DNA of 61,121 bases, from IMG/VR virus record IMGVR_UViG_3300013936_000003, positions 1 to 61,121 of that record, one strand, 5' to 3'. Of this stretch, positions 1 to 61,121 are shown piece after piece. The position numbers and the translations under genes are program-made. The notes under the pieces are model-generated. The model made no database searches. It was not told where the DNA came from and saw only the letters and a program-made list of their open reading frames with translations. This stretch comes from a virus. Position 1 is the first letter of the stretch; every line of letters starts with the position of its first letter.

Positions 1-77
1 TGAGGGCGAACGACTACAAGGTCATCAAGTGCTTTGAGGCGCAGGCCACGGGCGGCACAATGCCATACGACATTGCC
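1..77. repeat. 77-bp exact terminal duplication (identical to 61045..61121); circular-contig overlap
   Basis: Read directly: tgagggcgaacgactacaagg...catacgacattgcc occurs at both ends of the window. Confidence 0.95.
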
Positions 78-146
78 GCACTGCACGCTGAGAGAGAGGC
101 GGCACGCAGCGAGATTAACGAGCTGCAACAGAAGTTTAACGTTTAA
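1..146 (+). CDS. 3' part of the junction-spanning gene that starts at 60909 (small coiled-coil protein downstream of the tail fibre)
   Basis: The frame of 60909..61121 continues through the 77-bp overlap to TAA at 144..146. Confidence 0.6.
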   Translation, partial: RANDYKVIKCFEAQATGGTMPYDIAALHAEREAARSEINELQQKFNV

Positions 147-163
147 CGAGAGGAGGATTGATT

Positions 164-445
164 ATGGAGTGGTTGATTAAGTGGTTTGGAGTTGACAAGC
201 TGAAGCACGTGGCCGTGTGCCTGCTGATTGGCGGCTGCATCGGCACGTTCTTGTCGCTGCTTGGCGCTGACTTCGCAACGGCTGCCGTGGCTGCGGTTTT
301 CTGCGCAGAGGTGGCCGCTGTGACAAAGGAGTGGTGCGACAAGGTGTACGTGAACAACTGGAGCTGGGGCGACTTCGCAGCCGACCAAGTGGGCATCGTG
401 CTGGCGGTGGCGTGGCTGGTGATGTGGCACTTTAGCAAGGGATAG
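164..445 (+). CDS. small hydrophobic membrane protein; holin or antiholin candidate
   Basis: ATG at 164 after gagaggagga; several hydrophobic stretches; first gene of the lysis cassette. Confidence 0.6.
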   Translation: MEWLIKWFGVDKLKHVAVCLLIGGCIGTFLSLLGADFATAAVAAVFCAEVAAVTKEWCDKVYVNNWSWGDFAADQVGIVLAVAWLVMWHFSKG

Positions 446-449
446 GCGG

Positions 450-944
450 ATGATAACGAAGACAACAGCGGTGAGCAGCGGAAAGCTGCTTGTGGTGAGC
501 GCAATGGGCACGGAGGCGCTTAGCGCACTCTTCGATTTGCGCTGGATGCTGGTGGCCGTGGTGGTGCTCATCGTTGCGGACTTTTGGTTCGGGCTGAGCG
601 AGAGCCTTCAGAAGCACGAGGACTTCCGCTTCAGCCGTGCTGGGCGGAGGACTTGCAACAAGGCCGTGGACTATCTCACCTACCTCATCGTAGGGGCGGT
701 GGTTGGGTTGGCCATCTTCGAGCCGCTCGGCTGGGCCACGCACACTACCACTGCGGCTATCGGCCTCGGCTTCGGCTGCGTGTGGGAGATAGACAGCATA
801 ATGGGCCACGTGTGCGCCCTGCACGGGGTGCAGTGGAAATTCAGCATAAAAAAAATGATTATCGCTTTGCTCAAGCGGAAGTCGCCCGACCTTGGCGATG
901 CCGTGGAGGAGGCGATGGAAACAGACGAGAGCAATGGAAAATAG
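450..944 (+). CDS. holin-like membrane protein
   Basis: Multiple TM segments; VADFWFGLSES...SRAGRRTCNKAVDYLTYLIV resembles the phage_holin_4-type pattern; sits next to the wall hydrolase. Confidence 0.6.
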   Translation: MITKTTAVSSGKLLVVSAMGTEALSALFDLRWMLVAVVVLIVADFWFGLSESLQKHEDFRFSRAGRRTCNKAVDYLTYLIVGAVVGLAIFEPLGWATHTTTAAIGLGFGCVWEIDSIMGHVCALHGVQWKFSIKKMIIALLKRKSPDLGDAVEEAMETDESNGK

Positions 945-1089
945 CGTAATGGTATTGTTTGCGATGGTGATGCTGCTGCTTGCGGCACTCGCCATCACCG
1001 GCAAGCGGCTGGACAAAGTGACGCACGAGCGCAACACCTACAAGGCGCAGCTTGACGAATTGAAAAAACATTTTGCAAATGGAGATTAA
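934..1089 (+). CDS. small N-terminal-TM coiled-coil protein (lysis accessory?)
   Basis: MENSVMVLFAMVMLLLAALAITGKR then a charged helix; overlaps both neighbouring genes. Confidence 0.4.
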   Translation: MENSVMVLFAMVMLLLAALAITGKRLDKVTHERNTYKAQLDELKKHFANGD

Positions 1090-1540
1090 GATTAAGCGAG
1101 TGGCGAAGAAGCCGCTCTACACGATAGGGCATCTGTACGTTAACGGCAAGTACTTCTGCGACACGCTGGAGGACACCGACAGAGGACTGACGCAGCAGAT
1201 GTCGCTTGAGCAGATTAAGCGCATAAAGGTGCAGAACAAGACCGCCATACCGAGCGGCCAGTATCGGGTGACGCTGGATGTGAAGTCGCCTAAGTACTCG
1301 AACTATGGCCGCTACCCGTGGGCCAAGCCAATCAACGGCTGCGTGCCACGGCTGCTGAACACGATAGGCTTCGACGGGGTGTTGATACACGTGGGCAACA
1401 CGGCAGAGGACACCAGCGGCTGCATACTTGTCGGACAGAACAAGGTGGTGGGGCGACTCATCAACTCCACCGCCACATTCGGCAAGCTCTACGCTGCGAT
1501 GAAGGAGGCCAAGGGCGGCATATTCCTCACGATTGAGTGA
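1079..1540 (+). CDS. putative peptidoglycan hydrolase or endolysin (DUF5675-like, YkuD-type H...S-G-C-I motif)
   Basis: GVLIHVGNTAEDTSGCILVG matches the L,D-transpeptidase-fold active-site pattern; lysis-cassette position. Confidence 0.6.
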   Translation: MEIKIKRVAKKPLYTIGHLYVNGKYFCDTLEDTDRGLTQQMSLEQIKRIKVQNKTAIPSGQYRVTLDVKSPKYSNYGRYPWAKPINGCVPRLLNTIGFDGVLIHVGNTAEDTSGCILVGQNKVVGRLINSTATFGKLYAAMKEAKGGIFLTIE

Positions 1541-1546
1541 CGAAAA

Positions 1547-1564
1547 CGCCCTCCGAAGAGGGCG
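1547..1564. terminator. GC hairpin cgccctc-cgaa-gagggcg after the hydrolase gene
   Basis: 7-bp stem read directly; the U-tract is only convincing on the - strand. Confidence 0.35.
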
Positions 1565-1779
1565 CAAAAATATTATGATGCCGCCATTCACTTCGCAGCG
1601 TTCTGCGGCTTAACACACATGGCTGGGCGGCATTTTAACACAACAAAAAAAGCCGCCCCGAGAGGCGACCTACGTTTATTGATTTATTTGATGTGCAGCA
1701 AAGTTAGCGCATTTCTGCGTGACAGCAAAAAATGAGCGAAAAAAAGCCGCTCTTCACAGAGCAGCTCCTTAACTAATTT

Positions 1780-1787
1780 TACTTTTG
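1780..1787 (+). promoter_or_regulatory. Bacteroidota-type -7 box TACTTTTG
   Basis: Matches TAnnTTTG, 36 nt upstream of the ATG at 1823. Confidence 0.5.
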
Positions 1788-1822
1788 TTCATTTAAAATC
1801 CGCTGCTAAGTTACTAATTTTA

Positions 1823-2260
1823 ATGACAATGACAAAAAGAATAACGGCAATAGTTCTGCTTGTGCTTGCGCTCGTCGGGTGCAGGGCGCAGCGTGTGGAG
1901 TACCGCACGGAGTACAGGACCGACACCATCAACGTGAGCCGCACCGACACGCTGAGGCTCACGGAGTGGCGGCTGCGCATCGACAGCGTGGCCGTGAGGG
2001 ACACCACCAAGGTGTACCTTGAGGGCGGGACCAAGGTGGTGGAGCGCACGAAGTTCGTTGACCGCTGGCGCATCGACTCAACGGGCGTGAGCGAGCTGAG
2101 GGCACGATGCGACAGCCTCGCCCGTGTTAAGTCGTCTGTGGTTGTGAAGCGGCAGGAGGTGAACGTGCTGCGCTGGTGGCAGAAGTGGCTGATGTGGATA
2201 GGCGGCATAGCACTTGCTGCTGAAGCGGTTTTTGCCGCCGCAAAAAAAATACGGCGATGA
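1823..2260 (+). CDS. lipoprotein with C-terminal TM anchor; unimolecular spanin candidate
   Basis: Lipobox LALVGC at the N-terminus; C-terminal WLMWIGGIALAAEAVFAAAKKIRR. Confidence 0.65.
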   Translation: MTMTKRITAIVLLVLALVGCRAQRVEYRTEYRTDTINVSRTDTLRLTEWRLRIDSVAVRDTTKVYLEGGTKVVERTKFVDRWRIDSTGVSELRARCDSLARVKSSVVVKRQEVNVLRWWQKWLMWIGGIALAAEAVFAAAKKIRR

Positions 2261-2646
2261 TCAAAGTGCTGCTGCAACTCGTGCGATGGGCACCCGTGGT
2301 GGTGTGCATGCTGATGACGCTGCACTGCCTCCTATTGCTTTGCGGCATCGACCTGCCACTGCTGCGTTATGCCTCAACACCTCTGCTCTCCGCCGTGGTG
2401 CTGTGGGTGCTTTCACAGGTGTTCAGATTTTGTCTTTTCCATCAAATCTGCATCAACTACTGCTTTGCAGCGCATTGCTGCATCATCGCCAAGCGCCTCG
2501 GATTTTTTGCCGCTTGGGGCGTGGATATTGATTTTATTAGGTTCATCATGCTGTTGTCAGGCATCAGCATTTTAATTATCTTAGCATATGCAAAAAGGCA
2601 TAGAGGATTTACGCTCAGTGCTTGCCGAGATTTCGGCTGCCGCTGA
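2257..2646 (+). CDS. polytopic membrane protein
   Basis: ATGA overlap with the upstream stop; 129 aa, Cys- and Leu-rich and hydrophobic. Confidence 0.6.
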   Translation: MIKVLLQLVRWAPVVVCMLMTLHCLLLLCGIDLPLLRYASTPLLSAVVLWVLSQVFRFCLFHQICINYCFAAHCCIIAKRLGFFAAWGVDIDFIRFIMLLSGISILIILAYAKRHRGFTLSACRDFGCR

Positions 2647-2893
2647 AGAGAACAAATGCGGCATGAGCAGCGAGGCGTTCAGCGCACTCGCCACGGCGCT
2701 GCGTGCGCTCTACCGCTCGAAAGTGCCTAAGACTTTCAGCCGTGAGGAGGCCGCACGCCAACTTGGCATCAGTGTGCGTCAGCTTCAGCGTGACGCACAG
2801 GCCGCCGGCATTGAATTCAGCCGCAACGGGCATCGTGAGGTGTGGCTCACCGAGGCCGACGTTGAAAAGATACAACGATATAGAGTTAATTAA
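2588..2893 (+). CDS. small HTH DNA-binding protein (excisionase/MerR-like HTH_17 pattern)
   Basis: EEAARQLGISVRQLQRDAQ...WLTEADVEKI; the true start may be the ATG at 2663. Confidence 0.55.
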   Translation: MQKGIEDLRSVLAEISAAAEENKCGMSSEAFSALATALRALYRSKVPKTFSREEAARQLGISVRQLQRDAQAAGIEFSRNGHREVWLTEADVEKIQRYRVN

Positions 2894-2953
2894 TTGTTTT
2901 CATCTTTTTTCTGATTTTTTCTGACATTAATCTTTTTGGATTTTTCGTTTGCC

Positions 2954-2985
2954 AGCCGCAGCCCGTGACGGGTAGCGGCTTTCTT
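2954..2985 (+). terminator. hairpin (agccgc...gcggct with inner cccg/cggg) followed by TTCTTGTGTCC
   Basis: Stem read directly. Confidence 0.45.
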
Positions 2986-3017
2986 GTGTCCCGATTTCGG
3001 GACATTCCGAAACCGCA

Positions 3018-3046
3018 ACCGCCTGATTTTCAGCGGGCGGTTTTTT
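3018..3046 (+). terminator. hairpin accgcc...ggcggt plus T6, again followed by TTCTTGTGTCC
   Basis: 6-bp stem plus T-run read directly. Confidence 0.55.
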
Positions 3047-3131
3047 CTTGTGTCCTTTATTAGGGCGTGCCGCCGCCCTACCCTATTTTCGCATCGTAAA
3101 CCTATTGTTTAACGCTTTAATTTTTATCATT

Positions 3132-3659
3132 ATGCTATCACAAGAGGACATGGCAATGGTGCAGGGTATCGCCTACGGAGGCGGCAGAGGCACCGATTTA
3201 AGCAGCTACGAGCATTTTAAGGTGGCCGACCGGGCCGCCCGACGCCCCAACGGCGCAACCGTGGCCGCCGTCACGCTGGGAGCAGTAGGCACGGCACTTG
3301 CGGTCGGCGCCTGGATTTTCGGCCCGATATACGCCGCTGGACGTGCGAAGGGCAATCAGAGCCTCATAGAGGCCAACGCTGCGCATTCTCGCCAGATGCA
3401 GGACTTGCTTGCCAACAACATCTTGAACGAGCGCAGCGAGCGTGTGAACTACATTCAGCAGCAAAACCCGACGCTGCGTGACTACATCAACGTGCAGCAG
3501 AGCGGCTCGCAGAGCACCTCAGCGACTTCGAGCGCCCTCGCACAGGCCGAGGCCACGCTGCTCACCGGAGCGCTGACCGGCCAGGTTCAGAGCTGCCCGC
3601 AGAAGGTGTCGATTTATTCAGCACCTCAGCCGTGCGCTTGCCCTGGCACTTGCGGCTAA
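3132..3659 (+). CDS. membrane-anchored protein with Cys-rich C-terminus
   Basis: One TM segment (AAVTLGAVGTALAVGAWIFGPIY); C-terminal SCPQK...PQPCACPGTCG. Confidence 0.6.
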   Translation: MLSQEDMAMVQGIAYGGGRGTDLSSYEHFKVADRAARRPNGATVAAVTLGAVGTALAVGAWIFGPIYAAGRAKGNQSLIEANAAHSRQMQDLLANNILNERSERVNYIQQQNPTLRDYINVQQSGSQSTSATSSALAQAEATLLTGALTGQVQSCPQKVSIYSAPQPCACPGTCG

Positions 3660-3680
3660 CGGCTTGACGCTTTTTCAGTC

Positions 3681-3705
3681 GTCGGGGGGACGCCCCCGAC
3701 TTTTT
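3681..3705 (+). terminator. rho-independent terminator gtcggggg-gacg-cccccgac plus T5
   Basis: 8-bp GC stem and T-run read directly. Confidence 0.8.
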
Positions 3706-3715
3706 AATTAATGAA

Positions 3716-4066
3716 ATGATTTGGAAACGAAAAAGCAGGCGAGTCATGGAAATGATAGGAGCGTTGAGACCGACAAGCAAGATGGCGCTGAAACAGCAGT
3801 GTATCTTGATTGCGAGAGGCGACATAAAGGAGGCGATGGAGCTGTATCACTTTTTGATTGACGACATGGGCGAGCTGCCCGACATCGACCCAGTGCCGCC
3901 GTCGTGGTTTGACAACCTTGAAGGAACGCTCGACCGGATTTTCGGCTGGGTGGACAAAAACAAGGACACGCTCTCGCAAGGAGCGGAAATCGTGAGGGGC
4001 ATAGCTGCGAAACGAAGGGGCGAAATTCCGCCGTCGCCCGTTGAGTCGCTGCCTGACATCAACTGA
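3716..4066 (+). CDS. hypothetical protein
   Basis: ORF 116 aa, tightly packed with the next gene. Confidence 0.6.
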   Translation: MIWKRKSRRVMEMIGALRPTSKMALKQQCILIARGDIKEAMELYHFLIDDMGELPDIDPVPPSWFDNLEGTLDRIFGWVDKNKDTLSQGAEIVRGIAAKRRGEIPPSPVESLPDIN

Positions 4067-4269
4067 TGGGCGGCTACGAAGTGAGGTTTAACGTGTACGC
4101 AGCCAGCCAGGCGGAAGCTGACGAGGCGGCACAAGCAATCAAGGAATTCATCGCAGCACACGCCCACGCTGGGCGTGCAGTCACGGCAAAGAAGGTGGCT
4201 GCTGCCGTGCGCAATTGGGAGGGAAACCCTCTCGTACGTGCGAGGATTATAAGTTATTTTAAGAGTTGA
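4066..4269 (+). CDS. hypothetical protein
   Basis: ORF 67 aa; its start overlaps the upstream stop. Confidence 0.55.
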   Translation: MGGYEVRFNVYAASQAEADEAAQAIKEFIAAHAHAGRAVTAKKVAAAVRNWEGNPLVRARIISYFKS

Positions 4270-4274
4270 CAAAA

Positions 4275-4517
4275 ATGGAAGAGACAAAGAAATTCAGCTG
4301 CTCGGGCGACTGCATGAAGTGTCAGCCAGTGCAGTGGCAGTATTGCGCCGCCCAGCACGCCCACAACGTGTTGAAAAATCAGCAGAGCATAGTCGAGCGC
4401 CTCGAGCTGCTCGAGGCCGCAATGCTGGAAATGAGCAGCAGCGGAGGTGTCATCAACCCCTTTGAGGCGGCAGACGACGAGGAAATAGCGCAGAGTGGTG
4501 CCGGCGCAGATGAATAG
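4275..4517 (+). CDS. small Cys-motif protein (CSGDCMKC...C)
   Basis: ATG at 4275, in frame with track ORF 4266. Confidence 0.55.
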   Translation: MEETKKFSCSGDCMKCQPVQWQYCAAQHAHNVLKNQQSIVERLELLEAAMLEMSSSGGVINPFEAADDEEIAQSGAGADE

Positions 4518-4549
4518 GGCATCGTTTAACAATCTAAATTAACAAAGTT

Positions 4550-5008
4550 ATGAGTTGCAGATGTAAGAGCAACGGGGCGACCTACCTCAACGAGATTATG
4601 CCCCTCCCGGCGGCGGCAGCGAGCACCACCGCCACCTACGTAATTGACTTGACGCATTATTTGTGCGGCAACAGAAAGATTTGTATCAACAGCGCCTATC
4701 CCCCAGCCGCAGACCTCAAGTATCAGGTACAGGAGGTGGTTGGCGTGGGCAACGGCGCATATAACGCCACAATCCTGTGTACGGGCACGCTGACCTATCA
4801 GCCCTATTACCACAATTGCGCCAACGGCTGCACCCCGTGCCCTGTCAGCGAGGGCATCGTGTGCCAGTTTACCGTACCCGTGACGAGCGCCACTGCGCCC
4901 ACCTTGACGGCTGGCAGCTGCGTTGTCAGCCCGGCCAACGTGCAAGAGTGCTGCACGCTGTGCAATGCCGTGCAGATGGAGGCCAGCCTAATTGTAGCGC
5001 CCGCATGA
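4550..5008 (+). CDS. Cys-rich protein (16 Cys in 152 aa)
   Basis: ORF track; CxC, CxxxxxC, CxxCxxC and CC motifs. Confidence 0.6.
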   Translation: MSCRCKSNGATYLNEIMPLPAAAASTTATYVIDLTHYLCGNRKICINSAYPPAADLKYQVQEVVGVGNGAYNATILCTGTLTYQPYYHNCANGCTPCPVSEGIVCQFTVPVTSATAPTLTAGSCVVSPANVQECCTLCNAVQMEASLIVAPA

Positions 5009-5373
5009 TTTCCGTTGTCCTCATAGCAGTTTCGGCCGTGCTGTTTCGGCACCTTGGCCTCGTCGAAGCCATCGAGGGCGTGCTGAGACGGGAATTCGTG
5101 CTCATCGGATGTCCGAAGTGCCTAACGTTTTGGGCGAGTTTGGCGCATCTGCTGTGCGTCGAGCATGCCGTGCCCATCATGGCCGTGTTCACGGCATTCA
5201 CGGCAGCCTATGCCGCCGTGTGGCTGGAACTGCTGTTTGGTTTTATGAGTAAAGTCTATAACAAGTTGTGCGATGAAGTATATAGCGATGAAGAAGATGA
5301 GGGCTACACAGATGAAGATCGTGCCGAAGATGGTGTGCCCAGGCTGCGGCAAGGGAGCCAAAAAGCCTCCTAA
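5005..5373 (+). CDS. membrane protein with CPKC motif and acidic tail
   Basis: ATGA overlap at 5005..5008; MISVVLIAVSAVLF... Confidence 0.6.
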   Translation: MISVVLIAVSAVLFRHLGLVEAIEGVLRREFVLIGCPKCLTFWASLAHLLCVEHAVPIMAVFTAFTAAYAAVWLELLFGFMSKVYNKLCDEVYSDEEDEGYTDEDRAEDGVPRLRQGSQKAS

Positions 5374-5406
5374 GAAGATTTGAACTGTCCCGAAATTAAT
5401 CCGAAG

Positions 5407-5446
5407 TGGCTGCGTGATAATTTACCCACGCAGCCATATTTTTTTT
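5407..5446 (+). terminator. rho-independent terminator (tggctgcgtg / cacgcagcca, then T-run)
   Basis: 10-bp stem and T8 read directly. Confidence 0.8.
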
Positions 5447-5453
5447 GAAAAAA

Positions 5454-5496
5454 AATTCTCAAAATTTTGAGAATTCAAATAATTTTATTATTTTTG
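5454..5496 (+). promoter_or_regulatory. class-1 promoter copy 1: 22-bp perfect palindrome aattctcaaaattttgagaatt containing the -33 TTTG, plus -7 box TATTTTTG (5489..5496)
   Basis: Read directly; 19-bp spacing between TTTG and TA. Confidence 0.75.
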
Positions 5497-5529
5497 TATA
5501 CGGAAATAAACAAGTTAACTCTATTAGAT

Positions 5530-5847
5530 ATGGACTCAAGAATATACAATCTCCTCGTTAAGTATCGCCAAGTGGCAGAAGACTCTTATGCAAATGATAT
5601 GCTCACCTGCTTTGCTCCTGCAATCACGAAGAAGCAGTATTTCCAAATCGTTTTTGACGTGCTGAACGACCTCTCGGCACGTGAAATCACAATGATACTC
5701 AACAAGCCCGAGCGCATTGCTCAAAAAATTCGTAAAGGCTGCAAGATGGCCAATGAGAAGATGTGCCGCAACGACCGCCGAGAGTTTATCAAGCTCTGCT
5801 ACCAGGAGCAAAACGCAATGGGTTTATATCAAAAAAAATACTGCTGA
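5530..5847 (+). CDS. small regulator-like protein (possible HTH LSAREITMILNKPERIAQKIRKG)
   Basis: First ATG after promoter copy 1. Confidence 0.55.
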   Translation: MDSRIYNLLVKYRQVAEDSYANDMLTCFAPAITKKQYFQIVFDVLNDLSAREITMILNKPERIAQKIRKGCKMANEKMCRNDRREFIKLCYQEQNAMGLYQKKYC

Positions 5848-5862
5848 TTTCTTAAAAAAAAC

Positions 5863-5904
5863 ACTCTCAAAATTTTGAGAGTTCACAAAAAAGTCGTATC
5901 TTTG
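5863..5904 (+). promoter_or_regulatory. class-1 promoter copy 2: 20-bp palindrome actctcaaaattttgagagt plus TATCTTTG (5897..5904)
   Basis: Read directly. Confidence 0.75.
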
Positions 5905-5948
5905 TATTGTAAGAAAGAAACAGAATAATAAACAAAAACAAAAAAGTT

Positions 5949-6485
5949 ATGAAAGCATTTATCGAACTTCAAGTTATCAAGAATTTCCTCGACCGCATCG
6001 AGGGCGAGTATATCATCGAGGCGCACATCACGCTGGAGGACGCCTCTCTCTGCAACCTTCAGAACTTCCCCGAGCTGCCCAGCTGGTACAGCATCGACGA
6101 GCTGAAGAAGCAGCCGTGGCTCAAGGAGGCCAAGGAGTTTGCAGCGAAATACGGCTGCAAGCACCTCTACGAGGTGAGCGTTAAGGCCAGCGACTACATC
6201 AAAGAGCAGCTGGGCATCGGCCCGATGAAGCAGTACATGGCCGTCTACGGCCCGACGAGCTGCAAATACGGCTTCAAGGCTCGCAACACTCGCTGGGCGA
6301 AGGCGTTCAGCTATCGCAATTTCCGCTGCGAGGACGTGAAAATTTACGAGAAGCAGGGCAATGACTGGGAGCTCGTGGCCACACTCGACTGCCCTGGCAA
6401 GACCATCAACACACAGGCCGACCTCGACGCCATCGGCGAGGAGTGGAGCTATGAAGATTACAGCAACGAACTCTTAACGCTCTAA
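5949..6485 (+). CDS. hypothetical protein
   Basis: ORF 178 aa downstream of promoter copy 2. Confidence 0.7.
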   Translation: MKAFIELQVIKNFLDRIEGEYIIEAHITLEDASLCNLQNFPELPSWYSIDELKKQPWLKEAKEFAAKYGCKHLYEVSVKASDYIKEQLGIGPMKQYMAVYGPTSCKYGFKARNTRWAKAFSYRNFRCEDVKIYEKQGNDWELVATLDCPGKTINTQADLDAIGEEWSYEDYSNELLTL

Positions 6486-6488
6486 GCA

Positions 6489-6809
6489 ATGAAGGCAAAG
6501 TGCTACAAGGTGAGGCTTAAGCGCCTCACCTCGATTTCCGACAAGGCCTATGTGGCCGAGGACTACAACGGAAACAAGGACGTGCTGCCGAAGAGCCAGG
6601 TCTATTGCCCCGACCTCACAGCCGCCGATGACGAGGAAGTGTGGTGGATTTCGGCCTGGATTTTGGAAAAGAAGTCGCTGAACTACTCTGCAAAGGGGGC
6701 GAAGTTCTACGACACCAAGACCCACCGCCTGACATCCACGGGCAGCGTGCACATAGCAAAGCACATAGACCCCGTGGCCGACAACTCAATTGATGAATTG
6801 AAGCGATGA
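6489..6809 (+). CDS. hypothetical protein
   Basis: ORF 106 aa. Confidence 0.65.
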   Translation: MKAKCYKVRLKRLTSISDKAYVAEDYNGNKDVLPKSQVYCPDLTAADDEEVWWISAWILEKKSLNYSAKGAKFYDTKTHRLTSTGSVHIAKHIDPVADNSIDELKR

Positions 6810-6833
6810 TTTTCTGAAAAAAGTTCATTTTTT

Positions 6834-6875
6834 ATTCTCAAAATTTTGAGAATTAAGAAAAAAGCCGTATCTTTG
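6834..6875 (+). promoter_or_regulatory. class-1 promoter copy 3: 20-bp palindrome attctcaaaattttgagaat plus TATCTTTG (6868..6875)
   Basis: Read directly. Confidence 0.75.
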
Positions 6876-6910
6876 TATTGTAAGAAATAAACAATTAAAC
6901 ACTATCAGTT

Positions 6911-7552
6911 ATGAAGCTCAATCGCAACAACATCTACCCCATCATCAAGAAAGTCATCAACACCGCAGCCGTTAATGAGTGGCTGCGCAGCAACCCCGAC
7001 AGCGTTGACTACAACGAGCTGCACTCCGAGGTAACGCTCGAGGACTACTATATCGGCACCGAGACCACCTTCGTGGGCTCACTTAGAAAGGAGGCCGATG
7101 AGAGGAACACCTGGGAAGAGATGAAGGCCAGTGGCAAATACAGCTGGCATCAGTCTCCGCTCTCGTCGAGCGAGTATCTCATCGATGAGACGACTGGCGA
7201 CATCTTCCGTTTTTCAAATCACTGGGGCCGTGTGGCTTCCTGTACATGGGGCCTTCTTCTTGACGGGCATGACATCATCGGCGGCTCGTTCGCTATCGGC
7301 AAGAGCAACCTCAAAAATTTTAAGCGCCGCACAGATGCCCGCTATTTCGTGGAGAATGAAAATCGTGACTGGAAGGCATTCGAGGCTATCCTCCGCAAGG
7401 TTGTGCGTGACCTGCGCAAGCTGATGCGTGATAATGAGGTGAGCGAGGCAATGCTGAAGAAGGTAGAGATGGCCATTGACATCACAAAGAGCGCAGCCAA
7501 GGAGCACACTCTCCCCCATTACTGGGCAGTTTACAATGGCATGAGATATTAA
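6911..7552 (+). CDS. hypothetical protein
   Basis: ORF 213 aa. Confidence 0.7.
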   Translation: MKLNRNNIYPIIKKVINTAAVNEWLRSNPDSVDYNELHSEVTLEDYYIGTETTFVGSLRKEADERNTWEEMKASGKYSWHQSPLSSSEYLIDETTGDIFRFSNHWGRVASCTWGLLLDGHDIIGGSFAIGKSNLKNFKRRTDARYFVENENRDWKAFEAILRKVVRDLRKLMRDNEVSEAMLKKVEMAIDITKSAAKEHTLPHYWAVYNGMRY

Positions 7553-7565
7553 TTTTCCATATCTT

Positions 7566-8777
7566 ATGAACAAACTTAAAGACTACCAAAAAGAGGCTAT
7601 CGGCCACCTCGCCAAGTGGAAGGTGGGGGCGCTGTTCATGGAGGCCGGCACGGGCAAGACCCGTGTCGCCTGCGAGCTGATTAACTCAGTGCCCGACCTC
7701 GACATGGTGCTGTGGGTCGGCCCGCTGCGTACCATCAAGGGTGATATGGGCACCGTGCCGATGGAGGTTGACAAATGGGGCCTCAACTGCAAGAACGTGC
7801 GCTACGTGGGCATCGAGAGTATCGGCGGCAGCGACCGCATCTTCTCCGAGGTGCTGGAGGAGGTGGAGGCCCACAGCAACGTGTTCTGCGTCGTCGACGA
7901 GTCTTTGAAAATCAAAAACATCAAGGCCAAGCGCACAGCCAGGATGCAGGTCATCGGCAATAAGTGTGCCTACCGCCTCATCCTCAACGGCACGCCGTTG
8001 AGTCGCAATGTGATGGACATTTGGGCGCAGATGAATTTTCTGTCGCCAAAAATCCTCAACATGAGCGAGCGGCGCTTTATGAATACTTTTTGCAATTATA
8101 TACGCTACGACAAGCGCACATACTCTGTTGACGTCATAACGAGCTATGAAAATATTGAATATTTATACTCGTTGATAAGAAACTACATATACGAGTGTGA
8201 CTTGCAACTGCAAGTCAAGCAGCGCTTCCACGAAATAAAATATGAGCTTGAAGATGCGGCGCATGCGGAATATGGCGCAATCAAGCAAAAGTGGATAGAC
8301 TTGATTAATGACGACGAGAACAACGGTATTAACGAGCAGAATTATTTTCTCGGCATGACCTCCGAGTTGCAGATGAGCTACTGCTGCTGCGACGCCAAAG
8401 TGGCTGCGTGCGATGAGGTCGTGAAAAAATGCGACCCCGACAAGGTTATTATATTCACACGCTTCATCAAGAGCGCCGAAATTTGCCGCAAAAAATGGCC
8501 GAAGTGCAAGGTGCTGAGCTACCAGAAGGAGAGCTACGGCCTCAACTTGCAGCAGTACAACGTGACCATTTACTTTGACAAGATTTGGGACTACGCCCTG
8601 CGTGTACAGAGCACGCACAGAACTTACCGCACTGGCCAGGATTTCGACTGCGAATTTTACGACCTGACGGGCAACGTGGGGCTTGAGGGCATGATAGAGG
8701 AGAACATTCGCAACAAGGTGTCGATGAGTGAATATTTCAAGAAGACGTCAAAAAAGCAACTGGAGGCGGAGCTATGA
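7566..8777 (+). CDS. SNF2/DEAD-like helicase
   Basis: Walker A GTGKT, DESLKIKN (DExx), LNGTP, THRTYRTGQ (motif VI). Confidence 0.85.
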   Translation: MNKLKDYQKEAIGHLAKWKVGALFMEAGTGKTRVACELINSVPDLDMVLWVGPLRTIKGDMGTVPMEVDKWGLNCKNVRYVGIESIGGSDRIFSEVLEEVEAHSNVFCVVDESLKIKNIKAKRTARMQVIGNKCAYRLILNGTPLSRNVMDIWAQMNFLSPKILNMSERRFMNTFCNYIRYDKRTYSVDVITSYENIEYLYSLIRNYIYECDLQLQVKQRFHEIKYELEDAAHAEYGAIKQKWIDLINDDENNGINEQNYFLGMTSELQMSYCCCDAKVAACDEVVKKCDPDKVIIFTRFIKSAEICRKKWPKCKVLSYQKESYGLNLQQYNVTIYFDKIWDYALRVQSTHRTYRTGQDFDCEFYDLTGNVGLEGMIEENIRNKVSMSEYFKKTSKKQLEAEL

Positions 8778-9955
8778 AGTGTTACCTCGACATCAACGTG
8801 TATGAGGCCGCCACCGGGCGGTTCGACTATATCTACACTCATTTCGACAAGGTGTATGTGTCTTTCAGCAATGGCAAGGACAGCGGCGTGCTCCTCAACC
8901 TCGCCATAGAGGCGGCACGGCGGCACGGGCGGTTACCGGTCAACGCCCTGTACATCGATTTCGAGGCGCAATATGCGCACGCCATAGAGTTTACGCACCG
9001 GATGTTCAGCCGTCCAGAGGTGCAGGGCTGGTGGGTGTGCCTCCCTATACACCTCCGCAATGCCGTGTCGCAGATTTCGCCATACTGGCTGTGCTGGGAC
9101 AAGAGCAAGAGAGACGCATGGGTGAGAGATTACCCAGCCAACAAGTGGGCGATCACCGATGAGGACTATTTCCCATTTTTCCGCCACGGCATGGAGTTCG
9201 AGGAGTTTGTGCCGGCATTCGCCGAATGGTTCTCGGGCGGTAGGAGCACAGCTTGCTGCGTTGGCATTCGCAGCGACGAGAGCCTCAACCGATTTCGCAC
9301 CATTGCGTGCGACACCAAGGTGCGCCTTGATGGGCTGCAATGGACGACCAAGCTGCGGCCGCACGACACGGCCAGCAAGGTGTATAACTGCTACCCCATC
9401 TACGACTGGCGCTGCGAGGATATTTGGCGGGCAAATGGAAAATTCGGCTGGGACTACAACCGAATTTACGACATTATGTATCTGGCCGGGGTAAGCATAT
9501 ACAAGCAGCGCCTGTGCCAGCCCTACGGCGACGACCAGCGCCAGGGGCTGTATCTCTTTAAGTTGCTGGAGCCGGAGACGTGGGCCAAGGTTGTTAACAG
9601 AGTTGAGGGAGCCAATTACGGCAACCATTACACCGAGCGGGACAAAACAGCGCTCGGCAACAAGCGTGTGGTGCTGCCTCCAGGCTACACTTACAAGAGC
9701 TATGCCTATTTTTTGCTTGACACGATGCCGCCGAGCGTGGCGGCGAATTTCAACGAGAAAATAGTCCGGTACTTCGAGGCGTTTGCGGAGCATGGCTCCG
9801 AGATTGCCGGGGCGGTTGAAAAGGCTGTGTGGCGCAGAATTTGCAAGGCGCTACTGAAAAACGAATACAGCTGCCGAAACCTCACCTACGGGGCTACTAT
9901 CAAGGAAGTAGAACGAAAACGAAGCGTGGCAGCACGTCTAATGAGAGAGCTATGA
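8774..9955 (+). CDS. PAPS-reductase-family protein (IbrA-like, PP-loop)
   Basis: PP-loop-like SFSNGKDSGV; long C-terminal extension; ATGA coupling to the SNF2 gene. Confidence 0.8.
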   Translation: MKCYLDINVYEAATGRFDYIYTHFDKVYVSFSNGKDSGVLLNLAIEAARRHGRLPVNALYIDFEAQYAHAIEFTHRMFSRPEVQGWWVCLPIHLRNAVSQISPYWLCWDKSKRDAWVRDYPANKWAITDEDYFPFFRHGMEFEEFVPAFAEWFSGGRSTACCVGIRSDESLNRFRTIACDTKVRLDGLQWTTKLRPHDTASKVYNCYPIYDWRCEDIWRANGKFGWDYNRIYDIMYLAGVSIYKQRLCQPYGDDQRQGLYLFKLLEPETWAKVVNRVEGANYGNHYTERDKTALGNKRVVLPPGYTYKSYAYFLLDTMPPSVAANFNEKIVRYFEAFAEHGSEIAGAVEKAVWRRICKALLKNEYSCRNLTYGATIKEVERKRSVAARLMREL

Positions 9956-10572
9956 TTGAGAAGATACTAACAGATATGCCATTTCCTGACAAAGTGAAAT
10001 TGTTTAATTCGCTGACGGCAGAGCTATATGACTGGCTGGGCATCAACTGCCCCACCCTCAACGTGCAGCTCGTGCCGGCTGACGAGGTGGCCGGCAACGA
10101 CTACAACCCCAACCACGTTGCGCCGCCCGAGATGAAGTTGCTGAAGTTGAGTATGAAGAAGGACGGCGTGACTATGCCCGTGGTTGTGTGCGGCACGCCA
10201 CACGATGCCAAGCACCCCTACACCATCGTTGACGGCTTCCACCGCACGAAAGTCATTCAGCAAGACAAAGAGATAAGAGCGATGCTGCATGGCTATGTGC
10301 CCGTGAGCCGCCTTGACAAGGACATAGACGACCGCATCACCGCCACCGTGCGGCACAACATGGCACGTGGCACTCATCAGGTCGGCTTGTCAGCTAAACT
10401 GGTGGTGCTGCTGCGTGAGCACGACTGGAGCAACGCACGCATCGGCAAGGAGCTGGGCATGGACGCAGACGAGGTGCTGCGCCTGAAGCAAATCACCGGC
10501 ATTGCCGAAGCATTTAAGGATGAAGAATTTTCAAAAAGTTGGATAAGCGAAAAATCAGATGAAGAGATTTAA
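9952..10572 (+). CDS. ParB/sulfiredoxin-fold protein (IbrB-like)
   Basis: NPNHVAPPE...VDGFHRT...ATVRHNMARG; ATGA coupling to the upstream gene. Confidence 0.8.
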   Translation: MIEKILTDMPFPDKVKLFNSLTAELYDWLGINCPTLNVQLVPADEVAGNDYNPNHVAPPEMKLLKLSMKKDGVTMPVVVCGTPHDAKHPYTIVDGFHRTKVIQQDKEIRAMLHGYVPVSRLDKDIDDRITATVRHNMARGTHQVGLSAKLVVLLREHDWSNARIGKELGMDADEVLRLKQITGIAEAFKDEEFSKSWISEKSDEEI

Positions 10573-11179
10573 CATTGTAATCAAAATTGCGGGCGGCGAT
10601 GAGGTACAGGCCAACTCGACCGCCCTCAACCAGGCCGAGGCCGTGGAAAAGGTGATGGCCACCGAGCAGTTCATCAAGTTTGTTGGCGACCGGGAGATTT
10701 TGAGCGTCGACATCAAGCCGGCAGTGCCCGATCCGAAGGTCAACGAAGGCCGTTTTATCGTGCAGCCGAGCGTTCAGGAAGGGCTCGCAGTGCTGGCCGA
10801 CACCGCCTATAACGTCGTCATCAAATTCAAGATTGGCGACTTCAACGGCTCGGCACGTGTCACCTCGCTTGACGGGGCAAAGGTAGGGCCGCAGCGGCTG
10901 TCCACCGTCTTGCGCCAGGCTGGCGAGTGGCTCAAGGTCAACCGTCTTGACCTGCTGACTGAGGATGCCGACGCAGTGAAGCAGTGGAGACTGTTGCGCA
11001 TCGGCAAGCAGATAAGGGATGCCAGGCTCGAGCAGGGCTTGACGCAGAAGCAGTTGGGAGAGATGAGCGGCGTGGGCCCCAACCACATCTCGCAGATAGA
11101 GATGGGCTGTTATTCAGCGACTATCGACACGCTCGGCAAGTTGTGCGCAGCGCTGAATATCTCGTTGGATGTCAGATAA
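10559..11179 (+). CDS. two-domain protein with a C-terminal XRE-type HTH
   Basis: IRDARLEQGLTQKQLGEMSGVGPNHISQIEMG. Confidence 0.75.
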   Translation: MKRFNIVIKIAGGDEVQANSTALNQAEAVEKVMATEQFIKFVGDREILSVDIKPAVPDPKVNEGRFIVQPSVQEGLAVLADTAYNVVIKFKIGDFNGSARVTSLDGAKVGPQRLSTVLRQAGEWLKVNRLDLLTEDADAVKQWRLLRIGKQIRDARLEQGLTQKQLGEMSGVGPNHISQIEMGCYSATIDTLGKLCAALNISLDVR

Positions 11180-11207
11180 TTTTTTTCAAAAAAAGTTCAT
11201 TTTTTAC

Positions 11208-11247
11208 TCTCAAAATTTTGAGAATTAAGAAAAAAGTATTACTTTTG
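11208..11247 (+). promoter_or_regulatory. class-1 promoter copy 4: 16-bp palindrome tctcaaaattttgaga plus TACTTTTG (11240..11247)
   Basis: Read directly; the ~50 bp around it are nearly identical to copy 3. Confidence 0.75.
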
Positions 11248-11277
11248 TATATCAGAAAATAATTAATTAATTCAGTT

Positions 11278-11565
11278 ATGAAAACATCAGACATTCAGAA
11301 GACCCTCGAGGCCATGAGCCTCAGAGACCAAAAGACTATCATCGAGGCTCTCCTCGACAACATGGACGAGCGCAGCCGCAAAGAGCTGCTCAACCTCTAC
11401 GTCAACGACAACGAGCCTGACAGCGTGACCGCTGTTGACTTCCTTCCCAAGGCAAAGAGACTTAATGACGACCAACTCGACTACTACCAAGAGGCTATCG
11501 GCAAGGTGCAGAGCGAAATCTATGCAGAGAAAAACAGCCGCAACGAAATTCACTGCGGCGAATAA
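11278..11565 (+). CDS. hypothetical protein
   Basis: ORF 95 aa. Confidence 0.65.
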   Translation: MKTSDIQKTLEAMSLRDQKTIIEALLDNMDERSRKELLNLYVNDNEPDSVTAVDFLPKAKRLNDDQLDYYQEAIGKVQSEIYAEKNSRNEIHCGE

Positions 11566-11597
11566 AATTAACATTAACTAACCAAAAAAAGAAAAAT

Positions 11598-11990
11598 ATG
11601 GAAGCTATGAATTTAAGGGATTTTCAAAATATTTGTGCTGACATCCAAGCCGAAGGCGCTTATGTTGTACTTGTTAAGGAGAACAAAGGCGGTCGCCGCT
11701 CAGTCAGCGGCTACACTGACGCTGACGACAGAACAGCCAAAGCTGTGAATGCCATGCTTGACGAAGCATTCACCGAGTTCCGAGGCAGCGGCGTGTATCG
11801 CTGCACAATGGCCGAAACGCCCTCGCAGGTCTTGTTCATAATGCGTAGCGACCTCGTGAGAGCCTATGACCCCGGCGACGACTACGAGGACGAGGGTTAC
11901 AAAGAGATAATGAGGAAATTTGATGCTGGCGAGTTTGAAATCTATTTCTGCCAGCACAAAGAGATAAATTTGTATCTGTTAAACTATTAA
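11598..11990 (+). CDS. hypothetical protein
   Basis: ORF 130 aa. Confidence 0.65.
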   Translation: MEAMNLRDFQNICADIQAEGAYVVLVKENKGGRRSVSGYTDADDRTAKAVNAMLDEAFTEFRGSGVYRCTMAETPSQVLFIMRSDLVRAYDPGDDYEDEGYKEIMRKFDAGEFEIYFCQHKEINLYLLNY

Positions 11991-12029
11991 TTAACCAGGC
12001 GGCTTCGGCCGCCCATAAAACAACACAAA

Positions 12030-12353
12030 ATGAACAACAACACAGTGGACGCCCTCGCATTATGGCGGGAAATGGAGAATTTCGGCAAGACTATAGCCGA
12101 GATGGTCAACGACGGAAAAATTGGATATGGCTTACCAAAACAGCTATTTGCTGCAAAAAACAGGGAGGAGTTTATGCGAGAACTCGCCAGCCACTTCGTC
12201 GAGGCAGCAAAAAAGTACCCGTCGATCATTGACACGGCACGAGCCATCACTGCTCTGCCGGAGGTCAGCGAGCCGGGCAACGAGTACACCTTCGGCTACG
12301 CCCTCGCCCTGGCGAGATTTCACTATAACGCCAACAAAAATCAACAGCGATGA
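12030..12353 (+). CDS. hypothetical protein
   Basis: ORF 107 aa. Confidence 0.65.
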   Translation: MNNNTVDALALWREMENFGKTIAEMVNDGKIGYGLPKQLFAAKNREEFMRELASHFVEAAKKYPSIIDTARAITALPEVSEPGNEYTFGYALALARFHYNANKNQQR

Positions 12354-12571
12354 AAGGAATGAAGTACATCTGCTTTACGATGCCGAAAAGTTTCGACATC
12401 GAGCAGTTGGCAAAGTGGAGCGTTAACCACGCCCCCATTTTCGTCATCGGCGAACGCCGTTGGGCTATCGAGAAGACATTTTGGCCTGTTCTTTTTAAGG
12501 ACTTCGTCAACAAGATGTATGCGCTCGGCTCGTTTGAGGACGGCGAGCGTGAATTGGGTGAAGTGCTATGA
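12350..12571 (+). CDS. hypothetical protein
   Basis: ORF 73 aa, ATGA coupling. Confidence 0.6.
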   Translation: MKGMKYICFTMPKSFDIEQLAKWSVNHAPIFVIGERRWAIEKTFWPVLFKDFVNKMYALGSFEDGERELGEVL

Positions 12572-12723
12572 TGCTCGCATTATACAGGCCTGGCATAGCC
12601 GAAGCGATATTTTCGCTAATTACCATATTTTTCATGCTGGCCATACCTGCGGCCATCTTATTTTTTGTTTTCCGGATTTTGTGGCTTATAATCAAGCATT
12701 TGGAAAAAGGTTTAAAAAAATAG
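12568..12723 (+). CDS. 51-aa small membrane protein (below the ORF-track cutoff)
   Basis: ATG overlaps the upstream TGA; MMLALYRPGIAEAIFSLITIFFMLAIPAAILFFVFRILWLIIKHLEKGLKK. Confidence 0.45.
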   Translation: MMLALYRPGIAEAIFSLITIFFMLAIPAAILFFVFRILWLIIKHLEKGLKK

Positions 12724-12936
12724 CGTGACACGGCCCCGATAAGTTCGATCACGCAGCATATATACATTTAAGGCGACCCACGGGCCGCCTTAAATGTTTT
12801 CACAACGGAATAATCCTTATTGTGAATTGCTTCAAATTTGTACGGCAAATATAGTGTTTTTTTATCAATTCGTCCGCTTGGATTGTCTTATATGCAGTCA
12901 AGGTTTATTAATTCCATTGGCTTGTGTGTTTCATTG

Positions 12937-12970
12937 CACCTCCGCTCATCGTGTCGGAGGTGTTTTTTTT
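12937..12970 (+). terminator. rho-independent terminator cacctccg...cggaggtg plus T8
   Basis: 8-bp stem and T-run read directly. Confidence 0.8.
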
Positions 12971-12975
12971 GCGCA

Positions 12976-12999
12976 CAAAAAAGCCGCATTGCTGCGGCT
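12976..12999 (-). terminator. terminator for the integrase gene (agccgca-ttgc-tgcggct, with T6 on the - strand)
   Basis: 7-bp stem read directly. Confidence 0.65.
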
Positions 13000-13065
13000 T
13001 CAGAAAATAAACAATTAATTCTAAAAGTTATGATTTTTAGAGATTAACACTGCAAAGTTAATGAA

Positions 13066-14220
13066 TTATTTCAAATTATCCAAGACGGCCCGCACGGCTT
13101 CTGTCGCCTGCTGAGGCGTCACTCTGATGTAGTGATAGAGCGACTGCCGCCCTCCGCTGTGTGAGTGCCCGAGAATATAATCTATAACGCTTGTGCTGAT
13201 ACCCAGCTCGAAGGCGTGCTGGCTGAACGATTTGCGGGCCGAATAAAAAATCATGTTATCATAGCCCAGGCGGCGGCTGATTGACTTGACCGAGTGCGAC
13301 AAGTTCATCAGCTTTCCGCTTTTCGGGCCGAGCATAACGTGCCCGTTGCGGTCAGCCCTGCTATTGATGATAGGCCACGCCTCATCAGGTATCACAAACT
13401 CGATTGCCGAGCCAGTCCTGGATGCGGTTTTTTGCCGCACATAGCTCAGCGACTTGCCAACGCTGCGGAAATCAATCTTGCTAAGGTCAACAGGGTTGAT
13501 GCCGCCGAGGTAGTAGCTGAGCATGAACATGTCACGTGCGTAAGCCAGTCGTCCGGCATCGAAGTCCCTAACCTCCTTTATCTGCTCAGTGCTCAACCAC
13601 GCCTCACGTATAGCATTTTGCGGAAACTTGTAGGCGGCGAAGGGATTGATTTTCGGCAAAGCGTAGCTGCATTTGCCGGCAAAGAGGTAGAGCATGCGGA
13701 GCGCCGCTATGTTGTTGAGCACAGTAGTGGAGGTGTCGCCCCTTGACCTCAGCCACTTGTCGTATGCGATGATCTTGCTGTAACTAAGCTGCTCGAGCAG
13801 GATGTCTCCGCCGGCGAACGCCTCGAACGAGTTGACCTTGCCGATGTACACCCTCACAGAGTTGTATGAGAGCGTGCTGGCAGCGAGGTACTCGCTGAGC
13901 AGCTGTCTGATTGTCTTATGCTCGTCAGCCCCGTTACTCTTGACAAGTTGCACGACTTCACTGCAAGTTAGTCCCTCGATGTAGCCGATGTTGTCGATGG
14001 CCTCCTGGTATTTGTCGAGCAACTTTCGCAACTGCACGTTGAGGTATGCCGCATCGGGTCGGCGTGCAATCTGGCCGTTGCGGAACTCACGCTCCGAGTT
14101 GATGATGATGCTTGTGGGGATGTAGCGTGTCTTCGAGTTGTGAGATATGCTTATTCTGATTTTGTGCCTTCCATCTGCCAGCATTTTAGCTGGCACGATA
14201 ACTGCTTTGACTTGTGCCAT
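13066..14220 (-). CDS. int: tyrosine integrase (Bacteroidota type: arm-binding N-terminus, SAM-like domain, catalytic domain)
   Basis: MAQVKAVIVPAKMLADGRHKIRISIS...; ARKSFSQHAFELG...ILGHS...LYHYIRV (R/H/H/Y residues). Confidence 0.9.
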   Translation of the reverse strand: MAQVKAVIVPAKMLADGRHKIRISISHNSKTRYIPTSIIINSEREFRNGQIARRPDAAYLNVQLRKLLDKYQEAIDNIGYIEGLTCSEVVQLVKSNGADEHKTIRQLLSEYLAASTLSYNSVRVYIGKVNSFEAFAGGDILLEQLSYSKIIAYDKWLRSRGDTSTTVLNNIAALRMLYLFAGKCSYALPKINPFAAYKFPQNAIREAWLSTEQIKEVRDFDAGRLAYARDMFMLSYYLGGINPVDLSKIDFRSVGKSLSYVRQKTASRTGSAIEFVIPDEAWPIINSRADRNGHVMLGPKSGKLMNLSHSVKSISRRLGYDNMIFYSARKSFSQHAFELGISTSVIDYILGHSHSGGRQSLYHYIRVTPQQATEAVRAVLDNLK

Positions 14221-14232
14221 TTTTTTTGATTT

Positions 14233-14287
14233 TTTCCGACAATAAAACGGAAACAAAATGCTCGTTTCCGACAATTTTCCGACAATT
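14233..14287. repeat. three direct copies of TTTCCGACAAT(T) just upstream of int (14233, 14265, 14276), plus a 7-bp inverted repeat cggaaac/gtttccg (14248..14270)
   Basis: Read directly; candidate arm-type or regulator binding sites. Confidence 0.6.
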
Positions 14288-14488
14288 AAAATGCGTCATT
14301 TTTGACGCCCGTGTAAAAATAAAGACAAATAAAATTGTCTAATTGATAGCCAATTAAGCGATTTTCAGACGATTTTCGCTGCTAATCATTTGATAATTAC
14401 ACATTTTCAGCGAAAAACTCGTGAAAACCGCATAAATAAATGGGTTTCGCCGCTTCTGATTTCATACTGCGACAACAAAACGGAAATT

Positions 14489-15091
14489 TCACTGAAACAA
14501 ATCATCTGTCATTTGCTTCTGCTTAATTGCCCGCTCGATGGCATCGAGGTCTATAGCGTTTATGAAGTTTGCGAAGTCGTCGAGGTAAAAGAATTTGACG
14601 GCAACTTTGGCTTGTATGTACTGATTATCGAAAGCCACGCCATCGAGTGTGAGCACAAGAGAGACATTTGTGTATTGTTTAATGTATATGAACAGCGCCC
14701 TCATCGGCTCGTCGTTAGACAAGCAATGCCTGTCTCCGTAATGGTAAGACACGCACACCTTTGGCGATTTGAGATTTGGCATAACCTTGTTAAAGTCATT
14801 CACATCGTTGTTGATTGCCGTCAGTTTCCAGTCCATACACTTTTCCAGAACCTCGTTGAGATATTTTTTGAATTTAGGAACGTCGCTTTTTTTGATTATC
14901 AGTTTGGCGTCGGCCGTATTTTCCGCCGGCACCTCAATTGCCAGCAGAGGGTCACCGCTATAGCGTTGTAGCAGATTGATATTATAGGACTTTGAGCCAT
15001 TTTCGTTTTTCAACTCATAGCTACCGATTTCTTGTGCGCTGGCTGTGATGGCAGCGAGCGCAATAATTAATGTAATTAGTATCTTCTTCAT
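14489..15091 (-). CDS. secreted protein (signal peptide), AT-rich moron
   Basis: MKKILITLIIALAAITASAQE; spot count on one 60-nt line gives about 35% GC. Confidence 0.75.
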   Translation of the reverse strand: MKKILITLIIALAAITASAQEIGSYELKNENGSKSYNINLLQRYSGDPLLAIEVPAENTADAKLIIKKSDVPKFKKYLNEVLEKCMDWKLTAINNDVNDFNKVMPNLKSPKVCVSYHYGDRHCLSNDEPMRALFIYIKQYTNVSLVLTLDGVAFDNQYIQAKVAVKFFYLDDFANFINAIDLDAIERAIKQKQMTDDLFQ

Positions 15092-15435
15092 CTTGCTTTA
15101 GTTTTTAATCGTTCGTTTTCGGCTTGGAGCGAGGCTATCTGCTTCGCCTGCTCCTCGATGGTGGTTTGCAGTGTCGCCATCACCTGCAGCAGCGCTTGTG
15201 TCTGCTGCGCTTTTGCGAGGTCATCGTTGTTCATCGAGCCGCTGCCAGTGAGTAGCCAGTTGGCGTTGACGTTAAAGGTCTCGACGACAGCCACGATGGT
15301 CGCCACGCTCACTTTGCGTTTGCCGAGCAGCTGAGAGTTGAGCGTTGTTTGCGACACGCCGCATTTTTTTGCAAAAGCATTTGCGGTCAAGCCAGTGCTT
15401 TGCAGTAATTCGTTAATTCGTGTGATAATGTCCAT
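15088..15435 (-). CDS. CI-like repressor (HTH plus C-terminal coiled coil)
   Basis: MDIITRINELLQSTGLTANAFAKKCGVSQTTLNSQLLGKRKVSVATIVAVVETFNVNANWLLTGSG. Confidence 0.85.
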   Translation of the reverse strand: MDIITRINELLQSTGLTANAFAKKCGVSQTTLNSQLLGKRKVSVATIVAVVETFNVNANWLLTGSGSMNNDDLAKAQQTQALLQVMATLQTTIEEQAKQIASLQAENERLKTKAR

Positions 15436-15526
15436 GATTATAGTACAATTTCTGTGTATTGTTTTAATAAAAGTTAAATAGGCGTATAATATCCTCATTT
15501 GTGTTGGTTTTCATCCGCAATTGTGC

Positions 15527-15534
15527 TACCTTTG
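15527..15534 (+). promoter_or_regulatory. -7 box TACCTTTG, divergent from the repressor gene
   Basis: Matches TAnnTTTG. Confidence 0.5.
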
Positions 15535-15540
15535 CAATAC

Positions 15541-21738: not shown

Positions 21739-23470
21739 TCCGCTTTTCGTCTGTGAGACGCCTAACACCTACCGCCTCAGCTTCAGCTATAATCGCAGTC
21801 TTGTAGACCTCATCAAACGAGTGCCCAGCAAGCCGAGATATGATGCCGAGGACAAAGTTTGGGTTGTGGCGAAGAAGTCGCCGCAGTACCCGCTTGAGAG
21901 GCCGGCAGCGTGGTATGTCGACGCATTCGCAGCGTGGGCGGTCGAAAACCGGTACTGCTCCTGCGTCAGGCGGAGCAGCGACGAGAAGGACAGCGCTTTT
22001 GAGCTGCCGAAGATGAGTCCGTTAAGGGGTGAGCACTATATGAGGCTCGCCCCTTATCCTTTCCAGGCCGAGGGCGTGCAGTATGCGCTCGACCACAAGC
22101 GCTGCATTTTCGGAGACCAGCCGGGTCTTGGCAAAACGCTGCAGGCCATTTGCGCAGTTGTCAAGGCGCACAAGGAGGCGGCCGTGTACGGCGACACCTC
22201 CCCCACTCTTGTAATCTGCCCGGCATCGCTGAAGATCAATTGGCAGCGTGAGTTTGAGAAGTTCGCCGGCAAGGAGGCGATAATCCTTGACGACAATAAC
22301 GCCAAGGACTGGCAGCGCTACTATGAGATGCACAACGCCTACGACGATCCGATAGCTGATGTGTTCATCACCAATTACGAGAGTTTGAAAAAGTTCTTCG
22401 TGGTCGGCATCAAGCCGCAATCGAGGCTGACGCTCAAGAGCATCACCTTCGACAAGCGCATATCTCTGTTTAAGAGCGTCATCATTGACGAGAGCCACAA
22501 GTGCAAGTCGAGCAAGACGCAGCAGAGCAAGTTTGTTGAGGGCATCTGCAAGGGCAAGCAGTGGGTGTTCGCCCTCACCGGCACGCCCGTTGTAAACTCC
22601 AACGTTGACCTCATTCAGCAGTTGAGGGTGCTCGGGAGGCTCGATGACTTCGGCGGCTACAAAAAGTTTATGGAGCGCTACTGCGACGGCCCGAAAATGA
22701 GCAGCCGCAACAAGGAGCTTAACTACTACCTGTGGCGCAACTGCTTTTTCCGCCGTGAAAAGGCGGCAGTGCTCACCGAGTTGCCCGAAAAGAGCCGCCA
22801 GTACATCACCACCGACATCACAAACCGCAAGGAGTACAACGACGCCGAGCGTGACCTCATCGCCTATCTGCGTGAATACAAGCAGGCAGACGACGAGAAG
22901 GTGATGCGTGCGATGCGTGGCGAGGTGATGGTGCGTATGGGCGTGCTCAAACAAATCAGCGCCCGAGGCAAAATCAAGGCCGTGTGCGACTTCGTGCACG
23001 ACATCATTGACGGCGGCGAGAAATTCATCTTATTCGCATACCTCAAAGAGGTGGTAGAGGCGCTCAAGAAGGAGTTCCCCGGGGCGGTCACCGTCACGGG
23101 CAGCGACAATGTGTCTCAAAAGCAGGCAGCCGTCGACGCTTTCCAGAACGACGACAGCGTGAAACTCATCATACTCAACTACAAGAGCGGCGGCACCGGC
23201 CTGACGCTCACGGCGGCAAGCCGTGTCGGGTTCATCGAGTTCCCGTGGACGTATGCCGACTGCGAGCAGGCCGAGGACAGAGCCCACCGCAACGGGCAGA
23301 AAAAAAACGTCAACTGCTATTACTTTATCGGTGACAAGACCATTGACCGCTATATGTACAAAGTCATTCAGAGCAAGAAGAAAATCGCCAACGAGGTGAC
23401 CGGCACGACGACGCAGATAGACGAGGACATCGTCAACTTGACGATGAGCCTTTTTACAGATAAACTTTAA
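21731..23470 (+). CDS. SNF2-family helicase with a HARP-like N-terminal domain (annealing-helicase type)
   Basis: YNRSLVDLIKRVPSKPRYDAEDKVWVV; GLGKT; DESHKCK; TGTPV; EDRAHRNGQ. Confidence 0.85.
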   Translation: MISPLFVCETPNTYRLSFSYNRSLVDLIKRVPSKPRYDAEDKVWVVAKKSPQYPLERPAAWYVDAFAAWAVENRYCSCVRRSSDEKDSAFELPKMSPLRGEHYMRLAPYPFQAEGVQYALDHKRCIFGDQPGLGKTLQAICAVVKAHKEAAVYGDTSPTLVICPASLKINWQREFEKFAGKEAIILDDNNAKDWQRYYEMHNAYDDPIADVFITNYESLKKFFVVGIKPQSRLTLKSITFDKRISLFKSVIIDESHKCKSSKTQQSKFVEGICKGKQWVFALTGTPVVNSNVDLIQQLRVLGRLDDFGGYKKFMERYCDGPKMSSRNKELNYYLWRNCFFRREKAAVLTELPEKSRQYITTDITNRKEYNDAERDLIAYLREYKQADDEKVMRAMRGEVMVRMGVLKQISARGKIKAVCDFVHDIIDGGEKFILFAYLKEVVEALKKEFPGAVTVTGSDNVSQKQAAVDAFQNDDSVKLIILNYKSGGTGLTLTAASRVGFIEFPWTYADCEQAEDRAHRNGQKKNVNCYYFIGDKTIDRYMYKVIQSKKKIANEVTGTTTQIDEDIVNLTMSLFTDKL

Positions 23471-23484
23471 CAACGCACAAGACT

Positions 23485-23922
23485 ATGACTGAGGAAGACA
23501 TCAGAGCGCTGGAGATGCGCTACAGCGAGAGCAAGATACAGCACATCTGCGTGTGCTGGTTCAGGCGCACGCACCCGGAAATCGGCAGTCTGCTGTATGC
23601 CGTGCCCAACGGAGGCGCACGGACGCCCACAGCGGCTGCGATGATGAAGTATGAGGGGGCAGTGAGCGGCGTTGCCGACCTCTGCCTGGCCGTTGAGAAG
23701 TCTCTCTACATTGAGATGAAGGTGCCCAAGCGCCCTGGCAGCAGCGCCGGACGCCAAAGCGCCAATCAGAAGGAGTGGGGAGCGCTGGCCGAGCGGCACG
23801 GCAACCGCTATGTCGTTTGCCACGGCATAGCCGAGTTCGTGCGGGCGGTTTGCACCCACCTCAACGAGGACGCCGAAGCCGCCATGAAGGAAGTGTGCGA
23901 CAAATACCCTACCTACCGATGA
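23485..23922 (+). CDS. VRR-NUC nuclease
   Basis: VPNGG...GVADLCLAVEKSLYIEMKVP...QKEW. Confidence 0.8.
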   Translation: MTEEDIRALEMRYSESKIQHICVCWFRRTHPEIGSLLYAVPNGGARTPTAAAMMKYEGAVSGVADLCLAVEKSLYIEMKVPKRPGSSAGRQSANQKEWGALAERHGNRYVVCHGIAEFVRAVCTHLNEDAEAAMKEVCDKYPTYR

Positions 23923-24863
23923 GCAGCTGGATTAAATTGAGCAGAAAAATCCTTGAGTGGGAGTGGTACGATGACCTGCCCACGCTCAAGGTGTTTATTC
24001 ATTTGTTGCTCACCGCCAATTACGAGCCCAGGAAGTGGCACGGCATAATTGTAGAGCGTGGCCAATTGGTTTGCAGCGTGGCCTCTTTGGCCGCCGATTG
24101 CGGCCTGACAAGCAAGCAAACGAGGCGAGCCCTTGATAATTTGGAAGCAACTCAAGTCGTGGGCAAACGAACAACGACCGCATACACCATCATAACTATT
24201 TGTAATTATGATGTTTATCAATGCGAAAGCAACGATAACAATTTGATAGAGGGCAAACAAAGGGCAAACGAAGGGCAAACAAAAGGGCAAACAAAGGGCA
24301 AACAAAAGGGCAAACAAAGGGCAAACGAACACAATCACTCAACCATTTGTGTTGATGGTAGTTACGAGCTGCCAAGCGAGCAGTTAGGGCAAACGAAGGG
24401 CAAACGAGAGGGCAAACAAAGGGCAAGCGAGAGGGCAACACCTAAAGAAAATAATATAGTATTATCTCCTTCACTTCGTTCAGTCGATAATACTTCTGTT
24501 GGTGTTGCTGACGCACGTGCGTGCGCACGAGGCGAAGCCATTGCAAAATTGCGCTCAGAAGTCTACAACTCTCAGCTTAACGCCGAGAGGGCTATGATGG
24601 CGATAGGCGTCACCGACAAGGTGCGCTATCTCCAAATGTGCGAGGAGGTGTTGGCCGAATGGTCACTGACTGCTGAGGCCGATGACGTCAATTGGCGGCA
24701 TCTCATCAACCAGCTAAGAATTAAGGCCGCCGCCGAACGGCGGCAGCCGAAAACGAAACAGAGCAAAGAGGAATGGCGGCAAAGCCACATGGCAGCCGCC
24801 CAGGCCGCTTTGCTCAGAATACAAAATCGAGCAAATGGAATTGATACCGACAAGACGAGCTGA
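23919..24863 (+). CDS. replisome organizer / replication initiator (DnaD-like winged helix N-terminus)
   Basis: WIKLSRKILEWEWYDDLPTLKVFIHLLLTANY...SVASLAADCGLTSKQTRRALDNLE; carries internal iterons. Confidence 0.75.
   Translation: MSSWIKLSRKILEWEWYDDLPTLKVFIHLLLTANYEPRKWHGIIVERGQLVCSVASLAADCGLTSKQTRRALDNLEATQVVGKRTTTAYTIITICNYDVYQCESNDNNLIEGKQRANEGQTKGQTKGKQKGKQRANEHNHSTICVDGSYELPSEQLGQTKGKREGKQRASERATPKENNIVLSPSLRSVDNTSVGVADARACARGEAIAKLRSEVYNSQLNAERAMMAIGVTDKVRYLQMCEEVLAEWSLTAEADDVNWRHLINQLRIKAAAERRQPKTKQSKEEWRQSHMAAAQAALLRIQNRANGIDTDKTS
24251..24329. repeat. iteron block 1: 7 copies of GGGCAAAC(A/G)AA(A) at 11-12 bp spacing
   Basis: Copies start at 24251, 24262, 24273, 24285, 24296, 24308 and 24319. 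Confidence 0.85.
24387..24440. repeat. iteron block 2: 5 copies of GGGCAA(A/G)C at 11-12 bp spacing, followed by an AT-rich stretch
   Basis: Copies start at 24387, 24398, 24410, 24421 and 24433. Confidence 0.8.
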
Positions 24864-25446
24864 CGAAGTGCCGGCGGCTCTTGACCCACGCTGCACGGCA
24901 ATCAAATTGCGCTACGGCAACATATCGCAATGGGTGGGCAGATGGTCACCGACTAAACTTCAAGCCATACACGACAACATAGGCCGATGTGTCGAAGCCG
25001 GCGTGCCGTCGCTTGTGATGGCAATCAAGGCATACGGCAAGGAGAGCATCACCGACCAAATTGCGGTTTTTTGCAACGCAGCGATTTGTGCGATGGGCGA
25101 AACCAACGCCGATCCCAACGATGCCGCATTCATAGCCTCAGCGATTTGCGACAGCGACGAGGCCCGCACCCTCAACTTCGCCTACGTGCTCAACTTCTTT
25201 CACGAGCTAAAACAAGGCAAATGGAATGTGTACGGCGGCAAGCCGCATCAGTTCATGAGGGCGTTCAACGAGTATTGCCAGCAGGCACGGCGGCTTCAGG
25301 TTGAGGCCAGCGACCGCATCGAGCGTGATGCCAAGCGCAAAGCCGATGCCGAACACGCCAGGTCGGCAATGAATTTCGATGAGTACCGCAAAGCAAAGGG
25401 ACTGGGCGATGACATCAAAAATCCTCTTGACATCTTAGGCTTATGA
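24835..25446 (+). CDS. hypothetical protein (replication-module neighbour)
   Basis: ORF 203 aa. Confidence 0.65.
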   Translation: MELIPTRRADEVPAALDPRCTAIKLRYGNISQWVGRWSPTKLQAIHDNIGRCVEAGVPSLVMAIKAYGKESITDQIAVFCNAAICAMGETNADPNDAAFIASAICDSDEARTLNFAYVLNFFHELKQGKWNVYGGKPHQFMRAFNEYCQQARRLQVEASDRIERDAKRKADAEHARSAMNFDEYRKAKGLGDDIKNPLDILGL

Positions 25447-25670
25447 AGGCAGTCATTTGCTGGAAGACGAAAGACAGGCAGACGATCGAGCGCATACGGC
25501 AGCACGCAGGAGTGCCCCACTACACCACTCTCAATGGCCTGTCGCCCTGGGAGGGCGATGAAAAAGTGTACAAATGGCTCAAGGAGTGTGCCAGGATGGG
25601 TCTGCTGAGGATATGGCCGTGCGAATGGACGCACAACGGCAGCACATATTCATTCAATAAATCAACGTAG
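25443..25670 (+). CDS. hypothetical protein
   Basis: ORF 75 aa, ATGA coupling. Confidence 0.6.
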   Translation: MKAVICWKTKDRQTIERIRQHAGVPHYTTLNGLSPWEGDEKVYKWLKECARMGLLRIWPCEWTHNGSTYSFNKST

Positions 25671-25817
25671 AGCCGCCAAAGAGCCACGCTAAGCGATTTT
25701 TGCTATTCAGACGATAAAGTTATAAGCCAAACAAAAATAACGCCTTAGAAAGCGTTAAAAAGAGTTTGCGGTAGGCTTTTTAAGACAAATCTGCTTGCAA
25801 ACTATGAATTAAAGGTT

Positions 25818-25825
25818 TAATTTTG
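25818..25825 (+). promoter_or_regulatory. -7 box TAATTTTG(TAT)
   Basis: Matches TAnnTTTG, 31 nt upstream of the ATG at 25856. Confidence 0.55.
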
Positions 25826-25855
25826 TATCAGTAAACAATTAATATATAACAAGTT

Positions 25856-26197
25856 ATGACAACAGAAGAATTATTCAAGCGAATTAAAGGTGTGGCAAAA
25901 GAGGTTGCCGCCGAGAAAAATCTGTCAGTTCTGATTTCTGACAGGACCGACACGTTTCAGATGGGCGCAAAAGACGAGCTCGACAAGAGCGTGTATGTCT
26001 ACAGCTACCCCTGTAATGTCGGCATTCACTACCTCTGCCGGGCCGGCAAGTTCTCGCTGTCCTACCGCATCAGCGACGGCAAGGTGCGCCTTAACAGCTA
26101 CACGATTTTCCCCGATGACGAGGAGGCCGACATCGAGGCCTTTGTGATGCCGATGAAGCGTTTGAAAAACCGAATAAAAAAAGAACTCAAGAAATGA
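25856..26197 (+). CDS. hypothetical protein
   Basis: ORF 113 aa. Confidence 0.65.
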   Translation: MTTEELFKRIKGVAKEVAAEKNLSVLISDRTDTFQMGAKDELDKSVYVYSYPCNVGIHYLCRAGKFSLSYRISDGKVRLNSYTIFPDDEEADIEAFVMPMKRLKNRIKKELKK

Positions 26198-27738
26198 ACG
26201 AGATAAAGAATATAGCGCTGGCGGAAATCGAGCCGTCACCGCTTAACCCACGCAAGACCTTCGACGATGCTCCGCTGCAATCACTCGCAGCGAACATCAA
26301 GGCACAGGGGCTTTTGCAGCCCATCACCATCAGGCCCAAGGACGGGCACTATGAGATTGTGTGCGGCGAGCGCCGCTACCGGGCGGTCAAGATGCTGGGC
26401 TACGAGAGTGTGCCCGCCATCGTGCGAGACCTCAACGATGCCGACGCCTACGACGCAATGATTACCGAAAATCTCAACCGAGAGGATGTTTCACCAGTCG
26501 AGGAGGCCTTTGCGTTTGCACGCCTCAAGGAGCGTGGCGATGATGTGAAGGACATTGCCGCAAGATTTGGCCGCAGTGTCAGATTTGTGCAAGACCGCAT
26601 GCGGCTCAACGACCTCATAGCGCCGCTGATGCTGAAGCTGCGTGACGGCGTGCTGCCCATTGGGGGTGCCATGCAGCTTGCAAAACTCGACAAAGAGAGC
26701 CAGGAGGCCTTTGCCGAGGAGATAGCCGACGAAAAGGAAACCATAGCCGCCTACCGCATCGACGGCTACATCAACAAGCGCTTCCGCTACCTTGCATGCA
26801 AGCCGTGGGCGGACGACTTCAAGGGGCCGTGCGGCGTTGAGTGCTCCAAGTGCAGCGCCAACACCATCAATGCCGGCTGCCTGTTCTACGAGATGCGCAC
26901 AACCGAGGACAACGCACGCTGCACTCTTGGCGGGCGGTTTACCGCCAAGAACGAGGCGTGGTGGCAGCACATTGTCGACGAGTATAAGGCCGACCTTGTG
27001 AAGAAGGGCGAGGGCCTGGAAGTCGGGAAAACCGTCATCGTGTACAACGTCAATTACGGACAGCTTCAAGGCGCCGCCAAGGCGTTCATCGAGCGGCTTG
27101 GCAAGACCTACGAGGTGGCCGAGGCCAACGAACTGTTCAGCGGCTGGTCGAAGTACAATGAGGACGATGAGCGGCTCAAAGAGAAATTGAAGGACGGCAA
27201 GGCGATGCGCTGTCTGCGGATAGTAGTTGACTGGCAAGGTTCATTTGAGCTGTATGATGATTATGGCGAGGTGAGGCCGCCGCAGGAGGGCAGCCAAAAG
27301 GACGCCGCTGAGGCGATGGGCATTGTCGCCAAAAAGAACGACCTTGTGCGCAAGAGCGATGCCGACCTCAGCGCCGCATGCGGCGCAATGCTTCGAGACC
27401 ACGTGCTGGGAGATGCACCGCTGACAGACAACGAGCGTGTCGTCGCCTTGGCGTGCATCATCGCCCAGGACTGGCAGCGCCGGGCCGACTGCCTGACGCT
27501 TGCGAGAAAGAGCCTCAACAATCAAGCTAATTATATCAGAGCGTTCATCAGCAGCTACCTCAGCGGACAGCGTGACGGAGAGTTGTACGAAGCCCAGCGA
27601 CTCGTCGCACAGGAGTGGGAGCCTGAAAAATTCAAGGCGGCATATACCGAGAGCGCTGAGAAACTCGATAAAAAGACGAGCAAACTGAAAGAGCGTCTCG
27701 CAGCGCTCGGGTATGACGAGGAGGGCAAAAGGCTATGA
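26194..27738 (+). CDS. ParB-like protein (N-terminal ParB/Srx domain with GERRxRA box plus HTH) with a ~300-aa Cys-containing C-terminal extension
   Basis: IALAEIEPSPLNPRK...IVCGERRYRAVKMLG...ITENLNREDVSPVEEA...DIAARFGRSVRFVQDRMRL. Confidence 0.85.
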   Translation: MNEIKNIALAEIEPSPLNPRKTFDDAPLQSLAANIKAQGLLQPITIRPKDGHYEIVCGERRYRAVKMLGYESVPAIVRDLNDADAYDAMITENLNREDVSPVEEAFAFARLKERGDDVKDIAARFGRSVRFVQDRMRLNDLIAPLMLKLRDGVLPIGGAMQLAKLDKESQEAFAEEIADEKETIAAYRIDGYINKRFRYLACKPWADDFKGPCGVECSKCSANTINAGCLFYEMRTTEDNARCTLGGRFTAKNEAWWQHIVDEYKADLVKKGEGLEVGKTVIVYNVNYGQLQGAAKAFIERLGKTYEVAEANELFSGWSKYNEDDERLKEKLKDGKAMRCLRIVVDWQGSFELYDDYGEVRPPQEGSQKDAAEAMGIVAKKNDLVRKSDADLSAACGAMLRDHVLGDAPLTDNERVVALACIIAQDWQRRADCLTLARKSLNNQANYIRAFISSYLSGQRDGELYEAQRLVAQEWEPEKFKAAYTESAEKLDKKTSKLKERLAALGYDEEGKRL

Positions 27739-28505
27739 ACGCAACAGCGGAAGAATGCCAAAAGATGGCGTTGAAGGAATTCGGCTCAATGCACCAGTAT
27801 GGCAAGGGCGTGGAAGAGGCGTTCTTCGAGGCGATAGACGATTACTTCACCACCTTTGAGGTTCACAACCTTCGTAAGTTCAATTACGACTACGATGCCG
27901 TGATTGAAGACTTGCGCAAGCGCAGCGAGGTAGACTTCAACGTGCTGCAATACTGGACGCTTGCGACCAACACCTCGCTCGAGGCGGGCAAGGCGCTTGA
28001 CTTTTGGGGCGGCCTTTACGAAGCCTATATGCAGAGCGCAGGCAAGGCCCGGGCGTTTGCTCAGTTCTTCACACCAGTGAGCGTTGCAGAGTTATGCGCC
28101 AAGGTTGCTGAGACCGGCCGTGACGGCGTATACAATGACCCGGCATGCGGCTCGGGTCGTCTGCTTCTCGCCCATTTCACCACTGTCGACAAGAGCAGGT
28201 TTCACTACTATGTCGGCGAAGACCTTGACGAGCAGAGCTGCAAGATGTGCGCCTTGAACATGATGATGAACGGCATGTTTGGACAAGTGATCAAACAGAA
28301 CACGTTGACGCAAGAAGTATATTGGGGCGTGGAAATCAACGAGGGCATGTATCCCCTGCCTGGAGGTTTGCCGACGCTGAGGCTGATGAGCGTCGATGAG
28401 GCGGCCGCAAGCCGTGCGAAACGAGCAGAGCGTGCCGCAAAGCGTGCGTATGCAAAAGAGGAAAAGAATGACAGGCCGCAGCAGAGCGGCCGAAATCTGT
28501 TTTGA
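27735..28505 (+). CDS. HsdM-like N6-adenine methyltransferase fragment (SAM-binding half only; no NPPF/Y catalytic motif)
   Basis: AQFFTPVSVAELC, NDPACGSGRLLL, GEDLDEQSCKMCALNMMMNG are present; no (N/D)PP(F/Y/W) anywhere. Confidence 0.7.
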   Translation: MNATAEECQKMALKEFGSMHQYGKGVEEAFFEAIDDYFTTFEVHNLRKFNYDYDAVIEDLRKRSEVDFNVLQYWTLATNTSLEAGKALDFWGGLYEAYMQSAGKARAFAQFFTPVSVAELCAKVAETGRDGVYNDPACGSGRLLLAHFTTVDKSRFHYYVGEDLDEQSCKMCALNMMMNGMFGQVIKQNTLTQEVYWGVEINEGMYPLPGGLPTLRLMSVDEAAASRAKRAERAAKRAYAKEEKNDRPQQSGRNLF

Positions 28506-28507
28506 CA

Positions 28508-28798
28508 ATGATAAAATTGAACAAGCTGGCCGATTTTATTTACAAAACGGCCATCAGACGAGGGAAGATAAGGGACAGCAGCAGCCCAATGGTGGCCATC
28601 GCCCAAATCTCCTCTGAATGGCGTGAGTTGTGGGAGGCCACCAACGCCAGCAGCGAGCACCTCCCGGCATACAGCGAAAAGGAGGAGGAGGCCGCCGATG
28701 TGATAATAGCGACGATAAGTTTTCTCAAGCACATCGGCTGCGACGACATTGAGGCCCTGCTGCGTGCAAAAATAGCTTACAACAGCCAGCGGCAATGA
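28508..28798 (+). CDS. MazG-like nucleotide pyrophosphohydrolase
   Basis: ISSEWRELWEA...EKEEEAADVIIATISFLKHIG. Confidence 0.7.
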   Translation: MIKLNKLADFIYKTAIRRGKIRDSSSPMVAIAQISSEWRELWEATNASSEHLPAYSEKEEEAADVIIATISFLKHIGCDDIEALLRAKIAYNSQRQ

Positions 28799-28842
28799 CA
28801 CCGCCGCTGCCATAAATAGTGAAGTTTAATTTGTGAAGTTTT

Positions 28843-29517
28843 ATGGAGAGAATTGAAAATTTATCAGTCAAGCTGCTCGACCTCAACAGCGGGCAGCTGA
28901 AAGGGCTTCCACGAAACCCGAGGTTTATAAGGGACGAGCGCTTTGACGCCTTGAAGAAGAGCATCAGCGACAGCCCAGAGATGCTCGGGCTGCGTGAGCT
29001 GATTGTGTTTCCGCTGCTCAGCCGCTACGTGGTCGTGTGCGGCAACATGCGCCTGAGGGCGTGCCGTGAGCTCGGCTACAAGGAGCTGCCGTGCAAGGTG
29101 CTGCCTGCCGACACACCGCCGAAGAAGTTGCGGGAATACGCAGTGAAGGACAATGTGGCTTTTGGCGAGGACGACAAGGACGACTTCGCCAACGACTGGG
29201 ACAAGGCCGAGCTCGTTGACTGGGGCATGGAATTTCCCGAGCCGAAGCCGAAGGACGCCTTCCGCAAGCGGTTTGAGGCCATCACCGACGACACCGCCGT
29301 CTACCCCATCGTGCCGAAATACGACGAGAAGCACGAGCTGTTTGTCATCGAGAGCGGCAGCGAAGTGGACAGCAACTGGCTGCGTGAGCGGCTGGGCATG
29401 CAGAAGATGGTGAGCTACAAGACCGGAAAGGTTGGCAAGAGCAATGTCATCAACATTAAGGACGTGAGGAGGGCGCTGGGCGATGAGAGTAGTGATACCG
29501 AGCCACAAGAGGCCTGA
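28843..29517 (+). CDS. ParB-like nuclease-domain protein
   Basis: LPRNPRFIRDERFDALKKSI...VVVCGNMRLRACRELG. Confidence 0.8.
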   Translation: MERIENLSVKLLDLNSGQLKGLPRNPRFIRDERFDALKKSISDSPEMLGLRELIVFPLLSRYVVVCGNMRLRACRELGYKELPCKVLPADTPPKKLREYAVKDNVAFGEDDKDDFANDWDKAELVDWGMEFPEPKPKDAFRKRFEAITDDTAVYPIVPKYDEKHELFVIESGSEVDSNWLRERLGMQKMVSYKTGKVGKSNVINIKDVRRALGDESSDTEPQEA

Positions 29518-30229
29518 CAGGGTCTTGTGCAAGGCGCTCCTTACCGACCCTATAATCTGCGTGCCGAAGTCCCAACAGGCCTCATACGAGCGCTGCAACC
29601 CCGGCTGCGAGATAGTCACCCACCCCGACAGCGTGGTGGGGCTCATCCCGAAGCGGAACTGGATAGCCAGGCACTTCGGCGATGTGTTCATGGTCGACGA
29701 CGATGTGGACTGCCTCAAATATCTTGCCGCCAGCCCTGGCGAGAGCAGTGTAATCAGAGAGCCGTCAAAGGTGATGGGCATCATCACTTCGCTGCACGAC
29801 TTGGCCGAGATGCTCGACATACACCTCTACGGCTTCACGCCACGCTATGCGCCAATGATGTACGAGGGCACGAGCTTCTACTCGCTGAGCAGCATGATTA
29901 CCGGGTGCAGCTACGGCGTGCGGCCGAGCAAAAACGTGCGCTGGAATGAGGAGCTGAAATTGAAGGAGGACTTTTGGATCAGCTGCTACATCAAGTACAA
30001 GGAGCGTAGGGTGCTGACTGATTTGCGCTACTCTTTTTTGCAGAAGGGCACATTTGTGTCCTCGGGCGGTTTGGCTGCCATTCGCAACCAGGCTGAGGAG
30101 CAGAGGTCGATTTTGCTTATGCGCAAGTACTTTGGCGAGAGCGTGAGGCTCAAGGGCGCCGGGAACAACGGAAAGGAGGCCACACGCTCAAGGGTGCAGT
30201 ACAACATCACCGTTAAATTTCCATTCTAA
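29483..30229 (+). CDS. GT-A-like nucleotide-sugar transferase candidate (DxD)
   Basis: MRVVIPSHKRPDRV...VFMVDDDVD. Confidence 0.5.
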   Translation: MRVVIPSHKRPDRVLCKALLTDPIICVPKSQQASYERCNPGCEIVTHPDSVVGLIPKRNWIARHFGDVFMVDDDVDCLKYLAASPGESSVIREPSKVMGIITSLHDLAEMLDIHLYGFTPRYAPMMYEGTSFYSLSSMITGCSYGVRPSKNVRWNEELKLKEDFWISCYIKYKERRVLTDLRYSFLQKGTFVSSGGLAAIRNQAEEQRSILLMRKYFGESVRLKGAGNNGKEATRSRVQYNITVKFPF

Positions 30230-30246
30230 GAGTTAATAAGTTTGTT

Positions 30247-30272
30247 TAACTCGCTGAAAATCGCTAATTTAG
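30247..30272 (+). promoter_or_regulatory. class-2 intergenic box TAACTCGCTGAAAATCGCTAATTTAG
   Basis: Near-identical to 18685..18710. Confidence 0.55.
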
Positions 30273-30301
30273 TGGATTGAAATTAAACAATTGATTTAAC
30301 T

Positions 30302-30838
30302 ATGATTTTACGGACAATTAACGGGTATGACTTTTTCGAGTGCGCTTCGGCGATGCAGAAGGCCATCAGGCGTGCGGATGTCCGCACGGGCGGTTTTTTC
30401 GCCCTTGAGTTGTGGACGAGCGGCTATCGTGATTACGTGTGGCGGCGGCTTTTCACCATCTCGGCCGAGGACTGCTACGGCCTCATCACTCAAGAGATTG
30501 AGGCGCTGTGGCAGGGTCACGAGCTGGTGAACAAGACGGCCAAGGAGCCGAAGGGCAGAATTTTTGTGAGCAAGGCAGTGGTTTTGCTCTGCGAGTGCCG
30601 CAAGAGCAGGGACGCCGACCACTTGCAGAATTTTGTCTACGACAAGAAATTGTGCGATGCGGCCAAGTGGCTGGAAGACGCCAGGCGTGACCCGCTGCCG
30701 ATACCTCCCTACACCTACGACTGCCACACCAGGGCTGGGAAGAAGAGAGGGCGCACGAAGGAGGAGTTTTTCAAAGAGGAACTCGCAGCCCTCAAGCCGA
30801 GGGTGCGTGGATTGTTTGACGATTTAATTGAGGAATAA
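30302..30838 (+). CDS. stand-alone MgsA/RarA C-terminal-domain-like protein
   Basis: ECASAMQKAIRRADVRTGGFFALELWTSGYRDYVWRRLFTISAEDCYGLI resembles the MgsA_C pattern. Confidence 0.6.
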   Translation: MILRTINGYDFFECASAMQKAIRRADVRTGGFFALELWTSGYRDYVWRRLFTISAEDCYGLITQEIEALWQGHELVNKTAKEPKGRIFVSKAVVLLCECRKSRDADHLQNFVYDKKLCDAAKWLEDARRDPLPIPPYTYDCHTRAGKKRGRTKEEFFKEELAALKPRVRGLFDDLIEE

Positions 30839-30970
30839 ATGAAAAAAAGCATGAATAAAATTTTCGGCAAGGTGATAGTCGCAGTAACATCGCTTGTCTG
30901 TTTTGCAATGATAGTCGGCGTGATAGCGCTGTTAACCTGGTTTGTCAAACTGATATGGAACTTATGCTGA
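30839..30970 (+). CDS. 43-aa small membrane protein (below the ORF-track cutoff)
   Basis: ATG directly after the upstream TAA; MKKSMNKIFGKVIVAVTSLVCFAMIVGVIALLTWFVKLIWNLC. Confidence 0.4.
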   Translation: MKKSMNKIFGKVIVAVTSLVCFAMIVGVIALLTWFVKLIWNLC

Positions 30971-31128
30971 TATACCTGCTGCTGCATCTCATGTGTTTTG
31001 TGATTGCAGCCCGCATCACAGTTGCCGCAAGAGGCTTCCAGGTCGTTTTGCAGGCGCTGTTTGTGCTGATTTTTGCGCCGCTCATCGTGGCTGATGCCGT
31101 GGGGCGGTTTTTGGAACAGAATTTATAG
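30964..31128 (+). CDS. 54-aa small membrane protein (below the ORF-track cutoff)
   Basis: ATGCTGA overlap; MLIYLLLHLMCFVIAARITVAARGFQVVLQALFVLIFAPLIVADAVGRFLEQNL. Confidence 0.4.
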   Translation: MLIYLLLHLMCFVIAARITVAARGFQVVLQALFVLIFAPLIVADAVGRFLEQNL

Positions 31129-31160
31129 CAACTTATTGAGTTATAAAGAGTTAAACAAAT

Positions 31161-31201
31161 GTATTTTGGCGGAGAAACGATTGCATTCTTCGCCAAAATA
31201 C
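31161..31201. promoter_or_regulatory. 11-bp inverted repeat gtattttggcg / cgccaaaatac (19-nt spacer) upstream of gene 31255
   Basis: Read directly. Confidence 0.5.
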
Positions 31202-31254
31202 GTTTACTTTGCAATATAGAAAATAAGAAATAAACAACTAATAATCAACAAGTT

Positions 31255-31560
31255 ATGACTACTGAAATTCAACCAAGAAACTTTGAGATTGCAATAATTG
31301 ACCTCGTGAAAGAGCACCTGGGAGGCTTCGCCGATGAAATCGAAGTTGACGGGCAAAAATTCTATGTGGACGTTGACGCTGAAGTCTCTCAGTATGACGA
31401 GGACGGCGGAGCGTGGGCGCCTGATTACAGCGTCTACACGCTTGACGACATCTGCCTCAACTGCGTGTATGCGCTTGATGATGACGGCAACGAGCTTGAA
31501 GATGTCGAGGTCGTTGTTGACGAGAGTGAATTTGACAGAGCTATTGGCGATGAATTTTAA
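31255..31560 (+). CDS. strongly acidic small protein
   Basis: About 30 D/E against 4 K/R in 101 aa, by my count. Confidence 0.7.
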   Translation: MTTEIQPRNFEIAIIDLVKEHLGGFADEIEVDGQKFYVDVDAEVSQYDEDGGAWAPDYSVYTLDDICLNCVYALDDDGNELEDVEVVVDESEFDRAIGDEF

Positions 31561-31577
31561 TTTGAAATTAACGGAAT

Positions 31578-31907
31578 ATGGACAAGATTAAATTTGAGAG
31601 CGCCTTGATAAAATATGCTGAGGCGCTGATTAAGGAGAAAGGCCGCACCCCCGAATATGGCGGCTACAGGGCTTTGATTGAGAGTGAGGATATACGAGTG
31701 ATTAGGTTACCTCATACTCTTGAGTTGCAAGTTGGGCATCTGTTTTTCCGCTACCACTTCAGATTGAAAGACGAGTTAAGTTATGACTTCAACTGCAAGC
31801 TCTCGGAAGTCAGGATAGCCGACTTCGATGCCTGCTATGAGAGCGGCGAACTCGCCAACATCGGAAAGATAAGAAACGAATTGAAGGAACTTGAAAAACA
31901 AGCATAA
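31578..31907 (+). CDS. hypothetical protein
   Basis: ORF 109 aa. Confidence 0.65.
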   Translation: MDKIKFESALIKYAEALIKEKGRTPEYGGYRALIESEDIRVIRLPHTLELQVGHLFFRYHFRLKDELSYDFNCKLSEVRIADFDACYESGELANIGKIRNELKELEKQA

Positions 31908-31908
31908 A

Positions 31909-32661
31909 ATGAAAGCAGAAATTAACAGACTTGAATGTAAGCGAATAATTGCTGAGAGCACTTTTTTGCAAGGATTTCGTCACGGCTGGGGCAACGGCTA
32001 TGTGGCAGTGCCGCCCGAGCATCCGCTGTGGGGCATCAGCTATATGGACGACAGATTTCCGAGCCTCAACGTCCACGGAGGCGTGACCTTCACCGAGCCA
32101 GTGCTGCTCGGCAAGCGCACGGCAGTGAGCAAGAAAGAGGTGAAAGACGACTATGTCGGCAAGCGCCAGCCGTTGCTGCAATCAGCTGAACTTCTTGACG
32201 GCGAAGTGCCCGGGGCGTGGTGGCTCATCGGCTTCGACACCGTCCACGTTGATGACAACGAGAATAATTGGCCACGTGAGCGGGTCATCGATGAGACAAC
32301 GGAACTTAAAAAACAACTTGATAAATTATTTAACAGAAAGATGAAAAAGGAATTTAGAAATCTGACGCCGCACAAAATCGTGCTGAACAGCGGCGTTGAG
32401 TATGCGCCCACTGGCGTTGTAGCACGAGTGAGCAACACTTTCACCGAGGCCGATGCAGACGGCATTTGCTCTGTCGACTACGGGGATGTTGAGGGCCTGC
32501 CCGAACCTCAGCCAAATGTGCGCTACATCGTGAGCGCTATGGTGCTGGCCGCTGCGAAGTCGCTTGGCCGTACCGACTGCGTGGCCCCTGCGACCGGACA
32601 CCCCGACTGCGTGCGAAACGAAAAGGGGCAGATAGTGAGTGTGCCGTGTTTTGTCAAGTGA
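31909..32661 (+). CDS. hypothetical protein
   Basis: ATG directly after the upstream stop, in frame with track ORF 31891. Confidence 0.65.
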   Translation: MKAEINRLECKRIIAESTFLQGFRHGWGNGYVAVPPEHPLWGISYMDDRFPSLNVHGGVTFTEPVLLGKRTAVSKKEVKDDYVGKRQPLLQSAELLDGEVPGAWWLIGFDTVHVDDNENNWPRERVIDETTELKKQLDKLFNRKMKKEFRNLTPHKIVLNSGVEYAPTGVVARVSNTFTEADADGICSVDYGDVEGLPEPQPNVRYIVSAMVLAAAKSLGRTDCVAPATGHPDCVRNEKGQIVSVPCFVK

Positions 32662-32662
32662 T

Positions 32663-32941
32663 ATGGGTTATACGACTATTTGGATAGAGGGCGAGGAAAA
32701 TTTGAGGAGCTTCTGCTTGAGGCGCTTCAAGATGCCGCCCACATTTGTTGAGACAATAGGCCGTGCCGGGGGTGCCTCAATTCACTTGCTCTACAAGTGG
32801 AGGGAGGACAAGCAGAGCTATGTGGACATGTACCTGCTGTTCATGCCGCACTCCAACGGCACTTGCTACGACATTAACGACGAAAGCAAAAAAAGCTATG
32901 AAGAAATCAGAAGCACTAATGGCGCTATACTCAATGTTTGA
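32663..32941 (+). CDS. hypothetical protein
   Basis: Internal ATG of track ORF 32639, just after the upstream stop. Confidence 0.5.
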   Translation: MGYTTIWIEGEENLRSFCLRRFKMPPTFVETIGRAGGASIHLLYKWREDKQSYVDMYLLFMPHSNGTCYDINDESKKSYEEIRSTNGAILNV

Positions 32942-33089
32942 GCAAGGCGCTGAGGAGGTGTTCGTCAAGGTTGACGGCACGCTCTGCGACTTCACGCTGG
33001 AATATATCGAGGAGCAATTCGACGGCTTCGACACGGCATATCCTGCGTGTGTGGCCCTTGTGCCCACGAGAGAGAATGATAACGGCTGA
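32898..33089 (+). CDS. hypothetical small protein
   Basis: MKKSEALMALYSMFEQGAEE...; 44-nt overlap with the upstream gene. Confidence 0.4.
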   Translation: MKKSEALMALYSMFEQGAEEVFVKVDGTLCDFTLEYIEEQFDGFDTAYPACVALVPTRENDNG

Positions 33090-33199
33090 CGGCTGCTGAT
33101 GCGGGCGGTCGACACTCGGAATTTCGCATATCATAAACAATCGTCCGACTGCTCGCATTTTGCTGAAAGCCTTTTATTAACACGCAAAACAACAAATCA

Positions 33200-33451
33200 A
33201 TGACAAGCGAATTTATCAGAAAATTGCAATTTACAAATTTTACAGAAGAAGTAACTGGGCACGGAACACGTGTGTATCGCTTGCTAAGCGATGAATTGAA
33301 AATAGAAGTGGCCGTGACTTCAAACGAAGAAACTGACTGCTCTATTTACTACGACAAGCAAAACAAACTTATTGCTTTGATGAAAGTGAACTCCTATGAA
33401 GATGTGATTTCTTTTATGGATTTTGTGAAATCATTGCGAGCAAAAAAATGA
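33200..33451 (+). CDS. hypothetical protein
   Basis: ORF 83 aa. Confidence 0.6.
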   Translation: MTSEFIRKLQFTNFTEEVTGHGTRVYRLLSDELKIEVAVTSNEETDCSIYYDKQNKLIALMKVNSYEDVISFMDFVKSLRAKK

Positions 33452-33457
33452 AACCAA

Positions 33458-33832
33458 ATGAACACAACAGAAAATCAGATTAAAGTATTGCAAGCCTTTA
33501 AGGAAGGCAAGACAATTGAAGTGCTTTGCAAAGACTACACGTGGAAAGAAATCAAGGAGGAGGTGGCCGACTACTACCCCTTCAATTTCGCGATCGAGAC
33601 TTACAGAGTCAAGCCGCTGCGCCCCTACAAGGGTGCAGCGGAGTTCCTCGCAGCGCAACAGCAGCATGGGCCGTACATAGACACCACACCGACGCAGAAG
33701 GGCAGCTACTATGATATGCCCATTTTTGTAGGCCATGACTGCGTTGGGTTTAATCACTCGTCATATTCGTTCTCGGAGATGACGGATTTACACTGGCAGG
33801 ACGGCACTCCCTGCGGAATTGAGGAGGTGTGA
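33458..33832 (+). CDS. hypothetical protein
   Basis: ORF 124 aa. Confidence 0.65.
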   Translation: MNTTENQIKVLQAFKEGKTIEVLCKDYTWKEIKEEVADYYPFNFAIETYRVKPLRPYKGAAEFLAAQQQHGPYIDTTPTQKGSYYDMPIFVGHDCVGFNHSSYSFSEMTDLHWQDGTPCGIEEV

Positions 33833-34191
33833 TGAACGAAGCAGTGATTTATCTATTTACAACGAAGTGGGACAGCAGCGACCACATCACCTACATGGCC
33901 GTGCGTGGAGCTGAAAGCGTCGGTACTTGTATGGTGGACTACAGCGGCGGTATGAAGACCGATGCCCTGCTGTGGAACTTGCAAGTTGCTAAGGAGTGCC
34001 GCCAACACGGTATCGCCCGGATGCTCGTGGCTAAGGCGTGCGAGGACGCAGCCGCACGAGGCTGCGAGAAAATCACCCTTGAATGGGGGGCGATGGACAG
34101 CGACGGCTGGATTTTTGACTGGTACAAGCGGCTGGGCTTCAAGTTCGACTGCCACACCCACCGCAGCGTGCGAATGAAGAAAAAATTGTAA
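33829..34191 (+). CDS. GNAT-family N-acetyltransferase
   Basis: Motif A-like CRQHGIARMLVAKACEDAAARG; ATGA coupling. Confidence 0.7.
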   Translation: MMNEAVIYLFTTKWDSSDHITYMAVRGAESVGTCMVDYSGGMKTDALLWNLQVAKECRQHGIARMLVAKACEDAAARGCEKITLEWGAMDSDGWIFDWYKRLGFKFDCHTHRSVRMKKKL

Positions 34192-34281
34192 TGTACCCAA
34201 AACGCCAAATCGGGCACATAGGTAGCTCCTTATGTACCCATTTGCGGTTTTTTTGACCAATTAAAATTGAATATAAGGATT

Positions 34282-35136
34282 ATGGTTTACGGATATTTAC
34301 GTGTCAGCAGCGACACCCAGGATGTGAACTCTCAAAAGCAAGGCGTTGAAAAGTATGCTGCAGATCACGCAATTACAATCGACGAGTACATAACAGATGA
34401 GGGCGTTTCGGGCGGCAAAGACCCCGATAAGCGAAATCTCGGACCACTGCTGAAAAAGATAAAAAAGGGAGACACAATCATTGCCTCGGAAATCAGCCGT
34501 CTGGGACGTGATTTGTACATGGTTATGGACATATTGCACTTTTGCATGGAGCGTGGTGCTATAATTCATACCGTCAAAGACAACTTCACGCTTGGCAATG
34601 ACATTCAGAGCAAAGTGCTGGCGTTCGCTTTCGGCCTCTCTGCTGAAATCGAGCGTCAGATGATACGGCAGCGTACCAAGGAGGGATTAAGGCAGCGAAT
34701 GAAGATTGGCGTGCTCGTTGGCCGCCCGAGTACTGACGAGTATGTGCCTATTTGCAGCGAGGAGGACAAACAGAAAATCCTGGAGCAAGCTAAATGGGGC
34801 GTGCCGTTCAGGCGGCTTGCAACCAATTTTGGTGTAGACCGCAGCACCATGCTGCGGTGGCTCGCTAAGTGGGGCGTCAGCAAGTCAAAATTGCCGACTA
34901 AGAAGAAGTCTACCGCTAATGGCTTTGGCTACAAGGAGAACGACTACAAGATCGTGCCGCTTGAAGAGTCGGTACTGATTGAGGCCATTGAGGCCGACAA
35001 GACCATTCCCGAGATAGCCGAGCTGTTCAAATCGTATAGCTACGAGCAAATTTATGACACTATTTTGTGTACGAAAAAATACAATCAGTTATATCGTAAG
35101 CACGGGCAAAAGAAACTCGTCAAATCAAGGAAGTGA
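34282..35136 (+). CDS. small serine recombinase (resolvase/invertase catalytic domain) with an extended C-terminus
   Basis: MVYGYLRVSSDTQ...ASEISRLGRD...ERQMIRQRTKEGL. Confidence 0.9.
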   Translation: MVYGYLRVSSDTQDVNSQKQGVEKYAADHAITIDEYITDEGVSGGKDPDKRNLGPLLKKIKKGDTIIASEISRLGRDLYMVMDILHFCMERGAIIHTVKDNFTLGNDIQSKVLAFAFGLSAEIERQMIRQRTKEGLRQRMKIGVLVGRPSTDEYVPICSEEDKQKILEQAKWGVPFRRLATNFGVDRSTMLRWLAKWGVSKSKLPTKKKSTANGFGYKENDYKIVPLEESVLIEAIEADKTIPEIAELFKSYSYEQIYDTILCTKKYNQLYRKHGQKKLVKSRK

Positions 35137-35137
35137 A

Positions 35138-35779
35138 ATGATTTATGGGTATATCAGAGTAAGCAGCGACAAGCAGACAGTCGAGAACCAGCGCTTTGAA
35201 ATCACCAACTTTTGCCGCAAACGAAAAATCAAGGTGGACGCCTGGATTGATGAGACCATTAGCGGCACGAAGGCATATGACAAGCGGAAACTCGGAAAGC
35301 TGCTGAAGCACGTGAAGAAGGACGACATCATCATCTGCGCAGAGTTGTCGAGGCTTGGCCGAAACCTCTTCATGATTATGGAAATCCTGAACATCTGCAT
35401 GACCAAGGAGGCCAAGGTATGGACAATCAAGGACAACTACCGCCTGGGTGATGACATCCAAAGCAAGGTGCTGGCTTTCGCCTTTGGCCTCTCGGCCGAG
35501 ATTGAGCGCAACCTCATAAGCCAGCGCACGAAGGAGGCTTTGGCCAGGATAAAGGCCGAGGGCAAGAAACTTGGGCGGCCGGCTGGCACAAATTCCCCCC
35601 CCCACGAGTTGAAGTTGTGGAAGGAGCGTGAATGCATCATTGACAGCTTGGAGAACGGGATGAGCATCAATGGCCTCAGCCATGTGCTGCGCTGCTCAAG
35701 GAACACGCTGAAAATTTTTTTGCAGAGAATTGGATATGCATACAATGGAGGGAATACAGGACAGCACGCCCAAACGTAG
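35138..35779 (+). CDS. small serine recombinase, paralog of the upstream gene
   Basis: MIYGYIRVSSDKQ...CAELSRLGRN...ERNLISQRTKEAL...GRPAG. Confidence 0.9.
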   Translation: MIYGYIRVSSDKQTVENQRFEITNFCRKRKIKVDAWIDETISGTKAYDKRKLGKLLKHVKKDDIIICAELSRLGRNLFMIMEILNICMTKEAKVWTIKDNYRLGDDIQSKVLAFAFGLSAEIERNLISQRTKEALARIKAEGKKLGRPAGTNSPPHELKLWKERECIIDSLENGMSINGLSHVLRCSRNTLKIFLQRIGYAYNGGNTGQHAQT

Positions 35780-35807
35780 GGCGCACGGAAATTTCCGCAC
35801 AACGAAA

Positions 35808-36050
35808 ATGACAAGATACAGACGAGGCTGCATCTACAAGGAGCTGCAGCGCAACACAGGCAAGGGCCGTGACCCCGGTGCCAACGCCACGAGCCGCAGG
35901 CTGGTGAAAGGTGTGGGATATGTCGCCTCGTCACGCTACCGCCGGGTGGTCGAGTTTTGCGTTCATCGCAAGCGGCACAGATTTCGCACCACCAACTTTT
36001 GCAACGCAGTTCGGCAGCTGCTGCAATGGAGAGAGATTTTTAACGATTAA
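35808..36050 (+). CDS. Arg-rich basic small protein (uncertain)
   Basis: Internal ATG of track ORF 35730; MTRYRRGCIYKEL... Confidence 0.3.
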   Translation: MTRYRRGCIYKELQRNTGKGRDPGANATSRRLVKGVGYVASSRYRRVVEFCVHRKRHRFRTTNFCNAVRQLLQWREIFND

Positions 36051-36065
36051 CGAAACACACAAGCA

Positions 36066-36491
36066 ATGGAAAGTTTTTTAGAAAAATTCGACCCTCACAA
36101 ATGGGACAGAGTCTTTGGTCATCCTATCGGGCAGGAGCCCAAGGGGGGCATCGAGCCGGCGGTTTTCCGCCGCTGGTATGAGGACAGGGGACTGCGCAGA
36201 GAAATGGCAGAGGCGAAGCGAACTTGCTCTTACGAGCAGGATCTGGCCGAGGCCTGGCGGCAGAAGGAAGCCGAAAGGCGCAAGGCCGTGAAAGAGCATT
36301 TAAGGCAAGACTTCGCCGTGCCGAAGTCGATGAAAGAGGAGATGTTTGTTGAAATTCACATCAGAGAGATTGGCCAGTTCTTTGTCGGCGCTTTCAACCA
36401 CAAGGGCAATTTTTACAAGTCCTACTCCCCCAACAGGGAGAAGATGGTCGACTGGCTGCTGAGGAAGGGGAAGGAGGTGGGCCGCCTATGA
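36066..36491 (+). CDS. hypothetical protein
   Basis: ORF 141 aa. Confidence 0.65.
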   Translation: MESFLEKFDPHKWDRVFGHPIGQEPKGGIEPAVFRRWYEDRGLRREMAEAKRTCSYEQDLAEAWRQKEAERRKAVKEHLRQDFAVPKSMKEEMFVEIHIREIGQFFVGAFNHKGNFYKSYSPNREKMVDWLLRKGKEVGRL

Positions 36492-36658
36492 CGCTTGACC
36501 CGTGCAAGACGTGCGCCCACTGGCGCTTCACAATCGAGAGCGGCCACCGCCGCTACCGCTGCACAGAGATGAACACCGCCGATGTCAGGCCACGCCGCCA
36601 GTGGTGCATCGGGTGCGGCTGCAAGTTCAGAAGACCGAGAAGGAGGCCGAAAAAATGA
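36488..36658 (+). CDS. 56-aa zinc-ribbon-like basic protein (below the ORF-track cutoff)
   Basis: ATGA overlaps at both ends; CKTC...C...CIGCGC; RRPRRRPKK tail. Confidence 0.5.
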   Translation: MTLDPCKTCAHWRFTIESGHRRYRCTEMNTADVRPRRQWCIGCGCKFRRPRRRPKK

Positions 36659-37320
36659 CAATTGAAGAATTTATGGACAAGGCGATGGCCACCAGCAACG
36701 GGAGAGCCATCGGCCACGACAAGCTGCTGTTCATTTTCAAACACATAGACGAGCGTAAATCCGACCTCGCAATGATTTGCAACGTGCCAGTGTGGCGTGT
36801 ATGGCAGTTGCTGAGAGACACTGGTGCCGTCTACAAGAGGCGCCAGTGCTGGCTCGCAGGCCGCTATGCCGATGATGTGCGCCGGCTTTATGCCGAGCAC
36901 TCGGCAGAGGATGTCGCCAAAAGGCTGCATCTGACCACCCATCAGGTCAAGTATCTTGTGTCCAAGCATCATTGCCGCAAGAGCGAGGAGGGCATGCGCC
37001 GGCTGAACGAGCAGCGCAGAATAATGGCTTTGCAGTCGCCCAGGCGTGTCGAAAAGATAAAAAGCACCTGGCAAAGGCTGATAGCGGAGGAGCGCCGGCG
37101 TATCCTTGAGGGGAAGCCGCAGAAGACAAAAATCAAGTTTTCCGCCACAGACACGAGAAAGCCGAAATGGAGTGCCAGATACCATCTGATGCGCACCTAC
37201 GGCTATGAGGCCGACAGGCAGAGGCCGCACATACTCTATTACCACGTCGGCGCCAAACGCACGCCGAAGGAGCGGCACTATGAAATCAAGTATGGATTTA
37301 AATTTTACCCGAAAAAATGA
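36655..37320 (+). CDS. hypothetical protein (basic, possibly DNA-binding)
   Basis: MTIEEFMDKAM...; the N-terminus of track ORF 36502 is spurious. Confidence 0.65.
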   Translation: MTIEEFMDKAMATSNGRAIGHDKLLFIFKHIDERKSDLAMICNVPVWRVWQLLRDTGAVYKRRQCWLAGRYADDVRRLYAEHSAEDVAKRLHLTTHQVKYLVSKHHCRKSEEGMRRLNEQRRIMALQSPRRVEKIKSTWQRLIAEERRRILEGKPQKTKIKFSATDTRKPKWSARYHLMRTYGYEADRQRPHILYYHVGAKRTPKERHYEIKYGFKFYPKK

Positions 37321-37907
37321 GAAACAAGAAGATACAGGACGTGCGCAGTTTCCACGCACGCAGCAATCTGCAATTCAAGGCTTGGCACGAGGTTGATGTG
37401 ATTTGCGCCAAAATACACGAGCAGGAGACGATCAGAGACAACATGCTCAAGGTGTACAACGACAAGCAGCTGCAGGACAGGCTCGACGGCAAGATAGCCG
37501 AGCTGAGGCGGCAGCGTGACGGGATGCTGCGGAAGATTGACGAAGACCGCAAGGCGATGGTCACGCAGATAGGCGTGGTGTGGGCGTGCGCCAACCTCAT
37601 GGCCACCGTATGCGACGAGTTCGCCGACGTGTTCAAGCGCCTGACCGGCGTAGAGTCCGGCAAACTTGACACCGTCATGTACAGCGAGAAGGCCATCAAG
37701 GAGACCCGTGACCTCATTGACAACGCCGTGACACAAGAGCTGCTTTGGGAGCAGATGGGCGCAATGGTCGACGAAGTCAAGGACTGGTCGCTGAGCACGA
37801 CCTTCGCCGATGTGAGCGACCGCTTCGAGGCCCGGGCGGTAGGACTCGTGAAGGAGCTGAAGGCCGATCTCGAGAAAAAGTTCACCCGTCAGCTTGAGCG
37901 GCGATAA
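37317..37907 (+). CDS. hypothetical coiled-coil protein
   Basis: ORF 196 aa, ATGA coupling. Confidence 0.65.
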   Translation: MRNKKIQDVRSFHARSNLQFKAWHEVDVICAKIHEQETIRDNMLKVYNDKQLQDRLDGKIAELRRQRDGMLRKIDEDRKAMVTQIGVVWACANLMATVCDEFADVFKRLTGVESGKLDTVMYSEKAIKETRDLIDNAVTQELLWEQMGAMVDEVKDWSLSTTFADVSDRFEARAVGLVKELKADLEKKFTRQLERR

Positions 37908-37931
37908 TTTTGTTATTTGTTTGATTTTTAG

Positions 37932-37939
37932 TAACTTTG
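37932..37939 (+). promoter_or_regulatory. -7 box TAACTTTG(TAT), 7 nt before the ATG at 37947
   Basis: Matches TAnnTTTG. Confidence 0.5.
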
Positions 37940-37946
37940 TATCGCT

Positions 37947-38108
37947 ATGAACAGAATACTTTATTGGCTGCTCTGCGTGCTGCTGCTCGTGCCGATGCTC
38001 TGCGTTGAGTGCGGCAAGCGGCTGGCGGAGCGGCTGCTGAAGAAAGGGGGCGGCGATGAGGATGACAATCGAGGAGCTGATATACGCCCGGGAGCATCAC
38101 ATTGAGAC
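37947..38108 (+). CDS. 53-aa signal/TM peptide (uncertain, below the ORF-track cutoff)
   Basis: MNRILYWLLCVLLLVPMLCVECGK...; possibly leaderless. Confidence 0.3.
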
Positions 38109-38421
38109 GCTGATGCGCCTGCGCCTGACCGAGCTGGACATATGCCTGCGCACGCTGCTGAGGCTGGAGGACGCAGGCATACGCACGCTCGGGGAGCTGA
38201 CAGTGCGCACGGCCGACGAGTTGTGCGGATGCCGTGGCATAGGCGTGACCGCCCTTGCTGAGATAGAGAGCGCTTTGTCGGGCATAGGCCTGGCACTGCG
38301 CAAGGAGGACACACAGGCTGATGAGCAAAAAACATCATCGGACAATGAAAGTGATAGTGACAGGGAGCGGGGGCTTCATCGGCAAGCGCCTCGTGGCCGC
38401 CCTAAGAAGAAGGGGCGATGA
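38056..38421 (+). CDS. RNA polymerase alpha-subunit C-terminal-domain (alphaCTD)-like HhH protein
   Basis: LRLTELDICLRTLLRLEDAGIRTLGELTVRTADELCGCRGIGVTALAEIESALSGIGLAL. Confidence 0.7.
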   Translation: MRMTIEELIYAREHHIETLMRLRLTELDICLRTLLRLEDAGIRTLGELTVRTADELCGCRGIGVTALAEIESALSGIGLALRKEDTQADEQKTSSDNESDSDRERGLHRQAPRGRPKKKGR

Positions 38422-39100
38422 GGTTGTCGGCATCGACCGCCTTAACGGAGACGAGGCCGGCGAAATTAGCGCACACCTTACAGGCGTGGATTTCGTCTAC
38501 CACCTTGCAGCGCAGACAAGCGTGTTCAACGGCGACCTCAACGCCATCGAACGGGACAACATCGCAGCGTTCATCACCGTCTGCACCGCATGCGCCAAGC
38601 GTGGCGTGCCGCTGGTTTATGCCAGCTCAAGCACCGCAATCAACACCACAAGCCTCTACGGCCTCAGCAAGAGGTTTGACGAGGACTTCGCGGCGCTCTA
38701 CCACCCCGGGGCCATAGGGGTGAGGCTGCACAACGTGTACGGCCCGTCACCACGTCAAGGGACTCTCCTCTGGCATTTGATGAGCGACGACAAGGTGACG
38801 CTTTACAACGGAGGCCGGAACCTGCGGCATTTCACGTATGTTGATGATGCCGTGGCCGGGCTGATGGCGGCTGAGAGGCTCACAGGCCGGGAGCAGTTGG
38901 CGAACATAGCCAACCCCGAGCTGACCTCGACGCTGGATTTTGCCCGGGCGGTCGCCGCCCGAAACGGGGTGAGGCTGGAACTCAACGAAGAGTGCCGCCC
39001 CCTGGACAAAGTTGTGCAGCGCATAGACAGGGGGGTGTACACGATACCCCTACCCTACAAGTCCTACATCGAGGGCGTCAGGCTCTCGACAGGAGGATAA
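38345..39100 (+). CDS. NAD-dependent epimerase/dehydratase (short SDR)
   Basis: MKVIVTGSGGFIGKRL...; YGLSK (YxxxK). Confidence 0.85.
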   Translation: MKVIVTGSGGFIGKRLVAALRRRGDEVVGIDRLNGDEAGEISAHLTGVDFVYHLAAQTSVFNGDLNAIERDNIAAFITVCTACAKRGVPLVYASSSTAINTTSLYGLSKRFDEDFAALYHPGAIGVRLHNVYGPSPRQGTLLWHLMSDDKVTLYNGGRNLRHFTYVDDAVAGLMAAERLTGREQLANIANPELTSTLDFARAVAARNGVRLELNEECRPLDKVVQRIDRGVYTIPLPYKSYIEGVRLSTGG

Positions 39101-39177
39101 AAGGCCAGGCCGCACGGGGCACACCTCCGCTGCGGCATTGGCGTTAAAAACAACAACACACGAAACACACAAGCGAC

Positions 39178-39837
39178 ATGGGAGACTTCAGCGACTGGGA
39201 TACCGACTGGGAGGGCATAGGCCGCCGCTACAAGAGCGACCACAAAATCGATGAGTGCGTCATCAAGCAGCGTGCAATGCGCCGCCGCCTGAAAAATGAC
39301 GAGCTGCACTTTAAGCGAGCCAAAGCGCTTGAGGACTTGTGCGACGAACCGAAGGAGGGCGAGCAGTGGCGCATAGTCACCGAGAAGCAGTTCAACGCAT
39401 ACGCCCTTATCCTTCACGTGCTTCAGACACGCAAAATCTCCGAGTTGTACCTCGCAGTGTACCGCATCAACGAACCCACCGTGGACGCCATCACTGAAAT
39501 GCTCGACAGCGGAAAAATCAAAAAGGCGACATTTATCATATCGTCTTTTTTCAATCAGACGAAGAAGCCAGAGCGCTGGGCAATCAAACTGAAGGACTAC
39601 TGCGACGCCCACCCGGCCAACACACGGCACTGCTACACGCACAACCACGCCAAGGTTGTGTGCATCAAGACGACAAAAAACGAGTTCTTTGTCTTTGAGG
39701 GCAGCGGCAACATGAGCGACAATGCCCGTGTAGAACAATACATATACGAGCGCTGCAAGGCCACCTATGACTTCCATAAGTCGTGGATGAGCGACCTTTG
39801 CACCGCAACAGAGAAAAAACGAAAGGAAGACAGATGA
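39178..39837 (+). CDS. PLD-family (HKD) nuclease-like protein
   Basis: HNHAKVVCIKTTKNEFFVFEGSGNMSDNA matches HxK(x)4D...GSxN. Confidence 0.7.
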   Translation: MGDFSDWDTDWEGIGRRYKSDHKIDECVIKQRAMRRRLKNDELHFKRAKALEDLCDEPKEGEQWRIVTEKQFNAYALILHVLQTRKISELYLAVYRINEPTVDAITEMLDSGKIKKATFIISSFFNQTKKPERWAIKLKDYCDAHPANTRHCYTHNHAKVVCIKTTKNEFFVFEGSGNMSDNARVEQYIYERCKATYDFHKSWMSDLCTATEKKRKEDR

Positions 39838-40388
39838 AAGCGAAAAAAGGCCCCAATCCCCCTCAGAACGTGCTCTTGACGCCCAAGCAGGAGCGGTTTT
39901 GCCAGTATTATGTCGAGTGTAACAACGCATCCGAGGCTTACCGCATGGCATACGATTGCAGCAAGAGCAAATGGCAGTCTGTTTGCGTGTCGGCCTCCAA
40001 GTTACTAAGAAACCCAAAAGTTGCGCTATTCATTGCACAACTCAAGGAGGAGGAGAAGCACAAGAGGGAAGCCGACAGGGCCAACGTGGAGCAGGTGCTG
40101 CTCGACATCGTCAACAACGACCCAGCAGACATGTTTTACAACGATGAGGCCACCGGCAAGCCGAGGCAGCGCACGCCGCTGCAGATGAGCAGACGGCAGC
40201 GCAACGCCATCAAGCGCATCGTCAATAACAGGGGCAGCATTACCATCGACTTCAACGACAAGACGGCGGCCGCTGCATTGCTGGCGAAGATGAACGCCTG
40301 GCTCTCGCCCACCGAGGTCAACATCGAGGGCGGCAATGAGGGCAAAGTGATAATGCTGGGCTTCGGCAAGAAGAAGGGCGATGAGTGA
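39834..40388 (+). CDS. terS: terminase small subunit
   Basis: LTPKQERFCQYYVECNNASEAYRMAY...SASKLLRNPKV. Confidence 0.85.
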   Translation: MKAKKGPNPPQNVLLTPKQERFCQYYVECNNASEAYRMAYDCSKSKWQSVCVSASKLLRNPKVALFIAQLKEEEKHKREADRANVEQVLLDIVNNDPADMFYNDEATGKPRQRTPLQMSRRQRNAIKRIVNNRGSITIDFNDKTAAAALLAKMNAWLSPTEVNIEGGNEGKVIMLGFGKKKGDE

Positions 40389-42402
40389 CGGGGCGCTGCA
40401 ACTGAACTGGCGGCAGCTGAACCCCAACGGCTTTCATCTGCTGAAGTATATGCAGGACGCTGACTTCCGCTTCATCGTGCTGTATGGCGGCTCGTCGAGC
40501 GGCAAGAGCTACTCTGTCGCTCAGATAACGCTCGTGATGACGCTCAGCGATGCGCAGAACACGCTTGTATTGCGCAAGGTGGGCGCATCAATCCAAAAGA
40601 CCATTTACGAGGATTTCCGCAACGCATGCCGTCAGCTGGGCATGGAGCGGTTTTTTATCTTCAGAATAAATTCAATCCGCTGCACCAACGGGGCACGCAT
40701 CGACTTCAGCGGCCTTGACGACCCGGAGAAAATAAAGGGTATCGCCAACTACAAGCGTGTGCTGATGGAGGAGCTGAGTGAGTTTGACGAGGTCGATTTC
40801 AAGCAAATCCGCAAGCGTCTGCGTGGCAAGAAGGGGCAGCAGATTATCGCAACCTTTAACCCTATCCAGGAGACGCACTGGATTAAGCGGGGGTGGCTGG
40901 ACAAGGAGAAGTGGCACGACGTGCCTCAAGTGGTCGAACTTGCCGAGGATGACGTGCCCGAAGAGCTGACGGCAGTTAAGAGCATAAGAGTTAACAGCGT
41001 CAAGCACATTTTTAATCCCCGGACAAAAAAGGTCGAAGACCACGCCCCCGACACCGTGGTTATCCAGTCGACATACCTCAACAACTTTTGGGTTGTCGGC
41101 TCGCCTGATGGCGAGTATGGCTTCTATGACAGCCAGTGCGTGGCCGACTTCGAGAACGACAAGGTCAACGATCCTGACTACTACCAGGTGTACGCCCTTG
41201 GCGAGTGGGGCGTGATACACACGGGCAGCGAGTTTTTCGGCTCGTTCAGAGTGGCCGACCACACCGCCGTTGTGCGCTTCGACCCGGCGCTGCCCGTGCA
41301 TATTTCCGTCGACAACAACGTGCTGCCGTATATCTCGTGCTCGTTTTGGCAAATCAGCACCGAGGGCGGCACAACTGAGATAAGGCAATGGGAGGAGACG
41401 GCTGCGAGGACGCCCAACAACACCGTGCGCCGCTCGGCACGGCTCATCGCCGACAAGCTGCACCGCTTCAACGTGGCCGAGGTCTACCTCCACGGTGATG
41501 CCTCAACGAGGGCGGCAAACACGATAGACGAGAGCAAGCGCAGCTGGCTTGACCTCTTCATCGCCTCGCTCAATGCCCGTGGCGTCAACGTTATAGACTG
41601 CGTGGGCGTTAAAAATCCGCCCGTGCCGCTGTCGGGAGAGTTCATCAACGCCATCTTCGACGGGGCGATCGAGGGAGCAAAAATCATTATCGGCTCACGC
41701 AACAGCACGTGCATAGAGGACTATCAGGCCGTGCAGAAGGACGCCAACGGCGCCATCCTCAAGACCAAGGTCAAGGATAAGATGAGCGGGCAGAGCTACG
41801 AGCAGCACGGCCACTTCAGCGACACATTCCGCTATCTCGTGTGTGATGTGCTTCAAGACGATTTCATAAGATTTTCAAACCGCCGCAAGCGCAACCTGTA
41901 TGCCCAGGCTGGAGCGGTCAACTTCTACAACCCTGCCGCTGCGTGCGAGTATGGCCGGCACGTGTATTATTTCACGCCCAACCTCAACGGGCGCTTTATC
42001 CTCGTCCACGGCGCTGAGATGGGCGGAAAGTGGCACATCGTGGATGTTGTCTTCCGGCTCACCGAGAGCACGGGCGAGGTGGCCGATGCAATCACGCAAG
42101 GGGTTGACGGCGACTACGTGGTTGAGTGCTCACCGGCTTACTACCCGCTCGTGCGGCAGCTGCGAGAGGAGACAGGACGATTTATACGCATAGCCAAATT
42201 GCGTGGCGACTACGACCGCCGCATAGCTGCGACGAGCGACTACGTGCGAGATAGCATCTTGTTCAACGGCGACAAGATGGCCGACAACGCCGAATACGGC
42301 GGCTTCATGAACAACCTCCTTGACTATGGAGCGAACAGCGAGAGCGTGGAGGCCAGCGCAATCATGAGCGGATTTGCCGCATTCGTAATAAAACCGAATT
42401 AG
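40381..42402 (+). CDS. terL: terminase large subunit
   Basis: Walker A LYGGSSSGKS; 673 aa; sits between terS and the portal gene. Confidence 0.9.
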   Translation: MSDGALQLNWRQLNPNGFHLLKYMQDADFRFIVLYGGSSSGKSYSVAQITLVMTLSDAQNTLVLRKVGASIQKTIYEDFRNACRQLGMERFFIFRINSIRCTNGARIDFSGLDDPEKIKGIANYKRVLMEELSEFDEVDFKQIRKRLRGKKGQQIIATFNPIQETHWIKRGWLDKEKWHDVPQVVELAEDDVPEELTAVKSIRVNSVKHIFNPRTKKVEDHAPDTVVIQSTYLNNFWVVGSPDGEYGFYDSQCVADFENDKVNDPDYYQVYALGEWGVIHTGSEFFGSFRVADHTAVVRFDPALPVHISVDNNVLPYISCSFWQISTEGGTTEIRQWEETAARTPNNTVRRSARLIADKLHRFNVAEVYLHGDASTRAANTIDESKRSWLDLFIASLNARGVNVIDCVGVKNPPVPLSGEFINAIFDGAIEGAKIIIGSRNSTCIEDYQAVQKDANGAILKTKVKDKMSGQSYEQHGHFSDTFRYLVCDVLQDDFIRFSNRRKRNLYAQAGAVNFYNPAAACEYGRHVYYFTPNLNGRFILVHGAEMGGKWHIVDVVFRLTESTGEVADAITQGVDGDYVVECSPAYYPLVRQLREETGRFIRIAKLRGDYDRRIAATSDYVRDSILFNGDKMADNAEYGGFMNNLLDYGANSESVEASAIMSGFAAFVIKPN

Positions 42403-42535
42403 TGCTATTTTTTATCTTAAAGTGTTGATTATTAGTTATGTGGCGGCAGTTGCCCGAGATGGGTGATTGCCGCAATTTTTGCGTTTTTGCGCAACTGCTT
42501 GCAATCGTAATTATTTTTGCATCAAACGACGACCG

Positions 42536-44002
42536 ATGAATTTAATTGACAAGATATTAGGGCGTGCGCCCGAGACCAAGAGCGTTGATGTGGTGCCGAC
42601 AAGCGGCAGCACATCAGCCCGTGCACGCTATATCGGCGAGATATTCAGCGACCTCACAAGGCCGCTCGTTGTCGGCAGCAACTTCATGACGCTGTTTCGC
42701 ACAATCCCCGAAGTCTACTGGCCCATCGACTACATAGCGAGCCGCATAGCAGGTGCCAACTATGTGGTGAGGCGTGCGAGCGATGACAGCGTGGTGTGGC
42801 GCAGCTCGCATCCGATGAACAAGATATTGAGCAATCCCAACTGTCTGCAAGGCTGGCAGGAGCTGGTCTACCAGCACTTCGTCTACCGCCTCAGCACCGG
42901 CAACGCCTATATGCGTGCCGCCATGGGCAACATCTTGAGCCACGCCAACAAGTTTAGGATGTGCAAAAATTTTTGGTCGCTGCCGAGCGAGTACGTGGAC
43001 ATCGTGCCGGCCTATAACGGCTACGACATTCCGATTTTCGGTATTGCCGAGCTTGAGGACATCATCGAGGGATACCGGGTCAACTACGGCTCGCTGTCCA
43101 CGCTCGAGATACCGGCGTGGCAGGTGTGGCACGACAGAGATGGCGAGATAGACTATGTCAACGGCGCTGGCTTCCTCAAGGCCCACAGCCGCCTCGAGTC
43201 GTTGCGTAAGCCGATAAGCAACCTCATTGCCGTGTACGAAGCCCGAAACATCATCTACATCAAGCGTGGCGGCCTCGGCTTCCTTGTGTCGCAGATGCAG
43301 GATGAGGCCGGCACAGTGGCGATGACGCCGAAGCAGAAGCAGGAGCTGCTCGACCAGGTCAACAGCTACGGCGTGACCGAGGACAAGGTGTCGCCAATTG
43401 GCGTGACGAGCGTGCCTGTGAAGTTTGAGCGCATCAATATGAGCATCTCAGAACTTCAGCCATTCGACGAGACTCTGCTCGACGCCATCAGCATAGCCGC
43501 CGCCTACGGCATCCCCAGCGTGCTTGTGCCCCGAAAGGACCAGGCGACATTTGCCAACCAGGCCACGGCTGAGAAGACCGTTTATCACGGCATGGTGATA
43601 CCGACCGCCAAGCGGTTTTGCAAGGATTTGACGGCCTTCCTCGGGCTTGACGAGAGCGGCTATTACCTCGACTGCGACTTCGACGAGGTGGACTGCTTGC
43701 AGACCGGGCGCAAGGAGGCCGAGGAGGTGAAGAAACTTGTCAACGACAGATGCTCCGCTCAATTTGACAAGGGCCTCATAACCCTCAACGACTGGCGGGC
43801 ACAGATTGGCGAGGACATGGTGGCCGATGACGAGCTGCCGCTCTTCAGCAAACTCAAGTGGCAGATGACCGATGAGGAGTTGAACGAGGTCAAGAGAGTT
43901 TTCAACAACATAACTGAAAATAGTAGTAACAATAACAACCCCAGTGAAGATGAACAACAGAGGACAACAGAGGGAGACGCTTTACAAGACGAAAGCGTAT
44001 GA
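42536..44002 (+). CDS. portal protein
   Basis: Size and position; MNLIDKILGR start inside track ORF 42467. Confidence 0.85.
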   Translation: MNLIDKILGRAPETKSVDVVPTSGSTSARARYIGEIFSDLTRPLVVGSNFMTLFRTIPEVYWPIDYIASRIAGANYVVRRASDDSVVWRSSHPMNKILSNPNCLQGWQELVYQHFVYRLSTGNAYMRAAMGNILSHANKFRMCKNFWSLPSEYVDIVPAYNGYDIPIFGIAELEDIIEGYRVNYGSLSTLEIPAWQVWHDRDGEIDYVNGAGFLKAHSRLESLRKPISNLIAVYEARNIIYIKRGGLGFLVSQMQDEAGTVAMTPKQKQELLDQVNSYGVTEDKVSPIGVTSVPVKFERINMSISELQPFDETLLDAISIAAAYGIPSVLVPRKDQATFANQATAEKTVYHGMVIPTAKRFCKDLTAFLGLDESGYYLDCDFDEVDCLQTGRKEAEEVKKLVNDRCSAQFDKGLITLNDWRAQIGEDMVADDELPLFSKLKWQMTDEELNEVKRVFNNITENSSNNNNPSEDEQQRTTEGDALQDESV

Positions 44003-45011
44003 CATCAAGGCCGACGACGTTGATGTGGAGAAGGGTATAGTCACCGTCGCAGTCAACGGCATAGGCGTGGAGGACAGCCAGCACGACATATCGATGCCCG
44101 GATCGTTCACCAAGACGCTCAACGAAAATATGAAGCGCATGAAGTGGCTCTACAACCACGACGTGCACAACGACATTGGCGTGCCCATCAGCGGCGAGGA
44201 GAAGGACGGCAATCTGTATATGACGGGCAAGCTCTATGACACCCAGCAGAGCCGTGACATCTTGAACAAGTACAAGGTCAACGCCGAGCTCGGCAAGACG
44301 CTGGAGCACTCGATAGGCGTGCAGGCCGTTAAGCGTGACAAGGCCGACCGCCGCAAGGTGCTGGAGTGGAAGATGTTCGAGTATTCGACACTCTCGTTTT
44401 TGGGTGCCAACCCCGAGACTTATCTTGTGAGCATCAAGGAGGCCACGCCGCAGAAGGTGAAGGAGCAAATCGACTACCTCCAGGCACTGATGAAGGAGCG
44501 GGGCTTCAGCGATGACGCATTGAAAGGATTTGACATGAACATGCAATTATTACTCAAGGCCCTCAACGGGGGCGAGATAGTGACCTGTCCGCACTGCGGC
44601 GTCTCGTTTGACTACAACGAGCAGCAGCCGCACACCTACACGCAGGAGGTGCTCGACAGGGCGACGGCATATCTCGGCTGGATAACCGACGATGCCGTGT
44701 ACAACGAGATGAGCGCTTTGGCTCCCGAAATACAGGAGCGAGTGAGCGAAATCATATCGGCCGCAAAGGCCAACAAGGGCGAGCTGACCGAAAAGGCCAT
44801 CACCGATCTCGCCGAGTATGTGTTCTGCCCCCACTGCTGGGGCAAGGTTTACAAAAATGACAAATTGATGCAAGTCTCCGCAGCCGATGAGGCCGCTGAG
44901 CCGTCCGAGGACACTCAGCTTGAAAAGGCCGATGAGGCGAAGGAGAAGGAAGCCGCCGACGAGGGCACTTCCTTTTGGAGCGGCATGAATGAAATATTAA
45001 CGCAAAAGTGA
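43950..45011 (+). CDS. HK97-type prohead protease with a C-terminal CPHC zinc-ribbon extension
   Basis: GVEDSQHDISMPGSFTKTL...KWLYNHD...EHSIGV. Confidence 0.8.
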   Translation: MNNRGQQRETLYKTKAYDIKADDVDVEKGIVTVAVNGIGVEDSQHDISMPGSFTKTLNENMKRMKWLYNHDVHNDIGVPISGEEKDGNLYMTGKLYDTQQSRDILNKYKVNAELGKTLEHSIGVQAVKRDKADRRKVLEWKMFEYSTLSFLGANPETYLVSIKEATPQKVKEQIDYLQALMKERGFSDDALKGFDMNMQLLLKALNGGEIVTCPHCGVSFDYNEQQPHTYTQEVLDRATAYLGWITDDAVYNEMSALAPEIQERVSEIISAAKANKGELTEKAITDLAEYVFCPHCWGKVYKNDKLMQVSAADEAAEPSEDTQLEKADEAKEKEAADEGTSFWSGMNEILTQK

Positions 45012-45024
45012 AAATTTTTCAATC

Positions 45025-46545
45025 ATGAACGAGGAAATGAAAAAAGAGCAAGAGAAGTTCATGGCTTCTCTTGAGACAAAAATGAATGAAGTGATTGACG
45101 GCCGTGTGAAGGGTCTTATGACCGCTGACGAGGCCGCCAAGCAAATCAAGGACGCTCTTGCCGGCGCTACCGGCGAGCAGGCGAAAGTCGTGAAGGAGCT
45201 GACCGACAGCGTGGCCGCCCTCAACGACAAAATCGCCAAGATGGAGCAGAAGGGCATAGACGTGCAGACCCCGATGAGCAACTTCGACAAGAAGCTCAAC
45301 GAGATGTTTGACTCGCCAAAGTTCAAGGAGTTCCAGGACGGCCTCAGCCGCCGCTCTGGCTCATTCGGCGGTTTTTCGCTGAAGGACATCGTGAGCATGA
45401 CCAGCAACTACACCGGCGACGTGCTTATCTCTGAGCAACAGGACAAGGTGGTGTCGAAGTATGCCAACAAGAAGCTGCACATGCGTGACATTTTGACCAC
45501 CGTACAGGGCGATCCCAACTATCCCCAGCTCGCTTATGCTGAGGTGAGCGCCCTCGACCGCAACGCACGCTACGTGTCTGAGAACGGCACACTGCCCGAG
45601 TCGATGGTGTCGTGGAAGGAGAACAACGTGTCGACCAAGCGCATCGGCACGCACATCAAGATTTCCAAGCGCATGCTTAAATCTCGTGTGTATGTCCGCT
45701 CGTATGTGCTGGCAATGCTGCCCGAGGCTGTGCGCATGGCCGAGGACTGGAACATCCTCTTTGGCGACGGCACCGGCGACAACTTCGAGGGTATCGCCAA
45801 CAAGGCTGGCGTGGAGAGCGTTGAGTCTATTGTCGGCTCCGCAGTTTCAACAGGCGTGGCCGGAGCGGTATTGAGCGCAAAGAAGTACAACAACGGCAAG
45901 GCCGCACTCATCGAGTTCAAGGATGCACACCCCGAGATACTCGACGGCATGAAGATTACCTTCGCCGCTGCTGTGACCAACACCGGCCTCAACGCAACGC
46001 ATGATGTGATTAAGGTCAACGACCGCCAAATCCTTGTTGCTGTTACAATGTCCGCTGACGAGGCTGATGCCGGCAAACTGACCTTCACCGTCAACAACAG
46101 CGCCTTCAAGAGCATAGAGTCGCCCAACAGCCTTGATGTCATCAAGACTGCTTTCGCCGTGATGAACTATGCTCAGTATACCCCCACCGCCATCATCCTC
46201 AACCCCATTACTGTTAATGCAATTGAGGCTGAGAAGGACACGACCGGCCGCAATCTCGGCCTCGTGGTTGGCGCAAACGGGGTGAAGAGCATTGCCGGAC
46301 GCCCCATCGTGGAGTATAGCGGCATTCCTGCCGGCAAGTATCTGCTCGGCGACTTCTCAATCAACGGCGCATCGCTCGTTGATTACACCTCGCTCTCGCT
46401 TGAGTGGGCCGAGGACGTGAACACCAAGCTGACCAACAGCATTGAGCTGATTGCTCAGGAAGAGGTGATTTTCCCGATTTATAATCCTTGGGCATTCGCC
46501 TACGGCGACCTCGCAGCCCTGAAGACAGCGATTAAGAAGGCATGA
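45025..46545 (+). CDS. major capsid protein (HK97 fold, N-terminal delta/scaffold coiled coil)
   Basis: Position after the protease; 506 aa; coiled-coil N-terminus. Confidence 0.85.
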   Translation: MNEEMKKEQEKFMASLETKMNEVIDGRVKGLMTADEAAKQIKDALAGATGEQAKVVKELTDSVAALNDKIAKMEQKGIDVQTPMSNFDKKLNEMFDSPKFKEFQDGLSRRSGSFGGFSLKDIVSMTSNYTGDVLISEQQDKVVSKYANKKLHMRDILTTVQGDPNYPQLAYAEVSALDRNARYVSENGTLPESMVSWKENNVSTKRIGTHIKISKRMLKSRVYVRSYVLAMLPEAVRMAEDWNILFGDGTGDNFEGIANKAGVESVESIVGSAVSTGVAGAVLSAKKYNNGKAALIEFKDAHPEILDGMKITFAAAVTNTGLNATHDVIKVNDRQILVAVTMSADEADAGKLTFTVNNSAFKSIESPNSLDVIKTAFAVMNYAQYTPTAIILNPITVNAIEAEKDTTGRNLGLVVGANGVKSIAGRPIVEYSGIPAGKYLLGDFSINGASLVDYTSLSLEWAEDVNTKLTNSIELIAQEEVIFPIYNPWAFAYGDLAALKTAIKKA

Positions 46546-46727
46546 CAAAGTTCATCATTGAGGGCGAAGACCTCTCCAAAGTGATACAGGAGAACCGCAT
46601 ACGCATCGAGCGTGGGACAATCAAGTTCACCAGGCTCGATGATGCGGACGACTCCAAGGAGGTGGCGGCTGCGGACACCAAGGCCGTTGCCGGAAATGAT
46701 GAAAAGACCCCCAAGCAAAAGAAGTGA
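46542..46727 (+). CDS. small head-associated protein
   Basis: ORF 61 aa, ATGA coupling. Confidence 0.55.
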   Translation: MTKFIIEGEDLSKVIQENRIRIERGTIKFTRLDDADDSKEVAAADTKAVAGNDEKTPKQKK

Positions 46728-47230
46728 TGCTTATAGATGTTACATATTTCACCAGCGGCCCGAGGCAGATACTCAACGCCGCAGCCAACACCGCCCCTGC
46801 CGCTGCGCAAGGGCAGAACAGCAAGGCTGTGCGTGAGAGCATAGAGGGCTACATCGCCCACTATCAGCCGCTGTTTTTGCGGTCAATGCTGGGTGACAGC
46901 CTGGCCTCGGCCCTCGAAGACTACCTTGCCGATGCCGAGCCTATCGACAGCGATTTCGAGACTCTCGCTGCGTGGCTGAAGGAGCCGCTCGCTGATTACG
47001 TGTTCTTCCAAATTGTCGGAGACAGCAACCGCAAGGCCACCATTACCGGCCAAATGAAGCTGAAGAGCGCCAACAGCGTTGTGGCACCAAACGTGATGCA
47101 GGTCAAGGTGTGGAACGAGATGGTGGAGAGTAACAAGAAACTCGTGGCGTGGGCGGCGACCGACGGCTGCCCCTTTCACATTACCATCGCTGAGGAGATG
47201 CTGACAACGATTAACGTTTTCGGATTATGA
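46724..47230 (+). CDS. head-tail connector protein (by position)
   Basis: ORF 168 aa, coupled. Confidence 0.6.
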   Translation: MMLIDVTYFTSGPRQILNAAANTAPAAAQGQNSKAVRESIEGYIAHYQPLFLRSMLGDSLASALEDYLADAEPIDSDFETLAAWLKEPLADYVFFQIVGDSNRKATITGQMKLKSANSVVAPNVMQVKVWNEMVESNKKLVAWAATDGCPFHITIAEEMLTTINVFGL

Positions 47231-47790
47231 GCAAGGATCACGAGATAGTTGAGATATTCCGTGATGTGGTGGCCGAGGTAGGCAAAGACCTGACCATTGA
47301 GGTCAACGGCGTTGAGGTGGCCAACCCCGACGTGAGCTACCTCTTTGGCAGCGGCCAATATTTCAAGGATAATTTGGACGAGCTGAGCCAGGGCGTGGAG
47401 GAGAACTCGACAAAGTTCCCCGTCATCTGCCTTTTCGCTCCGATTGTCGAAGACCGCAACGACCCCGAGTATTACAGCAAGGCTAAAGTCTCGTTGGTGA
47501 TTGCGTGCAGTTCGTCGCCAGTTTGGAGCAACCCGCAGCGTCTCGACTACTCGTTTCGCAAAGTTCTGCGGCCGATTTACCGCAGATTGATGCAAGTCTT
47601 GCAGTCTGACGACAGGTTCGATTGGGGTTACAAGCCAGTCCTCAAGCACTCGTACAGCGAAAATTACAGCTACGGGCGTTACGGGGCGGTCGACGAGCGG
47701 GGCGAGAGCGTCAGCGAGCCGATAGACGCCATCAACGTCACTAACTTAGAAATCAAAATCAATCAACCGCAAATTTGTTTACGAAAATGA
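47227..47790 (+). CDS. head-tail joining / tail completion protein (by position)
   Basis: ORF 187 aa, coupled. Confidence 0.6.
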   Translation: MSKDHEIVEIFRDVVAEVGKDLTIEVNGVEVANPDVSYLFGSGQYFKDNLDELSQGVEENSTKFPVICLFAPIVEDRNDPEYYSKAKVSLVIACSSSPVWSNPQRLDYSFRKVLRPIYRRLMQVLQSDDRFDWGYKPVLKHSYSENYSYGRYGAVDERGESVSEPIDAINVTNLEIKINQPQICLRK

Positions 47791-48629
47791 GACAAACACG
47801 CAAATGCACCTCGGGCGTTTTGAACACAGGTCAAAGCAAATGCCCGATAGAGATGAAGCACATCAAGGGTGCTATCATCGTAGAGCACGGAGTAACGCTG
47901 CCCGACAACCTCACCGGCGAGTCACTTGCCGAGGCTTGCCACGCAGACCGCCCCAACCGCCTCTACCCCATCATGACCTTTGTCGAGTACGCCAAGGACG
48001 GCGGCACTCCGCAAGTCAGCGCCGTGGGTTATGGCGGCAACCAGGTGAGCGCCTACAACGCACGCACCGACACTTTCACGCTCGACACGTACAGCGAGCA
48101 GCTGGCCGCACAGCTCAGCCGCACGATGAACACCAAGTACGACGCCTACTATTGGGACGAGCACAACAGGGTATATGGCATCCGCACCAGCGACGACAAG
48201 CTCGCCGGCTTCCCGATGTCGACCATCTATCCCGACCCAACCCCCCACCCGACTTCGGGCGACGTGGCCACTCTGACCGTCAACTTCTGCCACACCGATG
48301 CGCAGAAGAGCATCGAGGACTTCGACTACATCGAGCTCGACTTCAACCCGGCCGACTACGCCATGGGCCTTACGGAGGTCGAACTTGTGGAGACTGCGCA
48401 AAAGGGCAGTTGGAAGCTCGTCGAGAAAATCGGCGGCTACGACCTCACCGCCAAGTATGGCAATCTCATCGCCACCAACGCAACCGACGTCCTCACGGGC
48501 GCTACCGCTGTGACATATGAGGACGCGACCGAGACTCTCAAGGTGACCACTCCGAGCAGCGGCACTCCTGTGCTCAAGGCTCCCTCCGTGCTTTACGGCA
48601 AGGAGATTAAAGGCATTGAGCAGCGATGA
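47787..48629 (+). CDS. major tail protein (by position)
   Basis: ATGA coupling at 47787; 280 aa, upstream of the chaperone pair and the TMP. Confidence 0.65.
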   Translation: MRQTRKCTSGVLNTGQSKCPIEMKHIKGAIIVEHGVTLPDNLTGESLAEACHADRPNRLYPIMTFVEYAKDGGTPQVSAVGYGGNQVSAYNARTDTFTLDTYSEQLAAQLSRTMNTKYDAYYWDEHNRVYGIRTSDDKLAGFPMSTIYPDPTPHPTSGDVATLTVNFCHTDAQKSIEDFDYIELDFNPADYAMGLTEVELVETAQKGSWKLVEKIGGYDLTAKYGNLIATNATDVLTGATAVTYEDATETLKVTTPSSGTPVLKAPSVLYGKEIKGIEQR

Positions 48630-48790
48630 GGTTTGAGGGCGTGACATTCATCGACAGTGCATTGAGCGGCCTCACCAAGGCGCAGTTCATCAAGATGCAC
48701 ATCAACGCATTTTGGCTCGACCGCACACGTGAGGAGCGTGAGAAGATGCTCTCCGATGTTTACGATTTGATTTTCTCTAATCAGGCTTAA
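48626..48790 (+). CDS. 54-aa small protein (below the ORF-track cutoff)
   Basis: ATGA coupling; MRFEGVTFIDSALSGLTKAQF... Confidence 0.4.
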   Translation: MRFEGVTFIDSALSGLTKAQFIKMHINAFWLDRTREEREKMLSDVYDLIFSNQA

Positions 48791-48863
48791 ATAATTATTT
48801 TTTCTTTCATCACCTTCGGGGCTGGGGCAATGGCCTCAACCCCGATTTTTGTTTTTACCGAAA

Positions 48864-49385
48864 ATGGCAACAATCGATGAGATGGCCGACATTGTAGCAC
48901 AAGTCAGCAGAGGCACGGAGGCCGTGGTGCTCGATGCCATGGCAGCCAACACCAACATCATTTTGCGTGCGATACACGAGCAGCTGTACAGCGGCTTGAG
49001 CGGCACTGGTGCGTATCTGTCACCGACCTATCAGACCGACCCCTACTTTGACGAACCTGGGACGAACTGGTATCAGCGCAACGACGACTACCAGGCGTGG
49101 AAGGCGACCATCACGCCGCCCGAAACCTCAACGATGCTTGGACTTCCGCCGAGGCCGCTTGAGGTGCCGAACCTGTTCATCAACGGCAAATTCTACACCG
49201 GCCTCGTGGCCTATCAGGACAACACCGAGATAGCCGTGAGCGAGGGGCCCGACGACGGGGCGGCCATTGTAGCCAAGTGGGGGCGTGAGATTTTGACGCT
49301 GTCGCCACGGGCGGTAGACTACTTCAACGCCACAATCACGCTGCCGGCCATCGGGCGGTTTTTTTTGGAGAAAGGAGTGATATGA
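48864..49385 (+). CDS. tail assembly chaperone (G-like)
   Basis: Immediately upstream of the TMP; has a slippery T-run near its 3' end. Confidence 0.7.
   Translation: MATIDEMADIVAQVSRGTEAVVLDAMAANTNIILRAIHEQLYSGLSGTGAYLSPTYQTDPYFDEPGTNWYQRNDDYQAWKATITPPETSTMLGLPPRPLEVPNLFINGKFYTGLVAYQDNTEIAVSEGPDDGAAIVAKWGREILTLSPRAVDYFNATITLPAIGRFFLEKGVI
49361..49367 (+). promoter_or_regulatory. -1 programmed frameshift heptamer T_TTT_TTG (inside a T8 run)
   Basis: The -1 frame is open from here into ORF 49382..49570. Confidence 0.6.
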
Positions 49386-49570
49386 GCTGCGGATGCGAGA
49401 ACAACAAGAAGGCCAGCGACTACCTCAAGGCGGCGGGGCTGGCGAAGAAGTATGCCGTGATGCAGCAGTGCATCGTCGAGCTGCGCAAGTGCGCTGACGG
49501 CAGATATACGTTTAACCGCCGAGGCTCTGAGGGGCACGGCGAGATTGTCGAATTTATACACTATCTATAA
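49382..49570 (+). CDS. T-like extension of the tail chaperone (probably expressed as a G-T fusion)
   Basis: In the -1 frame relative to 48864..49385; ends 1 nt into the TMP start codon. Confidence 0.6.
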   Translation: MSCGCENNKKASDYLKAAGLAKKYAVMQQCIVELRKCADGRYTFNRRGSEGHGEIVEFIHYL

Positions 49571-52500
49571 TGGGAGTTAAGATTACAGACCTTGTCGACC
49601 AGGCGGCATTTGACCAGCTGAAAGACCTTGACAACAAGTTGAGCGAACTGAGGAGCAATTACGCCAACATCGCCAAGGAGCTTGCGGGCGGCATACAGGT
49701 CAAGGTTGAGGCCGTAGGCGACCTCGACAAACTGAACACGCTGATTGCGCAAAAAGCGCAGGAGGCGCAGAAGGCCACCACCGCCCTCAACGGAGTTGTG
49801 GAGCAGCAGCAGCAAGTGATGGCGAAGACCACGGCGCAGATAGCCGAAACGCTGCAGAAGGAGGCGGCGCTCACCGACAACAAGCGCAAGCAGGTGAGCG
49901 TCAACAGGGAGGCGCTGGACATAGCCGACAGGCTGCTCGGCTCGTACACCGAGAACATCAAGCAGTTGGCCTCGCTGAACATTCAACTGAAACAAGTGAG
50001 CGCCGAACAGGCGGCAGTCACCAAGGCCCTTAAGGAGGGCAACATCACGCAGACACAGGCGGCTGCCAAGATGGCCGACATCACCAAGCGGCAGCTTGAG
50101 TTGAGCAAGGCCAAACAGGAGCTGACCAAGATTATCAGCAACGAGACCAAACTCAACCAAGCCAGCGAGGGAAGCTATCAGCAGCTGTCGCTCGTGCTGG
50201 AGCGTCTGAAGATGGCGATGAAGAGCGTGAGTGCCGAGCAGATAGGCACGGAGCAGATGGCCACGCTGCAAGAGGCCGTGCAGTCGCTCGACACCGAGCT
50301 GAAGTACCAGGCCGAACTGATGGGCGAGCATCAGCGCAATGTCGGCGATTACGCCATTGCGCTGCAAAACGCCGGCATCAGTGCCGACGAGGCTCAAGTC
50401 ACCATCGGCAAGGCCAACGAGGCGCTGACAATCAACGCCACAACCGTTGACGAGGCCAGAGCGCAGAATGAGGCGCTGAGCAAGGCACTGACGCTAATCG
50501 ACAAGAACAGCGAGGGGGCGAAGGACAAAATCGCCCAATACAACGCCAAAATCAAGGAGAACGAGCAGTTCATCAAGGACAACACCGAGAGCAGCAACAC
50601 AATGGTGAACATCCTGATGAAGCTGCTTGGCATCAACGTGAATTTGAACAACACCTTCGTGGTGCTCGGGCGCAGCGCAGCCAGCGGAGGCAGCATTATG
50701 CAGGGCGTGACCGCCAAGGTCAAGGGCCTGTCGTCTGCCATGGTGGGCCTGCTGGCCAACCCCTACGTGCTTGCTTTGCTCGGACTTGCAGCCGTGGCGG
50801 GAGGTTTCAAGTGGTGGGTCGACTACAACACCGGCCTTATGGAGGCCAGCCGCCTCACCAAGTACTTCAGCGGCCTCAGCGGCGACGAGATGAAGGCCGT
50901 GCGAGACAACGTACAGGCCGTTGCCGACACCTTCGGGCAAGAGTTCAAGCCGACACTTGTAGCCGCCAATGCGCTGGCCAAGAATTTCGGCATCACGTTC
51001 AACGAGGCCGTGAACATTGTGAGCGACGGACTGGCCCTGGGCGGTCGCAACTCGCAGGACTTCATGAGCAACATCCAGCGCTATGCGCCGACCTTCGAGA
51101 AGATGGGCGTGAGCGGCAAGGACTTCGTGGCCGTGCTCTCGCAGATCGACAAAACGGGTGTGATGAGCACCAAAGCGCTGCAGGGCCTGAGCAAGGCGTC
51201 GCTGCAATTGCGCACGATGAGCAACAGCACCGCCCAAGCCATCAACGCCATAGGCCTCAACGCCCAGCAGATGAGCCAGGACATTGCCAGCGGCAAGACA
51301 AACGTGATGGACGCAATGAGCCAAATCTCCTCCAAGGTTGTTGCGCTGGGTACCAACAGCCAGCAGAGCGCCGAACTGATGAAGCAGCTGTTCGGCAGCC
51401 GTGGCGAGTCGTCAATCGGCAAGCCGCTGCTTGAGATGCTTGCCCAGTCAGGAACGAGCATGGACGACTTGAAGAAAAAGGGCGGCGAGATGTACCAACT
51501 CATCAACAAGCAGAAGGAGAGTCAAGAGCGCCTGAACAACCTCACCGCAACGCTGTTCGACCAAACGGGCGGCGGCTTCGAGAAGATGAAGATGCAGATG
51601 AAGACCTTGCTCAATGACGCTCTCGCAAAAGTGCTGCAATGGATAATTGACGCATACAATTGGTTTGTCGAGTTGTACAACGAGAGCTACCAGGTGAGGG
51701 TGCTGTTTGCCGGCATGGGCGTGGCATTCAACAATTCGTTCGAGGTCATCAAATATGGCTTAAAAAACATTTGGCTGATGCTAAAGACCACCGCCAACGT
51801 GCTCAAGGACATTTTGACCGGCAATTGGGACAAAGTGGGCGGCGAGATGACCAACGCCTTCAAGGAGGGCACGAAAAACGCCAGTCATCTGCTTAAAAAT
51901 CTGCAAGGCGTCGAAACCGCCATCACCAACGCCAACGACAAGCAGAACCGCCTCAACAAGCTCACAGCGATAAGTGCCAAGAATGCAGCGTCCGCTGGAG
52001 GTGGCCCGGGCGGTCAAGGAGGCAGCGGCGGAAATGGCGGAGGCGGCAAAAAAGGTGGCAAAGGTGGCAGCACCGGCACTAATGAAGTTGACGAAGCCAA
52101 GCGCCTGCAAGAGGAAATCGAGAACGTGAAACTCGAACTGATGGACGACGGCTGGAAGAAGGAGGAGGCGATGATTAAGAAGGAATATGCCAAGCGGCGT
52201 GAGGACGCCAAGGGCAATGCCGTGCTTATATCACTGCTCGAGCTTGCCGAGGCGAAGAAACTTGCCGACAAGAAGAAGGAGCTGCGAAGCCAGGCCGAAG
52301 CCACCGACATAGCCAACCGCCTGCTCGTCGTGAAGAAAGGCAGCGATGAGGAGCGGGCACTGCGTTATGCGCAGTTGGAGGCCGAGCGCCGCAAGGCAAT
52401 TGAGGAAGCCAACAAGACCGGCGCCGATGTGGAGGCCGTCAACGCCGCCTATAATGAAAAGCGCAAGCAACTCGATGAGGAGATGGCCAACGAGAACATC

Positions 52501-53688
52501 GAGCGCATCGCCAAGGAGTATGCCAACCGCAACGAGCAGCTGAACACAAATCTGTCGCAAGAGTTGCTGATGCTGCGCCAGCACTACAACGAAGAGCTGG
52601 TTGCCGCCGGCAGCAACACAGAAAAGCGTGCAGCCATTGAGGAACAATATCAGCGCAAGATGCAGGAGATCTCCGATAAGTATCAGATGCAGCAGACAGC
52701 CAACCTCATTGCCTCGTTTAACAAGCAGCTGCAAGATGCCGATCTCTCCGCCGACAAGAGGACGGAGATAGAGCGTGAGCTCGCCAACGCCAAAATCAAA
52801 CTTGAGCAGCAAATAGCCGATGCCGCCAAGAAGGCCAACGACAACATCGTCAATGACGACAACAAGGCCAAGGAACAGCGTCTTAAGAACCTCGAGACGT
52901 GGGCCGGCAAGGCGCAAGAGGCTTGCAGCAACGTATCGGCGCTCTTCTCAGCCGTGTTTGACGGCCAAATCCAGCACATCGAGGACTTGCAGGACGCCGA
53001 GAGCGACCGCTACGACAAGGAGGTGGCCAGCATCGAGAGCCTCGCCAACCAGGGAGCCATCACCACCGAGGAGGCCGAGTTGCGCAAGCGTGAGGCCCAG
53101 GCCAAGACCGAGGAGAAGACCAAGGAGTTGGCCGAGCAGAAGCGGAAGTTGCAATACAAGCAAGCGATTTTGGACAAGATGAACAGCATCTCGCAGATTG
53201 GCATCTCAACGGCCCTGGGCATCATGAGGGCGCTGGCGATGTTTCCGCCGAACGTTGGCCTCGCAACATTCATCGGCGCCATGGGAGCTGTGCAGACGGC
53301 AACGGCTTTGGCTCAGCCGATACAATATGCAGAGGGCACCAAGGGCACGCCGCACAAGGGTGGCTATGCCGTGGTCGGTGACGGCAACAAGACCGAGGTG
53401 GTGACGCTGGGCGGCAAGATGTGGCTGACGCCCGACACCCCCACCCTCGTTGACCTGCCACGTGGCGCACAGGTATATCCGAGCGTTGACGATTACGCAC
53501 GCAAGATGGACTTCCAGCCTATCAGCCACGGCAGCGACGCAGCGCCAAATGTCGTTGTCAACAACGATTACAAGGCGATTGAGCGTGAGATGCAGCGCAA
53601 TGGCAAATTGCTCAAGGGCATAGGCAAGCAGATGCGCCTTAACGACCGCAACCGCAAGTATGACGCATATAGGGCGAGCAAGCTATGA
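49570..53688 (+). CDS. tape measure protein
   Basis: 1372 aa, coiled-coil rich, with a Gly-rich block GGGPGGQGGSGGNGGGGKKGGKGG. Confidence 0.9.
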   Translation: MGVKITDLVDQAAFDQLKDLDNKLSELRSNYANIAKELAGGIQVKVEAVGDLDKLNTLIAQKAQEAQKATTALNGVVEQQQQVMAKTTAQIAETLQKEAALTDNKRKQVSVNREALDIADRLLGSYTENIKQLASLNIQLKQVSAEQAAVTKALKEGNITQTQAAAKMADITKRQLELSKAKQELTKIISNETKLNQASEGSYQQLSLVLERLKMAMKSVSAEQIGTEQMATLQEAVQSLDTELKYQAELMGEHQRNVGDYAIALQNAGISADEAQVTIGKANEALTINATTVDEARAQNEALSKALTLIDKNSEGAKDKIAQYNAKIKENEQFIKDNTESSNTMVNILMKLLGINVNLNNTFVVLGRSAASGGSIMQGVTAKVKGLSSAMVGLLANPYVLALLGLAAVAGGFKWWVDYNTGLMEASRLTKYFSGLSGDEMKAVRDNVQAVADTFGQEFKPTLVAANALAKNFGITFNEAVNIVSDGLALGGRNSQDFMSNIQRYAPTFEKMGVSGKDFVAVLSQIDKTGVMSTKALQGLSKASLQLRTMSNSTAQAINAIGLNAQQMSQDIASGKTNVMDAMSQISSKVVALGTNSQQSAELMKQLFGSRGESSIGKPLLEMLAQSGTSMDDLKKKGGEMYQLINKQKESQERLNNLTATLFDQTGGGFEKMKMQMKTLLNDALAKVLQWIIDAYNWFVELYNESYQVRVLFAGMGVAFNNSFEVIKYGLKNIWLMLKTTANVLKDILTGNWDKVGGEMTNAFKEGTKNASHLLKNLQGVETAITNANDKQNRLNKLTAISAKNAASAGGGPGGQGGSGGNGGGGKKGGKGGSTGTNEVDEAKRLQEEIENVKLELMDDGWKKEEAMIKKEYAKRREDAKGNAVLISLLELAEAKKLADKKKELRSQAEATDIANRLLVVKKGSDEERALRYAQLEAERRKAIEEANKTGADVEAVNAAYNEKRKQLDEEMANENIERIAKEYANRNEQLNTNLSQELLMLRQHYNEELVAAGSNTEKRAAIEEQYQRKMQEISDKYQMQQTANLIASFNKQLQDADLSADKRTEIERELANAKIKLEQQIADAAKKANDNIVNDDNKAKEQRLKNLETWAGKAQEACSNVSALFSAVFDGQIQHIEDLQDAESDRYDKEVASIESLANQGAITTEEAELRKREAQAKTEEKTKELAEQKRKLQYKQAILDKMNSISQIGISTALGIMRALAMFPPNVGLATFIGAMGAVQTATALAQPIQYAEGTKGTPHKGGYAVVGDGNKTEVVTLGGKMWLTPDTPTLVDLPRGAQVYPSVDDYARKMDFQPISHGSDAAPNVVVNNDYKAIEREMQRNGKLLKGIGKQMRLNDRNRKYDAYRASKL

Positions 53689-54257
53689 TACATTTATATG
53701 ATTTGACACTGGCCGAGTTCATCGACATCTACTGCGGCGACTACACGGCGCTGCATTGTGCCGATGAACAGGAGGCCAAGCGTGCCGCCACGGCTGTTAT
53801 TTTCGAGTATCAAAAAGCCGTTGCCCCGGCAATGTATCAGAGCGGCCTCAACAGCGCCAAGCGAGACAACGACCTCAAGGCCAAGGCCATCGTATTTCAG
53901 ATGTGCGCCAACCTCATTGCGCTGCGTGGCTATGCCGATGTGCGGGCGGTTTATGACCAGCTGCGCCTCAGTCACCGAAGCCTCAGCGATGAGGCGCTGG
54001 CAAAGGATGTGGCCAACAGGTTGAGAGAGATAAACTTCGACCTCAAGCGCCGCAGCGAGACCAAGCCGCATGAGGAGCAGCCGAAACCGCCCGAGGAGCG
54101 GAGAAGCGCTTTTTTGTCGGACATAGCCGCCGTGATGACTTACTTCAAGTTTCAAATCGACATCAAGAGCATCAACGCACAGATATATGCATATATGCGG
54201 CGTCAGATGGAGGAGCAGCTTAAAGCGAAACTGAGGCAAATGGGCCGCAAAAAGTAG
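53685..54257 (+). CDS. hypothetical protein
   Basis: ORF 190 aa, ATGA coupling. Confidence 0.65.
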   Translation: MIHLYDLTLAEFIDIYCGDYTALHCADEQEAKRAATAVIFEYQKAVAPAMYQSGLNSAKRDNDLKAKAIVFQMCANLIALRGYADVRAVYDQLRLSHRSLSDEALAKDVANRLREINFDLKRRSETKPHEEQPKPPEERRSAFLSDIAAVMTYFKFQIDIKSINAQIYAYMRRQMEEQLKAKLRQMGRKK

Positions 54258-54283
54258 TGGGGCTAAACCATAAACAAGTGCTA

Positions 54284-54317
54284 AAAAAGGTAAAATAATT
54301 ATCATTTTACCTTTTTT
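54284..54317. terminator. bidirectional terminator aaaaaggtaaaat / attttaccttttt
   Basis: 13-bp stem flanked by A- and T-runs, read directly. Confidence 0.75.
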
Positions 54318-54406
54318 TGTTGTCTAAATTATTACTTTCGGAGAACCGGAAAGATTGATGTTTAACACACCTGCGCCGCCCTTGGCGCAGAAAAAAAACT
54401 CTACAC

Positions 54407-54583
54407 ATGAAAAGTAAACTTGAAAAGAAATGTGACCAACTGCTGCTCGCCGTGTGCGAGCTGTCCAACAGAATTGACATGATGCAGCTGACCCAGCGAA
54501 TGGAAGCGCACGCCCAGACCATGAGAGCGTTGAACCGCAAGAACATGAAAGCCGACGGGAGGAATAGTTATGAAAAAGTATGA
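54407..54583 (+). CDS. 58-aa coiled-coil protein overlapping the sigma gene start (below the ORF-track cutoff)
   Basis: MKSKLEKKCDQLLLAVCELSNRIDMMQLTQRMEAHAQTMRALNRKNM... Confidence 0.4.
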   Translation: MKSKLEKKCDQLLLAVCELSNRIDMMQLTQRMEAHAQTMRALNRKNMKADGRNSYEKV

Positions 54584-55028
54584 ACGAGATGTGACTGAGA
54601 TGTACCCGTGGCTGATAGCACTCGCCACTGGTCTGTGCCGCAACAGGGACGATGCCCTCGACCTCGCCCAGGACACCATTTGCAAACTGCTTGAGCATCG
54701 TGCGAGGACGCCCAATCTGCGGGCCTATGCCGCCACCATCATGCGCAACCTCCGCATTAACGGGCAGACCCACAAGAATTGCGTCAAGATGTGCCGGCTC
54801 GACAAGTGCGCCGAGCCGCTGGCAAGCGAGCGGCACCCCGAGCGGTCGCTGACCCTTGCGAGTGTGCGGAAACTGATGCGCACGATGAAGAACGTGCAGT
54901 GTGTGATGCTCAAGGCAGAGGGCTACTCGCACAAAGAGATAGCCGTGCTGATGAACCTTGACCGCAATGGCGTGCACAACCGCATTGACAGCGGTAGGCG
55001 CTATTTGCGGGCCATGTTCAATCGCTGA
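54570..55028 (+). CDS. ECF-like sigma-70-family factor
   Basis: Region 2-like RDDALDLAQDTICKLL; region 4 HTH GYSHKEIAVLMNLDRNGVHNRIDSGRRYL. Confidence 0.75.
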   Translation: MKKYERDVTEMYPWLIALATGLCRNRDDALDLAQDTICKLLEHRARTPNLRAYAATIMRNLRINGQTHKNCVKMCRLDKCAEPLASERHPERSLTLASVRKLMRTMKNVQCVMLKAEGYSHKEIAVLMNLDRNGVHNRIDSGRRYLRAMFNR

Positions 55029-55040
55029 GTTATAAAGAGT

Positions 55041-55100
55041 TAACTCGCTGAAAATAAAGGCTTTTGCGATTGCACAACTTGTTGAAACACGTTATTTTTG
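55041..55100 (+). promoter_or_regulatory. class-2 core TAACTCGCTGAAAAT (55041..55055) plus -7 box TATTTTTG (55093..55100)
   Basis: Read directly. Confidence 0.5.
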
Positions 55101-55142
55101 TATCAGAAAATAAGAAAATAAACAATTAAAAATCAACAAGTT

Positions 55143-55460
55143 ATGGAAAATTTTAGAGCAAAAGTGATGTTTACAGCAACGGAAATCTTCAAGAGCCTCA
55201 AATGCACTTGGGGCAAGGCGCTGAAAAAAGCGTGGCAGCTTTATCGGCTGAAAAAGGAAATGCACAACGGCATTGTGAAATTCTGCTATGAGAAAGTTGA
55301 CGGGAGCGCAAGAATTGCCTATGGCACATTGTTCAACCTTCCCGAACGCAAGAGAATGGGCAAGAAGGAGCCGAGCTACAAGACCGTCTGCTATTTCGAT
55401 ACAAAAAAACAGGCCTTCAGAAGTTTCAAGGTTGAAAATTTCATCGCCGTATGCGCATGA
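55143..55460 (+). CDS. DUF2693-like (SH3-barrel) small protein
   Basis: VKFCYEKVDGSARIAYGTL pattern. Confidence 0.55.
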   Translation: MENFRAKVMFTATEIFKSLKCTWGKALKKAWQLYRLKKEMHNGIVKFCYEKVDGSARIAYGTLFNLPERKRMGKKEPSYKTVCYFDTKKQAFRSFKVENFIAVCA

Positions 55461-55708
55461 GCGAATATTACTCATCGCTCAAGAGGAAGAGCGATGGACG
55501 CACAGGAAGGCTGATTGCGGCAGTGAACAGCGACCTTATGAAGGTGGCCGACCGGCTCAACACTTCGACTGACAGCGAGGCGGCTGTCTTGGATTTGGAG
55601 GATTTTGCGACAAGGCTGATGCTCGCCGTGGGCGAGTTGAGAGCCGAGGCCGAGCGTGGCAAAGCGCTTGACAAGATTGTTACATCAATAAAATTCAGCG
55701 AGCTATGA
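55451..55708 (+). CDS. hypothetical protein
   Basis: ORF 85 aa. Confidence 0.55.
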   Translation: MRMSEYYSSLKRKSDGRTGRLIAAVNSDLMKVADRLNTSTDSEAAVLDLEDFATRLMLAVGELRAEAERGKALDKIVTSIKFSEL

Positions 55709-55986
55709 ATATGATTATTTCAGCGGACAACCGCATCGTCAAGGATGTGCGGCCCAAAAACGGCAGGGATTTTTCGCTTGCCGAGTTGCAGAAAATGGTT
55801 AATGGCTACATTGAGATTATTGACCTCTGCAACGGATTTATCATTGTCTGCAACGAGGAGGGCAAACTGGAGGGCTTGCCTGTAAATCCAGTAGCGACCT
55901 CCCTGGCAATTACGTATAAGGCCATAGCGCCCTTTGACTGCATCAACGGCGATGTGCTGCTGTGCGAGAGCTATATGGTCAAGTAG
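55705..55986 (+). CDS. DUF3846-like protein
   Basis: FSLAELQKMVNGYIEIIDL...CNEEGKLEGLPVNP...INGDVLLC. Confidence 0.6.
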   Translation: MNMIISADNRIVKDVRPKNGRDFSLAELQKMVNGYIEIIDLCNGFIIVCNEEGKLEGLPVNPVATSLAITYKAIAPFDCINGDVLLCESYMVK

Positions 55987-56111
55987 CCAAAATCGATTTT
56001 ATTGCAAATTTGCGTGTAACCACTTGCAACTTAAAGCGTTGCGGGCGGTTTTTTGCCGCCTCAGCCCAACCGCTATTTTGCCGGATGGGCGCAACCGGCG
56101 TCTGTTGCGCT

Positions 56112-56119
56112 TATCTTTG
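56112..56119 (+). promoter_or_regulatory. -7 box TATCTTTG, 5 nt before the ATG at 56125
   Basis: Matches TAnnTTTG. Confidence 0.45.
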
Positions 56120-56124
56120 TAAAT

Positions 56125-58257
56125 ATGATAAGCCGGCTGAAAATCCATATAGGCGACGAGGTCCATTTGGTGCCGTCCGAGTGCGTGAAGAACTGGGACG
56201 AGGTGGCTTGCACGCTGGAGCGCAAGGACTACAGCGGCGTGACACGCTCTTTCACCTCGCAGTTCGAGTTCGTCGGCAGTGCCAAAGAACTGCTGCTGTC
56301 GCTCTATGAGTCCGACGGCTTCAACGCCAAGGCCGAAATCGCAGTCGAGACAATCAATAACGACTGGAGCTTCTCCGAGCAGTTCAGATGCCCGCTTGAT
56401 TTTTCGAGCATCGAGTATGACGACACGACACTGAGCATCAGCAGCGTTGATGACAGCCTCGCCGCCATCATCAAGGCCAAGAAGGGCGTGAAGTATTCGT
56501 TCTTGTTGAGCGACAAGACGAAGTTTCCGCATAACGAGACACTCCAGCTTCAGCGCCTCAGCCTCCGCAACAACGTGCTTTACAACGTTGGCGGCCAGCA
56601 GAGTGTCAACGCAGCCAAACCGACACCGCTTGAGATGACCTACGACAAGGCCGAGCTAATCAGCACCGACCTCTTTGAACCGACGAACAGCGGCGAGAGC
56701 AACCGCTTCTTCATAACTTCAAAGGCATATCACGTGCCGCTGAGACTTGTGTATCACTTCCAGTTCACGGCTGATTTCTATGCCGAGTTTGAGGAGAACA
56801 CGCACAAATCGGTAGGGTTGTACGTATTCGCCGAGGACGCCACCAGCGACAGCCAGCTGGCAGAACTTGCCACAAACTCACTCAGCAGCCACTTGCTGGG
56901 CGGAGACCCCGAGGGCGGCCTTTTCCGCACCCTTGACGACCTCGAAGACTACGTGCTGAGCAGTGACGATGTGACCGTTGGCGATTTTGGAGTTGTCGGC
57001 ACAAGCCAGTACGGCTCATCGCACTACTGGACAGACAATGTGCTCTATGAGTGGGATGGCGACGAACTGGTCGAGATGGGCATGCCCAAGGATTATAAGC
57101 CGAACATCGAGGTCGACGGGGAGTTTGTGCTCGCCGAGACAATCAAGGAGGCCCGCTACTCGCTTGAGACAACGACGAGCGGCAAGAGCGGAGAGTGGCT
57201 GTTCGAGAGCAGCTATATGCACGTGTACTGGGAGGATGCCGCCGTGGGCGTGTCGTGGGTCGATGTCGTCAAGCCGCTGTGGTTTGTCCAGGCCCTCGTT
57301 AACGAGATGACGGGCAGCGAGGATTATAGCGTGAGCTTCAGCGACTATGACAAGAGGCTCGCAATGACGAGGCTGCTGCCGGGTGAGAGCATCAGAGGTT
57401 TGACCGCCGCAAAGATATACAGCACCTTCACTGAGTTCTGCAACTGGATGTCGGCAGTTTTCGGCTACACCTACAAAATCGACGGCAAGAGCCTTCGCTT
57501 CCTACACCGCAGCGAGTGCTTCGGCAGCGAGGTGGTCAAGGTCATCGACAGTGTGGACGATTTCCAGTACAGCGTCCAGGACAACTTGCTGTACAGCGAG
57601 GTGGATTGCGGCTACGACAAGCAAGACTACGACAGCATCAACGGCCGTGACGAGTTCAATTTCACGACCTACTACACCACCGGCTTCAACCTCGACGAGA
57701 AAAAATTGGAGCTGAAGTCGAAATACAGAGCTGACTGCTACGGCATCGAGTATACCGCCCGCAAGGCCGGGCAGGACACGACCGACGACAAGAGCGATGA
57801 GAAGGTTTTTTTCGTACACGTCAAAAGGGAAGGCAGCTACTATGTCGAGATTGACGACAGCACCGCCATTACCGGCACGCTGAGCAGCAAGGCGTATAAC
57901 GGCGAATTTTCGCCTCGTGCATGCGCCATTGCCAACGAGTCATATGTTGCCGCCGTAGCCAACGGCAAGGCGATGACCCTCACCGCCACCACGGCTGAGG
58001 GCAACACCACCGTCCTCATCGACAAGGTGGCCGTGGGCGCCCCTGTCGAGATAGCCGCCGGAACCAACCTTTTCACAGCCGGCGAGATTTCGTTCACCAC
58101 GGGCGATTTGGACATTCCTGGCAACTGGGAGGGGATCGTGAGCGTCACGCACTCAGGCAAGCGCTATGGCGGCTACATAAAAAAAGCAGAGTTGAAGCTC
58201 GGGCGGTCGGAGGCCGTGAGCTACACATTAATTGTTAAGACGATAGAGAGCGTATGA
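56125..58257 (+). CDS. large distal tail / baseplate protein
   Basis: 711 aa downstream of the TMP block. Confidence 0.75.
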   Translation: MISRLKIHIGDEVHLVPSECVKNWDEVACTLERKDYSGVTRSFTSQFEFVGSAKELLLSLYESDGFNAKAEIAVETINNDWSFSEQFRCPLDFSSIEYDDTTLSISSVDDSLAAIIKAKKGVKYSFLLSDKTKFPHNETLQLQRLSLRNNVLYNVGGQQSVNAAKPTPLEMTYDKAELISTDLFEPTNSGESNRFFITSKAYHVPLRLVYHFQFTADFYAEFEENTHKSVGLYVFAEDATSDSQLAELATNSLSSHLLGGDPEGGLFRTLDDLEDYVLSSDDVTVGDFGVVGTSQYGSSHYWTDNVLYEWDGDELVEMGMPKDYKPNIEVDGEFVLAETIKEARYSLETTTSGKSGEWLFESSYMHVYWEDAAVGVSWVDVVKPLWFVQALVNEMTGSEDYSVSFSDYDKRLAMTRLLPGESIRGLTAAKIYSTFTEFCNWMSAVFGYTYKIDGKSLRFLHRSECFGSEVVKVIDSVDDFQYSVQDNLLYSEVDCGYDKQDYDSINGRDEFNFTTYYTTGFNLDEKKLELKSKYRADCYGIEYTARKAGQDTTDDKSDEKVFFVHVKREGSYYVEIDDSTAITGTLSSKAYNGEFSPRACAIANESYVAAVANGKAMTLTATTAEGNTTVLIDKVAVGAPVEIAAGTNLFTAGEISFTTGDLDIPGNWEGIVSVTHSGKRYGGYIKKAELKLGRSEAVSYTLIVKTIESV

Positions 58258-59087
58258 TTTTCTTATCACCTTTCACACCGATATTCCTCGACGAGAGCAA
58301 GGGCATCGACGGGGTGGCGAGCAGGCAGATGCAGCTGTTCGCACCGAGCGACCGCATACTCGTTGAGTTCATTGCCACGAATGGCGAGAGCGCCCCTGCC
58401 GTGAGCGTGTGCGACCACCACAGCGGCGATGAGGTGTACACGCTGTACTTCTCTACGTGGGAGATGAGCGGCGGCGTGAAGTTGTTTTTTACCGAGATAA
58501 CAGGGCTGGCCGAAGGCTGCTATCACCTCGTCAATGGAGAGGCGGCTTATGAGCCTTTCCGCATCACCGCCGATGAGGTGGAGCTGGCGCAGACTGTTTT
58601 GCTTCAGTATGCCAACGCCGACAACCGCCAGCGCACGGATGCGGTTTTTTCCGTCAACGGAATGCAGAGGTTTTTCGACTTCCGGGTGCCGGGCGGTTTC
58701 AAGGCTGGCGGCACGAGTTTCAGCGTCGACAACGAGCAATTCACAACGGAGTACGGCGACACGATAGACTTGTATGCGCTCGATGCCGAGGTGCGCACGC
58801 TGACGATAGGTGGAGGCATTGGCGTGCCTGTGTGGTATGGCTCAATGGTCAACCGCATCATGTGCTGCCAGTACGTGTATGTCGACGGCGTGCGCTATGC
58901 ACGCAACGAGAGCAGCACGCCCGAGGTCTCGCAGGTAGCCGACAACGTGGACAGCTTCGTGTTCACGCAGCAGATGCGCAGAGTCAAGCGCCTCAACCCG
59001 ACTATCGAGGAGAGCAACGCCCTGTTGCTGCGGCGCACAAGCGGCGACAAATATTTGGCTTCAGATAATAAACAGAGAAAAATATAG
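58254..59087 (+). CDS. tail protein
   Basis: ORF 277 aa, ATGA coupling. Confidence 0.7.
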   Translation: MIFLSPFTPIFLDESKGIDGVASRQMQLFAPSDRILVEFIATNGESAPAVSVCDHHSGDEVYTLYFSTWEMSGGVKLFFTEITGLAEGCYHLVNGEAAYEPFRITADEVELAQTVLLQYANADNRQRTDAVFSVNGMQRFFDFRVPGGFKAGGTSFSVDNEQFTTEYGDTIDLYALDAEVRTLTIGGGIGVPVWYGSMVNRIMCCQYVYVDGVRYARNESSTPEVSQVADNVDSFVFTQQMRRVKRLNPTIEESNALLLRRTSGDKYLASDNKQRKI

Positions 59088-59091
59088 GATT

Positions 59092-60900
59092 ATGACAGAC
59101 GAAGAAAAACAGGCGATAATCAGCGATGTGCTGAAGTCGCTGGAGACGAACAGCGTCACCGTCGAGCAGTTGACTGCCACCACTTCGCTTGCCGACACGG
59201 ACAGCATCGAGGTGAGCGGCGGCAGGCGTGTGACCTATGCGACGCTCAAAGAGCTAATCAAGGTCGCCATCGCCGACCTCCTCAACGACTACGGAGGCAG
59301 CGTCAGTGGCAAGAGCCTCAAGAGTGCCACGGCAACTGCTACGGCATCGGAGGTAACCGTCACCATCACCAACGTTGACGGCAAGGCCGTGAGCGCCAGC
59401 GTGCCCGTGGCGAGCGCAAGCAGCGCCGGCGTGCTGACCGCCTCTGATTACAGCAAGATTGTTTTGGTCGATGCCAAGCCGACCGAGGGCAGCGTTCACC
59501 CGGTACAGAGCGGCGGCGTCAAATCCGCCCTTGACAGCGTGCCGATTGTGGACGCTATGAATTTGCTGGGCCTGAGCGCTGCCACGACCTTACAGGCCAT
59601 CCTCAACGGCACCATCGGCAATCAATACGCCTGGCTGCGCACAAGCGGTCGAGTTCTGAGCGTGCTGACGAGCGGCGGATGGGAGAGCTATCAATTCACA
59701 GGCAGCGACCTCAGCGATTGGACTGAGGCGCAGAAGTGGAAGAAGTTTGGCTCGGGCGGCGAGAAGGGTGACCCGGGCAACGATGCTGTGGTGTACAGGC
59801 TGCTGCCTGGGGCGCTTGTGTACAAGGCGGACACGACGGCAATCACCTTGTCGCTGCTGAAGACGGAGGGCGAGAGCACCACGACTGCGGAGCTGCCGAG
59901 CGGCTGGCGTGTGGTGGTCAGTTGGAATGCCACGGGTGGGCTGACGAAGAGCGCCACGCTGAGCACGCTGGCGGCTGTAAACCCGAACTCGCTGGCTGGG
60001 GCGACGAGCGTGCAGTTGGCGCTGTTCACGGCCGACCCAGAGGCGAGCGGCAGCAGTGCGCAGCTCGTGGACAGCGCCACGATGCTGCTGGTGGCTGACG
60101 GCCTCAAGGGCGACAAGGGGGATAAAGGCGATAAGGGCGACACTGGACCGAAAGGCGCAGACGGCAGCGGAGCAGGCTCGCTGGTGCTGCATCCATACAA
60201 CGAATTCCCGACATTTGCCATCACCGCCCTCAACTACGAGACTGGCGAGGTAACCTGCAAAGACACGCCGACTGGCATCGAGGTTGGCGACTTTGTTGCG
60301 GTTGTGCGATATACGAAGGATGATCACGCCTGGCAAGCGCCATTGACAGATTTATGGCAAAGCCGCTGCGAGCATACCACGAATGGAGCTTTGCAGTACG
60401 CGAGCGTCAATGCCATATCCGGCAACGTGCTGACGATTGAGGACTACAAGATTGCGGGCAAAGGCACGCTGGCTGCGCCAACGCTGTTTATGCTTGTCCA
60501 TTACGGAGCGGGCGACCCGCAAGAAAATTTAAGCATAAAATTGCCCGACAACTTTAAAGGCAAACCAATAAAGGTTGATCTTATCGGTCAGGATATTATG
60601 ACAAAGACCGGCTGGAACAACTGGTGCCCGAAGCTGACGCTCAGCAACGGCAAGAACTACGCAGCACCGCTTGACAGCGGCCGTGGCGGCTCAATCATTA
60701 TCACTACCATTTTTAGCGAGCATTATGTGGAGGAATATGACTGGGCATATATATGCAAAATTGACACCGACAATGCATATCGTCACGCATACAAGGTGGG
60801 CGCTGTAAGCGACACCTACGACATCACGACATCGACAGCGGTGGAAATCCCCTGGCAATTTCGGGTTCCATTCAACGAGATAAGAATAAGTTTATTATAA
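59092..60900 (+). CDS. tail fibre with a collagen-like Gly-X-Y segment
   Basis: GDKGDKGDKGDTGPKGADGSG. Confidence 0.8.
   Translation: MTDEEKQAIISDVLKSLETNSVTVEQLTATTSLADTDSIEVSGGRRVTYATLKELIKVAIADLLNDYGGSVSGKSLKSATATATASEVTVTITNVDGKAVSASVPVASASSAGVLTASDYSKIVLVDAKPTEGSVHPVQSGGVKSALDSVPIVDAMNLLGLSAATTLQAILNGTIGNQYAWLRTSGRVLSVLTSGGWESYQFTGSDLSDWTEAQKWKKFGSGGEKGDPGNDAVVYRLLPGALVYKADTTAITLSLLKTEGESTTTAELPSGWRVVVSWNATGGLTKSATLSTLAAVNPNSLAGATSVQLALFTADPEASGSSAQLVDSATMLLVADGLKGDKGDKGDKGDTGPKGADGSGAGSLVLHPYNEFPTFAITALNYETGEVTCKDTPTGIEVGDFVAVVRYTKDDHAWQAPLTDLWQSRCEHTTNGALQYASVNAISGNVLTIEDYKIAGKGTLAAPTLFMLVHYGAGDPQENLSIKLPDNFKGKPIKVDLIGQDIMTKTGWNNWCPKLTLSNGKNYAAPLDSGRGGSIIITTIFSEHYVEEYDWAYICKIDTDNAYRHAYKVGAVSDTYDITTSTAVEIPWQFRVPFNEIRISLL
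60109..60171 (+). repeat. 9-bp periodic collagen-like coding repeat
   Basis: ggcgacaag ggggataaa ggcgataag ggcgacact ggaccgaaa ... Confidence 0.8.
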
Positions 60901-60908
60901 CACTCACT

Positions 60909-61121
60909 ATGCAAGAGTTATACCAAGATGACAGCGGCAAATGGTGCAAGCGCACCATTGCCGACAACGCAGAGAACAACGAGCCAGCAGCACCGAGCGA
61001 GGCATCGCAGGCGAGATGGCGCATTGCCGAGCTGGAGGAGCAGTTGAGGGCGAACGACTACAAGGTCATCAAGTGCTTTGAGGCGCAGGCCACGGGCGGC
61101 ACAATGCCATACGACATTGCC
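60909..61121 (+). CDS. 5' part of the junction-spanning gene (continues at 78..146 in the circular molecule)
   Basis: ATG at 60909; open to the window end. Confidence 0.6.
   Translation, partial: MQELYQDDSGKWCKRTIADNAENNEPAAPSEASQARWRIAELEEQLRANDYKVIKCFEAQATGGTMPYDIA
61045..61121. repeat. second copy of the 77-bp terminal duplication
   Basis: Identical to 1..77. Confidence 0.95.

Follow-up and report, generated by a model that had tools for sequence, protein, structure and literature searches.

A conserved ParB, TAGT glycosyltransferase and MgsA_C gene cassette in phages and its possible role in DNA glycosylation

A 61,121-nucleotide stretch of viral DNA (IMG/VR record IMGVR_UViG_3300013936_000003; hereafter, the window) contains a string of six genes, which raises the question of whether these genes form one system and what they do. 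The source genome is that of a complete, circular, temperate phage (~62 kb) of Muribaculaceae-type Bacteroidota, which encodes an integrase and is thus an integrating phage. All six open reading frames of the preliminary description (g1 to g6) were confirmed on the plus strand, with overlaps of 4 nt between g1 and g2, 4 nt between g2 and g3, and 35 nt between the 3' end of g4 and the start of g5. Our results show that the six genes fall into a core, g3 to g6, and the separate accessories g1 and g2.

The core cassette is conserved across many phages. Gene linkage was counted in 96 non-redundant loci with a TAGT glycosyltransferase gene (g5 in the window), with denominators that differ by gene. 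The ParB gene (g4) is immediately upstream of the TAGT gene in 89 of 91 loci, and the gene for the RarA C-terminal domain (MgsA_C; g6) is downstream in 67 of 70. In the reverse test, 25 loci were selected solely by the C-terminal peptide of the ParB protein; the TAGT gene adjoins in all 25, and MgsA_C was found in 20, the remaining five ending at a contig border. The ParB-TAGT-MgsA_C synteny is shown to be obligate in both directions, and these three are the only genes that are always present. The synteny persists at ~25-30% identity and in phages with hosts of two phyla; a remote cassette of cultured lytic Microbacterium phages (cluster EC) keeps the gene order, with ParB, glycosyltransferase (GT), UDP-glucose dehydrogenase and MgsA_C-like genes beside the terminase genes. 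Most of the loci have the cassette just upstream of terminase genes. Tandem TAGT genes were found in 10 of the 96 loci, and one locus (L042) has two ParB-TAGT pairs. A g3 homologue precedes the ParB gene in 46 of 86 non-redundant loci, and the sugar-tailoring genes of other lineages are of the UDP-glucose dehydrogenase, WbqC and PIG-L types. MazG and glycosyltransferases had been described as recurrent partners of ParB domains in phage DNA hypermodification systems; we found that the linkage of the glycosyltransferase to ParB and MgsA_C is obligate, and that a MazG-fold protein and a nucleotide-sugar enzyme are often, but not always, present.

The presumed catalytic subunit is g5 (29483..30229, plus strand, 248 aa), a TAGT/JGT-type GT-A glycosyltransferase. 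It matches Pfam TAGT (PF20691; 8.9e-13, 49 bits with a cutoff of 27.5) and, over its full length, phrog_842 (3e-37). R10 and D72-D73-D74 do not vary within the g5 family, and g5 has the EDF motif as well; thus, the R...DDD...EDF motifs are intact, and the earlier GT-A assignment can be narrowed to the TAGT family of phage DNA sugar-transferases. Such R...DDD...EDY/F motifs mark the phage GT-A DNA glycosyltransferases and trypanosome JGT (10.1101/2023.12.21.572611). No match to g5 was found in cultured phages by tblastn. Among 753 phage genomes that encode GTs, 288 make up the 'solitary TAGT' group, of which g5 is a member and for which the function was stated to be undefined (PMC13216743).

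The gene that overlaps it, g4 (28843..29517, plus strand, 224 aa), encodes a ParB NTPase domain and a family-specific C-terminal domain of ~85 aa, with no HTH and no recognisable DNA-binding domain. On its own, g4 scores 21 bits against Pfam ParB_N, under the cutoff (26); the family profile matches PDB structures of ParB CTPase domains (4umk at 1e-14; also 6sdk and Noc), in agreement with its earlier description as a second ParB-domain protein. The family has kept the NPR and G(H/N)xR boxes, and the ParB part of phrog_498 is matched at 1.4e-10. The AF2 model was poor (pLDDT 60). The C-terminal domain recurs in 142 representative clusters and almost without exception forms the end of a protein of 200-270 aa, and PADLOC, NCBIfam and PDB gave no clue to the function of this domain or of g5. 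The suggestion that such ParB domains act as nucleotide kinases or nucleases is unsupported; the closest characterised case is that of a ParB as the activator of a DNA-modifying enzyme on double-stranded DNA (PMC13229309).

Between g5 and g6 is a promoter-like intergenic box (class-2 box, 30229..30295), with a second copy (18667-18733) upstream of the ERF operon. The two copies share 86% identity across 44 nt and the 30 nt that adjoin these, and the window has exactly two copies of the 26-nt core (0 expected), so the box noted earlier is real. The following gene, g6 (30302..30838, plus strand, 178 aa), encodes a stand-alone RarA/MgsA C-terminal domain. It scores 17.7 bits against Pfam MgsA_C, under the cutoff (27); its assignment is upheld by the family profile, which matches 2r9g (3.6e-15) and residues 251-387 of E. 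coli RarA (3pvs; 3e-9), and by relatives above the cutoff (for example, 58.5 bits in locus L025). The RarA signature residues S..QK..RR, ED, K.R and D.H are invariant in the family. Because g6 has no AAA+ module, the label 'AAA-ATPase' given to the g6-like protein of the Microbacterium phages is misleading. The SDR nucleotide-sugar epimerase/dehydratase gene (38321..39100, plus strand; Pfam Epimerase 1.6e-21, phrog_540 1.4e-42) is split from g6 by a ~7.5-kb insertion (about 30.8-38.3 kb), and related loci lack counterparts of the genes at 31-38 kb. In relatives the SDR gene is normally directly 3' of the g6 homologue, as in L001 and L089, and it is near the TAGT gene in 36 of 93 loci; its product likely supplies the sugar donor for g5.

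The frequent first gene of the cassette, g3 (28502..28798, plus strand, 98 aa), matches phrog_18176 (2e-30) and gave no match to Pfam or to PDB sequences. With its AF2 model (pLDDT 92.4), Foldseek retrieved MazG-type all-alpha NTP pyrophosphohydrolases only (probability 1.0, TM 0.64-0.70), the top matches being DCTPP1, YpjD and S-2L MazG. The acidic ExxE...EExxD residues are kept; in close relatives E39, E61-63 and D66 are invariant and E42 nearly so, and the first acidic motif is not kept in more distant cassette members. Since these structural matches and acidic residues come with no sequence match, the description of g3 as a small MazG-type protein holds at the level of the fold. Other base-modifying phages clean their nucleotide pools with MazG-type enzymes.

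The explanation that we prefer, with a probability somewhat below even, is that g3 to g6 and the displaced SDR gene form a ParB-assisted, replication- or packaging-coupled cassette for glycosylation of phage DNA. Such a self-contained cassette would act late in replication, just before packaging. The transferase g5 would move a sugar from an NDP-sugar tailored by the SDR enzyme, and g4 would be its DNA-engaging activator or clamp, as 5mYOX-associated ParBs are for thymine dioxygenases on double-stranded DNA; the gene overlap may fix the ratio of g4 to g5. The RarA-like domain of g6 may tether or direct the complex to intermediates of replication, for example SSB, fork structures or DNA ends, and g3 may trim the nucleotide pool. 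That DNA is the substrate is our inference, as are the timing and the part played by each partner. On double-stranded DNA, a DNA base-modifying enzyme is activated by phage ParBs that have nucleotide-binding and C-terminal domains but lack a DNA-binding domain, and no domains accompany phage 5mYOX more often than GTs and ParBs (PMC13229309). Furthermore, fusions of ParB_N with DNA methyltransferases are common in phages (PMC12704722), and epimerase-dependent DNA GTs are documented (10.1101/2023.12.21.572611). The DNA-linked nature of the partners also speaks for this reading: g4 is ParB CTPase-like, g6 is RarA-C-like, and the g2-type protein encoded within the cassette of some lineages has a beta-clamp-type QLSLF motif at its end. 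The place of the cassette ahead of the terminase genes likewise counts in its favour.

Against this explanation, g4 has no recognisable DNA-binding domain, and neither the complete genome nor the 25 families listed for conserved neighbour clusters include a Tet_JBP, a thymidylate synthase or any other plausible base hydroxylase; the genome is shown to contain no recognisable 5mYOX or ThyS enzyme. To our knowledge, every characterised TAGT/GT-A DNA transferase requires a base that already bears a hydroxyl. A single 2OG oxygenase (L035:13019-13723) and a single C5-methylase (L076:1176-2096) came from rare neighbour clusters of 2-3 loci, and the oxygenase cluster is apparently one contig fetched three times. 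The acceptor may be a base that an unrecognised enzyme makes, or it may be something other than a hydroxymethyl-pyrimidine.

The absence of a precursor-making enzyme from the genome favours a reading in which the GT modifies virion proteins, a host envelope component or a partner protein, with the ParB-like and RarA-C proteins as regulators or as mere co-transcribed neighbours. The cassette adjoins terminase and structural genes, and the varied sugar tailors (epimerase, UDP-Glc dehydrogenase, WbqC and PIG-L) resemble surface-glycan pathways. Actinophage GTs glycosylate virions, both capsids and tails. Pyle et al. noted that GT-A relatives glycosylate diverse acceptors, and regarded DNA hypermodification as 'less likely' for GT contigs that lack 5mYOX or ThyS. 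However, both obligate partners are from DNA-transaction families, not chaperones or structural proteins, in two host phyla; the characterised members of the TAGT/JGT lineage act on DNA (PMC13216743); and, from annotations only, there is no signal peptide or membrane-type partner (GtrA/B). A non-DNA target is unlikely in our opinion.

Another possibility is classical hydroxymethyl-pyrimidine glycosylation, in which a cryptic, highly divergent 5mYOX-like or other hydroxylase, from an unannotated phage gene outside the cassette or from the host, makes 5hmU or 5hmC, and g4 activates the hydroxylase, not the GT. Thousands of contigs retrieved by phage 5mYOX profiles have no Pfam TET/JBP annotation (O'Toole et al., PMC13229309), g4 shares its architecture and the N-x-R and G-x-x-R boxes with 5mYOX-associated ParBs, and many open reading frames of the window have no family assignment. 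However, no suitably sized unannotated open reading frame is co-conserved across the ~100 loci, the invariable genes being those for ParB, TAGT and MgsA_C alone, and the cultured Microbacterium phages have no annotated candidate; we regard a cryptic hydroxylase as quite improbable.

The accessories behave differently from the core. The product of g1 (26194..27738, plus strand, 514 aa) matches ParB_N (2e-26), HTH_ParB (1e-9) and TIGR00180 (124 bits, cutoff 58); its residues 1-184, with GERRYRA and ENLNRED boxes, align with T. thermophilus Spo0J (2e-34), and its ~330-aa Cys-containing C-terminus has no match among PDB sequences. As the preliminary description stated, this is a full ParB-like protein with no ParA partner, the ParA family being absent from Pfam lists spanning every called gene of the circular genome; judging from its sequence, g1 is a canonical-type CTP-switch ParB/Noc-type protein. 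A homologue is near the TAGT gene in 39 of 93 loci, at variable distance and order (after the cassette in locus L028), and g1 is thus linked to the core but outside it. The truncated HsdM-like protein g2 (27735..28505, plus strand, 256 aa) covers just positions 4-118 of the 311-position N6_Mtase profile, and keeps motifs X, I, II and III; NPPF/Y is missing, and motif IV is shrunk to one invariant Asn with nothing beyond, which fits the HsdM-like SAM-binding half recognised earlier. Its family, phrog_5696, is a conserved truncated HsdM-like family, and its relatives terminate in a QLSLF-like motif (beta-clamp-type). It is a variable accessory, found in ~15 of 96 TAGT loci; other genes occupy its slot in relatives, and in one lineage (L036-L046) a g2-type gene is between the TAGT and MgsA_C genes. 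The IbrA-like, IbrB-like and SDR genes are present as described earlier; the IbrA relatives are on viral contigs different from those with TAGT loci, and the distribution of IbrA/B is independent of the cassette.

The preliminary description had suggested a DNA or nucleotide-pool modification or anti-defence module. In a wide form of this picture, all six genes and IbrB would make up a single nucleotide-pool or anti-defence system, in which ParB/Srx proteins would be kinases or nucleases, MazG would deplete a nucleotide and the SAM-binding half would be a decoy. The six genes lie side by side in one orientation with some overlaps, g3 does have a MazG fold, and g2 could plausibly interfere with type I R-M. 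However, the co-conservation in related phages on which that proposal depended was found for g3 to g6 and the SDR gene, so it survives for these genes, and not for g1 and g2; IbrA relatives are elsewhere, g3 to g6 have no PADLOC or anti-defence family match, and kinase or nuclease activity of g4 is unsupported. A single system is thus very unlikely. Least probable of all are unrelated housekeeping functions brought together by early operon layout (partition or transcriptional silencing for g1 and g4, seroconversion for g5 and replication restart for g6): g1 is of the canonical ParB/Noc type and orphan ParBs are frequent in temperate phages (PMC12704722), but the two-way synteny is held at ~25-30% identity and in lytic actinophages, the phage integrates and has no ParA, and g4 has no HTH.

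We return to the DNA glycosylation cassette and compare it with known systems. With the TAGT proteins of PF20691 (T2/T6 beta-glucosyl-HMC-alpha-glucosyltransferase, phage GT-A and JGT), g5 shares its Pfam family, fold family (GT-A) and motifs, and its locus resembles the 'subclass II' clusters of Pyle et al., in which a GT is paired with an epimerase. However, the characterised members use 5hmC, glucosyl-5hmC or 5hmU from ThyS-type or TET/JBP enzymes, none of which is encoded here. DCTPP1, YpjD and cyanophage S-2L MazG have the fold and the acidic metal-binding residues in common with g3, although g3 has no sequence-level match to Pfam or PDB and a MazG-fold gene is in only about half of the cassettes. 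Likewise, g6 is homologous to the C-terminal lid and oligomerisation region of the AAA+ proteins RarA, MgsA and WRNIP1, with signature residues kept, but has no ATPase module; its family members are 180-200 aa and always ParB-TAGT-linked. The 5mYOX pathways (O'Toole et al. 2026, PMC13229309) also have a small HTH-less ParB, with NTP-binding and C-terminal domains, beside a DNA-acting enzyme; in both, genes for GTs, sugar epimerases and terminase often lie nearby, and both suggest post-replicative logic. Cognate pairing of ParB and enzyme, as in those pathways, is suggested here by the duplicated ParB-TAGT pairs of L042. In contrast, our cassette and genome are without 5mYOX, the overlap joins ParB to the GT itself, the likeness of g4 to 5mYOX-ParBs is by overall architecture, its C-terminal domain being a private family, and the obligate RarA-C partner is not described for 5mYOX pathways. 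In the ParB_N-methyltransferase fusions (PMC12704722; phrog_498), as in the cassette, a ParB NTPase domain is coupled to a DNA-modifying module ahead of the packaging genes; here, however, g4 and g5 are separate but translationally coupled, and the partner is a glycosyltransferase.

Six consecutive plus-strand genes occupy positions 26194 to 30838 of the window, all present as the preliminary description had them: g1 (26194-27738, ParB-like), g2 (27735-28505, HsdM-like half), g3 (28502-28798, MazG-fold), g4 (28843-29517, ParB-domain), g5 (29483-30229, GT-A glycosyltransferase of the TAGT family, Pfam PF20691) and g6 (30302-30838, MgsA_C). In the present study, we gathered the viral neighbourhoods of TAGT homologues, with identities as low as about 27%, clustered all of their open reading frames, and then counted again, using profile HMMs, over 96 non-redundant TAGT sequences; since each count takes only the loci with sufficient flank on that side, the denominators differ. 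A gene for a ParB with a nucleotide-binding and a C-terminal domain (NBD+CTD) was directly upstream of the TAGT gene in 89/91 loci, and a gene for a RarA C-terminal domain (RarA-C) was found within 5 kb downstream in 67/70 and adjacent in 52/70. When loci were picked in reverse, by the DNA coding for the ParB C-terminal peptide PIVPKFxEKY, the TAGT gene was immediately downstream in 25/25 and the RarA-C gene was present in 20/25, the remaining five ending at contig ends. One locus (L042, 7344-10703) has the order ParB-TAGT-MgsA_C-ParB-TAGT, in which one RarA-C gene is common to two divergent ParB-TAGT pairs. A tandem second TAGT gene occurs in 10/96 loci, and in some loci TAGT alone is in tandem, with no second ParB. 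One large group of "orphan" GT-A/TAGTs belongs to an obligate three-protein cassette, and hence is not orphan. The earlier proposal that the six genes form one module stands for the ParB, TAGT and RarA-C genes, and partly for the MazG-fold gene, found upstream in 46/86 loci, but not for g1-type ParBs, whose distance to the cassette varies and which in one locus (L028) are on its opposite side, or for g2-type genes, present in 15/96 loci.

An SDR epimerase gene directly follows the g6 homologue in two loci (L001 and L089), and 36/93 loci have it in the vicinity of the cassette. In the window, a block of about 7.5 kb (about 30840-38320) parts g6 from the SDR gene (38321-39100) and has no counterpart in relatives within the examined flanks. 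This block contains small open reading frames, a GNAT acetyltransferase gene (33829-34191), tandem serine recombinase genes (34267-35136 and 35054-35779) as well as other, unknown genes, and has the appearance of a mobile insertion.

The g5 protein scored 49.1 bits against Pfam TAGT (cutoff 27.5), with an alignment that spans residues 1-88 only, and matched phrog_842 over its full length (3e-37). The TAGT family was reportedly defined by Iyer et al. in 2013 (NAR). The catalytic motifs R...DDD...ED(Y/F), a set defined for GT-A enzymes (10.1101/2023.12.21.572611), are present: all of 11 diverse homologues keep R10 and D72-D73-D74, and the window protein has KEDFW. No sequence relative of TAGT was found in the PDB. 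Among INPHARED phages, neither megablast with the region nor tblastn with g5 gave a match, and a profile search of genome contigs with the TAGT alignment gave none; the single-protein search of genome contigs returned just 7 loci, all in Bacteroidota MAGs. PADLOC and NCBIfam contained nothing for g3 to g6.

For g6, the family profile matched the MgsA_C structure 2r9g (3.6e-15) and E. coli RarA (3pvs, residues 251-387; 3e-9), and no variation was seen at the signature residues of RarA. The relatives of g6 scored 32-58 bits for MgsA_C against a cutoff of 27, and the window protein alone 17.7. RarA/MgsA carries an AAA+ ATPase N-terminal to MgsA_C, whereas g6 (178 aa) lacks it and almost the whole protein corresponds to RarA 251-387. 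Judged from its sequence, g6 consists of the RarA/MgsA C-terminal domain on its own. A literature search found no reported link between MgsA/RarA-type domains and phage glycosyltransferases or ParB. The assignment of g3 as a MazG NTP pyrophosphohydrolase holds for its four-helix all-alpha fold (AF2 model, pLDDT 92.4), for which the top Foldseek matches were all MazG-type (DCTPP1, YpjD and S-2L MazG), and for the acidic ligands E39, E42, E61-63 and D66, which are conserved among close relatives. However, no sequence match was obtained in Pfam or PDB profiles, and those to PHROG pyrophosphatases were weak (8e-4 and 3e-3).

Residues 1-184 of g1 are canonical ParB/Noc-type, with GERRYRA and ENLNRED boxes (Spo0J 1vz0, 2e-34) and with ParB_N and HTH_ParB domains as in partition ParB (TIGR00180, 124 bits against 58.45); the Cys-containing C-terminal region of about 330 aa was assigned no family match. 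That this ParB has no ParA partner was borne out, as no ParA-type family was found on any called gene of the genome. Furthermore, ParB_N begins at residue 3, and thus there is no space for an N-terminal ParA-activating peptide. A repeat of the GERRYRA-coding DNA of g1 at 36533-36558 (repeat D19) was considered as a fourth ParB and rejected, since the frame there encodes none.

The family of g2 (phrog_5696) is conserved, about 260 aa long and similar to HsdM structures (4e-12). The SAM-binding motifs X, I, II and III (GQFFTP, DPxCGSGR, D.D and A.NM..HG) show little or no variation, in agreement with the earlier description as an HsdM-like SAM-binding half, but motif IV is reduced to one invariant Asn. 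Unlike HsdM and the gamma-class N6-adenine methyltransferases, g2 has neither motif IV (NPPF/Y/W) nor the C-terminal half; N202 alone is left, and the protein ends about 50 residues further on. Relatives have other genes in the g2 slot, for example, an SNF2/N6_N4-methylase fusion. The g2-type proteins of other loci end in a QLSLF-type motif (GQLSLF, GQMSLF or QQLHLFNF; for example, L037, 9999-10781, and L046, 9884-10693); in the window protein the end is degenerate (GRNLF). The motif resembles the bacterial beta-clamp-binding pentapeptide, which suggests a putative clamp-tethered SAM-binding protein.

The window covers a 62,107-nt metagenome contig (ERZ808292 NODE_22) almost completely, and in another assembly the right-end genes run on into the left-end genes, so that the whole phage genome is in view. 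The phage is temperate and tailed, with genes for integrase, ERF, SSB, SNF2 helicase, VRR-NUC, a DnaD-like initiator, TerS, TerL, portal, capsid and tape-measure proteins. Close homologues carry the names Muribaculaceae and Lepagella, and further ones are in MAGs of Sodaliphilus, Bacteroides, Paludibacteraceae and Flavobacteriaceae. Two tyrosine recombinase genes were observed, at 17553-18659 (plus strand) and at 13066-14274 (minus strand), the latter with weak catalytic-domain similarity (Phage_integrase, E 0.002) and clear Arm/SAM-like N-terminal domains. Genes for a Sigma70_r2 protein (54570-55028) and a WYL_2 protein (55143-55460) are located between the tape-measure and distal tail genes, an unusual site for regulators.

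The class-2 box, an intergenic element that had been noted before g6 (30229-30295), proved to be a genuine repeat of the stretch ahead of the ERF operon (18667-18733). Both copies of this element of about 65 nt have the inverted repeat AGAGTTA...TAACTC, then CGCTGAAAAT.GCTAATTTAG and AAATTAAACAATT. Probably the two sites share a promoter or operator of the Bacteroidota type, in which case g6 would have its own early-type promoter. A second repeated leader, TAAACAA(T/C)TAAT...ACAAGTTATGAC, at 25832-25867, 31231-31266 and 16399-16434, covers the start codons of a 113-aa gene upstream of g1, a 101-aa gene at 31255 and a small gene at about 16423, and is a shared translation-initiation or promoter-proximal box. 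Within the gene for the DnaD-like replication initiator (23775-24863), two clusters of 11-12-nt direct repeats, AGGGCAAAC(A/G)AA, with about 10 copies in total, are located at 24227-24461. These repeats resemble the iterons of a phage origin, here placed within the initiator gene in the manner of lambda O.

A version of the cassette is present in cultured actinophages. Homologues of g6 with 42-44% identity were found in 56 Microbacterium and 5 Arthrobacter phage records. In the lytic Microbacterium phage Paschalis (cluster EC; NC_047976, 47266-51747; locus L116), the order is a ParB-like gene (gp83), a glycosyltransferase gene (gp84; 24% identity to g5, E 9e-7), a UDP-glucose dehydrogenase gene (gp85) and the g6 homologue (gp86), which is labelled "AAA-ATPase" and is actually a stand-alone MgsA_C-type domain without the ATPase module. 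Upstream of the ParB gene are a small sigma-factor-like gene and a gene for a 441-aa "glycosyltransferase" without a Pfam match; the block is at the right genome end and adjoins the terminase genes on the circular map. The published annotation of Paschalis contains no thymidylate synthase, dioxygenase or DNA polymerase (PMC7302621).

The enzyme translationally coupled to the NBD+CTD-type ParB is the glycosyltransferase itself, and we thus read g4-g5 as a putative ParB-assisted DNA glycosyltransferase. The homology of g6 to the RarA C-terminus suggests that it may be a targeting subunit toward a replication intermediate or SSB; the SDR enzyme would be the source of the sugar donor, and g3 would act as a nucleotide-pool pyrophosphohydrolase. 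The obligate association with a ParB-fold and a free RarA C-domain partner, conserved both in gut Bacteroidota prophages and in lytic Microbacterium phages, points to DNA as the substrate, and the beta-clamp-type ends of g2-type proteins inside cassettes of loci L036 to L046 fit with the DNA reading. Overall, we regard DNA glycosylation with slightly more doubt than belief. The characterised TAGT/GT-A DNA transferases put the sugar onto a hydroxyl produced by a TET/JBP-type dioxygenase (5mYOX) or a thymidylate-synthase homologue (PMC13216743, PMC13326640, 10.1101/2023.12.21.572611). In the complete genome, no called gene has a Pfam family of the TET/JBP 5mYOX or of the thymidylate-synthase-type hydroxymethylase/hydroxylase. 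In a scan of 71 representative neighbour clusters with Pfam, the best 25 of the 43 matched families included neither of these two kinds; Tet_JBP is not a conserved cassette member, and may occur as a rare single-member case in individual loci. The scan gave several sugar-tailoring families (WbqC, PIG-L, epimerases and methyltransferases), a mixture consistent with a diversified donor sugar, and a C5-methylase (L076, 1176-2096) in a rare neighbour cluster (2-3 loci).

One possible explanation is that the acceptor is made by a cryptic hydroxylase, as the established chemistry of the family would have it. One candidate precursor enzyme, a 2OG-FeII_Oxy_3 protein that also came from the neighbour-cluster scan (L035, 13019-13723), was rejected, because its gene is about 5 kb downstream, past the terminase gene, and is not conserved; its cluster comprises 3 loci, apparently one contig retrieved three times. 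An alternative possibility is a non-classical DNA group. Here the cassette of ParB(NBD+CTD), TAGT and RarA-C would glycosylate phage DNA without a hydroxymethyl- or hydroxy-pyrimidine precursor. The sugar would go either to a canonical base or to some other part of the DNA, for instance an end or a replication intermediate that the RarA-type domain recognises, with the ParB-fold as an NTP-gated clamp delivering the transferase; in this full form we consider the proposal unlikely. If true, DNA glycosylation would have a new chemistry, and the ParB fold and the RarA C-domain would each gain a novel function, in a system common among gut Bacteroidota prophages and also found in cultured actinophages. 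The acceptor may also be other than DNA, for example, virion proteins; contigs with glycosyltransferases and without 5mYOX or ThyS have been set aside as less likely DNA-related (10.1101/2023.12.21.572611), and the ParB and RarA C-domain partners point to DNA. As a source of the acceptor base, the IbrA/IbrB pair was dismissed, since the relatives of IbrA are all on viral contigs other than those with TAGT loci. In the window, IbrA-like (PAPS-reductase/DUF3440, weakly DndC) and ParB-fold IbrB-like genes are co-oriented with an SNF2-like helicase fragment (DpdE/ZorD/DrmD-like) at 7566-10572, and the trio is a candidate module in its own right, for DNA modification or regulation.

The job of phage GT-A/TAGTs without a nearby base hydroxylase was flagged as an open question by two recent studies. 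Genomes with such enzymes account for 288 of 753 glycosyltransferase-encoding phage genomes, and the function of solitary TAGTs was stated as undefined (PMC13216743); in one of the two studies, about 65% of some 25,000 glycosyltransferase contigs encoded no base hydroxylase nearby. The cassette also gives a defined genetic context to the RarA C-domain, a domain with a biochemical role that is little understood. As a version is present in cultured SEA-PHAGES isolates, the question is directly testable. If the DNA is modified, this bears on restriction and CRISPR evasion and on how abundant gut phages behave in sequencing and cloning.

The closest known parallel to the proposed ParB-assisted glycosyltransferase concerns g4. 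Its N-terminus is of the ParB CTPase type (family profile against 4umk, 1e-14), it has no Pfam match to HTH_ParB, and it matches the ParB part of phrog_498. The conserved C-terminal domain of about 85 aa (YPIVPKF.EKY..FII..NE.D...SYK) was found in 142 representative clusters among 1.84 billion proteins, practically all of 200-270 aa and the same architecture. The match of a 1110-aa GAF-repeat histidine kinase (P0338), which hit this domain five times, was treated as spurious, and a search for related loci from two distant proteins with the domain (P0386 and P0351) found nothing. The AF2 model of g4 was poor (pLDDT 60, C-terminal domain below 55), likely because only homologues of about 70% identity were submitted. 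In phages, ParB_N is often fused to DNA methyltransferases (PMC12704722), and glycosyltransferases and ParBs are the commonest domains alongside 5mYOXs (PMC13229309). A 2026 study found that ParBs with a nucleotide-binding and a C-terminal domain and no DNA-binding domain are required by a subclass of phage thymine dioxygenases for activity on dsDNA, and that this requirement is specific to the cognate pair (PMC13229309). As far as the descriptions of the domains can be likened, g4 has the same architecture as these activators, without HTH. However, the 5mYOX-associated ParB pairs with its cognate dioxygenase, whereas the neighbour of g4 is, in nearly every locus, a TAGT and no dioxygenase; the principle of ParB as an activator of DNA-modifying enzymes would thus be extended from dioxygenases to glycosyltransferases.
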